Source of the DNA: Sphaerodactylus townsendi
Lineage: Eukaryota
Direction of reading: 5' to 3'
DNA length: 64,000 nucleotides
Assembly: GCF_021028975.2 (NCBI RefSeq)
Contig: NC_059429.1
Location: 78,616,001-78,680,000, forward strand
This document shows positions 1 through 64,000 of this stretch, one piece after another. The notes under the pieces were generated by a model. It saw only the letters and a program-made list of their open reading frames with translations, was not told the DNA's origin and made no database searches. Each line of letters opens with the position of its first letter. Position 1 is the first letter of the stretch. The translations under genes and the position numbers were made by a program.

Positions 1-1800
1 CCAGGGCATTGGCGGACAGCGCTGCGGCAGGGGCATAGGGCGCGCCTGCGCCCCAGGCAGAGCTCCCCCTCGTTCTGCCCCTGCCCTAGACATTCACATA
101 TGGGGATCCTGCCTTCACTAACAGAGAGATTATTGTTCTGTTGCTCAATTTTATTTTCATATTGTCCTTTCCAACAGCTTCTTTCACTTAATAATCCTGT
201 GTGTTTTTTAATTGTATGAACTGTATGAGTGGCACAGTAGCCATGCATACTCAGCAGCACATCCTCATTACCATGTTTGCGCTTTGATAGATAAGTATGC
301 AAACACAAGTAACAGTAAAAAAAACACATCCAAATGGTACTGTGTGACCTCAGTTGATGTTTAAGCAGGAACAGCATGGTGGAGGAACAGAAAGAGATCA
401 CACCCACAATAAAGCATGCTACATTCTCTACAAGAATCCATACCATAATCTCTAGTGGAAGTGAAGCATTTTCTAACTATTGTACCAGCTTTCTTCAAAT
501 ACATATGTGAAGTTTATAGGGAATCTGATAAATCGGTCATGAAACTGCAACAGAGAAAAAAATACCTACAGATTATGTGTTAAATACAGAAACTTTGCTG
601 TTTCCAAAACTAAGTAAATAAAAAAACATTTTCTTCTGCTGTTCTTTTTTTTTTTGCTTCCACCAACCATACTGTTCATATTCCATTCTATTTGTTTAAA
701 TAAGGAAGGAAGGGGGAAGAGAAACACTAGATAAAACTCAGGAGAAATTTAAGCCATTTCTTGTTGATCTATTAGAACGATGGTGGCATCTGACTCACAG
801 GTATTATGCCACGTTACACAGAATAAATATGCACATACAGGGAGGGACTTTCTTAAGGCGGGCTGCACTCACCAGTTAATTGGAGAAAGATGTAGGAACA
901 CAAATTATTACAGTGGCAGAATACTAGTTGACCCTACGGTTAAAAGACCAAGACAGCTGCTCTTGTCTGCCAGATCCGTCCTTACCATTACCCTTAGTGA
1001 AAACCAAGACAGGTGGCAATGCTGATGATGTGGGGGCTTGGGGGATTTTGGAAGCAGCACACACTTCTGAGGCTAAAAAGCCAGTTAAACAACAAAGACT
1101 CCTGTGGCAATAAAAACTTCAGTGTTGAATCAAACTTAGGTTGCAGAAAATTTGTTCATTTCTTATGGTGCTACAAGACTGTTACTTTGGGTACAAGGGT
1201 GTCTTTCTAGCATTGTTCACTGTAAAGCACCTGTAACAGTCATTTTCCTTTCAGCTGGATAGTAAATCCAGTGTATATAAAACTCGAATAGTGAAAATTG
1301 CTATCCCACCATAATACTGCACTTGATTTGGTCGGGCCCAGAAAATTTCAAGATTTCAACCACCCCTAAGACAAATTGTTCTTCCAGTGCTTGCCAGTTG
1401 GGGAAACAGTGGCCGGATTTTCTATTTCACCCCATCACCACAGTCTCCCCAAATGCCCACCAAGTGAGGTTAATTGCATTTGTTCATGGCAAGACATGGC
1501 TTCCTGTTGCTGCTGTGTGGCACCAAGTCAGCAGAAGACAGGCAAGTGCATTTTTGTGCGAGCCGGGAGGAGGGAGTGACCTCAAATATCCTGCCTGTCA
1601 TTTCTCTCAAAAACTACGGAGCTCCAAAGTGTCTTTTGCTCTTCGAGAATCCAGATGTCACTTTGGCTGGGAGTTCGTTTGGTAAAGAAAGCTCATCGGG
1701 GAATGACATTCAGTGGCTTTGTTAAGGCTCCATCACCCGATCCCTGTCACCTGGGTGCAGACGCCTCCGCTTGACAGAGAATGCCCCGCTGCCCCGTTAC

Positions 1801-1968
1801 CTCTTTGCAGGCGTGGAGTTCTTCTCCCTGGATGGCAGAGCCCGACTTCAGCAGCAGGAGCAACAGCGAGTGAAGGAGGAGCGGCAGGCGCCTCCGGCCG
1901 ATCCCACCAGAGGGGCTCCAGCATCCCGCCGCCCCGGGAGAAGGACGCAGCCCGCCACCTCCAGCCAT
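1801..1968 (-). CDS. ELAPOR1: ELAPOR1 (KIAA1324/EIG121) first coding exon, signal peptide; gene continues beyond the left edge
   Basis: ATG at 1968-1966 gives MAGGGGLRPS...LPLLLHSLLLLLLKSGSAIQGEELHACKE, followed by a GTAACG donor. The hydrophobic signal peptide and ELHACKE match the human ELAPOR1 exon-1 end. Adjacency to CFAP276 is as in human 1p13.3. Confidence 0.9.
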
Positions 1969-3232
1969 AGCGCCGGTGAAGCAGCCGGGCGCGCCGCTCG
2001 ACCAGGGGCAGCGGCAGGACTCGCCGGCGCAGGGATTCAGGAGCCTCGCCCCGCCCCCGACCAGGTCTGCCCCGCCCCCACCTCGCTGCCTAGCAACCGC
2101 CGCTGCCTCCGGCTCGAGCGCACCTGAGGCTTGAAAGATGCAGCCGGGCTCCAGGCGGTTTGCTGGGCGCGCGCTCGTTGCACGCTTGCTCGGGCGCCGC
2201 CGACAGGGCAGGACTCCGTAGGATGAACCGTGCAGCCCAGACTGGCGCGACGGCTGCAAAGCCTGCGCGCGCCGGTGCAAGGAGCAGCTAAGGCTCATCG
2301 GGCAACGTGCGGCTTGGGCGGCACGTGGCGCTTGCAAGAACGGGAAAACGGCGGTCCCTCCCCTCCCCCTTTAAAAGTGGTTGCGGCCACCGAGTTTGTG
2401 TTCGTTGTTTTCTTAATACACCTTGGGCTGTGTAACGCGCACATCAAACGTGCATGGTGATGATTCCAATTCATAGTCGTTTGCGAGCCCGAGCCAGCGA
2501 GCCAGCATGGGTGTACGGTATGAAAAGACGCAAGGAGGCCGCTTTCTTACTTCTCTTCAGGCTTTTGCGCCCGGCCTTCGGCAAACAAATTGGGGAGGGA
2601 GGGGTTCTTTTTTAATTAACTGGTCAAAATGCTTCCCCAAGTTCCAGTAAGTTACATAAGAAATACAGGCACGAGGGTCAATTTCTCACTAGAATTTCTT
2701 TGCAAAACTGAAATCTCTCACTTGTCCTGATCGCAATCAAATGAGCATGCATGGAAGTTTACTTACAAATTGTAAGTTACAATCTCTATTTTAAAATGGG
2801 GGACGACTTAGTTTTGAACAGAATTAAAAATGCATCATGCTATTCCGAATACTTAAACTGTCAAAAAGGCAGTAGGCTCACTCATTAAAAAAAAATTAAG
2901 GATTAAAAAAATTGGAACCTCTGTGGAGGCGGGGGGATTCGCGGAGGGTATGGAGATTTTGCCGCCTTCTCGCGGCCGTCCTTCATTCTCCCCTTAGCCT
3001 CCAGGTTTCTCTTCTTCCGTCGCTTGCCGTATTGCTATTTCTGACCATTAGAGGGCGCTTTGCGCGACAACTTCTTGAGCTGTGTCGGACTGTCTCCTGG
3101 CAACCTCTGCTGACTCCTAAACAAAACTGCCGCGTGCTGTCAGCACCTGCGGGTCTGGTGGTGCTGCTGCTGCTTTCTCCGCCGCTACTGTCCCTTGCGG
3201 GTCTCGCGCCGGGTTTTTCCGAGGGCTGAAAT

Positions 3233-3313
3233 ATGCCACCTACCAAGGACCCCTTCCAACTTCCCAACTATGAAAGCGAAGACATCTCCAGGGGCCAGTC
3301 CAGGAGTGGCCAG
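3233..3313 (+). CDS. CFAP276: CFAP276 (C1orf194) coding exon 1
   Basis: MPPTKDPFQLPNYESEDISRGQSRSGQ then a GTGAGG donor; resembles the human N-terminus MPPTRDPFQQP. Confidence 0.88.
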
Positions 3314-5175
3314 GTGAGGAGGACCAAGTTATACTGTTCCAGGCAAAATTGCTGGTTTTACTCTGCTCCTCTTTTGCTGTCCTAATGTACAGTTGTTGGG
3401 ATGCCCACCCCCTCATGTGATTTCACAGACTCCATTCTACTACATTTGTATACACTACTGCTATCTGCAGTGTCTTTCTGCAGCTGGCTGTAGAAGGATC
3501 CTTATGGGGCAGGAGGCGATGCTCCTCCTTGTTCTCAGGGTCTTGTTCTCAGGAAGAAAAGTGGTATAGGAAAAGATGGAAGAGCAAGAGAGAGTATTAT
3601 TTTACAAGGTGCAGAAGAGACGGGGTAGGTAGGAACAGAGGCCCCAACAATACAAACAGACCTGCCCCCTTCCTCCACACTAGCTTGGGAGAAAAATTAT
3701 CCTTCACGTAACAAAGGGTATACTTCCCTACTCTCCATTTAAATTTGTATTTACAGAGCTTAGTCAATGAACAGAATAACACAAGTGGGGAAATATCAGT
3801 CTCTACCCCAGGAAGAGTGGGAAATAATTTACTTGTGATCTTTTGGAGTCAGAATTTGGATTGACCCTGAGATATTCTCAAAGATTTGTGGAACATTTAA
3901 AATCCTTTGAATCTTCCTCTCCAGATGCACATTTCAGAAGGGGTGACTTTATACTTAGAAGATACACATGCAAGTGTTCACTGTTCCTTTCTTCTTTTAC
4001 TTGGGCAAATTCATAGACCTTGGGGCAAAACCCATAGTCCCCAGCTCTCTCCAACCTGGTATTGTTTGCAAATGGGCAATTTGACAGTATCCACAATAAA
4101 AAACTACTCTTCCTAATTCGTTGGGCACATAAGAAGGGACAGTGGCTCGTCTTGGAAGAGGGAGGATGAGGTACCATTGTGCACCTTCTGATCGATAGTG
4201 AGAATGATATCCTTTCCCCTTTCTGAATGAGCTGAGAAAGCATCAGGCAACTCTGTGGCAAAATGCCTTATTCCTCAGAATATGTTTCAAGGTCTATTAT
4301 AACTGGGCCTGCATAATGTACAGGTTACAAAATGCTGGGGGGTGGGGGGGATGAGAAAGACTAGTAGGTATGACATCTCCCAAGCACAAACCTGGAAATT
4401 CAAATGGCCTTTGCCAAGTGAAGGACAACAGCCAGAGCACACCTTAGCTACAGAACTAGGGATACCAAAAGGAAAGGATAAATCTTTCTTTTGGGACAGA
4501 GAAAAAAAGAGGGCCTGCAGAGGGAGAGATAGGGAGGTAAATATAAAAAGACATGTGGAAGAAGGAGCTATTTTTAGTCATTTGCTGTGAGGAATTAACT
4601 CTTTTAACTCAATTTCCATTTTAACCTGGAGTCCATCTTGAGCACATGTTGCTAAGATCCCAAAGGGGACAGCCCCAAACCACTAGAGCAAGATAATAGA
4701 TGATTTCTAAATGCTAGCAACTCTTATTTTTCATCATTTAAAGTATGCAAGAGTTAGAATCAGAGAACTGTGGTTTTAATCATTCTTTGCAAACTCTCAT
4801 GTTTATTTATAATGTGTGCAGCTTATTTATTCAATTTCCTAACATTTTAAATGCTGTCTGTGTGATTTCTATTTCACCCATGCAGCTAACAAAGAGAGTG
4901 TGGGGGCAGAGGTGGCAGTTAACTTTACTCCCAACCAGGTGTGTTAGGCCCTCCCAGCAAGCAAAGGAGGCCTAGCAGCTGAGCAGAGCCTTTAAACAGT
5001 AGTACAGCAAAAGGAGTTTTCATGCAAGTCCATAGGTAGTGGATTCTCTACAATCATAGACTTGCTGGTAGCAGCAGTTCCAAGAGAAAACCAAATCTCA
5101 ACTCTAGTGACAACATTAAGGTACAGTCCAGGCACCAAGAATCTTGTCTGGAAAGGTTCTTTGTCACTGCCAAAA

Positions 5176-8100
5176 CTAAGCCTAATTTATTATTTTTATT
5201 TAATTTATTCAATCTTAAATTGTTCCCAAAATTGTAACAAAAACCTGAAACCTAAAACTGACCATAACCCTATTCTCAGACTGCGCCGTAGAACTCAACG
5301 TAACACTAAGGCAAGCCTGAGCCCCTGCCCTTGCCTTAACCTTAACCCTAACCCTAATTTATTATTTTTATTTAATTTATTTTTGTTACAATCCTGGGAA
5401 CAATTTATGACTGAATTAACTAAATAAAAATAATAAGTTAAGGTTAGGGTTAAGGCAAAAAAAAGGGTCTCGGACCTGCCTTAGTGTTACGTTTGTTACA
5501 ATCTTGGGAACAATGTATGACTGAATAAATTAAATAAAAATAATTAGTTTGGTTAGGGTTAAGAGTAGGGGCTCGGGTTTGCCTTAGCGTTACATTGTGT
5601 TCTAGGGCACAGTCCATGTATAAGGCTATGGTCAGTTTCAGGTTTTGGGTTTTTATAAAAGTTCTGGTAACAATTTATGACTGAAAAAATTAAAAAAAAA
5701 TCGTAAGCTAGGGTTAGGGTTCAGACAAGAGCAGGAGTTCAGGCTTGCCTTAGTGTTACGTTGTGTTCTAGGGCACAGTTTGTGAAATGGTCAATGGTCA
5801 ATTTCTGGTTTCAGGGTATTGCCTTAACCCTTGTCCTTGCTTGAAGTGCAACCCTAATTTTTTATTTTCATTTAATTTATTCACTCATGAATTGTTCTTA
5901 AATTTATAACAAAAACCCGAAACCTAAAATGACCATTGCGATATTATTGGACTGTGCCCTAGAACTCCGCATAACACTAAGGCAAACCTCAGCCCCGGCC
6001 ATTGTGTTAACCCTAACCCTAACTTTTTATTTTTATTTAATTTATTCAGTGATAAATTGTTCCCATTTTTATAACAAAAACCCGAAACCTAAAACTGACC
6101 ATAGCCCTATTCTCGGACTGCACCCTAAAACTCAAAATAACATCAAGACAAGCCAGAGCCCCTGCCCTTTCCTTAACCCTACCCTTAATTTATGTTTTTT
6201 ATTTAATTTATTCAGTCGTAAATTGTTCCTAAAATTGTAACGAAAACCCGGAACCGGAAACTGACCATAGCCCTATTCTCAGACTGCGCCCCAGAACTTA
6301 ACACTAAGGCAAGCCTGAGACCCGGCCCTTGCCTTAACCCTAACCCTAACTTCTTATTTTTATTTAATCTATTTTTGTTACAATTTTGGGAACAATTTAT
6401 GACTGAATATATTAAATAACAATAATTAGTTAGGGTTAGGGTTAAGGCAAGAGTAGGGGCTTGGGTTTGCCTTAGTGTTACGTTGAGTTCTAGGGCGCAG
6501 TCCATGTATAACGCTTTGGTCAGTTTCAGTTTTCGGGTTTGTATGAAAATTCTAAGAACAATTTATGACTGAAAAAATTAAATAAAAATAGTAAGCTAGG
6601 GTTAGGGTTCAGGCAAGAGCAGGGGCTCAGGCTTGCCTTAGTGTTACGTTGTATTCTAGGGCACAGTCTGCGAACAGTGCAATGGTCAATTTCTGGTTTC
6701 AGGGTTTTGCCTTAACCCTTGCCCTTGCTTGAAGCGCAACCCTAATTTTTTATTTTCATTTAATTTATTCAGTCATAAATTGTTCCCAAATGTATAACAA
6801 AAACCTGAAACCTAAAATTGACCATCGGGATATTATTGGACTGCGCCCTAGAACTCAGCATAATACTAAGGCAAGCCTGAGACCCTGCCCGTGCCGTAAA
6901 TCTAACCCTAACATTTTATTTTTATTTAATTTATTCAGTCATAAATTGTTCCCAAAATTGTAAGAAAAACCTGAAACCTAACACTGACCATAGTCCTATT
7001 CTCGGACTGCACCCTGGAACTCAATGTAACACTAAGGCAAGCCTGAGCCCCTGCCCTTGCCTTAACCCTAACCTATTATTTCTATTTAATTTATTTTTAG
7101 TTACAATTTTGGGAACAATTTATGACTCAATAAATTAAATAAAATGATAAATTCAGGTTTGGATTAAGACAAGTGCAGGGGCTCTGGCTTGCCTCAGTGT
7201 TCTATTGAGTTCTTGGGTGCAGTCCGAGAATGGGGTTATGGTCAGTTTCAGGGTTCTGCCTTCACTCTTGCCCTTTTTTGAACCCCAAACCTAACTTTTT
7301 ATCTTTGTTTAATTTATTCAGTGATAAATTGTTCCCAAATTTGTAGCAAAAACCCGAAACCTAAAACTGACCATAGCCCTATTCTCAGACTGAGCTTTGG
7401 AACTCAAAGTAACACTAAGGCAAGCCAGAGCCCCTGCCCCTGCCGTAACCCTAACCCTAACTTTTTATTTTTATTTAATGTATTAAGTCATAAAGTGTTC
7501 CCAAAATTGTAACAAAAACCTGGAACCTGAAACTGACCATCACCCTATTCTCAGACTGCGCCCTAGAACTCAATGTAACACTAAGGGAAGCCTGGTCCTG
7601 GTCCTTGCCTTAACCCTAACCATAACTTATTATTTTTATTTTATTTATTTTTTGTTACAATTTTGGGAACAATTTATGACTGAATATATTAAATAACAAT
7701 AATTAGTATGGGTTAGGGTTAAGACAAGAGTAGGGGCTCGGGTTTGCCTTAGTGTTACGTTGTGTTCTAGGGCACAGTCTGTGAACAGGGCAGTGGTCAA
7801 TTTCTGGATTCAGGGTTTTGCCTTAACCTTTGTCCTTGCTTGAAGCGCAACCCTAATTTTTATTTTTTATTTAATTTATTCAGTCTTGAATTCTTCTTAA
7901 ATTTATAACAAAAACCCGAAACCTAAAACTGACCATCGTGATATTATTGGACAGCACCCTAGAACTCAAAATAACACCAAGGCAAGCCAGAGCCTCTGCC
8001 CTTTCCTTAACCCTAACCCTAACTTTTTATTTTTATTTAATTTATTCAGTGATAAATTGTTCCCAAAATTGTAACGAAAACCCGAAACCTAAAATTGACC

Positions 8101-9740
8101 ATAGCCCTATTCACGGATTGCTCCCTAGAACTCAGTAACTTAGGTATACATTTTCATGGGCGGGGTTCGGGGGTTCGGCCACGCCCACCTGCCTCTGGGG
8201 GCGTGGCCATGCATCCCCAAGCCCTACCCCCAGCCTAAGTGCTTATAAAAGCAGCTCTTTGAGGCAAGGGATGGCAAACTCGCGTGACCCGCCCACCCCA
8301 CCTCCCCCACCAGCTGGGCTCCCAGCTGGCAGCCGGCAACCCCTTCTCTCTCCCCTCCAGGCAGAGGGGTAGCTAGGGAAAATGGAGCTCAGTGCTAAAT
8401 GTGAGGTTTGCGCACCCCCCCCCCCCATGGGCGACTGCTGTGATGCTGGAATCCACCCCCAAACAGCATCACTTTCAATGGTGTTTAAATTAGGGAGCCC
8501 AGATTCTCCTTTTAAATCCACCTTAAAGGGAGAATCTGAGGTCCCCAGATAAAACAATATTGAAAGTGATGCTGTTTTGGGGTGGATTATCCCCCACCCT
8601 GAAACAACATTACTTTCAATGTTTAAACTGGGGACCTCAGATTCTCTCTTTAAATCCATGCTGAATGGATTTAAACCAAAAAGAGAATCTGGGAAAATTT
8701 GGGTGGTGCCTGCTGTCAGGGGTACAATTGTTAAGCTAGCAGAACGAAACTTTCAGGGTATCTTTGGGAGACTCTCCCGATGATACCACCCAGGTTTGGT
8801 GAAGTTTGGTTCAGGGGGTCCAAAATTATGGGCTCTCAAATGTGTAGCCCCCATCTACTATTAGCTCCCATTGGAAACAATGGGGGATGGGGCTCCCCTT
8901 TTGGGGGTCCATAACTTTGGACCTCCTGAACCAAACTTGGTGGTATCATCAGGAGTGTCACCTGACAATAGCCGGAAATTTCGGTGCCACTAGCCTAAAA
9001 ACTGCGTCCCCTGCAGGCCAAAAACTGAAAAAAAAACTTTACCCACTAACGGGGGGGTGGAGCTTCGGACATGCAATGGGGGGTCTGAACCCGAGAACCC
9101 CCCCTTACCTACATCCTTGCTAGAACTCAATGTAACACTAAGGCAACCCTGAGCCCCTACCCTTGCCTTAACCCTAACCCTAATTTATTATTTTTATTTA
9201 ATTTATTCAGTGATAAATTGTTCCCAAAATTGTACCAAATTGCCTTATCCCTAACCCTAACCTATTATTTTTATTTAATTTATTTTTTGTTACAATTTTG
9301 GGAACAATGTATGATGTATTACATTAAAGAAAAATAATAAGTTAGGGTTAGGGTTAAGACAAGAGCAGTGGCTCAGCTTTGCCTTAGTGTTACGTTGAAT
9401 TCTAGGGCGTAGTCCGTGAATAGGGTATGCTCAGTTTCATGTTTCGGGTTTTTATAACAATTTTGGGAACAATTTATGACTCAATTTATTAAATAAGAAT
9501 AATAAGTTCGGGTTAGGGTTAAGTCAAGGGCAGGGACTCTGGCTTGCCTTAGTGTTATATTGAGTTCTGGGGTGCAGTCCGAGAATAGTGTTATGGTCAA
9601 TTTCAGGTTTCAGGGTTTTGCCTTAACCCTTGCTCTTGCTTGAACCCCCACCCTAACTTTTTTATTTTTATTTAATTTATTCAGTCATAACTTGTTGCCA
9701 AATTCGTAACAAAAACCCGAAACCTAAAACTGACCATCAC
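5176..9740. repeat. AT-rich ~167-bp satellite-like array with telomere-like (TAACCC)2-3 motifs, in alternating inverted blocks
   Basis: The marker CTAAAACTGACCAT recurs at ~167-169 bp spacing (e.g. ~5923/6090/6259, 6813/6980, 7362/7529, 7923/8090). Reverse-complement blocks with GGTTAGGGTT lie at ~5386-5815, 6376-6705, 7100-7255, 7651-7815 and 9289-9615. Confidence 0.9.
8133..9119. mobile_element. Non-autonomous hAT-type DNA transposon inserted into the satellite
   Basis: 8-bp direct repeat CTAGAACT at 8125-8132 and 9120-9127; imperfect terminal inverted repeats (CAGTAACTTAGGTA / TACCTACATCCTTG); the satellite phase resumes exactly after the duplication. Confidence 0.75.
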
Positions 9741-9759
9741 GCAGCCCAGAAAACTCATG

Positions 9760-10130
9760 ACAACCAACATTGAAAATGATGCTGTTGGGGTGGGGGGGAA
9801 TCTACCCTGAAACAGCATCACTTTCAATCTTGTTTAAACTTGGGAGCCCAGAGTCTCCCTTTAAGGTGGATTTAAAAGGAGAATCGGGCTCGCTGGAACT
9901 TTCACCATCGAGTGCAGAACCTGGGGCTCTCCAGATGTTCAGGAACTACAATTGCCTTCAGCCCCTACCGCGCCAGCCAGTGGCCATGCTGACGAAACTG
10001 ATGGGAATTGCGGTTCCTGAACATCCTGAATATAGTCCTACCCTGGTTCTAATATTAATATTGATGCTGTTTCAGGGTGGATCCCCCCTTCAAAAATAGC
10101 ATCACTGTCAATGTTGTTTAAACTAGGGAT
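9760..10130. mobile_element. Fragments of the same hAT-type family plus a fragment of the palindromic MITE
   Basis: AAACAGCATCACTTTCAAT...TTAAAGGAGAATC is shared with 8460-8690; GCTCTCCAGATGTTCAGGAACTACAATT at ~9925 is shared with 41354-41497. Confidence 0.55.
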
Positions 10131-10347
10131 GCCTGGGTGTGTTCAGATTTGTGTGTTGGGGCATGTTCTATAATGTGATGGTGACTTTGAGATGACCTGG
10201 TGCCAAAAATGTTGTTTGGTCATGGTGGGCAAGGGTGGCTGCCCATATGGGGTGGGGGATGCAAAACTCAGATTTGTCCCGGGTTCCATTTTCTCTAGCT
10301 ACGCCTCTGGCCTTAAGCCTCGTATGCTTTCTTTTTTCTTGGCACAG

Positions 10348-10464
10348 AAAATTGCCTGTGCACTGCCCACCCATTTGGGCCAACATCAAGGCCCCTGGAA
10401 TCGACTGCATGCCACACCTACCCTAGCAAGTACCAGGAGAGAAGTCTGGTACACAGAACCTGAG
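10348..10464 (+). CDS. CFAP276: CFAP276 exon 2
   Basis: Polypyrimidine tract plus CAG acceptor; KIACALPTHLGQHQGPWNRLHATPTLASTRREVWYTEPE; GTAACA donor; phase 0-0. Confidence 0.9.
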
Positions 10465-10693
10465 GTAACATCAGACACTGTCTATCATCTTCTTTCTTTA
10501 AATCAAATCTCAAGCATCTGCATACTGAAAACATGCACGAGTCACTATTCTCTTTTCTTTTCCTCAATAGAAATTGGTGGGTGTTTGGTTTTGGGTTGTC
10601 AGCTTTTCTAATCACTTATATATCCCATTGTTTACTAATGGCAGGTGGTTGCTAGTTTAAATGCCAAAATAAACTTTCCCCACCTTTGTCTAG

Positions 10694-10809
10694 GTTTCTA
10701 GAGACAGCCTGGATTTTAACCTCAGTTCCTTGTACAATCACCATAAAGACCTGCTTAAAGACAAGAGCAAGGTAGTTCTCCATAAAGAGACCCTCTTTGA
10801 TGACCATGG
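10694..10809 (+). CDS. CFAP276: CFAP276 exon 3
   Basis: TAG acceptor; VSRDSLDFNLSSLYNHHKDLLKDKSKVVLHKETLFDDH-G; GTAAGC donor; carries the LDF..LYNHH family motif. Confidence 0.9.
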
Positions 10810-12429
10810 GTAAGCCTAATCTTTTCACTTTCCTGGTTTCAGGAAGCAACATAGTTTTTCATAAGGTTTGTGTTCTCCACCAATATACCAGAAAAAAACA
10901 AACCCCAAACCAACCCTGTAGCTCCTGCCGCTACATCACGATTCCACAAGTGGCATTTAATTCAGTTTCTCACATGGTCACAAACTCTGGAGAACTCATT
11001 GTTTTCTTAGCAAATGCAACTGGATTGTATCCCACTAATCATCAGTGGAAAGTGCCAGTGGATGCTGATTTTCCACATGTTCCCTTTCCTTCAGCAGTCC
11101 AATTTGACCCCTGGAAAGATGATTCCTGGAGTTGCAAGGTCCTGCATGGACAAAAAGCCAAGAATTGGTGGTGCTGCAGTAAGGAGGGGGAATCAGATAA
11201 AATTGCTTCCCTCCACTATAAGTAAAGTTCCAGGAGGAGGAGGAAAAAGAGGAAGTCCATGCACAGAGGAAGTCCAAGCGCCGGGAACAGGAGGAGTAAA
11301 ATTTTAAAACACACTGGGAAAGAGGAGTTGAATAAAATAAACACTATAGTGGTAGCTGTCACTGAAATGTTATTTTAATCTGCACAGCCAAGCAGATCTC
11401 CAGTGGGCAATCAGAAACTCTGGGCAATTAGCCCACCTGGCTCTACCCACCATCTAAAAACACTTGGAGGATGCCAGGAAAGGTGTTGGCAGGCACCATG
11501 GCACTTCTGGATGCCACACTGGGGACCCCTGCCCAAAGATGATGCCTCACAGGGTCTGCTAACACATCTCATCCTCCAATGAGATGCAAGAAAGTAACGA
11601 TTGACCCTTTGCTTTAGGGAAAAAGCAATGTGATGCCAGGAGCGCACTGGCAGTCATCATAGGATTCACAGGAACCACACTGAGATCACTGTACCAGACG
11701 CAGGGCCAAACAATGAAGCACGGATCAGCCAATTACCATTGCTAATCAATACTCTACAAAACTATTGAGGGCCGCCTCTCTTTAACTTCACTTTAGCTAA
11801 TATTCCGGCTTTGGCACAGTTTAAATGGAGACTTCAAGTATCCATTTCGTCATATGCTCAATTAAACTGAACCAATACGTTACTGATTCTGGCCTTCAAG
11901 AACCTACGCTGAGACAATTGATAGAGATAAAAAGATGCAAGGTAAAAGCAAGTCAACTTATATGTCACATTACTACACATTGGCATGCATTCATTTCAAA
12001 TTACAGAGTTATGGATGTTCTAAGGATTGCAGACACCAATCTTTTGATAAATTATCCTTCCACCATGCTGCCCATCTAAATTAGTGCTCTCTTTTTCAAT
12101 ACCTGACTATCATTTTGTTGAATACATTTGACCATACTGTACCATCTTCCAACTTCTCACCAGCCAAACTGCATTTTAGATCACTGTCATGCTTTCAGAC
12201 ACCAAGAAAACCATGCACGCTGAGAACCAAAACAGATGTGAAGCAGGAACATGATCAGTGTTTTCTACTTCTTTCACTTAAAAGTAGCTTTGGGGTGAAA
12301 ATTAGATTGGAACAGCCACTGCGAGATAGGGTACTTAGGCCTTCCCTTCATACCTTCCCAAATTAAACCACCCTCCCCTGAATTTGCTATCAGTTCTACT
12401 GGGGGATATAATAGAGCTAAAACCATGAC

Positions 12430-12632
12430 CTGGATAGCTCAGGCTAGCTTGATCTTGTCAGATCTCAGAAGCTGAGCAGAGTCAATCCTGACATGTATTT
12501 TGATGGGAGACCTCCAAGGAATACCAGGGTTGTGACATGGAGGCAGGAAATGGCAAACCACCTCTCAATGTCGCTTGCCTTGAAAACCGCGCCAGAAGTG
12601 GCCATAAGCCAGATGTGATTTGATGCAAAAAA
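12430..12632 (+). mobile_element. 5S rRNA-derived SINE
   Basis: GATCTTGTCAGATCTCAGAAGCTGAGCAG...GATGGGAGACCTCCAAGGAATACCAGGG resembles the 5S rRNA internal region, followed by a non-5S body and A-rich tail. Confidence 0.7.
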
Positions 12633-12748
12633 GTGATTATTGATGTGACCCTCATGCACAGAAAAATAGGGAATGATTGTCTTTACCCAAGAATTCCTAT
12701 TTTTTCCATGTTAATGCATATCCTTCTGTATGTCTTTGAGCCCTACAG

Positions 12749-12882
12749 AACTTTGAAGGGTTTAGAGTTTGTAAAGGAACGCGCTGTGCCTCCAATTCAG
12801 CCTCACACTTCGAAGGGCATCTCTGTAAGACATTGGGTCAATCCAGTAAAAGAATCAATCGACAGCATTGAGGGAGCAATTG
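12749..12882 (+). CDS. CFAP276: CFAP276 exon 4
   Basis: CAG acceptor; ...SVRHWVNPVKESIDSIEGAI; GTAAGT donor; phases 2-1 are consistent with the flanking exons. Confidence 0.9.
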
Positions 12883-12919
12883 GTAAGTGCAGCTGGCAGA
12901 TGCGTATCCCTGGTCAGTA

Positions 12920-13333
12920 GCCAGCGTAATGTAATGGTTAAGAGCTAGCATGGTGTAGTGGTTAAGCACAGGTGCACTCTAATCTGGAGAACCGGGTTTG
13001 ATTCCCCGCTTGGTCACTTAAGCTGTTGGAGTGCACAAGATTAGCTTGTGCACTCCAACACAAGCCATCTGGGCAGTGGTGGGATTCAAATAATTTAACA
13101 ACTGGTTGTTTATAAATACCATTTTCACGACTAGTTCTCCTGAAGCGGTGCAAACCTGCTGAATCCCACCACTGCATCTGGGTGACCTTGGGCTAGTCAC
13201 AATTCTTTGGAGCTCTCTCAGCCTCACCCACCTCACAGGGTGTTTGTGGGGGGGGGGAGGAAAAGGAGATTGTAAGCTCCTTTGAGTCTCATTACAGGAG
13301 AGAAAGGGGGATATAAATCCAAACTCTTCTTCT
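12920..13333 (+). mobile_element. tRNA-derived squamate SINE (Squam3/Sauria-like)
   Basis: A box TGGTGTAGTGG, B-box-like GGTTTGATTCCC, body GGGTGACCTTGGGCTAGTCAC, and a (TCT)n tail. Confidence 0.75.
13074..13174. mobile_element. hAT MITE nested in the SINE
   Basis: TIR CAGTGGTGGGATTC / GAATCCCACCACTG with a perfect 8-bp TSD CATCTGGG. Confidence 0.85.
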
Positions 13334-14762
13334 AGTACATTAGCAAAGACCCTCCCCCAAGTGATGAGCTCCTCTTTTTGGCAAATTAATTTCTTATATA
13401 GGTGACTCCTTCAGGTTAGTGATTCTAACTGTTTATAATATTGGGCTTCCTTTCAAGAGAATGTACTCACATCTCTTCTAACCTTAGCCTACATGCTAAG
13501 GGTATGTAGGTTTTTAACAACAGGGTGATGTAATGTTCCGTATTTTCACATACACACTTGTGTGCATATGGTCAAGAGGGCTTTTCTAAACAGATGGTAG
13601 GGCTATTCTGTAACTAAAGAGTTCAGAAAAATACTTGGGTGAAGAGTTTGGGACTGTGGTCTTTACTATGGTGTATAGTTTGTACTGTCTGTTGTTAATA
13701 AGTAAAATCCAATTGTGTAATTTTTTGCATCATTCAGCGTGTCATATTAACAATATTTATGCTTTGCTTCAGTTCTCTGTATACTTGGTTCCATATTCCT
13801 ACAATTCAAATCCCATAGCATTGTCTATTGGATGTCCCATCCTGTTGATTGGATTGATTTATTCTGTGTAATCTGCCACGAATAAATATATGCAGGCAGC
13901 TTGTATAACTGGGGTATCTACTGAAATGAACAGGGTAGCTCACACATAGCAAACAGCAAGTGTGGAAAATACCTGACAGTTCTTGAAAAAAACACTGAAA
14001 TGCTGTCGAATTTAGTAAAGATGAGCTAGATTTTTTAAAAAGCAGTAGAGCAACTTAGAGTCCATGGTTTCCTGCCTAGTGCATGCCTGTTTATTTTATT
14101 TATTACTTCTTACTGCCTAAATGAAACTTTTTTCCTAATGCAGGGGACTCCAATGTAGTGTCCACTGTCACCTTTTATGGTACCCAGCAAACTTTTTTTT
14201 AGAAAATGGGGAGAGCCAGGTGGGACTTTTGCCCAGTAGGGCTTCCAGTTGGCCACTGAAGATCTGATTGGCTTTACAGATTTTTTAAAAAGTTGCTTTA
14301 CCAGCAACTGCCATTGCTGCATGAAGATATTCACTGTATGACAGTTCAGTTTAAAAAGCATCCTGTTAAAGCTTCTGCCTGAAATGCTGAAAGGTTATAC
14401 TATTAAAGTTAAGCATGACCTCACTCACTGACATGTTGTTGTAGGCTCTGCCTCCTGTGAATAGGGATTGTGTAGTTGCACCCAGCACCTTATGTCAGAA
14501 TTCCAAAGGCGCCCGAAGCTGAAAAAGATTGAGGACCCCTGTTTTAGCCATTATGGAAATATACATAGTTTTTATGTATTCGCTTAGCTTTGGTATCTGT
14601 GTTATTTCCTCAACCTTATCTAGAAAGGTTTCAGTGGGTGTTTCTCAGGTCTGCATTAGGAAGTAAGAGTTTCTAGTGCATGATGCTGCCTAGAACTGTA
14701 AATGGGAGACTTCTCAATACATGTAATACTTAGCAAAAATTGACCCTCTTACTTTTCCCCAG

Positions 14763-14833
14763 AGAGTCCGCACACTGCAGCCACCAACAGTGGATACTCC
14801 CGCAAAGAGAACGGTGGGATCTTCTATCACTAA
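14763..14833 (+). CDS. CFAP276: CFAP276 last coding exon (total CDS 519 nt, 172 aa)
   Basis: CCCCAG acceptor; ESPHTAATNSGYSRKENGGIFYH-TAA matches the conserved C-terminal H...TN.GYSRK.DGGFF motif; AATAAA downstream at ~15090 and ~15233. Confidence 0.9.
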
Positions 14834-16932
14834 AGGTTTTGCAAGGCCATCCTGCTTCTGTTCTTCAACCTGTATTCATTTTCATCCGTGTTAATTCTTT
14901 AGTCTCCTTTGCTTTTAGATTCTTCTTTAAAGTCCCCAGCTTCACTGATCTCTAGTAAGATCACAACAATTAAACACAATCATTCCCATGCATCTTCCCT
15001 GTTATCTTTACAAATGGATGCTGTACCTCAATAGTTGAAAGGACAAGCTATGTATTACCTATCGGCTAAATGCTAAACTTATCAAGACTAATAAATCCAA
15101 AGAATTAGTTATGAAAGTGAGTGGTTGTGCTTCAAAAAATACATTTTGGATTGATTCAGATTTTCGGTTGAATCATTTTTTTTAGTAATTAAACTCATAA
15201 TCTGGAATACATTTATCCACAGTAAATCACCTAATAAAACCCATGTTTTATTTTCCTGAAGCCACCTGTCCATCCAGTCTTTTCTGGATATCTCTGTATT
15301 TTTTCTGCAATGTCCTGAAAAACCCGTTCTTGCAGTTTGCCATCAAAACAGGGAAATGCATTTCACTCCTTCAATTTAACCAGTTGCAGGGAGAGACTTG
15401 TGAGTTGGTAACCAAATTGAAAACCAGGCAATATTCCAAGCACAACTGCTGTTAGCAGAGAAGTTATAGGTGACTTGGCAAGGGACTTTCAGTGCCAAGG
15501 GGCCAACTGTCTTTAAAGTAACTGTCAGCACATGGACTAAGGCCAGTTAAACTCACAGATCTTAATTCGAATCAACAATCATATTATTACATCACTTACC
15601 TGACCACCAAAACTTTAACATAATTGCCCCTAGGTAAATAACAGGAAAAGTTTAAACCAGTTAGTCCCCCACAAAAGTCAGTTATAGAAATACTGTCTGC
15701 ACATCCCTGGTATGACTTTTATCTTAGTTTCATTGGCCATGCTGGAATCTATGCTTTAAAAATGGGTAATTCACTGTACAAATCTCAGGTTTACTTTAGT
15801 TATTGAGAACTTCACAGCAAACATGCTTAGAAGCAAGTGGCAGCACTGGGATATCCCTGAGTTCTCTGGAGAATGGCTGTCTCTTTTCTTATCCTGGTAA
15901 CCCAATGGTCACTTGGTAATGTGAATTATTTTGGAGGGGGATTATTCTAGTTTTATCACTGGGATTAAATCCAATGTAGATCCATTGTGAACTGGAGCTC
16001 TGCAACCACTTACTGAACTGAGGAGCAGCAGAGACTAACAGTACCATCCTAGGCAAAGGAATACACTTGCAAATTCATTTAAGTAAATGGGCTTAGATAA
16101 GTGCAACTATGTAGGATGGCTGCAGTGGTAGTAACCCTAAACTTGTCTGCTTGGAAAGAAGTCCCATGTTAATCAATGGGACTTACTCTCAGTAAAGCAT
16201 TTTTATAATACAACCAAAGAATGCTTTGCTGTAGATGCAACTTCCCTTGAACAAACTCGCTATCCCAAGACATTATTGTCCTTTTTTATGGTAGCAAAAT
16301 GGACAAAGGCATTTGTGTAAGCTAAGAAAAGTCTAGTATAATTCCTCTACATAAAAATATAAGTTTATTTAAACAAGATATTGAGTTTATAATTTAATAC
16401 AAACAAAACATAAAAGTTGCAGTCAACAAAATAAAAAAATGTTGTTTCACTTAGTACATTTTTTGGGTGGAATAAAAAGGAGTTTATCACCTGTTTAGCC
16501 TGAATGTAAAGGTGATAAAGAAATGCAGAACATTAGTCCAGTGTAATGTGCAGTGAAGTCTCTTACCTATGAAACAACTTATTTTGTGGCATCTTAAAAA
16601 CAAATATGTTTATTGTGAAATATGTTTTCGTGAACCAAGCATACTTCACCAGATGTATGAAGTCAGATGCACTCAGATTGTGGACACACATACGGAAAGA
16701 GAAGGGGGGAAAGGGAAGTTATTACAAAGGTCAAAAGGTGATCAATTGCCAGAGTAAAATTAATGATATACATGAGCCTCTACAGTTTTCTGAAATGAAC
16801 TAGCCTTTCTCAATCTCTGAAGGCCTAGTATGATAGCTGCCTATTTGCATATGAATTCTATTCATTCCGTTTGACATGAACTCTAAATGCTATTTACTAC
16901 TTTGATGCTTGGAGAATATTACTATTGGCCTG

Positions 16933-18180
16933 TGTAGCAGACTTGCCCCACCATGAAGGGCTGGTGTGTGTGAAAGGCATAATGAAAAGGCCTTAGTAAC
17001 AGCCAGAGTTAAGGCAGCAGGCTCCACTATACCAAGGACCCCATTTGATTGGTCGAGCAAAGGCACAGTTGCCTATGGCCAGGGATAGGGGGAGCCAGAG
17101 TGCTGGCAGTATAAATACAGCAGAGCCTGTCAGGGGATACACTCTCTCTGAAGAGATTCTGATAGAGATCAGAAGGAGTCAAGATTGGGAGAGAGATTCA
17201 GGAAGAACCAGAGTTTGACAGGGAGTGGTCTATCAGATCTGAGGATTCTGTCTCAGCAGTGTTAGCTGACATAAGTCCAGTCACTCTACAAGCTGAGGCT
17301 TGCCAGAGAAAAGAGGCCCTGAGTTGGGTGCAAAGTGACACGCCAGTCAGTGGCTTGACAGTGAATACTGTCCAGACCTAGAGTCTGCCCTACCCCTGTG
17401 TAACACCAGTCTGGGAAAAGCCCGATCCAGTAGCAGTGAGACCAGTTTGGGATTAGTGTGAGAGAGGGGGGAGGAAGCTTTTGTATGCCAGAGATCTCAC
17501 AGCAGGCAAGGACTGTGTGTGTGTGTATTCAGTGGGTTGTGGTGTGAAGTCAGAAAGGGGACTGAAGGTGTCTGCCGGTGAAAGAAATTTAGTAGATCTA
17601 AAAGCAAAAATAGCCCTCTGAGAAAAGAGACACCCGCGTGTGTCTCTACTGTGTGGCTCCCTGAAACCCAAGTAACATCTGAAGCTCTGTAATTTCTTAA
17701 GTGAAAAGAACCTCTCTGAAACCATTAAGCGTTAGTACCTCTGAGCTAGCTTCTAAGAAGTTTCTCTTCTTTTGTTGTTTCTAAATTCCTAAAGGGTGCC
17801 AGTCTGCGTTTGTGTGTGAGCGGTTGAAAAGTACCTGTCTGTGAGACTAGAATCCAAGCCAATTTTGAGTTCCCTCCATTTTTTTATATGGGACTCTGAA
17901 GGACATTCCCCTCAGACCAAGAGTGAATGCGAGGTAGGATCCTTTATTATATTTGGAAGCCAGCAGCAGTTTTGGGATTCCTAGTTCCTTCTCTTTAATG
18001 GTGGCAGCAGAGTAAAAAGAAGATCCCTGAACACTAGCCTGGGATATTTTGGGTGGCAAAGGAAACCCCACCAGTCAGTTTAGTGGGAACGTTGATTGTA
18101 GGCCACCTGTCCTGTTACAATTGGTGGCTAGCGGTGGGATAATCTCTCTCCCTCGCCCGGAATATAAGGACTCTGTTACA
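16933..18180 (+). mobile_element. Solo LTR (Gypsy/ERV type), 1248 bp
   Basis: Begins TGTAGC and ends GTTACA; 5-bp TSD GCCTG at 16928-16932 and 18181-18185; TATA-like TATAAATA at ~17110; internal tRNA-Leu PBS-like sequence at ~18122-18140. Confidence 0.75.
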
Positions 18181-19404
18181 GCCTGCCATATCCAAAGGAT
18201 TTTCCAAACTGCCTCCAATACGCTCAAACTGTGTTTAAGTATGTGTTATTGAAAATGTTCTATTGAAATCCATGGAACTTCTTTTTCAGTAAGCATAGTG
18301 ATGACAAAGCTGTAAAGAGTAATCCCTATGCCCTAACCAATAGCACAGTGGGCCTTCTCACGCTTGTGCTATGTGTATCCAGATTCTCTGGAGCTGCACA
18401 GCCAGCCTGATCTGTTCATTGAGCTGTATGGATTGGATGAGAAAAGCAATGGACTTTTTAATCCTTATAAGCACAAGTTTAAGTGTTCACTGGATTACTT
18501 AACCCTACTGAACAGATCCAACTGGCTTGGACAATGAGGTCTCTGCTGATAGAAGGCATTTTTGCCAGCAAAGAGGGACTTCCTCAACTCCCCCTCTTCA
18601 CCAAAGCCTAAAATGTCCTTTCCAGTTGGCAGGAATTTTCCTTGGGATGCAACCCAATGATAGTATAATTTTATGCTTGCTACAATTTTGGAATGATATA
18701 GCAAATGGGAATCTGAGTGTACTGGGGTACAATCATGTCTCAAGAAAATGCAAATCAAAGACTACATTTAAATATTTAAAAAGTGACGCATAAGTTATCT
18801 CAGAGTTTTTCAGGAGGCCAATCCTAACATAAGATAACCAGTTAGTTCAGTTTAGCAGTGGACTAATCTGAAGCCTGTTTGGTCCATGTAAAGAAGTTTT
18901 AAGTGAAGTAGTGGACAAAAGTGTTATTTAGCCAGCTACTTTTCCACCTTGGAGAGTGCTCACTGTGGACACTATTTGCAGCACTTCAAAGATGTTGAGA
19001 GTCTAGGAAAAACTGACAAAAGGATTACTACATATTTGATTCCTGTAAAACTCACATCACAAAAAAGAAGGTATCATCTATGTTCTAGCCTGACAAGCTC
19101 TGGGTTTCTGTGGCTCACTTGAACACACTTGTCTCTCTATACAGAACAAGAGCTTACAACTTGAAGATAACAGCCCAGCAGCGTCTATGAATTCCAAAGA
19201 TGGTTTCTGAATTATCCATTACCTTTCATAATATTTTCCCAATATTTAACAGGAATTATTCAAGGACAGGTCTCCACCAGAATAAAATGCTCAGAAGTAC
19301 ACTGAGGTCATTGGTAGTAGAAAGTGCTGTAAACTTGCAGCAAACTTTTGGTGACGCTAACTCTAGGGTTATACTAGTGAAACCCAGGGTACACTAACTC
19401 TAGG

Positions 19405-19545
19405 GTTTTCCAGGCAAGAGATGTCCTGAGGTGGTTTGCCATTGCCCTGGTTTTCCTTGGTGGTAACCTGTCCAAATACTAACCAGGGCCAGCCCCGGTT
19501 GGCTTTGAAGATGTAATGAGATAGGGCTCGCCAAAGATTACTGCC
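19405..19545 (-). mobile_element. 5S-derived SINE fragment
   Basis: The reverse complement carries GGCCCTGGTTAGTATTTGGA and GGCAATGGCAAACCACCTC, as in 12430-12632. Confidence 0.6.
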
Positions 19546-22039
19546 CCCTCCTCCCCCAGCCAAAAAGCAACCTGAAACAATAATGAACTGGGTTCAAGAT
19601 CTGCAAATGAAAATAAACCAAGAGCCACCACAATTGAAAAACCTTTAGCAGACGCAGTGGCTGTGTTGTACATTAGAACAATAAATGTTAAAAAGCCTTC
19701 TGCCAAAAGTCAGGTCAGTTCAAATCAGCATGAAAATCATCTTCAGTACACTAACAGCTTCTTTAGTCTTGTTGCCTACTCAGAGTCACAATGCAGCAGA
19801 GACGGTAAAAGCTGTAACTAGCATTCCCATCAGAGTCTACAAACTGAACCTAGCAATTCTGTACCTATATTGATTGGTCTTTTGCTCCTGCAACAATACA
19901 CAAACCCCATGTGATGATTTACAGAATGCACATCTTAATCTGCTCCTTTCTTCAGCTCAGTGTCTCCACCTTCCATTGTTTCCTCATGTTGCTGCTTTTG
20001 TCTCTGCTTATTCTAATGGAAACTCTATTATGGAAAGCATTTGAAGAAGCAAACGTTAACTGTGAATCAAAGATCATCTAAAACTATGCTATTACTTAAA
20101 AATGCATGTGAGTTTAAGTTAAAAAACACCTTTTAAAGTTAAAAAACACAAAGCTTTTAAAACTTAGTACAGAGCCAAAGTAATTTGAACACTATGATCC
20201 AACAACAGTGATTGCTGATCTCACTACCTTCTAAAGTCAATTCCAAGGAGGAAATAACATTAATTTGTTGCCGTCAGAACAGAACGTCTTGCGGTGTTTC
20301 AGAGGCTCAATTTGTGAGTCAGAGCTTTTAAGAGATTCTCAACTGCTTCAGGAAGCTTCAAGCTGTTTGGATTACTGATGATGACTGCAAAATGTTAAAG
20401 TTTTTGCCCTCCCTCTTGTTTACCAGGGGCAATAATTTAAAGATGTTAAAGCTATCAGAAGTGGAAGGAATTCTCAGTGAACCTAAACTTTCAGCTAGTT
20501 TTGTGTAGTTTAGAAAAGTGTACTCTCCACATGGTCAGAGGCACTCATTTTATTACCACTGGGTATATTTCAACTGAGCCCTGATGGAGAAAATGCAGTC
20601 ACTGAAATTTAATGCACTTTCAGGTCAAAGGAGAATTTTCCCCCTGCATGCCAGACCTGTTTTTTTCTCCTTAAGTACCAAAGCATTCTAACAGAGTGAG
20701 CCTCATTGTCCTTCCTTTGACACACACACACATACATACATACACACACTCCAATGCACTGCAGGGAGAAGGAATTTTCAGATTTGGAGAATAGACTATT
20801 GTATCTTCTTAGCCACACTGGAGCCATTTTGAACTGTCACTAAAGAACCTCTGCACTGCAGTAAAATGTTGAAAAGCAGACATGGCACTGAAATAGTTCA
20901 TAACTAGTCAGTGCTACTTAACATTACTGAAATACAATTTTTTTAGAGGATGGAAATTAACTACTGGGAAATTTAATTCACATGTTTTGAGCCCTCTTTC
21001 TAGGATTGGTAATTCCTCAGGAGATTAGGTCAGTTTTCCAAGCCGCCCCTTTCAAATGTGCAACTACTCTCAACATTGTGCTTCCTAGAATACACCCAGA
21101 CTACCTTGAAGGGGTTTTTTTGTTTTTTTTGCACATTTGGAAAGTCCCCCAAATATGCAGAGACACACATTGACTGGGTACTTTTTGTTGCTGTTTTCAA
21201 AGCTGGCAAATTATCTATTTTACTGTCAGATACTGTATGGGTGGCCTAGTTTTGTTTTCCTCATGAAAAGGCTTTGTTTTACTACTAGGCCTGGTACAAA
21301 CATGCAAGAAACCAACGTTCTGAAATGGATTGCAAATGATGAATGCCAGCATTTTTTAAAAAATTAAAATAACCCCATGCTAGCATAACAGAAATTCACC
21401 TCTGCCTGCCATGCTGGTTTTCTATTTATAGGAAAGGTATAGATAAATATTCCAAAATGTGATCCTCCAATTGTAGTCTGAAGTTGCACATGACATTCTA
21501 CTACCTTATCCTACATGAACAAACTAGGCCTAAGATACCCTGATAATAATTAACTAGTCACAAAGACAAAAACCCACACCCAACATTAATTCCAAGTTTT
21601 ACTAGCAAGTTACATGGACTTTCGTAGATAGAACCACAGCTCTGGCTGCATACCAGTGAAAATCTGCAGAGGCTGGAGTGAGAAGCCCCAAATGCCCCAG
21701 AAACAGCCATCATGCTCCCAGACATCCCCAAAGTGGGGGCAGGGACTCAGCAGGGTCAAACCAAGTGCTACACCAGCATTCCCTGCTCGTCCTGTGTGCA
21801 GTAGGCCGGCAGAAGGAAGCCATGCACTACCGTGTCCTTGCCTGCTACACCACTACGAGGCTACCAGGGCCAAGTCAGGAGGCGGCAAGCTTTTGTGGAA
21901 GGTCTTTGTTGCAGCAGCAAGCAGAAACAGTGAGCAAAAAAGCAGTGAAGCCGCGGGGGAGGAAGGAACTACCCATTTCTACCCCATAAAGAAATCAGAC
22001 TGAGATCAGGAGAACTGGAGCAGGACCTGCGACGCTTAA

Positions 22040-22446
22040 ACCGGATCAGAATCGCCTCAGTACACACTGGCCAAGAGGAAGGGGCACGCCCTCCATCATT
22101 CAGCCTCATCTATCTGATCAACTCATCATCTCCGGATAAGCGCCGCCTGCAACCAGTTTCGCTGCACACCGCCCGAAGGCTTCACAGCAAAGGCGTTTTC
22201 TCATTTCAGGCCGGGGGGAGGCGGTGCCCTCCCAGCCCGATCAAATAAGATCAATGTGTAAGAAAAGCGTCGCAAGCTCAGGGACATTCACGCCGCGCTC
22301 TCACTCACTCACTCGCCCCCACTCACTTCACAAAGCCCAGAAGACCCCAAACAGAACACCAACAAACACCCCCGAAGCCGCCACCCGCCTCACTCACTCG
22401 CACGCGCGCACACGCAACCCCCAACCGCTCTCCCTGGCTGCTGAAC
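22040..22446 (-). ncRNA. SCARNA2: scaRNA2 (mgU2-25/61), box C/D Cajal-body RNA guiding U2 snRNA 2'-O-methylation
   Basis: Minus strand, 5' to 3': GU-rich domain; TACACATTGATCTTA-T-TTGA (22241-22260) antisense to U2 UAAGAUCAAGUGUA; C box ATGATGA (22123-22129); ATCAGATA guide antisense to U2 UAUCUGAU plus a D'-like box; GAGGCGAT-T-CTGA D box (22046-22049) antisense to the U2 5' end; CCGGA terminal stem. Syntenic position between CFAP276 and TMEM167B as in human. The 5' end is approximate. Confidence 0.9.
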
Positions 22447-22483
22447 GCGACTGCCCGAAGACACGCCCGCTTTTCTTTCTCCG

Positions 22484-22620
22484 CGCATTGCATTGTGGGA
22501 ATTATGGAGCTCTCGTCGCCTTGGCCTCTTTCCTCCGACCTAGCAGCTAGCTAGAAGCAGAAAACCGCCCAGCAACTTCCGGTTTAGTGAAGCTCGAGGA
22601 AATGGCTGCTTACGTCATAT
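22484..22620 (-). promoter_or_regulatory. scaRNA2 Pol II promoter elements
   Basis: Staf/ZNF143 site TTCCCACAATGCAATGCG (22484-22501, - strand); Ets ACTTCCGG (22575-22582); CRE/ATF-like TTACGTCA (22610-22617). Confidence 0.7.
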
Positions 22621-24805
22621 GAGTGAGGTCATTGATTCATCTCGTTCGATAGGGTCTGGTGTGTTCTTTGGGTGGGGAAAGCTCGCGTGCAAAAACAAAT
22701 AAATAAAAAGGTTCTGTTGCAGTTGAGGAGACAATTTAATTCTCGTTGCACTCGTGCTCCTATATTTACTTACTGGAAAAACAAACAACAGAAAGCGACA
22801 TCGGGTATATGTTCACTGCAGAATTTTCAGTACTATTTAACAGTATAACGTGTTTTAAAGGGGATAGGGCGGTTTATAAATCGAAACAATAAATAAATAA
22901 AATAAATAAAGTAGGCAACTCTGGATTGAACTATATAGGCTTCATACAAGCCGTATTCTGAGCCTGTCCCCTCCTGCCGGCATACATTACGGGAATAACA
23001 CTGGACTAAGGTTCCAGGGCTATTGGCACCTATTCATTAATAGAACAATAGGATGTAGTGGTGATTTCAGCTAAGTAGTTTATTTGGCAATCAATCAGCC
23101 ATACCAAAGCTGTGACTGTTCTGAATAAGTGTCTCATCAGCTCATTTTTTAATATGATCTGCATACACTCTACTATGAATCTGCAAATTAATCCACTGTT
23201 ACTGCAATTTGACATGAAAGACAAAATCATTTCACATGAACTAAATGTGGTTATCAGATTTGCACAGTACAAGTAAATTCTTTTATGATATATTATCTTG
23301 TTCCTTTTCATAAGAATTTGTGATAATTGGGTTCACCTCCTGAAATACAGAGTCAAATTCCAACAGCTTCTCTTGCCCAATTTCCTTTCCCAGAATACAC
23401 ATACAAGTTCAACAGGAAGAGGTTATGCCATTGCATCTCGTGGCTTTTTATTACTTGTCTTCTAACAGATTTTTCTATTTTAAAGTAAGCGGTCGACAGA
23501 GGCATCATAATCAGCAATATGTAAGAACTTAGAATAGCTGCCTAAAATAGTTATCTAAACAGTGTTTTCCATTATCTCTTTTAACATATTTTTGTTCTCA
23601 AGTATGCCTTTGAACATACCAGTTTTTCATGGCAGGCCACATTTATGAGGGTACTACTTTTGTGTGTGTACTCAACCCACCTGTTCCAAACTTATTTCTT
23701 CTTTTATGAACACAGGTCACATCTCAGGGCTTTCACCTGCTTTTCAGCAGCAATAAATTCCAGAAAGGGACTATTTGTTGCAGCAAAAAATACCAGTTCT
23801 GTAGAACTTTAACCACTAAGAACATTTTGTTCCTTTGCAAGGTTCTGAGGAATACAATCCCCTTCTTCAGATGCAATGAGTTCATTAGTCCAGTAGTAAG
23901 TACCGTTACAAAGGTCCTGATTGGATTAGACGTACTTGCAACTGCATGGTTCCTCTGAATGCCACTGGTTTAGCTTTGCTTTTATGTTACGAGACTGACT
24001 GGCCAGAATGGGAAGTCTTCAGATAAATTTGTCACTTTTTTCATATCAAATTAAACTACTTTGGGTCCCTATTGGAAAGAAAGGCAAGTAAACAGTATCA
24101 ATGCTACAGTTAAAAAATTACAGCATGTGGCATTATGACGGGAATGTAAAAACAAGTGGGTTGTGGTTTATACCGCTGTTCTGAATGGCAGTAATTTATA
24201 AATATCAAATACAATAACCAGCCTGCTAGAAATTTTTTCACTTTTTCTACTATAAGTACATTGAGACACATGCTACTCCTGTTAAGCAAATTGTTTTTTT
24301 AATTCTAATTATTCTGTACCATGTAATTCCTTTATTATTGTTATTATGATGTATTCTATTTATATGCCTCCCTCTCCACAAGGGCTCATATGCAAGTATG
24401 TCTGTCTTTTTTTTTTTTGGATTTTTAAATAAGCTCTTAGACGCTCCTTTGATTTTCAAGCCTCTCAAGAGAAATATAGCATTATAGGAGAGCGAGAGAA
24501 GGTAGATGTGACATTATAAAAGGTTTTCCTATGCCTTGTACTAATTGAATTGTTACTCTTGAAGATGTTAGATATCTATCCAATCACATCCTTTGAATAG
24601 TCACCTCTATGAAGACAGAAAGTCCAATATTTTATCCCAATGACTGAAGCTGATTGTTTTTGTTGACAAATCAGAGAATTTATCAGCATTGTAAAAAAAA
24701 TGCTGTCTTATTTGTAGTAGTTGTCTAAGATGGAGAAAAAATGTTCTGGACAGTAGTATGAAAGGTTGTTATGGACACATTTCTTCTGTATTGCTCTGAA
24801 ATAAC

Positions 24806-25035
24806 TACCCACGTTTCCCTGAAAATAAGACAGGGTCTTATATTAATTTTTGCTCCAAAAGAAGCGTTAGGGCTTATTTTCAGGGGATGTCTTTTTCCCT
24901 CCATGTGACCAGATCAGTTGTGTCAGGGAATCTGTAACTAGGGCTTATTTTTGGAGTACGGCTCATATTTCAAGCATCCTCCAAAAAATCATGCTAGGGC
25001 TTATTTTCGGGGTAGGTTTTATTTTCAGGGAACCT
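24806..25035. mobile_element. Tc1/mariner (Tigger/pogo-like) MITE
   Basis: Ends TTTCCCTGAAAATAAGAC / TTATTTTCAGGGAA, with repeated internal AGGGCTTATTTT motifs. Confidence 0.55.
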
Positions 25036-27270
25036 GCAGGGAGAATCTCATTTTCATTCCCCCTGGCAGCCTGTCCCCAGAGAAACCTGAGGACTTGGAC
25101 ACTGCATGTTGCCAGGCTGGGCCCAGTTGTGCATTGCTGGCTGAGCGTGGCCTGTCTGTAATGTGGAAACTACAAGGGCCCTGCAGGAAACACTTCACTT
25201 TCCTCTGCATACCCTCCCCTCAACTATTTCCTTTTTCTCTTCTTCTGGCAGCTCCCATACCCTCAACTTTCCCTGCTTCATTCTCTTCCTGTCATCCACC
25301 CACCAACTTACCTTTTACCTGCCTCCCATCTTCACCTATACTACTTCATTTATATCCTGACTTTCTCCACAATGGGGAATGGAACATCTTACATCATTCT
25401 TCTCTTCTCGTGACAATCTTGTAAGGCTGAGAATGAGTGACTAGCTCAAAGTCACCCAGTTAACTCTCATGGGAGTCAGAATTTGAACGCAAATCTCCCT
25501 GAACTTAATAAGAAACTCGAACGGATTCATAGTAAAGGCCAAAAAGCCTTGGATAAGGCCATGTTCTCCACATTTCACTGACAAAAGCCAAGGTTTGAAG
25601 GCTAGCAATACTGTTGTGGTTGCCTAGCAATAACCAATGGGGGCATTTTTTTCTTAAAGCTACAAGCACTGCATCTATTTTAGAGTGTTTTAACCCCTCC
25701 CCCAATCCTCTCTAATTTCAAATTTTCCTGCAGATTTAGGGCTTTTTCAGGTTTGTAGGAAGATCTGTCTTTAGGCATCCACAGATGGGGCTATGCTGAG
25801 AATTACTTATTGTGAAACCTACATTGAAATAAAAGGAGAAAAAATAATTCATATACCTTCTATAGCCACACTTCACAATTTCCTGCATGCTTCCGTATTA
25901 AATTGAGTTTGCAAAACTAATTCTATCTCTAATCTCCCAGCAAGAATCACACACATGAAAAAAGGAAGGAGTCCTGTAATTCACTAAATATAGGGCAAGG
26001 GGGACAAAATAAAGCAGATTTATTCAAACATATATAGCTGGAATGCCCCAGAAGCCAGGTCAGGGCTCCAGCATATTTGTTTCTGATTTAAAGACATGTA
26101 ATTGATGACAGTTCTTGGTCTGTGATAAAAAGATACAAAATTGAAAAAAGAAATCGACAGTCTTTTCAGAACGAACTGGTATTGTAAATACAATGGATTA
26201 AAAGAAAATAAATTAGGCCTCTATCCTGAAATCATCTGTAAACTTGTATCTTTCAAGCATTTTCAGCATTGTAAATGTACAAGTTAAACATACAACTTCT
26301 ACTGTAGGAGATTAGTTCCTACAATTAAATTTTAGGGAGAGAGAACCAAACCATTAAAAGTGACACAGAAAGCAAACATGAGTCTTTAAAGTTTGTACAC
26401 TGTCCCAGATATACAAGTTATAATCTTTAAATGTGACTCAAAATATTTTAACATCTATTATGTAACAGCACATGTCCCCATTTTTCCCCAACACACAACA
26501 ACTGTGGCTATGTTTGAATCAGCAACTCTTAATGGCTACCTTAACTCCACAGAATGTGCAGCTTCTCTTCTTAACCATTTGTAATAGGCGCTGACAGCTA
26601 TTTCAAGGGGCACACAAATATATCATCTAACAGCGTATTTGTTGTTTTCTTGTACTTCAGAACTCTTTTTTTATGGATAAATGGCACATTTGCCCATCTC
26701 TAAACTGTGCAAAAAGTTTTCATGCTGTCACTAGCTCATATACCACATCTAGTCACTAATTTCAGGACAGTTTGAGCTCCAAGCCTCAAAAGTGCATTCG
26801 TTAAAGAGTTGTTAACAAAAGTAACTCTACATTTTCCTTTGCTCCTCACATTATGTTGTTTGACTGAAAGCAATTCTTTTTGATACACCAGGAACATTAA
26901 CCCTTCCACACCGTGCCAGAATCTGGAAAAGCCTTATCCATTTCTATTTGACACAATTACCTTATGTATTTTGATTAGCAACACAAATGTGACATTTTCC
27001 TTATGCACATTATAATATTGATTTTAATAATCTGCACTGAAACAATCTTTGCTGACAATGTTTGAGCACTACAAGAAGAATACAGGAGAGCTACTGTTAG
27101 AAAAGCCACTCTCTTGGTCTCAAACAAAGCTTGGTCACAGGGGAATTTCCTCTTGACATATGTGCAGAATGCTCTGTAAGTTTCTCTAAGAAATTTTGTC
27201 TTCTGATGCAAAAGACATATGTCCTTTTTAGCATTTTTGTTCAAACAGCGTCCATCTGAGGTGCTGGTAG

Positions 27271-27353
27271 TCATTTTATGAAGAGAACATAAAAAGCCAT
27301 GACAATGCAGGATATTGCCACTGCTGCATGGAGTCTGGTTCCAATCACTGCCG
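27271..27353 (-). CDS. TMEM167B: TMEM167B (kish-B) exon 3 with stop
   Basis: TTTACAG acceptor; [30 protein letters not shown]; probable polyA signal (- strand) at 26019-26024. Confidence 0.95.
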
Positions 27354-28537
27354 CTGTAAAACCAAAAGATATTACTTGTAACAGATGACACAGAACACAT
27401 ATTCATTGACACCATTTTTGTGACTAACAGGTAAAACACTGTACTTACTGTTTTACTGTAATAAATACACGACTCAAACTACAAACAAACAGGCAGTTCT
27501 AAGTGTGCATCAAACACATACCATGCCTACAGTTGTAGACTTAAAAATATAAATTCTATCTAAAATTTGACAAAACCATCATTGTACTAACAGGAGAAAA
27601 AAACAGGAAGTGTTATTGCAGTTTGATCAAGATATCTGTTCTGAATATTCAGAGAATCAGCACAAGAACCAAAAGTTAATATGCACTTACTTTGCTGTAT
27701 TTTAGAAAGCCCAGGGGTGAGGATTTCCTCTACCAAGAAGCTGGTTAACTAAACAGGACCCAAATCTCACCAATCGCTATTACCATAGCTTATAGCAGCA
27801 ATTGGTGATAGATTTTGCCTTACAAAGGCACTGGCTCTCTAGGTCTGAACATAGTTCTGTAATGGAATGCATTTGAGATGCCAAGAACATCAGTGGATAT
27901 CCCCTAAAGTGCTTGATACAGTCTTATATCTTACTTCTACAGTGAAGCATACGGAAATTAGAGAGTTAACATTCAAAAGCAAGAACCAGTACAAGAATTC
28001 TTGCATTTGTTTTTTTGTTTTCCTCCTAACACTAGTAATTAGTTACCAGATCCCAAACAATACACCAAAAAGCTTTTATGTCTGAAGTTCAGCAAACAAA
28101 GCAGAGTTAAGTACGCTGGCAGACTCAGACCCACAGTAAAGCTTTAAAGAAGGTTTATTTGAAAATCCAGAGGAAAGATTAAGGGCTTATTTACACACTC
28201 TGTAAGTCACTCCAGGTTCTAATTTATTTTCACCTTCCAGAAATGGGACACTACAGAGAAATTAGTTCCTTAATAGTTTGTAGGAAGAAATGTCACAACT
28301 TAGTTTTCACAATGGTGTAAGTAAAAACATCTCTAACACTACAATCATTCTCTTAGGCTTGCATCAGGTTCAGAAATAACTACACTGCTTTCAGGCAGAG
28401 CAGTATGATCGTATGGAAAATTAGGCACCCCCGCCCCAAACAATTAAATTAAAGATCTCTGGTGCACTTAAACTGGTTGAAACGATATAACCCAAAGTCA
28501 CACTGGGAAAATATAGTAGACTAATTCACCTCTCTCA

Positions 28538-28688
28538 GGCCCCTTCCACACCTGCAGAATAATGCACTTTCAATCCTCTTTCACAATTGTTTACAAGTGG
28601 ATTTTCCTTTCCGCACAGTAAAATCCAGCTGAGAAGTGCACTGAAAGTGAATTGAAAGTGTATTATTCTGCCATGTGCGGAAGGGGCC
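28538..28688. mobile_element. PIF/Harbinger-type MITE
   Basis: TIR GGCCCCTTCC(A/G)CAC / GTGCGGAAGGGGCC; 3-bp TSD TCA. Confidence 0.8.
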
Positions 28689-28912
28689 TCAGTTCTCCAA
28701 AGCTTTAACATCATTTCACACGCCACAACGTTCTCTCCTCTACTGCATTTCTAGGTAGGAATGCTCTGACACCTGTGAAAGTTTCCAGCTAAGCCTCCCG
28801 TTGTTGTAAATGCTCCCCGTCCTCCGTGGAAGCCCCTGAACCTCATTGTTTCCGGGCATTTTTTAAAGACCTCTGAGGGCCGTTTGCCCCTGCTTGAGTG
28901 CAAGATTCGTAC

Positions 28913-29044
28913 CTTTGTAAAATACCCCCCAGACCCCTCTCTTCTCCGACAACAGCCAGGCTTTCAGCCGAGGGACTTTCCGGAAGTAGGCGCAGGTGCA
29001 GACGAAAAGCAGCCCGAACACCAAGAGCCCGTCCAAAGAATACA
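28913..29044 (-). CDS. TMEM167B: TMEM167B exon 2
   Basis: [44 protein letters not shown]; TTGCAG acceptor and GTACGA donor. Confidence 0.95.
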
Positions 29045-29251
29045 CTGCAAGGAAGGCGAAGAAAGAGAGTCACTGCGGTGCCATATCCCCCCTACCAGTT
29101 TCGCCACCCACCTGGGGCACTGGGTGGGCCCTCCGGAGGAGCCAGTCCATGGAAGAGCAACAGGGAGGGGGTATTTAATGGGGCTGCAGAGACCTCTGCT
29201 ACAAACGCAAAGGTCCCGCCGGGAAACCAAGCCAGCCTACGCCCAGCTCAC

Positions 29252-29261
29252 CGTTGGCCAT
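29252..29261 (-). CDS. TMEM167B: TMEM167B exon 1 (ATGGCCAACG); total CDS 225 nt, 74 aa
   Basis: ATG GCC AAC G followed by a GTGAG donor within a CpG island; joins exon 2 in frame (MANVYSLDG). Confidence 0.9.
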
Positions 29262-29519
29262 CCCGGCAACCCGCGAGGCGCAGCCTAAGCCCCCTCACCG
29301 CATCGCCCAGAATAAACCCACGGCCAGCGCGGCACCGGAACAACTAGACAGTGCCAATCCATTTCCGACTGACCTACTCTCTATGGTGGCTTGTTTCCTA
29401 GGGAAGCGGCATGATTGTTTCAGGCAGCGCCAGCAGAACACAGATAATGCTCAATCTGATGTTTCTATAGACCGCGGAGATTTTTTAAAAAGCCTCCTAA
29501 AGTGGCCACAATGAGGAAA

Positions 29520-29960
29520 AATGAAATTGCTCCAGACTTTCTATTCCTTGGCTCCATTATCAACCAAAAGGGAGGCTGCTGACAAGAAATCAGAAGGCGA
29601 TTGAGACTAGAAAGGGCAGCTATGAAGGAGCTGGAAAAGATTATTCAGCCTAAGGATGTGTCACTGGTGGCCAAAATGAAGTTGATTCATTCCATTGTGT
29701 TCTCCATTACTATTTATGGTTGTGAAAGTTTAACAATTAAAAAAGCAGGTTCATTTAAAATGTGGTACTGGAGGAGTTTTATGGATAACGTGGGTCCTAG
29801 ATCAACTGAAGCCTGAACGTTCCCTAGAAGGTAAAATTCCTAAACAGAGACCATGGTACGTTTTGAGAAGATGAGTCACTGGAAAAGATAATAATGCTAG
29901 GAAAGGTTGGAGGCAGCAGAAAAAGAGAACGACCCAATATGAGAAGCCACAGCACTCAGT
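29520..29960 (+). mobile_element. RTE-clade (BovB-like) LINE 3' fragment
   Basis: Decayed frame ...FLGSII..EIRRRLRLERAAMKELEKII..KDVSL..K.KLIHSIVFSITIYGCES, typical of the RTE C-terminal region. Confidence 0.65.
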
Positions 29961-32601
29961 TACATTTGTTAATTTTAGATAATTTAATGGATCATGGCTA
30001 TATGATTTTTATTTTATCTTTTGCAGTGTGTTTTTAAGCTCTTCCATCTCAGGGTCAGCCCCTGTGAATCTAGGAGTTACTTTTCAACATTGGTCTGGTC
30101 TGGGGTGGACAGAGGACAGACCCATAAATAAATGTGTTGTTTGGCCCATGATAGCATGTCAAAGGCAAGCTAAACTGGGATGGAATGCTTCCTCCTATCT
30201 GTGAAGAAAAGGGCACCCAGCAATCCCACCCTTAGCATAGGAGTTAATGTTCAACAGAGTTGCCAACTCATGTTGGGTAATGCCTGGAGATGTAAGGATG
30301 GAACTTGGGGAGAGTGTGATTTGGGAAGGGGAAGGCCTTCAGGGGGGTATAATGCCATACTGTCTATCCTCCAAAGCAGCCATTTCCTGCAGGGGATCTG
30401 ATCTTTGTTGTATAGAGATCAGTTGCAATTCTGGGAAATCTACAGGCCCCACCTGGAGGTTTGACGGCCCTAAGGAAGAAGCACAAATAAAGTGAGTAAC
30501 AGATGAAGTATCAACAAGCACCACTTTCCATTACTGCCACTCAGTGAAAGCTGTCGCCTTCCAATCATTTGCCATTACCTAGAAAAATGAAAAATAGAGG
30601 TGAAAAATGGAGGAATGCTGATTACTGATTGACAGCTGGGCAGATTGGAGGTGTCACCTAGTGGAGGAACAGCAAATCACTATAGAAGACATTAAAACAA
30701 GATAAAACCTAGTAGATTTATAGCTTGATTCTAAGATGTAATTCCATAATTTCAGAGGATCACTTGCAAGGCTGCAGTCTTTTGTACTTTTGTATGCAGA
30801 TCCTGCAGAACTTCTAGTTAAGCATGCATAAGATCAGTTTGTCGATTGTTTGCATGCATAATGTTGCTATTTTGCATTACAGTCCTATCCTGTGCCTACC
30901 ACTGCATCACAAACAAAGCAACTTTCAAATGACTGGTAGCTGAGTACACCAGCTTACCTCTCACCACTTGTAGTCTACCTTTTATTTTCCAAATTATTCA
31001 ACTTTCTGTTAGTTCTGTATACCGTACTTAGAAAATATGCCTTAGGTTGGCTCACTGTGGCTTTCTGCCTGACTTGATACTTAATGGGCAATTTTTCCTC
31101 CCACACATACTGGTAGCTTTAAACATATACCACAAGCCACATGTAATGATTTACCCTTAAAGGCAAAAATATTATTTCCAGTTGTAATGATATATGAATT
31201 CTAGGATGCTAGGCATCAGAAGAGTTCAAATGCTTCCAACAAAAGTTTTCTTGAAAAGTCACACAGGAAAAGCCACATATGCATTTTGGATTAGGCCAGT
31301 GGTACTCACTCTAGAGCTTACAGAGTGCCACATTTACACTTATCAGTCAAAAGAGCCACATGACAACCATGTGCCCTGTGCAACACTCTGCAACACCCAC
31401 ACATGCAATAATTTAACATACAATAATATACCTCTGGAAATACTGGATAGTCTCTCTCCACCACTTTTGAATTTGTGCACCCTTTACTTTGCTCTTGGCC
31501 TTCTCAGCTTTTCCCCACCATGAGATACAGCAGTTCCAGGAAGAGAGTGAGATTGCCAGAGAAAAACAAGATGGCTATGGAGAAAGGAGAGCCAAGCCAA
31601 CCCACCCTCCATCCCGCTATAGCCCACTTGCGCTCCTTCTGGCAGCTGCCCTGGTGCTGGGGTGAGCATATACAGCAAGGAAGGACAAGAGTTCTAGGAG
31701 AGTATGTGCCCTTCAATCCCTGGTACTAGGCCCATACTTTAGGGGGATTCATAGTTTATCCAACCTCCAGTGGTGGTTGTTTCAACGCGGGAACCACCTG
31801 TTAACCGCAAGCCCTACTGGACAATGGCTTTGCCCACTCTCCTGGAGCATGGTGTGAGTGCTACACTGAGGAACAGTCCTCAAAAGAGCCACAGATGACA
31901 TGTTAAACAGTCACATGTAGCTACTGACTATCACTGGACTATCACTCTTTTAGCATAATATATGTTTTTGATCTACCAAGTTTTTCAAGGACTGTATCTC
32001 TCTCCAGGCTGGTGAAGGATACTATCAATGCTATTTTGAGAAAGAGGGTTCAGGTATTATTTATTTTCTTTTTACAATTGCTTGGTTTTTACACAAGCTG
32101 AAATTTTAATGATATAAATATGCAGTTCAAGTTGCAAATTACATGCACATTGAGGGTGGCAGCCAAAATAGTTTTAATCACAAAAAGCATACCCTCCATG
32201 CTTTGCTGAACCATGTCACCCTAAGCATAGTTTCAGAGTTCCAGACTTGGAAATGACATCCTCTGCTTAATCAGTTCAAGGTTCTTACAGGAACATGTCA
32301 CATGACACCTCCCCCCATACCCAATCACACACCCAGGGATTAGTCTAAGGCCTTTAATAGGTTTTGTGAAGAGCCTGCTAAAAGAAGCAGAATCTATTCA
32401 CAATCACATTATTGTCTCGCAAAGAAAAACACATAGTATGGCTTGGTACACAGATCTGTGGCAAAGGTACTTTCTAAAAAGAAACCAGTTCTCTGTGCAA
32501 AGCTTCTCTAGCTCACCTGATGTCCTGTAAACATTCCAGAGGCAACATTCTACCGTTATAGAGGAAAGAAAGAGAAAACAGCTTCCTTCAGACTCAGGGT
32601 C

Positions 32602-32625
32602 ATGGGGGTCTCCCAGTCAAAACGG
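32602..32625 (+). CDS. Probable first coding exon of the FAM107-like gene (MGVSQSKR)
   Basis: Strong Kozak context GTCATGG, upstream in-frame stop, perfect CGG|GTGAGT donor, and an MGxxxSK myristoylation pattern. Confidence 0.55.
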
Positions 32626-33479
32626 GTGAGTAGCTTTCTTGTTGATGGTTTGGTAAAAAGCGATCAAAGCTTGCACCCAACATGCCTCAGAAGTTGCTAT
32701 TCTGATACTGCAGTGGGGTCTCTTTGATCAGTCAGGCACATTTCCTTGCCTTTGCAGCTGGAGTAGTGAGTCTGTTAAGATCTGTTACAGTATGATTGTC
32801 TCTTGACTGAAACTTAGAGGTGCTTCTGATGGCTCTGCCACAATTAGGGAATATTCTACCCCTGGAAATTCTAGTAAGATTGACCATAATTAACTGTTCT
32901 GTGGAGTACTACAATAACTTTTTAATTTGAACTTGTTAGAATTTCATGTTAGGTAGGCTAACCTGATGGATGGAGTATCGTGGCATGAATGATGAGTGGT
33001 TTAGTCATATTTTTAGTAGAAAATGCTATCTCTAATGGAACATTCAGGATGGACCTGGCTTAACCAAATAAATTTAACTGGCCCTGTTCCAAGTACCATC
33101 AGTGTCACAGGTGTCAGTTTGGATCTTTTCAGTTTATCACTGAGCAATGAATTTATAGTTCTTGGAGGGGAACCAGGTGTCCAAGTAAGCACTTCCGATT
33201 TGGGGACATCACTAGTAAGTGTTAATGCAATTTACTGTACAAATTTTATGAAGACTTAGTGGATGGTCCCCGTGATGTCAGTGATGACAAGTAATATCAG
33301 ATTCCATTGTGCCTGTGCTATTTTGTGGAATTTGTAAGAGATATATGTAATTTGTACAAACGTCATTAAGTGCTGAGTTTTCTTTACTGGAACGGGTCAA
33401 CTAGGCTAATTTCTCCCTTAGTAGCAATTTCATTTCATTTTTGGTATAAGCTGTGTATCTATGACTCTAGCAATGAAGT

Positions 33480-33750
33480 ACACCTTTGCGGGTTTTCCAG
33501 GCTGTGTGGCCAGGGTCTGGTAGTTTTTGCTTCTAACATTTCATCTGCATCTATGACTGGCATATGCAGAGATATATCACAATAAATGTGCCATGAATAG
33601 AAGCACGTATTACAGTGACATGCCTCTGAAGATACTAGCATAGATGCAGGCAAAACCTCAGGAGCAAAAACTACCAGACCGCGGTTACACAGCCTAGAAA
33701 ATCCACAACAACCAGTTTTCCAGCTGTGAAAGCCTCCGACAAGACAAGTA
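33480..33750. mobile_element. Penelope-like element terminal remnant (inverted pair) with degenerate hammerhead-like cores
   Basis: 33490-33570 is the inverted copy of 33625-33710 (GCAAAAACTACCAGACC...CACAGCC). CTGAAGA...GGC-AAAAC-CTCAGG resembles a mutated minimal hammerhead. Confidence 0.5.
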
Positions 33751-33840
33751 CACCTTTCTTTTTTAAATGGAGAGAACAGACACCACTGGCAAGGCTATAC
33801 ATCCACAGCAAGACTAACCTCTCTCCTATACCACTACAAC

Positions 33841-34230
33841 CAGAGATGGGATCCAGCAGGTTCTCACAGGTTCCCAAGAGTAGGTTACTAATTATTTGTG
33901 TGTGCCGAGAGGGGGTTACTAATTGGTGATTTTGCCACGTCATTTTTGCCTTAATTACACCCCTCCTCTCAGCAGTAGTGTGCAGAACGTGAAGCAGTCT
34001 AGCAGGAGGTGCACCGGCGTGTGTGGCAGCCTGCGCCTGCGTGCATTCGTTTCCCGCCCAAGGATCGGCGCAGCGGCTGCGTCCTTGCCACAACCCCGCC
34101 CAGGAATGCCCCACCCCTGGAATGCCCGGCCACGCCCAATCATGCCCCGCCCAGCCCCATTGGCGCTACGCCACAGTTTGAATCCCACCACCATGGGAAC
34201 CTGTTACTAAAATTTTTGGATCCCACCACT
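33841..34230. mobile_element. hAT-type non-autonomous element
   Basis: Ends CAGAGATGGGATCCA / TGGATCCCACCACT; flanks share TACAAC; GC-rich interior. Confidence 0.6.
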
Positions 34231-36109
34231 TACAACACTCTGGCCTATGTAAAGGCTGTGGCTACTCCTACAGTAGAAATGGTGGGCATATAGCGAAGTA
34301 TTTCCTTGAGTACAAAAAAGGTAATCATACATGTGAACCAAATGCATGTGAAGACTTCTAGAGGTTCAGAAGTAACTCATGGGCCACAGTGACCTCTCTT
34401 CTGCGCAGGGCTGTTGTGGTACCAAGAATTGTCTCAGATGCCACACCTACAGGTGAAAACAGCTCTTGTAAAACAGCCTCCCGCAGGGATAAACTTGGAG
34501 ATTATACTTAATCCTGCTAGGTCTAGTCATCATTTTCACTCTTACATTGATCTAGTGAACCTATCCCCTTTACCTTCTTTTCCATGGTTGCTCAACCACA
34601 ACCTAAGCCAAGGCTTGCCAGAAAGGCTATTTTTAGCCTTCACACTACAGACTGAAGAAAGATAATGCTTGGTCTCCCCATACTTCCTTTGGTGCACAGT
34701 AAAGCAGTAATAATTAACATTCCAAATCCAATAAAAGAAGGCAAAGACTGAGTAGAAAGGAAAAAAGTATACTTTTGAACTTGCATTCACATTCTTCGCT
34801 TTCATAGACTCAGAGATGACAGCTCTAACTACTGTGAAATAGCTGTGAAATAGCATAAACAAGTTACTGACTGACTGTGAAATAGCATAGACAAGTTATT
34901 TCCCAAAGATCATCAACCGATGAAGGGAAGCAGCTTCCACTTCTCATAGGAATAAATGCTAAAACTACTGGCTGAGGGTATAAAGCTCCTCCTAGTTTAG
35001 TGTTGTACCCTAAACGACAGAGTCAGTTCATAAATGTGTCTGTTGCTTGTTTTCTACGATTTAGACCTGTGTTAGTGATGCTATGCTTTGTTCCCAAATC
35101 TATAGGAGAAAATGGCTGCAAAAATTAATGGTAACTTTGTCTGTGCTATTAAAACTGTATACAAAAGCTGGCTTCTAGCAGAGCTCATTTTGCTTAGCTC
35201 CTAGCATCTGGGTAGCAGTTCAGCATATTGATGTATAATGGCTCCTCCAACGTCTTCTTAGTGCAGGTGCGTGCATGCACACACACACACCCAGCACAAT
35301 TTGAATCTCCTAACATCTACATCATTACAATATGTTTGCACTGTTTTCTTTTGATGAGCAACAGAAGCTCATCCTGGCAGGTGATGAGATAATCAGCAGT
35401 GGATTAAAAGAGAAATCTGCTCTGAGATGGAAAACCTAATCCTGAAAAGCCATACAGAGGAACAGAGACATCCAGAATAGCCTCATCACTTTGAGATGAT
35501 CCTATGAATTACCAGAGCAGAATGCAGAACTTGGAGAATAAATTTGATGCTGGGGAATACTAAGTTTGTATAGAACTCATGGACTTTTGAGTTCCTCTGT
35601 CTATTGCCAGGTTAGTAGAAAAATTTGTCTTGCAAATGAAGCAAGATCAGTTGCCAGACTGGGATACCAAGAGCCTGAATATAGCATTATTATCTTGGCA
35701 AAAGCAAGCAGACATAGCATTTTTTTTATACTGTACTTGTTAGGTTCAGTTGGCAAACGTGTTTTTTTCCTTCTCTGATAGATAGATCATGAAAAACTGG
35801 AAGCAATATAAAGTCAAATACTCCAAAGTGTTTTCCAGATAAAGCATACCAAATATGATCATAGAGATTATCCCTGAGTCAGTATATTGCTTTAAAGGAG
35901 TATGTGAACATGTGTTTCAATACCACATTTGAGAGTATCACTATGAAAATCATACTACCTCTGCTCAGCCTTGTCCTATGAAAAAGGATGCTTACAATTC
36001 TGTAAAAAGCATTATTCATTTTGTGTTTCCTGTAGTTCTAACCTAACAAATCCATTGAATCCTGTAGAATTGATGGGAGATTATATGAATATATTAGTTC
36101 TACACCATA

Positions 36110-36385
36110 CCAGCGTGGTGTAAAGGTTAAGGTGTCAGACTAAGTTCAAATCCTCACTTGTGCAGTGGAAGTTTGCCAGTGACCTTGGGCCAGTCATACA
36201 CTGTCAGCCTTGACTCTGGGTAGTATTTGAATGAGAGACCTCCAAGGAATACTAGGATCTATGATGCAGAGACTGGCAATGCCATGCAACCTCCAAAAGT
36301 CTCTTCCCTTGAAGGCCCTACAGGTTCATCGTAAGTTAGTTGTGACTTGGCAGCAAACAACAAACAAACAAAAAACAATAAAAAC
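36110..36385 (+). mobile_element. Composite tRNA-SINE head plus 5S-SINE body
   Basis: CAGCGTGGTGTAAAGGTTAAG...GTGACCTTGGGCCAGTCA is joined to GTAGTATTTGAATGAGAGACCTCCAAGGAATAC and an (AAAC)n tail. Confidence 0.5.
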
Positions 36386-37819
36386 ATCCCACAATAACTG
36401 ACATGCCGCACCACCCTACCACCCCAATTCTGGCAATTAGAAGTTGGTGAGATACTGAGAAAGAATTGTTAAATATCTCAGGGCCTCTCAGAAATAGAAC
36501 TAGGTTAGGCCTGTAACTTAGATGGGTCTGAAGAGGTATTGCTTATCTCAAGCCGCCTCGAGCCCTCCGGGGAAGAGGCGGCCTATAAATCTAAAATATA
36601 AATAAATAAATAAAATGAATTAAGTAAAATTAAAATGTGATTACATAGAGATTATAGTCATATTTTATATTGCCTTATTTAATGAACATGATGCAGCTCT
36701 ACAATAACGATCCCAAGTATATTTATCTAATGTAATTAATTTATTTGCTGCTTTTCTACCATCACAAGGAATCCATACTGGGTTGTAACCATTGTAATAA
36801 TCCCCGTCATACAAACCAACCAAGAACAAGCTCATAGCATCATTCAGATATCTTTCAGAATCATTAAAAAAGTTTTCCTTCTCTTGGAAGGCCTGGATAG
36901 AAAGTTCTACTCACATTTTCTAGGGGACAGAGTTCCACAACATTGAGTGAGGGGCCTGACACTAAGAACTCTCTCGTCAGTTCCTGCCAATGTCACCTCA
37001 GCCAGTATATCTTAGGGAGGGCCTGATTTGTAAACCTTGAACTTATGAAAATATGTGCTCCTTCAAGTATTTTGGACTTAAGCCATGATGTAGGCCTTTA
37101 AAGATTAAAAGCAGCACATCAAAACGCATTCAGACACTTTAGTGGGGCCTGGATTCTTACTGCAATGTGCATTTGCATTTCAATGCACATCTGTTTCCAT
37201 TTTGGCTCTGAACTCAGAAGCCTACTTCTGTTCCTGTATCACCTTAAAAAAATTAAATAGAAAATATTCATTAAGAAATGAATACACGTTCCAGGAAAGT
37301 TGGTACAGCTACTTTAAATAAAAGTCCAACCAAAGGATCCATTACAACCACTAATATCAACATTCATACGAACACTGTACAGTGAAAAGAAAAGAAAAGA
37401 ATAAACAATTTCTGTGACCTAAAACAGTTTTCTCTGGCTTTACTTTCAACAAAATGGATATGGGAAGGTACCAAACAAATACTCATAAAATTCTTTAGAG
37501 ACCTGTATACTTTGTCAATTGACTGCACTCTGTTGACTGCACTTTGTCTACACTCTGTTCTAACTAAATTTACTTAGATATTTAACTAGTGCAGGTATAT
37601 CACTGGCTATTAACTTATTCTACAAGACTGTCCCAGATCATGTACGGTAATTATTAAATTCTACAGGAGCATTTGTGCCACTCTGGTTTTCAATTTCAGA
37701 AATAATGGTTGGGGGAAGAAATCACATAACAGATCTTCAGATTTTCTCCAATCTTGTGGCAGTTCATAACAGAAAAGCCAATAAATAACAAAGCACTGAG
37801 TGGTGTCTAAAACAGAGTG

Positions 37820-38696
37820 AAACAAACCCTGGTAAGATACCTTTTACAATCACCTTCTTCTTCCCAAAGAAGGCTCAATGGGTGGTCTGAGATATTGGAT
37901 ATTTTCGCATGGATACAGTTGGACCTGCAAATCTAACTCACTCCCCTCTTTTGGTAAACACACCTGTTTTCTTCTTGTTTCATCAGGGTCAAGAATCTAA
38001 TAATCTTGTCAACAATACCCGGGGGGCTACATAACAACCTTGTAATCACTGTTCTAAGGTCCAGTTGTCTAGCCTCCCTATTTGTGTACTACTGCTATGT
38101 GAAAGGTTTAGAAATTGAAATTACTGCCCAGTTTGTTTTCGTTCTCATTACATCCAAGTGGACCTCTTTGGTTCTAGAAATCTGAGATCTTCTGTTGATC
38201 TTTTTTTCCCCTCATACTTCCATTCTGCTATCAAGGATGTGACAATTCTTCCATTTGAACTTCCAGATCAGCATTTTCCCCTTGTCCATCATTTCTGATT
38301 CCTGAGAAGTCTGTGCTACATGATGCCTTTCAGTGATTTCTTGAAGTGAAATCAGGTCTCTTTGGTCTTTATGCTGTAGAACTGAATCCAAAATTTTCTC
38401 TGCAATGACACATGCCAAACTCTTTCCCTTCCAGGTTCTTCTGTATTTTTTTCCTTTGGGCAGGGTCTCATTAGTAGATTAGAGAGAATGATTTATATCA
38501 TCAGGACAAAGTGATTTATTTTCAAGTTCTTTTATCATTTTTTCTCTGGGCAGGGTGCCACTGGGAGATGGGGAGAGCTGCTAATAACATTGGGACAGGC
38601 TGATTTCTCCATAACATTGGTTTTAATGATTGCCTTTGTTGGCTGTACAGTTCTACTTCTTTTACCAATTTCTTTTACCAATTTCTTTTACCAATT

Positions 38697-38731
<35 letters not shown>

Positions 38732-40170
38732 TCTATCTAGTTGTTTGTTTGTTTGTTTGTTTCCCACCCTTTCCAATAGGGCTCAGGGTGGCGAACATCA
38801 ATATAAACCAGATAAAACAATACAATAAAATCAATGTAACAAAAAGCCATACCAATTAAAACTTACAACAGTAGAGCAATAAATAAGCAGATGGCGATAA
38901 AATCCCATAAAAGACACCCATGGGAGGTCACGATGTTCCTGTTAGGCCGGCTGGCAAAATATAAAAGCCTGGCAGAAGAGCTCGATCTTACAGGCCCTGT
39001 GGAACTCACTGATGTCCTGCAGGGCCCTCATCTCAGGTGGGAGCTCATTCCACCAGATGGGGGCCAGGGCCAAAAAAGCCCTGGCCCTAGTAGTTGCCAG
39101 CCGGACCTGTCTAGGGCCGGGGACCTCCAGCAAATTCCCCCCTGAGGAATGGAGGGGTCTAGAGGGGCAATATGGGAAGAGGCGGTCCCATAGGCATGTA
39201 GGTCCAAGACTGTTCACAGTCTTAAATGTCAAAACAAGCACCTTGAACCTGATCCAGAACTCGATCAGCAGCCAATGGAGTTGGTATGGGACCGGTGTAA
39301 TTTTACACATCTTTTGCCAATAAGCTACTTGATGTTCACATCCCAAAACACTCAAACTGGAGTAAATTGGTATGACAATAAATAGGCTTTCATTTTTAAT
39401 AACGCTGAGGGAAGAGTTATTTGTCTAAAAGTCAGAAGAATCCTTTTTCTTGCTGGCATTAATGGCAGCCATCTAACTGCAATTAGATGCATACTGACCA
39501 ATACAAAGTATAATCTGATTTGGCAGCAATTGAAGAAATTGTACTTCAGCCTTTCCAACAGTTTGGCAATGATTTAAAGGAGCAGAAGGCAATTTTTGCA
39601 CATTAACTTGGTTGATGTTTTCTTCAAAGCATAGTGTGTTTGCATTGAAGGTGAAATGATTATTTGTAGTAGTAGGTCTCTCCCACTTTTATTCAGTGAG
39701 GGATTCCAATGTAACTTCTAAACACTTAGCACTGCTGGACTCTAAGGCAAGTTGATCATAAATAGCAGTTACTGTTTTACCTGTTAGCAAGCACTGTGTA
39801 GCCACAAAATCCATAACAGATTGTTGCTGTGTTTCATTACTGTCACACTTTAGTATTTTCTCCAGACTGTCTCGCAAGGGCGTCTTATCAACCACAGAAG
39901 TTTCTCCCAAAGAATTAAAACTATCTGGAATGGATAGTAATTCTTCCGATTCAAGTACTGCATATCTTTAACTTAAAGGGACATCAACAGAGTCTCTCAT
40001 TCTTCCTGGGAAAATACATTTCATAAGACTTTGATTGTTTGACAGGTTTTGTGAACGACCAAAGCTTGTATGACTTCATTTTTTGCATGTCAAATTGTAA
40101 TACAGTAGGGTAAGAGAATTGTAAAGCCTCTCACCATTAATAGCCTGTTCTGTCCATCCACTCCCAAATT
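37820..40170 (-). pseudogene. Possible decayed large coding exon(s) of an unidentified gene, antisense in the FAM107-like intron
   Basis: Successive 50-75 codon stop-free, K/E/S-rich frames linked by frameshifts (39689-39910, ~38470-38640, 38212-38418), interrupted by the L2 insertion. No family recognised. Confidence 0.3.
38697..39308 (-). mobile_element. 5'-truncated L2-clade LINE
   Basis: LHWL.IEF.I.FKVL.LTFK...WN.LP C-terminus of L2 ORF2; (TAAA)n/(CAAA)n tail at 38697-38760; flanks share TCTTTT(A/G)CCAAT as a probable TSD. Confidence 0.85.
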
Positions 40171-40519
40171 CTTTTAATGAAGAGATAAGAAGCCAGTTGT
40201 TAAAAAGTCAGCTCTCTATACCGTAAAATAAACCTAATTAAAACCCAACTGACAAAAATAAAACAAGGAGCTAGGGAGCAAGAAAACACAGCCAATCTGA
40301 CGCCATCTTCAGTTCCTGTATTATTTTTGTCAGATCAGAGGTGAGATAGAGTTTAGGCTGAGAAGCACTTTTAACTTAACTATTTTTTCCACTCAGTATT
40401 TATAGAGTGACTTTAGCAGACAGGGCAAATAAACTAACACTTAATCCTGAAAAAAAATGGAGGGGCTGTTGGTGAGCTGAAGGATGGACCCAAGAATTCA
40501 GGCATCTTCTGTAATGGAT

Positions 40520-40735
40520 TAGCGTTGCCAGGTCCTCCTAGGCACTAGAAGGGTTGCCAGCTCCAGGTCAGGAAACCTCTGGAGATTTGGGGGTGGAGCC
40601 TCAAGAGGACAGGGACCTCAGCAGAGTGCAATGCCATGGAGTCCATCCTCCAAAACAACCATTTTATCCAGGGAAACTGATGTCTGTAGTCTGGAGATGA
40701 CCTGCAATTCCAGGAGATCCCCAGGTTGGTATCCC
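40520..40735. mobile_element. MITE of the GGGTTGCCA...GGCAACCC family (relatives at ~30260-30460 and ~44905-45075)
   Basis: Shared GGGTTGCCA(A/G)CTC..GGAGATTTGGGGGTGGAGCC..TGTAGTCTGGAGAT..GCAATTCCAGGAG core in three copies. Confidence 0.55.
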
Positions 40736-41353
40736 TATTCTGGATGTGACTGCACTCCCCCTAAAGGAGTAGGTTCATAGCATGGCAGAGGCATAGCAAA
40801 GGGGGAAAGCGCCCTCCACCGCGTCCAGCCCCTGGTGCATCCTCCACCCTGTCCCACCCCATCCCGCCCCGCCCCTGGAACGCCCCCGCCACACCCCCAC
40901 AGGGGAGCATGCCTGGTGCATCGCATACCCCCCTGTCCCCTTGGAGCTACGCCTCTGTAGCATGGGTGTGTTGCGGGACCCGGATCTCCTGTTAGATAAG
41001 CGGGTGCAGTGGTGGCCAGGAGTGCTTTTCATCAACGTTGAACCTCGCTTGGGTTAAAAAAAATCTTGCCACTGTGGTGCACACCCTGGTAACATTTAAT
41101 TTAGACCACTGCAGTTCACTGTATGTGGGGCTGCCAACAAAGATCGTCTGGAAGTTACAATGACTGTTACAGCCAGAATGCTGATTGGAGTGGTCATACA
41201 GACTATTGTTCCAGTCTTTTTCTACAACACTAGCTCTTTCCAATTTGTTCTGGGTCTAATTCAAAGTGCTATTGATTTCTAAAGCTCAATACAGCTTGAG
41301 ATCAGCATACTGTAAGGACTGTCTGCTCCCATATGAACCTACACAATAACTAT

Positions 41354-41497
41354 GGGGTCTGCAACCTGCGGCTCTCCAGATGTTCATGGACGACAATTCC
41401 CATCAGTCCCTGCCAGCATGGCCAATTGACCATGCTGGCAGGGACTGATGGGATTTGTAGTCCATGAACATCTGGAGAGCCGCAGGTTGCAGACCCC
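41354..41497. mobile_element. Near-perfect palindromic MITE
   Basis: GGGGTCTGCAACCTGCGGCTCTCCAGATGTTCATGGAC... and its reverse complement, centred on GCCAATTGAC; ~70-bp arms. Confidence 0.8.
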
Positions 41498-41899
41498 AAT
41501 ACTCCAAAGGCCTTTTTTTTTTGGTGCCTCCATAGTCTGAGGTGAGACATGTGGTAATTCAAGAAAGATTCTTCTTGGCAATGGAACCAAACATATGGAA
41601 TTCCTCCTCAGGGAGATGCATCTATTTCTCTCCATCACTGTCCTCCACCAGTGGGTTAAAACTTTTCTGCTTTGTTTGGGGTTTTCTTACTGACATCTTC
41701 ATGTTTATGAATTTTTAACTGTTTTAAATAAAGCTGATTTTGGTTATTTTGATTGTTTCCCACCCTCAGGGGGCTAAGTTGGGTAGAAAGGTTACAGTAA
41801 AATAATTTTAATAAAATAAATTAATTCTGTTTTTTGAGTTTATCCACTGCTTTCTTAAAATGCTTGTCCGTTTCCTAATTTCAGATTTTTCTGTTCTAG

Positions 41900-41936
41900 G
41901 GTGAATACAGAACCCATAAAAGCAGACTGAATACGG
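41900..41936 (+). CDS. Probable exon 2 of the FAM107-like gene (GEYRTHKSRLNT)
   Basis: Branch-like CTAAT, pyrimidine tract and TAG acceptor; GTAGGA donor; phase 0 to 1 exactly bridges 32625 and 44285. Confidence 0.45.
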
Positions 41937-42988
41937 GTAGGAACATTTTACATTTGAGGAAAAAGGAGGGGCAATAAAAGTAGAGAGAAACTGAATTAGA
42001 GAAGCTCATCTTGTTGGGAATGGAAATAGAAGTTGTTTTCTCCTTTGTAACAGAATTTTCTCATTGTCCATATTAGCAGAATTCTGTTGTGTACTTTATG
42101 GCCCTGATTTTAAAAAAAGGATTATGGGTGGCCCTGATTTAAAAAAAAATTCTCAAAAGAAATACTAGGAAGGGCATCCAATTATACATTTCATTTTGAA
42201 TGTTCCTCTATCACCTGTTGGGGACCCAAACAGCCCCTGGGCATTCCCATTCTGTGGGGACCCGGGGACCCATCCTTAGAGTCTTTTCACCAAAGCAGCA
42301 ACACATGAGGCATCTTTAAGGCAAGGCTTCTGCTTCATTGCTTGACTTTAACAACCCCACTGCCTGACAATCAGCTGGGACACATCCTTGACCCAGGGTT
42401 GTGGGAAAAATGGGATGTGGGGGTAGCAACAGTTTCCTACAGGAATTGGTCAAATCCCATGGGCGTTTCAGAGGGATGGAGCCTCCAAAGGGCAAGCCAG
42501 ACCTATCATAAGACAAAGGGAAATCCTCAGAGTGTTGGCTCTTGCGCTTCAGGTTGAAACAAGCAAGATCATTAGGTGGAGAGCAAGGGTGAAGGAAATC
42601 CCTTTCAGTCTGAGACATGTGGAAGAGTACACAGAGCCCTCTGCTAGCAATAATCTGTCAGGCTGGTCTCCCCAACTTGTGGGTCAGGATCCAAAAGTGA
42701 ATTGTGAAGCCTCTGAAAGTGGGTCATAGCCAACCCTTGTTCATGGGACCTCCTGCACCTTCCATCCTTCTCTTTCTTTCCTCTTCACTAGCTTCTCACA
42801 TTGTCATCTTCCCCTCCTTTGTGACAGTAATGAAGGGGGGAGAGCCATCCTGCAATTACTAATTTCACAGTAGTAGCAGAAAGAACGGGGGAAAGGTTGG
42901 AGCTCTTCAGCATCTGGAAAAATCTGGAGGGTAGAAAAAAGCATCTGGAGGGTAGAAAAAAGTGTCTGCGTACACTGACTCTATTTTG

Positions 42989-43106
42989 AGCCGCTTCCGC
43001 ACAATTGTTTGAAAGTGGATTTTGCTATTCCGCACAGTAAAATCCAGTTGCAAAGTGCACTGAAAGTGGATTGAAAGTGTATTATTCTGCATGTGCGGAA
43101 GGGGCC
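42989..43106. mobile_element. PIF/Harbinger-type MITE (internally deleted copy)
   Basis: Same family as 28538-28688; TSD TTG. Confidence 0.7.
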
Positions 43107-44284
43107 TTGATATTGTTCCTTCAGCAGCCCAGCCTCTTGCCTAGCTCCCTGCACTGCTTCACTGGCTTCTATCTGCTGTGAAGGATGTACTACATCAAGT
43201 CCCTTGGCATCAACCTCTTCACTGTCATCTTCATGTATCCCCACCCAGAGCCCCTCCCCCCACCAAAAAAGCATGCCTCTTCATACTCCAGCCCTGGTCA
43301 GATGGCAGAGGAGAAGGAGTTTGGGGTTTTTTGTGGTGGCAGCTGTCCCGTTGTGTAATGTTTGTGGTTTCTCAGAAACATTTGGTTAAGCACTGCAGAA
43401 AATGGAATGCTGGAATAGATGGGTGCCAACGCCATAGTTTGCCTAAGATACTCAAAAAACCTGGAGCCAGCCCTGGATGGGTCACTGTACAAAGAAAATC
43501 TGGATGTGTGGCTCTCCATTTGAAAAGAGTGGTAACTACTATTCTACAGTGCCATCCAGATTGTCCCCTGAACACAAACACTCTAGCACTCTGTTCCTAT
43601 ATGATTACTAGTGGAGGAAATAATCTTGTTGTAGAGTTTGCTTCAGGACAAAGGTGGGGAGAGCGCGCAGCAGCCAGATTTTGCCAGTAATCCACTAAAT
43701 TTCTGACTGAAAGAGGATTTGGATTGCTAGCCATTGACCAGGTCCTAAAATCTTTCCACTACAATACCAAGGTCTCCCCTCCCACCCCCAACCCCCTTTT
43801 TGCTTTATGCTCTGTTTGTTTATAGAAGATAGCTTTATATTAGCATTTAGTATGGGTTTCCAAATGAGTTTAAAATGCTTTGCAATTTTTCTGCCGTTGA
43901 TGACTGCATAAATGTACTCTCACACAGTAAATTAAAGGTTAAAGCCATGAATTTCAGAAATAGTACAAACTCAGTGGCTGGAATTTGTTTCACCACATGG
44001 GGGCACATTTATACAATATAATTAACTGTGCCGGAATCACTGTGACAGCGTTCCTGCAACTGCGTTGAAAAATCCTCTGAGCTAAATCTCAGAAATCTGC
44101 ATGGTGATTGCCTTTAGTCCAGCAAAAGTACTCAGGCAACTTTAAAAAATGATGAGCTCCTCAAAGCCATTTTTTTCCCATCATAGCACCATCTGTGGTG
44201 AATAGTGGTATGCTGGCCACCTGATTGCTTACTACTGCCAAATACTGAAGTTCATGACAGATGGCCTTTATTATTGTGTTTCAG

Positions 44285-44432
44285 ATGGAAACAGTGGGAA
44301 CTTTGAGCATGGCACCTACCAGGCATCTGGGAGCCACAAAGGACTAATTGAGCCCAAGAAACTGCCGAACCCAGTAAAGGAGTCTAAGCACCATCGAGAG
44401 ATGCACCGGGAGTTGCTTTTCACTCATAGGAA
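44285..44432 (+). CDS. FAM107-family (DRR1/HITS-like) exon
   Basis: TTTCAG acceptor; ...GLIEPKKLPNPVKESKHHREMHRELLFTHR, matching the FAM107A/B motif LI.P.KL.NPVK.S..H..LHRELL; GTGAGT donor. Confidence 0.9.
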
Positions 44433-45250
44433 GTGAGTGGATCTCTAATCCAGGGATTGTTGTAGGGAGATTACTGCTGTGAAGGGATGATTCTTATAAG
44501 ATTATTCAAAGGACCATTCCTGTTCTACTGCCCACCTCTTCCTCTGCCACCTGGGTCTGGAATCGCTTGGTTTGGACATGAACCAATGAGATAGCTCTGT
44601 GTGATATTATGGGATCTCCTCCACTAAGCCAATGAGAGAACGTGAGTACCTAACACAGGAAAGTTTTGCGTGAAACATAGGAAAGAAGGCATCTCAGATT
44701 TTTTAAAGGTAGAATTTAAATTCAGAAACCCAGCGATTCCTGGTAGACCAGATAACCCATTCCAGGAGAAATAATTTCGGGACTTATCAGGGAAGTCTTG
44801 GGCTTCTAAGAGACACTTTGCCTGATGGGAAACCATAAAGATGGATGAAAAATTAAAACCTATTAGGTACTACAAATTTTTATCATCTACTCACTGACTT
44901 TGTTGGGGTTGCCAACTCAGGATTGGGAGATTTAGCAGCAGAGACTTGGGAGGGAGCTCATCAGGGATATGTTTTCCAAAACTGTTGTTAATCTCCAGTG
45001 GAATTGAGGCCTGTAGTCTGTACATAAATTGTAATTCTGGGAGCTATCCAGGTTTCACCTGGAGTTTGCAATCCTAGTTAAGAACCTAGGGTTATACTGG
45101 ACCTGGCATTACTGACGAAGAAGCACGTTAATGCATCTACTTAAAAAGAAGCAGCTTTTTTTCCAACCTAGTTTAACCCTGAAGAAGGGCCCCTCCCTTG
45201 AGTTGACATACAAAGCCTGTCATAGCCTTGGATCCTCATGGCCTCAATAC

Positions 45251-45389
45251 CAGTGGTAGGATTCAAATACTTTAACAACTGGTTCCGAAAGGACTCAGTG
45301 GTAGGATTACAACCGGTTCTCTGAACTAGAAAAAAAAATTAGCTACCGGTTCTACAGAATAGGTGTGAATAGGCTGAATCCCACCACTG
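45251..45389. mobile_element. hAT MITE, same family as 13074-13174
   Basis: CAGTGGTAGGATTCAAATA...GAATCCCACCACTG, with a partial TSD CTCAA. Confidence 0.7.
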
Positions 45390-45697
45390 CTCAAGATGAT
45401 CTCTCTACCTATGTCCTTTTGTGACATCTTTGCTCATTTGAACAAGGCCTTCTGCAGGTGCCACCTTGAATGTGGGCAGGATCAATAATTGCCCATACCC
45501 CTCCCTTCTCTGTAGTGGCTGTGATGCTGCCGAATTCTTTGCCTGAGAAAGTCAGAAATGTTCCCATGCTCCTGCTATTTCACCAACCGTAAAACACAAT
45601 TATTCAGGAGGACATGTTTGTGAAGGAAATAGGGCTACATCATTACAGATTGGCCCAAGAAAATGTACTGTGTTTCTACTGTGTGTTCCTGCAATCC

Positions 45698-45753
45698 AGG
45701 GGGTTGAACTTGATGATCCTTGGGGTCTCTTCCAACTCTATGATTCTATGATG
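45698..45753 (+). mobile_element. CR1 LINE extreme 3' end
   Basis: GGGGTTGAACTTGATGATCC...TTCCAACTCTATGATTCTATGAT, the CR1 (ATTCTATG)n terminus. Confidence 0.7.
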
Positions 45754-46013
45754 CAATACCATAATATTAATGTTTAATACTTTTGCTTTGTTCAGATGAT
45801 AACTCCATTTCAAATTTTTGTAATTCCTAGTCTTATTACATTGCTCATTAGAGATGTCTTATTGATTACATTGATTTACATTGTGCAGTCTGCCTTGAAT
45901 CTCAGTGAGAAAGGTATACTATAAGTAACACAAATAAAATAATAAATCCTAATAATAATCCTGTGAGATCCTTCACAGTCACAGATCCTTCATTTTGTGT
46001 TGTTTTGTCTTAG

Positions 46014-46158
46014 GGGGCTATTTCCAGAACATAAGCCTGAGCTTCAGAGAGTACTAGAAACCAGGAGACTCAAGCAGCTGAAGCAACAGGACGAAACACA
46101 CACTCCCTTAAGAGACTTGGAAGAAGAGCTGAGAAAAAGACAGCAGAAACTTGACCAG
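46014..46158 (+). CDS. FAM107-family exon (coiled coil)
   Basis: GLFPEHKPELQRVLETRRLKQLKQQDETHTPLRDLEEELRKRQQKLDQ carries the KPELQ.V.E.R and EL..RQQKL FAM107 motifs; canonical splice sites with consistent phase. Confidence 0.9.
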
Positions 46159-46659
46159 GTTTGTTCTTGATAAGCCACAACAATGTCTCAGCCATCTCAT
46201 GGCATAGTTATCATCTGAGTACAATATTCCTCCATAATAGTCCCCCAGTATGTTAAGGCCGCTGACTCTGTGTCAATTGTTTTCTTCCTAACCCTCATTT
46301 AATCACAGTTTCTCTCCATGCAAATCCTTACTGGTTCTCAGTATCATCATCACTTTCATTTACCATGGCACAATAAATCCTTAGTTCTCTGCCCCAGGTT
46401 TTCAACCTAGCTGTGGTATGCTGGCAAGTTCAATGTTTGGGAGGATTTCTTAATGAAACAACAACCTTTGGTGACAAGTGAGCTCAAATGTATTCATGGG
46501 CTGTAGGATACTGATTTCTTTATTATATCTCTTGTACTATGCCAGAGGCTGTATAGTAAGTAGAGCAGTTGTTGTAAATAGGTATCTTCCTAAACATGTA
46601 ACAGTTTGCATCTAGGCAGACACCATAACAGAATCAGATGGTGCTCTAGATGCTTAACC

Positions 46660-49117
46660 CTTAACTCTTGAAGCTGCGGCTGGACATGCCGCGCCACCCC
46701 TGTCTAGGCGACGGGCTGATTTATGCCCGCCCGCAGAGACTTATGGATCCAATTGCTTTCCTGAATGCTCTGTGGGACCCTGAACCCGCCGGCACACTCA
46801 ATGAGCAGGTGGAGGATTGGAATTCCCGCCTCTCCGATGCCATTGAGACTGTTGCCCCCCGGCGTCCTCTGCGCCCCCGTGCAAGGCGGGCTCCGTGGTA
46901 TACAGAGGAGCTGCGCCATATGAAACAGGTGCTGAGATGTCTAGAGCGAGTGTGGAGGAAATCTCGTGACGAAGCTGCGTGAACATCCTATAGGACGTTT
47001 ATGAAAGCCTATGAGATGGCGATGAAGGAGGCAAAGAGGGTCTTCTCCTCCTCCTCTCTCGCATCTGCTAGCTCTCGCCCGGCACAATTATTTCGGATAA
47101 TTCGATCCCTGACCTCTTTATCAGAGGGCCCTACAAATTGTGAATTGGCTATCAGCTGTGAGGCATTTATGAGCTTTTTTGCAGATAAAGTCGCATCGCT
47201 CCGCCGGGACCTTCCTGCCACCTTAACTACAATTAGCGAACTGGAGGCTCCCTTGCCGTCTTCTGGCCCTTGTTTGGTCCAGTTTTCCCTGCTCTCCGAA
47301 GCCACTGTTGACAGGGCCCTGGCTGCTGTTAGACCTACTACCTGTCCTCTGGATCCGTGCCCTTCCTGTCTGATTAAAACTTGCCGGGAGGAGCTACGAC
47401 CCCACGTGTTGAAGATCATCAATGACTCTCTTGAGCAAGGAGTCTTTCCAGATGGGTTGAAGGAGGCAGTGGTCTGCCCACTCTTGAAAAGACCATCGTT
47501 AGATCCTGGAGATCTGGCCAATTACCGCCCCGTCTCGAATCTTTCGTTTCTGGGGAAGGTAATTGAGAGAGTGGTGTTGGAGCAGCTTCAAGGCTTCCTG
47601 GATGACACATCGACTTTTGATCTCTTCCAGTCCGGCTTCTGTGCTGGGCATGGGACGGAGACGGTTCTCGTCGCTGTGACAGATACGCTCCGTATGCAAC
47701 TAGACCGAGGCGGATCGGCGCTGCGGGTGTTGTTAGATTTCACCGCAGTGTTTTATGTGGTCGACCATGACCTTTTGACCCACCGCCTGGCCGCCTCCGG
47801 GGTCCGGGGCATTGTCCTTCAATGGATTGTCTCGTTCCTCCGAGGGTGGAGGCAGCAAGTGTGGTGTGGGGACAAAGCTTCCTGGAGATGCCCGCTTCAT
47901 TGCGGTGCGCCTCAGGGGGCATTGTTGTCCCCACTGTTATTTAACATCTATATGCGACCCCTTGCTCAGGTTGTACGGAGCTTTGGGCTGATCTGCCATC
48001 AGTATGCTGACGACACTCAGCTCATTCTGTTGATGGAGGGGGGAGCTGCTGCCGCCCCTGCAGCTCTAAAGCATTGTTTGGAGGCAGTTGCTGGTTGGTT
48101 ATAACCGAGCAGGTTAAAACTTAATCCATCGAAGACGGAGATCCTTTGGCTCGGTCGGGGGGGAGAGATTGGGGATTTCCAGCCGCCAGTGTGGGAGGGG
48201 GTCACATTGGCGCCGACCTCCTCCGTCCGCAGCCTGGGGGTCCACCTGGATTCGTCTCTTTCAATGGAGCCCCAGGTGGCCCATATAACCCGGGTTGCGT
48301 TTTTCCACGTCCGACAGGCCTGTTGGCTGGCTCCCTTCCTCTCCAACACTGATCTAGCCACTGTGATCCACGCAACGGTCACCGCCAGGTTAGACTATTG
48401 TAACTCGCTCTACCAGGGCCTTCCCTTGTGTTTGATCCAGAAACTGAAACTGGTCCAACATGCGGCGGCCCGTCTGCTCACGGGGGGCGCCTTTCGAGAA
48501 CATATTCACCCTGTGTTGCGCCGCCTGCATTGGTTACCGGTGGAATTTCAAATCATCTTCAAGGTGTGGATATTGACCTTTAAGGCCTTACGCGGCCTGG
48601 GACCCTCGTACCTTCGGGACCACATTACCCCATGTGCCCCGGTTCGATCTCTGCGTTCAGTAGAGGCCAATTTACTGGAGATCCCTGGCCCCTCAATGAC
48701 GCGGCTGGCCTCCACTCAGGCCAGGGCCTTTACAGCTCTGGCCCCGGCCTGGTGGAACACTCCACCACCAGCAGTCCGGGCCCTGCGGGACCTTGGAGAG
48801 TTCTGCAGGGCCTGTAAGACCAAATTGTTCTGCCGGGCCTTTGGAGAGACCAGCTGCTGATGCTGACAGTGCCTCTGTCCCCCTCCCTCTGATTACAGGG
48901 GTCCTTAACATCAGTAAGACCCATTATTCCTTTCTGGGTATATGGGTTCCTTTCTGGGTATATGGGTTTCGTGGGACATAGTTTTAGAATGTAACTGTTT
49001 TTAAATTGTATGTATGTTTCCATATATAATATTTTATCTTGTTCACCGCCCTGAGCCCTTTGGGGATAGGGCGGTATATTAAATCTATCCAAATAAACAA
49101 ACAAACAAACAAATAAA
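46660..49117 (+). mobile_element. Young 5'-truncated L2-clade LINE, ORF2 reverse transcriptase
   Basis: One frame from 46668 to 48860, broken only by stops at 46980 and 48102. RT motifs NYRPVSNL, FQSGF, PQGALLSPLLFNIY and YADD; L2 C-terminal DYCNSL and LHWLPV; (AAAC)n/(AAAT) tail. Confidence 0.93.
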
Positions 49118-49440
49118 ATGTAAGTATGGAAAGAAGCAGAGTCATTACTGTCCAGGAGAGCAGTACCTTTTCAACTTGGTGTAATTCTAATAAACATAAA
49201 CGCTAAACTAAATACTTAAGATTTTCTGATATAGAAATGTATACATGGAGACCAACGAACAAAATATTAAAGCACTGCAAAGTAAATCATTCAACTATAA
49301 CTCTATGCTTATCGTCATTATCTAAATTTTATACAAGAAAAAACATCCTCTAAGGCACTTGACAATACCAATTAACTATCTGCCTCCCAAAAATTCGCCT
49401 TTGAAGCAGAAATAACAATATCAGGACTTTCCTCAACATA

Positions 49441-49984
49441 GGCCCTTTCCGCATGGGCCAAAAACGACAGCCTGGGGGCGGTAAAAACGCCGCCCCCAGA
49501 ACGCCGTTCGCACAGGTGGCGCTGCTGCAACGCAGCAGCGCCGACCTGACTGCGCTCCCCCTCCCCCAGGGCGGCGTCAGGCCGCCCTAAACAACAACCC
49601 TTTAAAGGGTTGTTGTTGAGGGGAAAGCGTCTTCCCGGCGGCGCGGTGCGAACCGCGCCGCCGGGAACACGCTGTTTCCCCTTCCCTTTCCCATGTACCT
49701 CTCGTGTCGCCGTCCTGCTGGCCTCCTAAGTCCCTCCCTCGCTGTCCTCCGACCCCTGGAGGTCGGAGGGCAGCGTGGGCGGGGCTGAGGAGGCCAGCAG
49801 GACGGCGACACGAGAGGTACATGGGAAAGGGAAGGGGGGAAGAGGCGGCTCCATACGGAGCCGCCTGCCGCCTGCCGGCCTCTCCAGAGGCCGTCCGCAT
49901 GCCTGCATGCGAACGGCCTCTGCCTCCACGCTGGCGGAATTCCTGCCGGTGTGGAGGCGCCCTTACGGCCGTGCGGAAACAGCC
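49441..49984. mobile_element. GC-rich Harbinger-type non-autonomous element with a long internal hairpin
   Basis: TIR GGCCCTTTCCGCA / TGCGGAAACAGCC; 3-bp TSD (ATA); internal inverted repeat at ~49678-49840. Confidence 0.75.
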
Positions 49985-50247
49985 ATAGAATAAGAACCAT
50001 TTTTCAATGCATTTATTTGTTGTTACTCGAATTAGTCTGTTCCCTTTAAATTTGGGGAATTGGAACAAATCTTGCAATATGGCCAAACCAGGATCTCCAC
50101 CAATGTCTACCAATGTCTTTCCCCTTAGAAATCCACACAAGCCAGAATTTAGGAGAAGGTTTTACAATTTTATTGAAGAGCCAAAAATAATCAAAATACA
50201 CACGCGATTCAGCAGAACACACACACACAGAGTTTCAAGGAGCCTAG

Positions 50248-50388
50248 GGTCCCTTCCGCACACGCAAAATAATGCATTTTCAAACCACTTTCACAACTGT
50301 TTGCAAGTGGATTTTGCTATTCCGCACAGCTTCAAAGAGCACTGAAAGCAGTTTGAAAGTGCATTATTCTGCATGTGCGGAATGAGCC
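50248..50388. mobile_element. PIF/Harbinger-type MITE
   Basis: Same family as 28538-28688; TSD TAG. Confidence 0.8.
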
Positions 50389-52253
50389 TAGGAGAGAGAG
50401 AGAGTGAGATGAAGGATAAATTGGGAATAGCAAAGGATGTCAAGGAAGAGCTATATTTACCAATCCAGGAAGCAAAATCCAGTGCCAGCTCTGTTTTCCA
50501 GGAGAAGAACGACATTGGGCACAATCAAACTAGAACCAAGGGCAGCACAAGGTCAAAAAGTGAGTGGCTCTCATTTGTGAGGTCTAGTAATAGGAAAAGT
50601 AGGCCCTCTAAGAGGGGCTACTTTCCAGAAACAAAGCAAAGTTCTGTTCCCAGGCAGGAACAATGCTAAGAAAAAAGCGATGATTAGGTTCAAACCTGGA
50701 AGTGCCCAACTTCTGATGAGTTCAGGGCTGTGTTGATGAAATTAACCCAAGGGCATTCCAAGCCTGTTATAATAAAGGAACTCCGGAAGGTTGGATGGTT
50801 CTCTGATAGTTGGACTGGAGGTTCAACATTAAATTAATGTTAGGAAGAAAGGGGAATCAGGTGAGCTGATTGAGTCAGGGTGTGGAGCATTTGCATGTTC
50901 TTTGTGAGGTCAAGAGTAGATGTGCCTACTCAAGGCTGCGCTGTTGTTATCCAGATCCGGGCATTGTCTACTGCTGTGCATACTTGATTGGGAGGAGGAA
51001 AGCATGTTAAGGCAGACCCCCCTTCATATCAAAGTCCAAGAATTAAAATGGCCTCCATTTTAGTCTGAACTGTATATGACTGGTAGGACGTTTTAGAAAA
51101 TGTCCCCTCCCTCTTGAAATGAATCTGCATGCCAACATTGTGAGTAAAAATTAAAGATTTTTATGTAGCAATTTTTAATTCATATATCATACAAGAAAAG
51201 CTGCCTTCTCAGTGCCTCATCCATCCCCTGCTATCTTGTGCCAGGATTCAACACATGTGCTTGTTGTTTTCAACTTCTTTGCCATTTCTAATCTTGTAGC
51301 AGGCATTAGGTAGAGTGTAAAGATTTTTATGCAGCAAATTTTTATTTTGCCCTTGAAAAAATCCTTATGAACCTGGAATGACAGTCTGGCTGATTGCTTG
51401 ATTGAGCTCCTCACAGATCTGAATTTCTTTTCAAAAGCTGTATTCATATAATAGTATATTCCCTGAAACTGGCAGCTCCTCCATTAATAAGAGGAAGAAT
51501 TAGTGAAATGTAAGGGAGTTTACTAGTGTCTTATGTATTGATTCTAAGAACATTTCTCTTTTTAGTAGCTACCATTTAAATAGTAATGTAATCCATATTA
51601 AATCCCACATCTTATTAGGATGTTTATGTTGTGAGCATTCTCTTCCATTAAAAAAATTAGAACCAGAACAGAGATTAATAATTAGAATGTTATCAGTTCT
51701 AGACACGAAACCGTTAGCATTGTTTCCCATCTTTAGTAGTAGTAATTCAGTTGGACTAAGGGGTAATAATAAATGCAATGCATGACACTTATAGCTTCTT
51801 CACAGATGTGGGGATCTGCAGTGCTTTCAGTCTGAGTGTTGCCACAATAAAGTTGGAGTCAACCAGAAACGTTACACTGCAAATGGCTCCAGCCTACGGC
51901 TAAAGTAAATGTCACTTGTAGAATAATAGTCCAAATGAAGCAGTACAGACTTCCCCAAACCAGATAACTTCTCTGGTGTTATGTTGAGTATATATATCAT
52001 ACAACAAAAGATAAGGGAATTCCAAAAAGCATTAATATGCTGACATCAATCTGTTCTCTTTCTTGAAGCCTGTCCTCTGAAACTTTCAAGCCACTTTCAG
52101 CTGTCTTTAAAATTGTGATCAAATCCAATGTTTGTGATGTTCTGTAGTTATTTCCATTTTAAGTTAATGCTATGAAGTCTGGGTTAGAGATTGGGGAGGA
52201 TGATGTTTGGGTAGAATCTCTAATTTTCTTCATTGTCATTGTCTGGTTTGCAG

Positions 52254-52364
52254 TATGAGCAAGAGCTGGTCCTGAATGGGGAACAAGATGGCAGGCCTGA
52301 ATTCATCCTTGTCAAAGAAAGCCTCAAAAAGACTAAGCTGCCTCCAGATACAGGCATAAGGTAG
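52254..52364 (+). CDS. FAM107-family last coding exon
   Basis: TTGCAG acceptor; YEQELVLNGEQDGRPEFILVKESLKKTKLPPDTGIR-TAG, with the PEF..VK..L.. FAM107 C-terminal motif. Confidence 0.88.
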   Translation, partial: YEQELVLNGEQDGRPEFILVKESLKKTKLPPDTGIR

Positions 52365-55300
52365 ATGTGAAAGCTGAGCTTAAAGTGCAGCTTCTGTCAG
52401 GATGGCTCCCGGGCAGAAGTTCATTCAGAGGAAACTTGAATGAGAGAAGACCAACAGAGACTGCTGCTGCCCCCCGTGCTGAACTTGCTCGGGCTAATCA
52501 CAGGGTCATGCCAGTATGAGGACTAAATCAGACACGTTGATTCAACAAACAGGTGCTGCGTGCAGGCAGTCATTCAGCCATGGTAATTAAGACTTAAGGA
52601 TATTGGGAATGCAAAGTCAGATTAGAACCTCTTCTGGAGGCTGTGTGAGGACAGTGCTGGCTAATGTCTAATCAAAAATGCACTTTTATGAGGAAAATGC
52701 TGCAGTTTTTCAGAGTGTCCAACTCTTACCCATTCCCAGCTGAACATCTCTTCTTAGATTTAGGCAAAAGTTGCTAATGTTAATTCATGTTAGATTCAGT
52801 GTCATTTTCCCTAATGGCCTAGAGAGGGAATAAATGCAGCACAAACCTATTTTTAAACTAACTTTGGCAGGGATTGTATGGGAACCCAGAAAGATTCTTG
52901 TTATATCAAGCAGTGTTTTCTGTTGGCCTCAGTTTCTTGCTAGGTCTCTTAAGTCAAGAAAAAACCATTCAAATATAAGAGCAATACCAAATGGTGGTGA
53001 AAGAATGTCCATGCATATGACCTTTAGAATCTGCTGAATTGTGGTAATCTATAGCTATAAATATCAGAGTGCACAAACAAAAGGGATCTCAAAAAACAAA
53101 ACAACCTTGTATATAATATCCATTATCAAATAATTACAGAACTGACAACAGTTCAAGCCCCTTCTGCCTGCAAAATTGCTCTTATCTCTCAACAAGATTA
53201 GCTCTCTGCATTGTATGCTGCTATTAAGTGGTTCCAGTAAAGCCCAGAAGCATCTATATTCAGCTGTCTGTAAATAGAATTAAACCAAAATGACTCTGTA
53301 ATGATGTTTAGTAACTGTGAGTACAAGGTTTTTGGTACCCTACATTTGATAGGATGCTCTGTAATTCGTTTCACTTGCAAGCACCTTCTCACTCAAGCCT
53401 CCCAAAGAATTTGACAGAAAGTCAGAGATACCATGGTGTCATCTCCTTAGCAAAAAGGATTAAAAAGGAATTATGTTTTTAAAAGAATGTGGCTAGATCT
53501 ACAGAGCTTTTTCTCTTTGTGGCTTTTTATTATCTGCTTTAATTGTTTGATTTTATGAATTGCTATTGGTTATATATTATAAATGTTTTAAATGTAAATC
53601 ATATGAATGGCAGTTTTGTGAAGACAGGGGGTTCTTATTTTTTAAAATAAATATACATCCCCTCCCGATGTTTCCACATTACCCCCCGCCCCATGAGAAG
53701 GCGATTTATTTTGAATCTTTATCTTAAGAGATATACAAGAAGCATTCTCAACTTCTGTGATGGCATCCCTTAGGAGTATATTTATTTATGATTTATTCAT
53801 ATTATTTAAGGATTTATATGCCACCTCTCAGCCATCTTGCTATTAATGTATATGATGGATGAGTGAGATATGGATAAGAAACTATCACTAATATATGGTA
53901 GTACTAAAAGGGAAAAGAGCTATACATTTTGAGAGGATAAGTATTTCTAAAACCAACTATATGATTACCAAAACACTAGTGGTAGTGGGATTTATTTTAT
54001 TCTTTTTTCCTGTATCATAAATCAGACTGTCATGGGATGGTAAACTCACAGTCCAAAACCTTTCAGAAGCTATGGAATTTATACATACAACAAATAAAAC
54101 AGGTTCCAAAACAAAACTTTCTTGCTAGTAGGATAGTTCCCAAAGTTATTGAAACTGGATGCTTTCATGCAAATCTCTCCATGCACATCTAAATTTGATC
54201 CTGGCTGCAGCTTCATTTGCTCACTGTTTGTGAGCCAATATTAGGTTGCATATTTATTAGGATGTTAATTTGCTCAAGTAACAAAGGAGTTCACAGTCCA
54301 CCGTCTGTGAGGAAAAGGGAAGTTATAAATTGGACCGGGATTAGACCTGTATAGAGAAGTAGGCTGAGGACTGGGGAGAGGCAGAAAGCCCAGACAGGAT
54401 ACCTAGAGACTAAGAAGGTGTGCAAAGCAGGCATTGGATTGAAAAACAGAAGGGCCGTAGGGAAACAGGCAGAGAATACAGGATATTGAGGCAAGAATGT
54501 ATTGCTGTGGCTCTGAAGAAACTTCATAGCACAGAAGGCAAGAAGTGGTTTTCATGTTATGGGTGAAGGGAGAGAAATGGAAGATTGGTCAAGAGGTAGA
54601 CAGCAAAACTACACATTACTTGCATATACATGTAACAAAGGCCTAGTAAAACAGCTCTGAGAGGTAATGGTTTGGAGCAGAAAAACTGCAAAGGGTCTGC
54701 AACCCTAATGCTTTTCCATACCAAGTCATTTTTCCTCCCACAGTGTTCCAAAGAAGTTTGCCCTCACAAATGTGGGTTTGTAACCTCGTATGAGTAGAGA
54801 CAGAAAAAGGATACCTCCTCACAAATTCCTCTTTACTTCATGTTGCCCTGTCCTCAACTCCTTGTCCTTAGAACAGCCATCAAGCACAATGAGTTGTTAG
54901 CCCCAGATACATTTTAAAGGTGCTAAAAAGACCACCAAGTAGGGAGGGATCTGAAAAGCTAACAGATGGTTGGGACGTGAGGAATGAGCCACAGAGACCA
55001 TAGGACAGAGAACTGTGTTTCCGGCTAGAAAGGAGTGACCAGTCAAGGAAGGGCTTGGGAGTGATGCCTTGTACTCTGAGAGGAGTCTATCAATTATGGA
55101 TTCTACTATCATGATTGTGATCTGGTAACCCTAAGGAGAAATGAAGATCAAGAAAAAATGGTGATAGGTGGGTTCTGAATTACATATTGTGATTTAAATT
55201 GATCACCTTAGTGTGGAATTTGAACCCAAAGCTCTCTGGCCCTAATACAACATTCTAACCACTATGCTACACTAGCTATTATGAATGCGCCTGCCATGTA

Positions 55301-56243
55301 AATCCACTGTTACTAGTGTCCAGCTCTAATTCTTAAATAAAATGAACTTTGTGTCAATCAGTGTGTGCTTTTTCAGCTTTGCAAGTTATATCTGCACCTA
55401 GGCTACCTGGCACTGTATGAAAACCTCATCTTAGGATGTGTTCTTGCCTGCTGAACCATGCCTCATTTCAGAAACTGCTGCAAAGTATCCCTTAAACAAA
55501 AATAAACCCCAACTTAATTGTGGTAGTCCACTGTCATGAATTGAAGTGCTGGTATATTTTGTGCAGTTCCCATTCATGTGAACAAGGTTTGCTAAAGAGA
55601 AGTGCATATACATTAAATCTAATGCTTGGAAAACATGGCTAGCTCCAGCTTTTGAAGGTGGACCCTGGCTAGGAGGATTTCTTAAGAGTCTAGGAGAGGA
55701 GCATAGCAAATCTTTAAGAGCATTCTACTTAAATTTCTATTCCTCCTTTAACGCTACCATTTTGTACAGCACCCCCACAGACTTATTTGAGAACATTTTT
55801 GTTTAATTTTTTAAAACCCACCATGGGACTTTTATAGATGGTTGTTTTATTTTAACTAATATATTTTAACTAAGCAACGAGATACGTGAAAAAATTCTTT
55901 ATCGAGCTTGGCAAACTGGCAAATATGGTGATAAGGCAGGACTGGCTGCAATGTTTTCTTTGGAACTACTGGTCATGACCACAAAGAAATTGATGACCAC
56001 CACTGTCATCAAGAATGCTGATCTGCACGTTCTGAATCGTTTCCAAAATTAGATAAATCTTGCAACTATTGCTGGGCACCTCCCTCTAACCCTTCATGAA
56101 AGCAAGCGGAAGTTCTGCTGGGTTTCAAAAAAAAGTTTCAGAACAACAAGAAAACCACTCCTCAGTTTAAGTACCACCCTGCTTGTTATAAACATGAATG
56201 CTTTGGCCAGCTTGAGTATTCTTTTGGTGGGTCTTCAATAGAG

Positions 56244-57368
56244 ATGGGGCCTGCTCATTTGGTGTCTGAATCAGCAATGACTGCAAACTGGAGCACTGGT
56301 TTTGAACCATTCACTGAAGACTATTCTGGTGCTGGCTCTGATGACATCTGTCAGTTGCAAGAGCTGCCCTATGCTCGTATCTTTATACCCATCCTGAATT
56401 TCATGACTTTCTTCATTGGCTTCGTTGGTAACTTGTATGTGATTCTGCTGATGGCACGAAAACAAGGCAGGAAGAGGCTCGTGGACACATTCATTCTCAA
56501 CCTGGCTGTGGCTGACCTAGTCTTTGTGTGTACTTTGCCTTTCTGGGCTCTGTCAGTTGCTCTTGGCTACTGGTGCTTTGGTGAAGTGATATGCAAGCTC
56601 AGCAGTTATACCATCTCTGTGAACCGCTGTTCTAGCATTCTGTTCCTGATGGGTATGAGTGTAGAACGCTTCCTTGTGGTGACGAAGCACTGGGATTCCA
56701 GGTTCATGGGAACCAAGGTGAGCATTGGCATGAGCTGTGGTTGCATCTGGCTGTTTTCCCTTCTGCTGGGAATTCCATCTCTGGTGTACAGAAAGTTGAT
56801 CCCCATGGAAGACACCAGCAAGTCTTTGTGCCAGGATGAAGTGCCTTTCACCACTTACAGTATTGTCTTGCTCATCATCACCTTTCTGCTGCCCTTGGGA
56901 GTCATCTTGTTTTCCTATTGCTCCATCTTCACCAAGCTTCGTGGTCATGCCAGCCGAGGTAAAAGGAGAAACAATGCCCTTAAAATCATCTTTGCTGTCA
57001 TTGGAGCATTCATCTGTTTTTGGCTACCATTCAACACCTTCAATGCATTTCTCATCTTTGCTGTGTCAGAGAACATGGATCTTTCTTGCCCGGCACAGAT
57101 GGTTCTCAGGTGGGGACTGACCATCAGTGCTTGCCTGGCCTTTACAAACAGCTGCATTAACCCTATAATCTATGTCTTTATGGATCAGCATTTTCAACAG
57201 CAGGCTCTGAAGAATTGCCCTATTTTTTGTAGCAAAGGGGGTAAAATGCAAACCTCAGCCCTGTCTTCTTCTACAGAGTCCAGTCTCCTATTTGCCAACA
57301 AGAAGAAGCTCACCTCAGCCACCTCCACTCGGTTGGAAGACATGAAAGGGACAGGAAGTGGTCTATGA
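56244..57368 (+). CDS. GPR25: Single-exon class A GPCR, GPR25 (or GPR25-like)
   Basis: 374 aa with 7 TM segments. RLVDTFILNLAVADL, LPFWA, CKLSS, PSLVYR, LRWGLTISACLAFTNSCINPIIY closely follow human GPR25. AATAAA at 57467-57472. Confidence 0.85.
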   Translation: MGPAHLVSESAMTANWSTGFEPFTEDYSGAGSDDICQLQELPYARIFIPILNFMTFFIGFVGNLYVILLMARKQGRKRLVDTFILNLAVADLVFVCTLPFWALSVALGYWCFGEVICKLSSYTISVNRCSSILFLMGMSVERFLVVTKHWDSRFMGTKVSIGMSCGCIWLFSLLLGIPSLVYRKLIPMEDTSKSLCQDEVPFTTYSIVLLIITFLLPLGVILFSYCSIFTKLRGHASRGKRRNNALKIIFAVIGAFICFWLPFNTFNAFLIFAVSENMDLSCPAQMVLRWGLTISACLAFTNSCINPIIYVFMDQHFQQQALKNCPIFCSKGGKMQTSALSSSTESSLLFANKKKLTSATSTRLEDMKGTGSGL

Positions 57369-59348
57369 ACTTCCACAGGATTTTATTGAGGATGATGTGT
57401 GATATCCATGGATATTTGTAATCTGACTGTGCGCTTTTAGAAAGGCAGGATATAATCTAAAATACAAATAAATGTATTGCAAATTCTTTGAAGCAAAATG
57501 CAAAGCAAGCTAAAAAAAACATATATGTTTAATTAAAAGTACATGTATAATTGAAAACTGCTCCATTGCTTTTAAGAAGCTATGCAACGAATTGCTTTTC
57601 TGACACTTTTGGTTGCTGAGTGTATTTCTCACTGTAAGTTTTCTTATTTTTTAATTAAAATTTTAAGTATAAAACTCAGAGCATGTGTGTACAGTCTGAT
57701 TATTAGCTCCACAGGAAATCTTTCTATAAATTTAAAACAAAAAAAATTACATAGAATTTGGGGGTGTAGTTAGAGCTGCCTGCATGTTTAGGGTTCTTAT
57801 GGACATTCCTGTGAGTCAGAGCTTATTTCCTTTCTGTCTTCAGATGTTTTATGCTATTAATTTGGTGTAGTGTAGTAGTTATGAAAATCAGCTATGAACA
57901 ATTAAGCCAATACAGGAATCCTAAATAGGTCTCCTCAGAACACTACGAAAATCTATTCAATAAGCCCAGAAAAAAAATAAGTCTTCTGCACCAAGAGCAG
58001 TGGTCAGTTCACACCAGAAAGCATAACACCGCAGTTGTATGAGAAGCTAAGTAAATAATCATCCAATCCAATCCAAAAACCTTTGTTAGACATAAAACCA
58101 GAAGTACCATACATTCCAAGTACAATAACAGGATCATTGTTAGTAAATAATCATAAGACAGTATTTAAAAAGGAACAGAAGGCAACAATTGAAATGAAAT
58201 CTGTTTTGAGGAATGTCATCTAAATTCTGAGGAATGAGCGAAGTAACATGAATAACCGTAGCCATAGTTTGCCAAGTAGAGAGTGGAAAAAAATATTATG
58301 TAAAGCCATGGGTTTTCATAAACAAAACTGAAATTACATTAATAGAATCATTTAAAAATGAAATGTACACATAAGGAGAAACTTTGAAGTAAAGTATTGT
58401 TGTGGTGATATCAGCTGGGTGTTACTACTTTGTGTAGCTTTTGAAACTTTTACTGAGTTGGAGATAAGCAGCGGCTTTTAAAAAATGGAATTGAAGGTAT
58501 TTTTTCCTGTGGTGTACATACTCATTTCTTATATCTTATCTTTATTTTGTGAGGGTGAGAGGGGATGAATCACAAAAAGTCTGTAAATTCTGTGAACAGA
58601 AACAACAACAGGATGAATATGCCCACCACAAGAAACTCTGCCTCCGCTATACCATCACCTGCCCTCTGAGCAAAATAAGCTACCTCTTTATCCAATTCGT
58701 ACAGACAAGTCCCTACTGAGTAATTCATCCACATTGTGACTGAGTATAATTTGAAGACCATAACAATTACACTTTGTATATCACATGTATTCCACAGAGT
58801 TGTGAAGTAAAACATTTTGACAAATATTTCTGCAGCAAGTTTGGAGTTTTTATCATTAGTTTCATAATTTCAGGAACTCGCTAAAGTCTTAATATTACAG
58901 CACATTAGTTCAAGTCACTTATTTGTCTTGGTCTTAAAGAACAGCAAAATATAAACTATAAGAACAGAAAATCATAGTAACAGAATTTTAAAAATATAGA
59001 TTCATAGTGTCACACACCTCCATAATGTGCATGGAAGACAGTAACATATTGATAATCCAAATTATAATCTATCACATTAGTATTAAAATAATTTTGATGG
59101 CATTTTACTGTATTTCAGTCACAGTGAAGGTAGTGATTTTTTAAGCTAATTTAAAAATATTCCATTTTTTGTCTTTATTTTTTCTTTGTCAGAAAATTTC
59201 CTGAGGTATCATTCCGTGTATAGCATAGAGCTTACAAACAACGAGCACCAGTAAATGATACTTTTGAAATCAAAGCTACCTATATGCTTTTCCTTGGTTG
59301 CATCCACAAAATAAGGATAATTCATTTCACGGTCACTGCTGCTATAAA

Positions 59349-60475
59349 TGTTACCGTGCTGCTCTTGGTAACTTTTACTAACTCCGAAGTACCCAGCTCT
59401 TGGCAGCGCCCAGGAACCCAAGCAAGACCCGACACGGCGAGTATAATAAACAAAGAAGGTTTATTGAGATGCTGACCTAAGTGTCAGTGTAACCTCTAAC
59501 TGTGGGTTCTGTGGGGCAGTACTTGGAATGAGTTGCAACAACAATTTTTAAACAACAAAATGGTTTACTTTTCTTTACAATTAACACTTTTAAAACATCA
59601 ACATTTAACATTACAATTCAAGGTCCTGTTCAGGTTGCATTTCAAGTCCTTCTATTTACAGTCTACTGATATTGCCAAGTCCAAATTCTTCTTTGCAAGT
59701 TGGCTGGCTCCTGAAGACTCCAAGGGCTTGATGAACAGGTTGCAACATGATGAAGGTCTCCAGAACTCTCACCCATTACAACCACAAAAGAAAACCCTTA
59801 ACAAGGTGTTAAGGGCTTATAGAAATCAAGGTCCGAGTCTGGTACCCTTGTCTTCTCCAAAGAGCTCTCTCCTGCAGCCTCTTGCTGCTCTGAGTCTCCA
59901 CCCCTTACTGGGTCAACCCATTCTGGGCCAACCCATTCTGGGCATGGGGGTTACATCAGCACCTCCGTTCCACACAGCCACTGCTGCCTAGCAGCCTTAC
60001 AACATCTTAAATACACTTTCTCCCGTCGGGAGCCCGGGAGAGCCCAAGACAGCCCACCACCATTCATTAACAAAATTCAAAACAACCAATCATGCATTTG
60101 CAACATACAGGACCCAATCAGAGTTTGATGGGTATCCCCTTCTTGGATTTCGCGCCAGAGTAGGGCGAGGCGATGACGTATGCCCTGGCAGGAGAATCAC
60201 AAAGGGTCCTTCAGGTGTTCGGGATCAGGAAATGGAGCTTGATGAAGATGACCCCTTATCTGCCTGCTGACGGGATTTGGCAGGGCGAGGCGCTTTCTCC
60301 GAGACCGTCTTTTGTGTGCGCCCATCAGGGACCTTTACACGTGAAAGGACAGGCTCAGGTGGGGCCGGGATGTGTCCCTGCCTTGAGCCAAGGAAGTTCC
60401 ATGCAGTCAAAAATACAGAGAAACTTATACATCCTACTTTCCTACCTAATACAGCTGGCTTCTATCTAACTAACA
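59349..60475 (-). mobile_element. Probable ERV-type solo LTR (outer element)
   Basis: TGTTA...TAACA ends; minus-strand polyA signal at ~59460 and TATA-like TATTTAA at ~60010; CCAAT motifs at ~60087 and ~60113. TSD not clear. Confidence 0.45.
59488..59955. mobile_element. Solo LTR (468 bp) nested in the outer LTR
   Basis: TGTAACC...GGTTACA inverted termini; 4-bp TSD TCAG. Confidence 0.7.
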
Positions 60476-60752
60476 TAGCAATAAAACATAGTTGAATCTT
60501 CAATTCAAACAAAGTCCAGAAGTGGGATAAATTCGCCTCTGGCTCCGCTATCATAAATGCAGAATTAGTCAGACTGGCAATGGAGTGTCTGCACAGGAAT
60601 TCCCTGTGTACTATCTTCTGTCAATCAACGTTTCCCTGTATTCTCCCATACCACTGGATGGCTTCTTTTGTGCTTTTTAAAGAATGGCATTGCACTTGTG
60701 CTGTAATGTTACAACAGTCTATTGCCACGGTTTACTAGATCAGGCTGTCAAT

Positions 60753-63700
60753 GGGCGTTTTCGCACACTTTTTATTCCAGAATAAAAGCGAACCGCATTG
60801 ATTCCTTGCCTTTTGGCTCTTAGTTTAAATTAAGCTCGATGGCATTTGCACACATGGCCCTGTAGTCCGCGCATCTTCCGCTTGCCAGCGAGTCCCGTGT
60901 TTTTGCACCATCACAGGAATCGCAGTGCAAATGGCGAATCTGATTGGCTGGCGCGCAGTCCGGGGGGGGAGGTCCGGGAGTGGGCTAAGCGTTCCTTAAA
61001 ATCACCCGTGAGGGCGTTGCCTCGTTATTGTCCGCGTGAAGGGGCGTGGCGATGAAGCGGATAGAAGCCCCTGATTGGCCGCCGTTAGCTCGATACGTCT
61101 CGCGTTGGTGGGGACGTGATCACCATTAAGCCATTTCATATCGTAATACTCCGGTTCTCAGCGTTGCCAAGGAGGCAAGGTATTGCTGCCTCACCAGTTG
61201 TGCCTTGCTTTGGCTACAGGGCTTTGCTTTGTGTGCCTAAAATCAGATGGAAAAGCCATCGGCTTCGCAATGCCTCCTGGAACAGAGGAGACAGAGCTGC
61301 TTCTTCTGGTTGTAGCGCTGCTGTGTGCCACTGGAAACGAGAATTACGTCTGCGGCGCAAGCCTTCATGCACGCGCATGGCTGTGCATGATAGTTCACCG
61401 CAGACTTCTGCACTATCGCCCGATCCCGGTGGTAGCAGAAGTCTTTCGCCGCTGGGTTGCCTTGGCAGCCGCCCCAACGCCGCCCCGCTTCTGGAATTAT
61501 TACCAGCACCGTAGCAGGGACTGGTGGTATAACTGCGTGTGGTCATCATGGAGCGATGAGGAATGGATGAAGAACTTCCGCATGAGCAGAAGAAACGTTC
61601 CAGAGGATCGTGGACAGCCTAACACCAGCATTGAGTAAGACACCTGCGCTATCTTGGTGGCGTTGCCCGTGGAGATGCGCAGTGGGGATGGCACCGTGGT
61701 ATCTGGCCAGTCCCAGCGCTCCTTCAGGGAGGAATGCGGCAGCAGTTTGGAATTAGGCACCACCACGGCTTTCGAGGCTGTCCATGAATTCTGTGAAGCC
61801 GGGAGGAACAACCTGATCAAGAGGGTTTTCCGGTTTCTTGGATCCAGTGGAGAAAGGTAGGCTGACAGTGGATTTTGATAATAGTGCTTTACCAGTCGTT
61901 CACACTCTCACTTTTGGAGTGCGTGTCTCTTAGGTCTACCAATTGGGCCTGAGGTACAGGTTAAATTTTCTGGAGTTTGATTAGACAAAAGGCGGGCAGT
62001 AAAGGACACCTGTTCACCTTGCTTTATTTTGTTAGGAAATGGTTGGGGGGGGAGTACGAAGGGCAGGCGACTCCGGTAGTGGGTAAGAGCTTCAACAACG
62101 TCATCGGGGATCGCGTCTTTCTGCGAGGTTCCGAGCCCAGAGCGGACCGTCCAGGAATTGTGGGTATGCATATCTAATTTTGGAAGAAAAAGGGAGCTGT
62201 GGGGTGCGCTCAGGTCAGAGAGGGCAAAAAAGTTAAACATTCTGGGGTCTGTCTTTGGGAGGAAGGGCTGGGGAGGGTTCCACCCTGGGGCAGATATACT
62301 CACCGTGATCGCAGGGGTTGATGCAGATATGGCGTTAAGAATTTGTTGTCGCATTTGAGTATCTTGGGGAAATGCCGCCCTCCGAAACCACTCCTTAAGG
62401 GGCGGTTTCGGCTAAGCGCCTGGCATTGCACACTGTATTGATACAGCTGCCAGGCACTGGGCAACCACAACCCAGGCAGGTTTATGTGTGAATTTGGTGC
62501 GGCAGCATCTTTTTAAACTGGGGCCTGTCCTGGCAGTGCTGCGGTACCAGGACCGGCCCAGATTTTAATCCAGGGAGGGCCATTCAGCCAATTGGCCCTC
62601 CCGCCTTTTCTGTTTTAAAAATAGAGAAGAGAGGAAATGAAGAAACTTCAGAGCAGGATCTCTGCTGAGGAGAGTGGCGCCCATAGCAAGGGGCATGCTC
62701 GCTGAGTCGTCCCATAGCACACTCATGTGCCTCACGCTGCCGCTCTTCAGAGACACAGAGCAATGGCGCCATGAAACTAACTGTCTGTTTTTTCCAAACA
62801 ACCTCCAGGTTATGCGTGGATTTGCCAAAATAGGCTTCCCACAGTGCGTCGGAGCAATTGATGGGTGCCACATACAGATTCTAAACCCATCGGACGCCCC
62901 TGCGGACTACATCAACAGGAAGAGGGTGGCCTCAATTGTTCTTATGGCTGTTTGTGATGACAAAGGACGCTTCTTTGAGGTGGACATTGGTCACCCCGGT
63001 AGAAGCCACGACGCGCACATTTTCAGGAAGTTTGCCATTTCCCACAGGCCATGGACAGGGGTGCCTTCTTCCCAGATTAACCCTGTATTGTCCATTCACA
63101 GCGTGGCTGTCCCACCGTTGATTTTTTGGCCGGATAAGCATTCCCCAAGCGGAGGTGGCATGTAAAGCCATTCCTTCATCCGCCTTAGCTACGCGATAGA
63201 GCGCCCTATACAACAGAAGAATGAGCAGGGCCAGATGTGTTGTGGGAGGCGTGCCTTTAGGCGATTGAAGGGGAGGGTGGAAGTGCCCTGTGGCACAAGT
63301 TGCCCATAAAGGGGTGGGAGAGGGTTAATTCCCTGGTTGCCACTTGTGTTGTTCTACACACAACCTATATCTGGCGGAAGATCAAGGACTCTCCGGAGAG
63401 TGAATGGTAGGGCTGGCCCCCTGCTAACTCTCAGATGGAAGAGCATGGCCATCATGTGATGAGCAAGAATTGAGAAGTCCCTACTCTGAGGATCAGCATC
63501 TGGCAAGGGGAGAGAGGCGGTGAGGAATGCCCTGGCCACCTACCTCTACTACAACCGCCCTGTGCAGCAATAGTCTCCTCGTTGAATGGGCATCCGTTCG
63601 TATCTGCGTACCACTGGTGTGTAATGCTGAGGTGCAAATATTAGTATTTGTTTTGCCATAATAAGGAAATTTTTTTACTGATAAACCAAACTTACACGCC

Positions 63701-64000
63701 TGCGGTCTCTCAATTCTACCGCACATCTCCCCCACCTCTCCGCTCACACTGGGAGAGAGCATCCAGGTGAACCACACCTTTCAATTTATAAAGGAATTAT
63801 CTCATGAGTTGATTAGGTAGAGACGCGGTGCAACCTTTGGGAGCCATTAATGAATCTGATGCGGTGGTTTGTGCAGGCGGGGGGGGGGGCAATATCTCCT
63901 GGAATTCAATGCTCCCTGCCAAAGCTCCACGATGGGATCATGACAGCCCTGACCTATAAACGCGGGCGGGAAATTGTATTATTAATAGTTATGTCTGGGA
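60753..64000 (+). mobile_element. Decayed PIF/Harbinger DNA transposon with intron-containing HARBI1-like transposase; runs off the window
   Basis: Left end GGGCGTTTTCGCACAC. N-terminal RSRDWW...WSDEEWMKNFRMSR (~61510-61590). DDE core GFPQCVGAIDGCHI...YINRK...SIVLMAVCD...GHPGRSHDAHIFR (62810-63030). Putative intron from AAG|GTAGGC (~61857) to CTCCAG| (~62808). Several frameshifts. Confidence 0.85.

Follow-up and report, generated by a model that had tools for sequence, protein, structure and literature searches.

The window, a 64,000-nucleotide stretch of the Sphaerodactylus townsendi genome, contains a real, intact and spliced gene of the FAM107 family, here termed FAM107C. We consider it probable that this gene belongs to a clade found in all major sampled groups of jawed vertebrates except mammals and frogs, likely derived from the early genome doublings, and that its product, as predicted, is N-myristoylated and acts as a membrane-tethered F-actin bundler resembling DRR1/FAM107A. 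The gene lies on the forward strand and comprises five exons, all of whose introns were confirmed from the sequence to be GT..AG. Exon 1 (32450..32625) consists of a 5' leader and the first eight codons (32602–32625, MGVSQSKR, a predicted myristoylation site) and ends in phase 0. Exon 2 (41900..41936; 37 nt, phase 0 to 1) encodes a basic, predicted disordered segment, exon 3 (44285..44432; 148 nt, phase 1 to 2) contains the PKKLPNP and HRELL motifs and the beginning of DUF1151, and exon 4 (46014..46158; 145 nt, phase 2 to 0) contains the KPELQ motif and the central helices. Exon 5 (52254..52449) is coding up to the stop codon (52362–52364), includes the PEF motif and continues into a 3' UTR for which transcription reaches 52449 or beyond; the first AATAAA is located at 52829. 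The joined frame of 465 nt is intact and encodes 154 aa plus the stop, in agreement with the in-phase exons and protein proposed in the earlier note. Within the 64-kb window, exon 1 is the sole match on either strand to the pattern ATGGG-N19-GT(A/G)AG. A segment at 44052–44114 resembling the alternative N-terminus of a Euleptes gene model was rejected as a coding first exon; here it lacks the initial ATG and is followed by a stop.

The two 5' exons, which the earlier note had regarded as less certain, are both real. A 579-nt assembled contig from the public run X4 (depth 8.44) aligned to 32450–32624, 41899–41936, 44284–44432 and 46014–46155, with exon 2 flanked by the last bases of exon 1 and the first bases of exon 3. 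Exons 1, 2, 3 and 4 are thus joined exactly, including both junctions of the series 32625–41900–44285. In run X6, an RNA run of organism B from a different study, exon 2 is covered by two raw reads that end sharply at its edges. The leader is transcribed from at least 32450, and the contig carries 32 further letters 5' of the placed stretch. At the other end, 44 unplaced letters follow 46155 and a second contig aligned to 52284–52449; the frame, the splice sites and the orthologues point to the joint between exons 4 and 5. The expression observed for FAM107C is low, with exon bins near zero in runs X5 and X7 and no coverage of exon 2 in runs X5 and X1, in a mapping of 20 kb that is crowded by repeats. 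A retrocopy is unlikely as the origin of the spliced contig; searches of the genome returned exon-wise matches only.

Met1-Gly2 is the first in-frame start of this transcript. Since an in-frame stop is located 28 codons upstream of the ATG at 32602, which has G at positions -3 and +4, Gly2 is the true second residue; the upstream ATGs at 32438 and 32520 are out of frame and open short frames that close before 32602. The N-terminus fits the N-myristoylation pattern, consisting of Gly2 after the start Met and a small residue at position 6 (PMC5489567), here Ser6, and FAM107C is likely to be myristoylated at Gly2 as a lipid anchor. Gly2, a small residue 6 and Lys7 are conserved between skates and lizards as well as in the long form of FAM107A, and the Eublepharis orthologue, with 89.5% identity over 153 aa, has an identical start. 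By the strict pattern, 15 of the 94 clade C proteins carry the Met-Gly motif, many database models having no Met-Gly start or an internal one; several teleost models of the clade have other starts, and annotations for geckos, anoles and the alligator include alternative starts without Gly. The Met-Gly N-terminus does not distinguish this gene as a novelty: FAM107A carries a homologous 24-nt Met-Gly exon, both in the S. townsendi genome and across vertebrates, and two lamprey proteins begin in a similar manner. Among the papers listed by a literature search, judged by titles and the opening parts of abstracts, none dealt with myristoylation of FAM107A.

Membership of the FAM107 family was upheld by the profile of DUF1151 (PF06625; Pfam curated cut-off, 25 bits), which scored 41.8 bits with exon 3 and 42.3 bits with exon 4; exon 5 alone matched no Pfam family, and the Atlas feature matches (0.96) were all to PF06625. 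The core-exon phases (1, 2, 0) are the same in the loci of FAM107A, FAM107B and a further member, D, of the same genome. The counterparts of exon 4 in S. townsendi measure 157 nt in FAM107A and 154 nt in FAM107B, 12 and 9 nt more than in FAM107C, and this short indel in the central helix is common to clade C from teleosts to lizards. For the Eublepharis orthologue, AlphaFold predicts helices at residues 55–70, 78–99, 104–129 and 133–145, at a low global confidence (mean pLDDT 69; N-terminus, pLDDT 46–52; pTM 0.24). The model suggests a mostly helical, DRR1-like core with a central helix of coiled-coil type, whose pairing is putative.

Phylogenetic analysis placed the window protein outside both FAM107A and FAM107B. 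Support for clade C was 99/96 in a tree of 29 rows (LG+G4) and 97/91 in a tree of 35 rows (mixture model), both taken from a set of 59 rows by leaving out cyclostomes, Lingula and near-duplicates, and the SH-aLRT value was 92 in a quick tree of all 59 rows. The clade comprises proteins from skate, which is its first branch, coelacanth, sturgeon, teleosts (zgc:195245), salamander, turtle, alligator, birds and S. townsendi. AU tests rejected the joining of the window protein and its Anolis relative to FAM107B (p 9e-54) or FAM107A (p 2e-36) of S. townsendi, and the FAM107B clade (100/99) excludes the window protein. The 35-row tree divides the family into (B+C) and (A+D) with 98/89, and C is sister to B with 98/89–90. 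No tree recovered FAM107A as monophyletic, and the placement of D is unstable: its rows lie on one side of a branch in the 59-row (92) and 29-row (75/96) trees and split in the 35-row tree once the coelacanth row is dropped. Because A, B and C each contain skate, shark or chimaera rows, the duplication is older than the split of cartilaginous and bony fishes, with lamprey and hagfish rows leaving its timing without resolution in the 59-row quick tree. As judged from these proteins, FAM107C is as old as the jawed vertebrates and not specific to reptiles. The separate, ancient paralogue that had been proposed is therefore sustained, and its retention in reptiles is correct as far as it goes, since the gene is also present in cartilaginous fish, coelacanth, ray-finned fish, salamanders and birds. 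By source names and separate lineages, no mammal occurs among the 94 C-class proteins of the 315 compared, in protein searches that covered 150 of 682 and 120 of 1155 matches and in which 50% clusters may hide a monotreme or marsupial copy; FAM107C was likely lost in mammals.

Compared with FAM107A (DRR1, TU3A), the DUF1151 core of FAM107C is 52% identical over 109 aa. Both genes have five exons with equal phases, the FAM107A locus of S. townsendi containing a phase 0–1 exon of 64 nt besides the 24-nt Met-Gly exon, whereas FAM107C forms a separate clade at a separate locus and its central exon is four codons shorter. Position 6 is mostly Ser in FAM107C (9 of 15) versus mostly Gly in FAM107A (52 of 55). 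Translation of the 144-aa DRR1 used in published work begins at an internal Met, so that this form lacks Gly2; exon 3 of FAM107C does not begin with a Met. FAM107B (HITS), the nearest sister clade, is 50% identical in the core over 109 aa and likewise has a CUPID-domain neighbour; it differs in its complete lack of the Met-Gly motif (0 of 75 B-class proteins), in being far more conserved and in an exon 4 three codons longer. Orthologues of FAM107C are already in databases: entries named 'protein FAM107B-like' (Eublepharis, other reptiles, birds, coelacanth, skates) and 'Zgc:195245' (coelacanth, Paramormyrops) are members of clade C, and labels within it vary inconsistently among A, B, B-like and 'member A'. 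Among the papers listed by searches of openly accessible articles and a few supplements, none was found that recognises the clade as one orthologue group.

These labels would fit a translocated orthologue of FAM107A or FAM107B, which we regard as highly improbable, as we do a duplication recent within reptiles or a pseudogene whose 5' exons arose by chance. FAM107A and FAM107B are present elsewhere in the S. townsendi genome, on contigs C3 and C6, as the earlier note had proposed to confirm; with the AU tests, this rejects the window gene as the sole orthologue of either. Skates and fish within clade C argue against a recent duplicate, and the spliced exons 1–4 and intact frame against a pseudogene. 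The window gene is a third member of the family, as had been proposed, although not the last, as a divergent, probable fourth paralogue (D) was detected, with a gene for an L-type calcium channel 160 kb away. Because of this location, the family resembles a set of four produced by the two genome doublings of early vertebrates, in which the L-type channel family was quadrupled (PMC3826523). FAM107A, B, C and D would then be four copies of one ancestor within the calcium-channel/opsin paralogon, and two of the four would have been retained in mammals. An unlikely alternative origin is that a FAM107B-like ancestor was duplicated as a single gene, earlier than the split of cartilaginous and bony fishes; it accommodates the sister position of C and B. 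It also agrees with the outcome for CACNA1S, the fourth L-type channel gene expected near FAM107C, which was not found by two genome-wide family searches, an exon search and tblastn of 400 kb downstream, and the names of the neighbours are in part provisional. Against it, four CUPID-domain genes accompany the family, about 67 kb downstream of FAM107C, 0.43 Mb from B, 9.5 Mb from A and 30 Mb from D; those beside B and C occupy two separate large contigs, and the two others share the contig of A and D with two L-type channel genes. In this one genome, the contigs that hold A, B and D carry L-type channel genes. FAM107, FRMD4, C1orf106 and CCDC120 are absent from five text supplements of PMC3826523.

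As to function, the reading that we favour is the myristoylated actin linker. Removal of Met1 would expose Gly2 for myristoylation. Myristate by itself is a weak membrane anchor (PMC5489567), and the five Lys/Arg against one acidic residue among the first 20 residues could provide a second, electrostatic membrane signal, with residues 1–40 predicted to act as a flexible tether. In DRR1, each end binds actin and a coiled coil (66–93) serves as the spacer (PMC6321462). By analogy, the conserved N- and C-terminal parts of DUF1151 may each bind F-actin, with the central helix setting their spacing or mediating dimerisation, and FAM107C is predicted to bind or bundle F-actin at membranes; its spacer, four residues shorter than that of FAM107A, may change bundle geometry. 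We give a lesser but appreciable chance to a genuine third paralogue of diverged function, which is not lipidated in vivo or is no actin bundler, for instance a soluble or nuclear coiled-coil adaptor. Core identity of only about half, the shorter central helix, the core motifs altered in birds and teleosts, the non-Gly annotated starts and the finding of DRR1 in nucleus and cytosol (PMC6321462) speak for such divergence, while the conserved Gly2, residue 6 and Lys7 and the 29 invariant columns across an alignment of 19 A- and C-type proteins speak against it.

FAM107 has so far been treated as a two-gene family, studied through a 144-aa form of DRR1 that lacks a lipid site. Across jawed vertebrates, a third orthologue group, with a probable fourth, changes orthology calls in expression studies of fish, birds and reptiles, and would extend a known genome-doubling block by one family. 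The finding concerns a gene family rather than a new kind of mechanism. A broader view, to which we assign slightly less than an even chance, is that the two doublings gave FAM107 a full complement of four members, still whole in lizards, and that the ancestral form was a myristoylated membrane-to-actin linker; mammals would have lost FAM107D and FAM107C, the latter at the join of a TMEM167B block and a GPR25 block that are apart in human. The long Met-Gly form of FAM107A would then be a lipid-anchored DRR1 isoform that work on the 144-aa protein has not examined. If true, a membrane tie of actin bundles by FAM107 would bear on the reported place of DRR1 in ruffles and synapses.

Two exons of a neighbouring DUF3695 gene, presumably of the CFAP276/C1orf194 type, lie at 10366..10813 (forward strand). 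For TAF13 (PF02269), the search produced a single weak and uninformative match, located on another contig. A DUF1242 (TMEM167/Kish) exon (28917..29027, reverse strand) is transcribed away from FAM107C. Downstream, a single-exon 7TM receptor of the GPR15/GPR25 group (56100..57368, forward strand), whose best solved relative is GPR15 (E 2e-55), is probably GPR25 by its position.

The window gene, here called FAM107C, had been proposed in the earlier note as five in-phase exons encoding an intact 154-aa protein, and inspection of the sequence bore this out. The exons (window:32602-32625, 41900-41936, 44285-44432, 46014-46158 and 52254-52364, + strand) are all present, each intron is bounded by GT..AG, and the joined frame encodes 154 residues followed by a stop codon. 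In a Pfam profile search, exons 3 and 4 each scored above the curated DUF1151 cut-off. The ATG at 32602 has a good start context and an in-frame stop 28 codons upstream; two further ATGs located 5' of it are out of frame, and their frames close before 32602. The best database match of the protein was a Eublepharis 'FAM107B-like' protein, with 89.5% identity over 153 residues and an identical type of start.

The proposed junctions 32625-41900-44285 were recovered in a public sequencing run. A 579-nt contig from run X4 aligns to exons 3 and 4 and, from 32450 onwards, to exon 1, leaving 37 letters unaligned where exon 2 belongs; when aligned to exon 2 alone, it covers 41899-41936, preceded by the end of exon 1 and followed by the start of exon 3. 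Because this contig lacks three introns, it must derive from a transcript or else from a retrocopy in the genome, the kind of run X4 not being on record; genome searches gave exon-wise matches only, which argues against a retrocopy as its source. Two raw reads from X6, an RNA run from another study with another organism label, match exon 2 and end at its edges. The exon 5 region is covered by another contig of X4 (52284-52449), the exon 4-5 joint itself not being displayed. FAM107C is spliced across exons 1-4 and begins at the Met-Gly start site. Coverage of the exons was close to zero in runs X5 and X7, so in the material sampled the gene is expressed weakly or in a restricted set of tissues. 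Early in exon 3, at window:44288, X4 carries C where the window has G (Gly to Ala), likely an allele; the same Ala occurs in two other gecko models. The intronic segment window:44052-44114 (+) resembles an alternative N-terminus of a Euleptes model but has no start codon here and is followed by a stop; it is perhaps a conserved non-coding segment or an alternative leader.

A profile search of this genome (G000) found three DUF1151 loci above cut-off, and separate FAM107A and FAM107B loci are present on contigs C3 and C6, respectively. The C3 locus shows 91%, 84% and 92% identity to Gekko FAM107A exons, and the C6 locus clusters with proteins that bear the name FAM107B. The FAM107C protein is 52% identical to this FAM107A and 50% to this FAM107B (both over 109 residues). 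It falls in a clade of its own, clade C, with support of 99/96 in a 29-row tree and 97/91 in a 35-row mixture-model tree; a 59-row quick tree including cyclostomes and Lingula agrees (SH-aLRT 92), and the clade members have in common a small deletion within the central helix. Trees constrained to join the window and Anolis proteins to the FAM107B (p 9e-54) or FAM107A (p 2e-36) of this genome were rejected by AU tests, so the earlier claim of a separate paralogue holds. At the FAM107B locus, L005:1465-1590, HRELRM replaces the usual HRELLM. Three unnamed proteins of the FAM107B type (P0183, P0184 and P0190) show it too, and the change may be specific to a lineage.

Database protein searches, covering among the matches listed 150 of 682 and 120 of 1155, placed in clade C proteins from skates, bamboo shark, coelacanth (UniRef name Zgc:195245), sturgeon and teleosts, as well as two salamanders, turtles, alligators, owl, rhea, buzzard, eagle, hummingbird and many lizards. 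Since the clade occurs in cartilaginous and bony fish, the gene is older than their split; FAM107C is real and ancient, as had been suggested, but it is no reptile speciality. The clade-C profile gave the best score for 94 of the 315 compared proteins. No mammal or frog is named as the source of any of these 94, and those without a name are all nearest a fish, bird or reptile row, which suggests, from the proteins among the matches listed, that the clade may have been lost in mammals; word searches of databases overlooked even bird members, and 50% clusters can hide a monotreme copy. Clade-C proteins are already in databases under misleading names, and the literature searched does not recognise the clade.

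The Met-Gly exon is not special to FAM107C. FAM107A of this genome shares its layout, with a 24-nt Met-Gly exon encoding MGAAHGKK (G000:C3:24713087-24713110, - strand) and a 64-nt, phase 0-to-1 second exon (G000:C3:24693947-24694010, - strand), both at loci L012/L013 and homologous to FAM107C exons 1 and 2. In clade C, Gly2 is conserved and residue 3 varies across skate (MGGSQGKR), coelacanth, owl, alligator and lizards, while long FAM107A forms begin MGA-x-x-GKK in gecko, wall lizard, turtle, birds, frogs, sturgeon, sharks and zebrafish. Two lamprey proteins also have a Met-Gly start, with Lys at position 7, so the motif is likely ancestral. The strict pattern was found in 55/138 A-class, 15/94 C-class, 0/75 B-class and 0/8 D-class proteins, many models being partial. 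Among mammalian FAM107A, a deer model that contains the counterpart of the second exon starts differently.

A probable fourth paralogue (D), judged from sequence features, lies at G000:C3:146265496-146278049 (- strand, loci L007-L009). The Pfam search of the genome missed it; it appeared as a weak extra genome-search match, and a divergent coelacanth protein matches best here. The splice sites of its four exons are canonical and the frame stays open through the HRELL, KPEL and PEF motifs; a candidate 39-nt Met-Gly exon lies at G000:C3:146279626 (-). An upstream N-terminal 'HELWL' motif, outside the tree columns, is shared with gar and teleost proteins. The D branch is long and its position unstable between trees; the split (B+C)|(A+D) received 98/89 in the 35-row tree.

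All synteny considered here comes from this one genome. FAM107C lies between a TMEM167-type gene, itself preceded by a DUF3695 gene, and a GPR15/25-type receptor, with a CUPID-domain gene ~67 kb downstream of FAM107C. Other CUPID genes lie 0.43 Mb from FAM107B and 9.5 Mb from FAM107A, and a fourth, also on C3, is 30 Mb away from D. L-type calcium-channel genes occur on the contigs of FAM107B, where the channel exon is identical to an alpha-1C chain, and FAM107A, and 160 kb from D. We take the CUPID genes to be INAVA, FRMD4A, FRMD4B and CCDC120 and the channels to include CACNA1D and CACNA1F, the human positions presumably being 1p13, 1q32, 10p13, 3p14 and Xp11. This arrangement would be consistent with an origin of the FAM107 copies in 2R, in which the L-type channel family quadrupled (human blocks 1, 3, 7/12 and X; PMC3826523); the text of that source and five of its supplements do not mention FAM107. 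It counts against such an origin that CACNA1S was not found by genome-wide family searches, an exon search or tblastn of the 400 kb downstream of FAM107C. G-rich simple-repeat blocks of ~25 and ~35 kb (G000:C5:78855200-78880250 and 78985900-79021300), possibly satellite or an assembly artefact, may explain missing neighbours. At G000:C12:40728174-40766205, three GPHH-domain exon matches fall within 40 kb, two of which, on opposite strands, score identically; this points either to an inverted duplication confined to this region of a calcium-channel gene or to an artefact of assembly.

DRR1 has an actin-binding part at each end, with coiled coil 66-93 as a spacer, and it both bundles and caps filaments (PMC6321462). 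The predicted structure of the Eublepharis orthologue has 40 disordered residues followed by four helices. Most likely, a myristoylated, basic N-terminal tether would hold the FAM107C protein at membranes, where a DRR1-like core, its spacer four residues shorter than in FAM107A, would bundle actin.

Intron 4 contains stop-broken LINE reverse-transcriptase-like frames (window:46665-48860, +), with many similar copies in reads. Frames at window:61089-63324 and G000:C5:78680016-78686356 resemble what we take to be a Harbinger/PIF-type DDE transposase and its Myb/SANT-like partner, and an 804-codon open frame at G000:C5:about 79022700-79025153 (-) looks, by appearance, like a retroviral gag.
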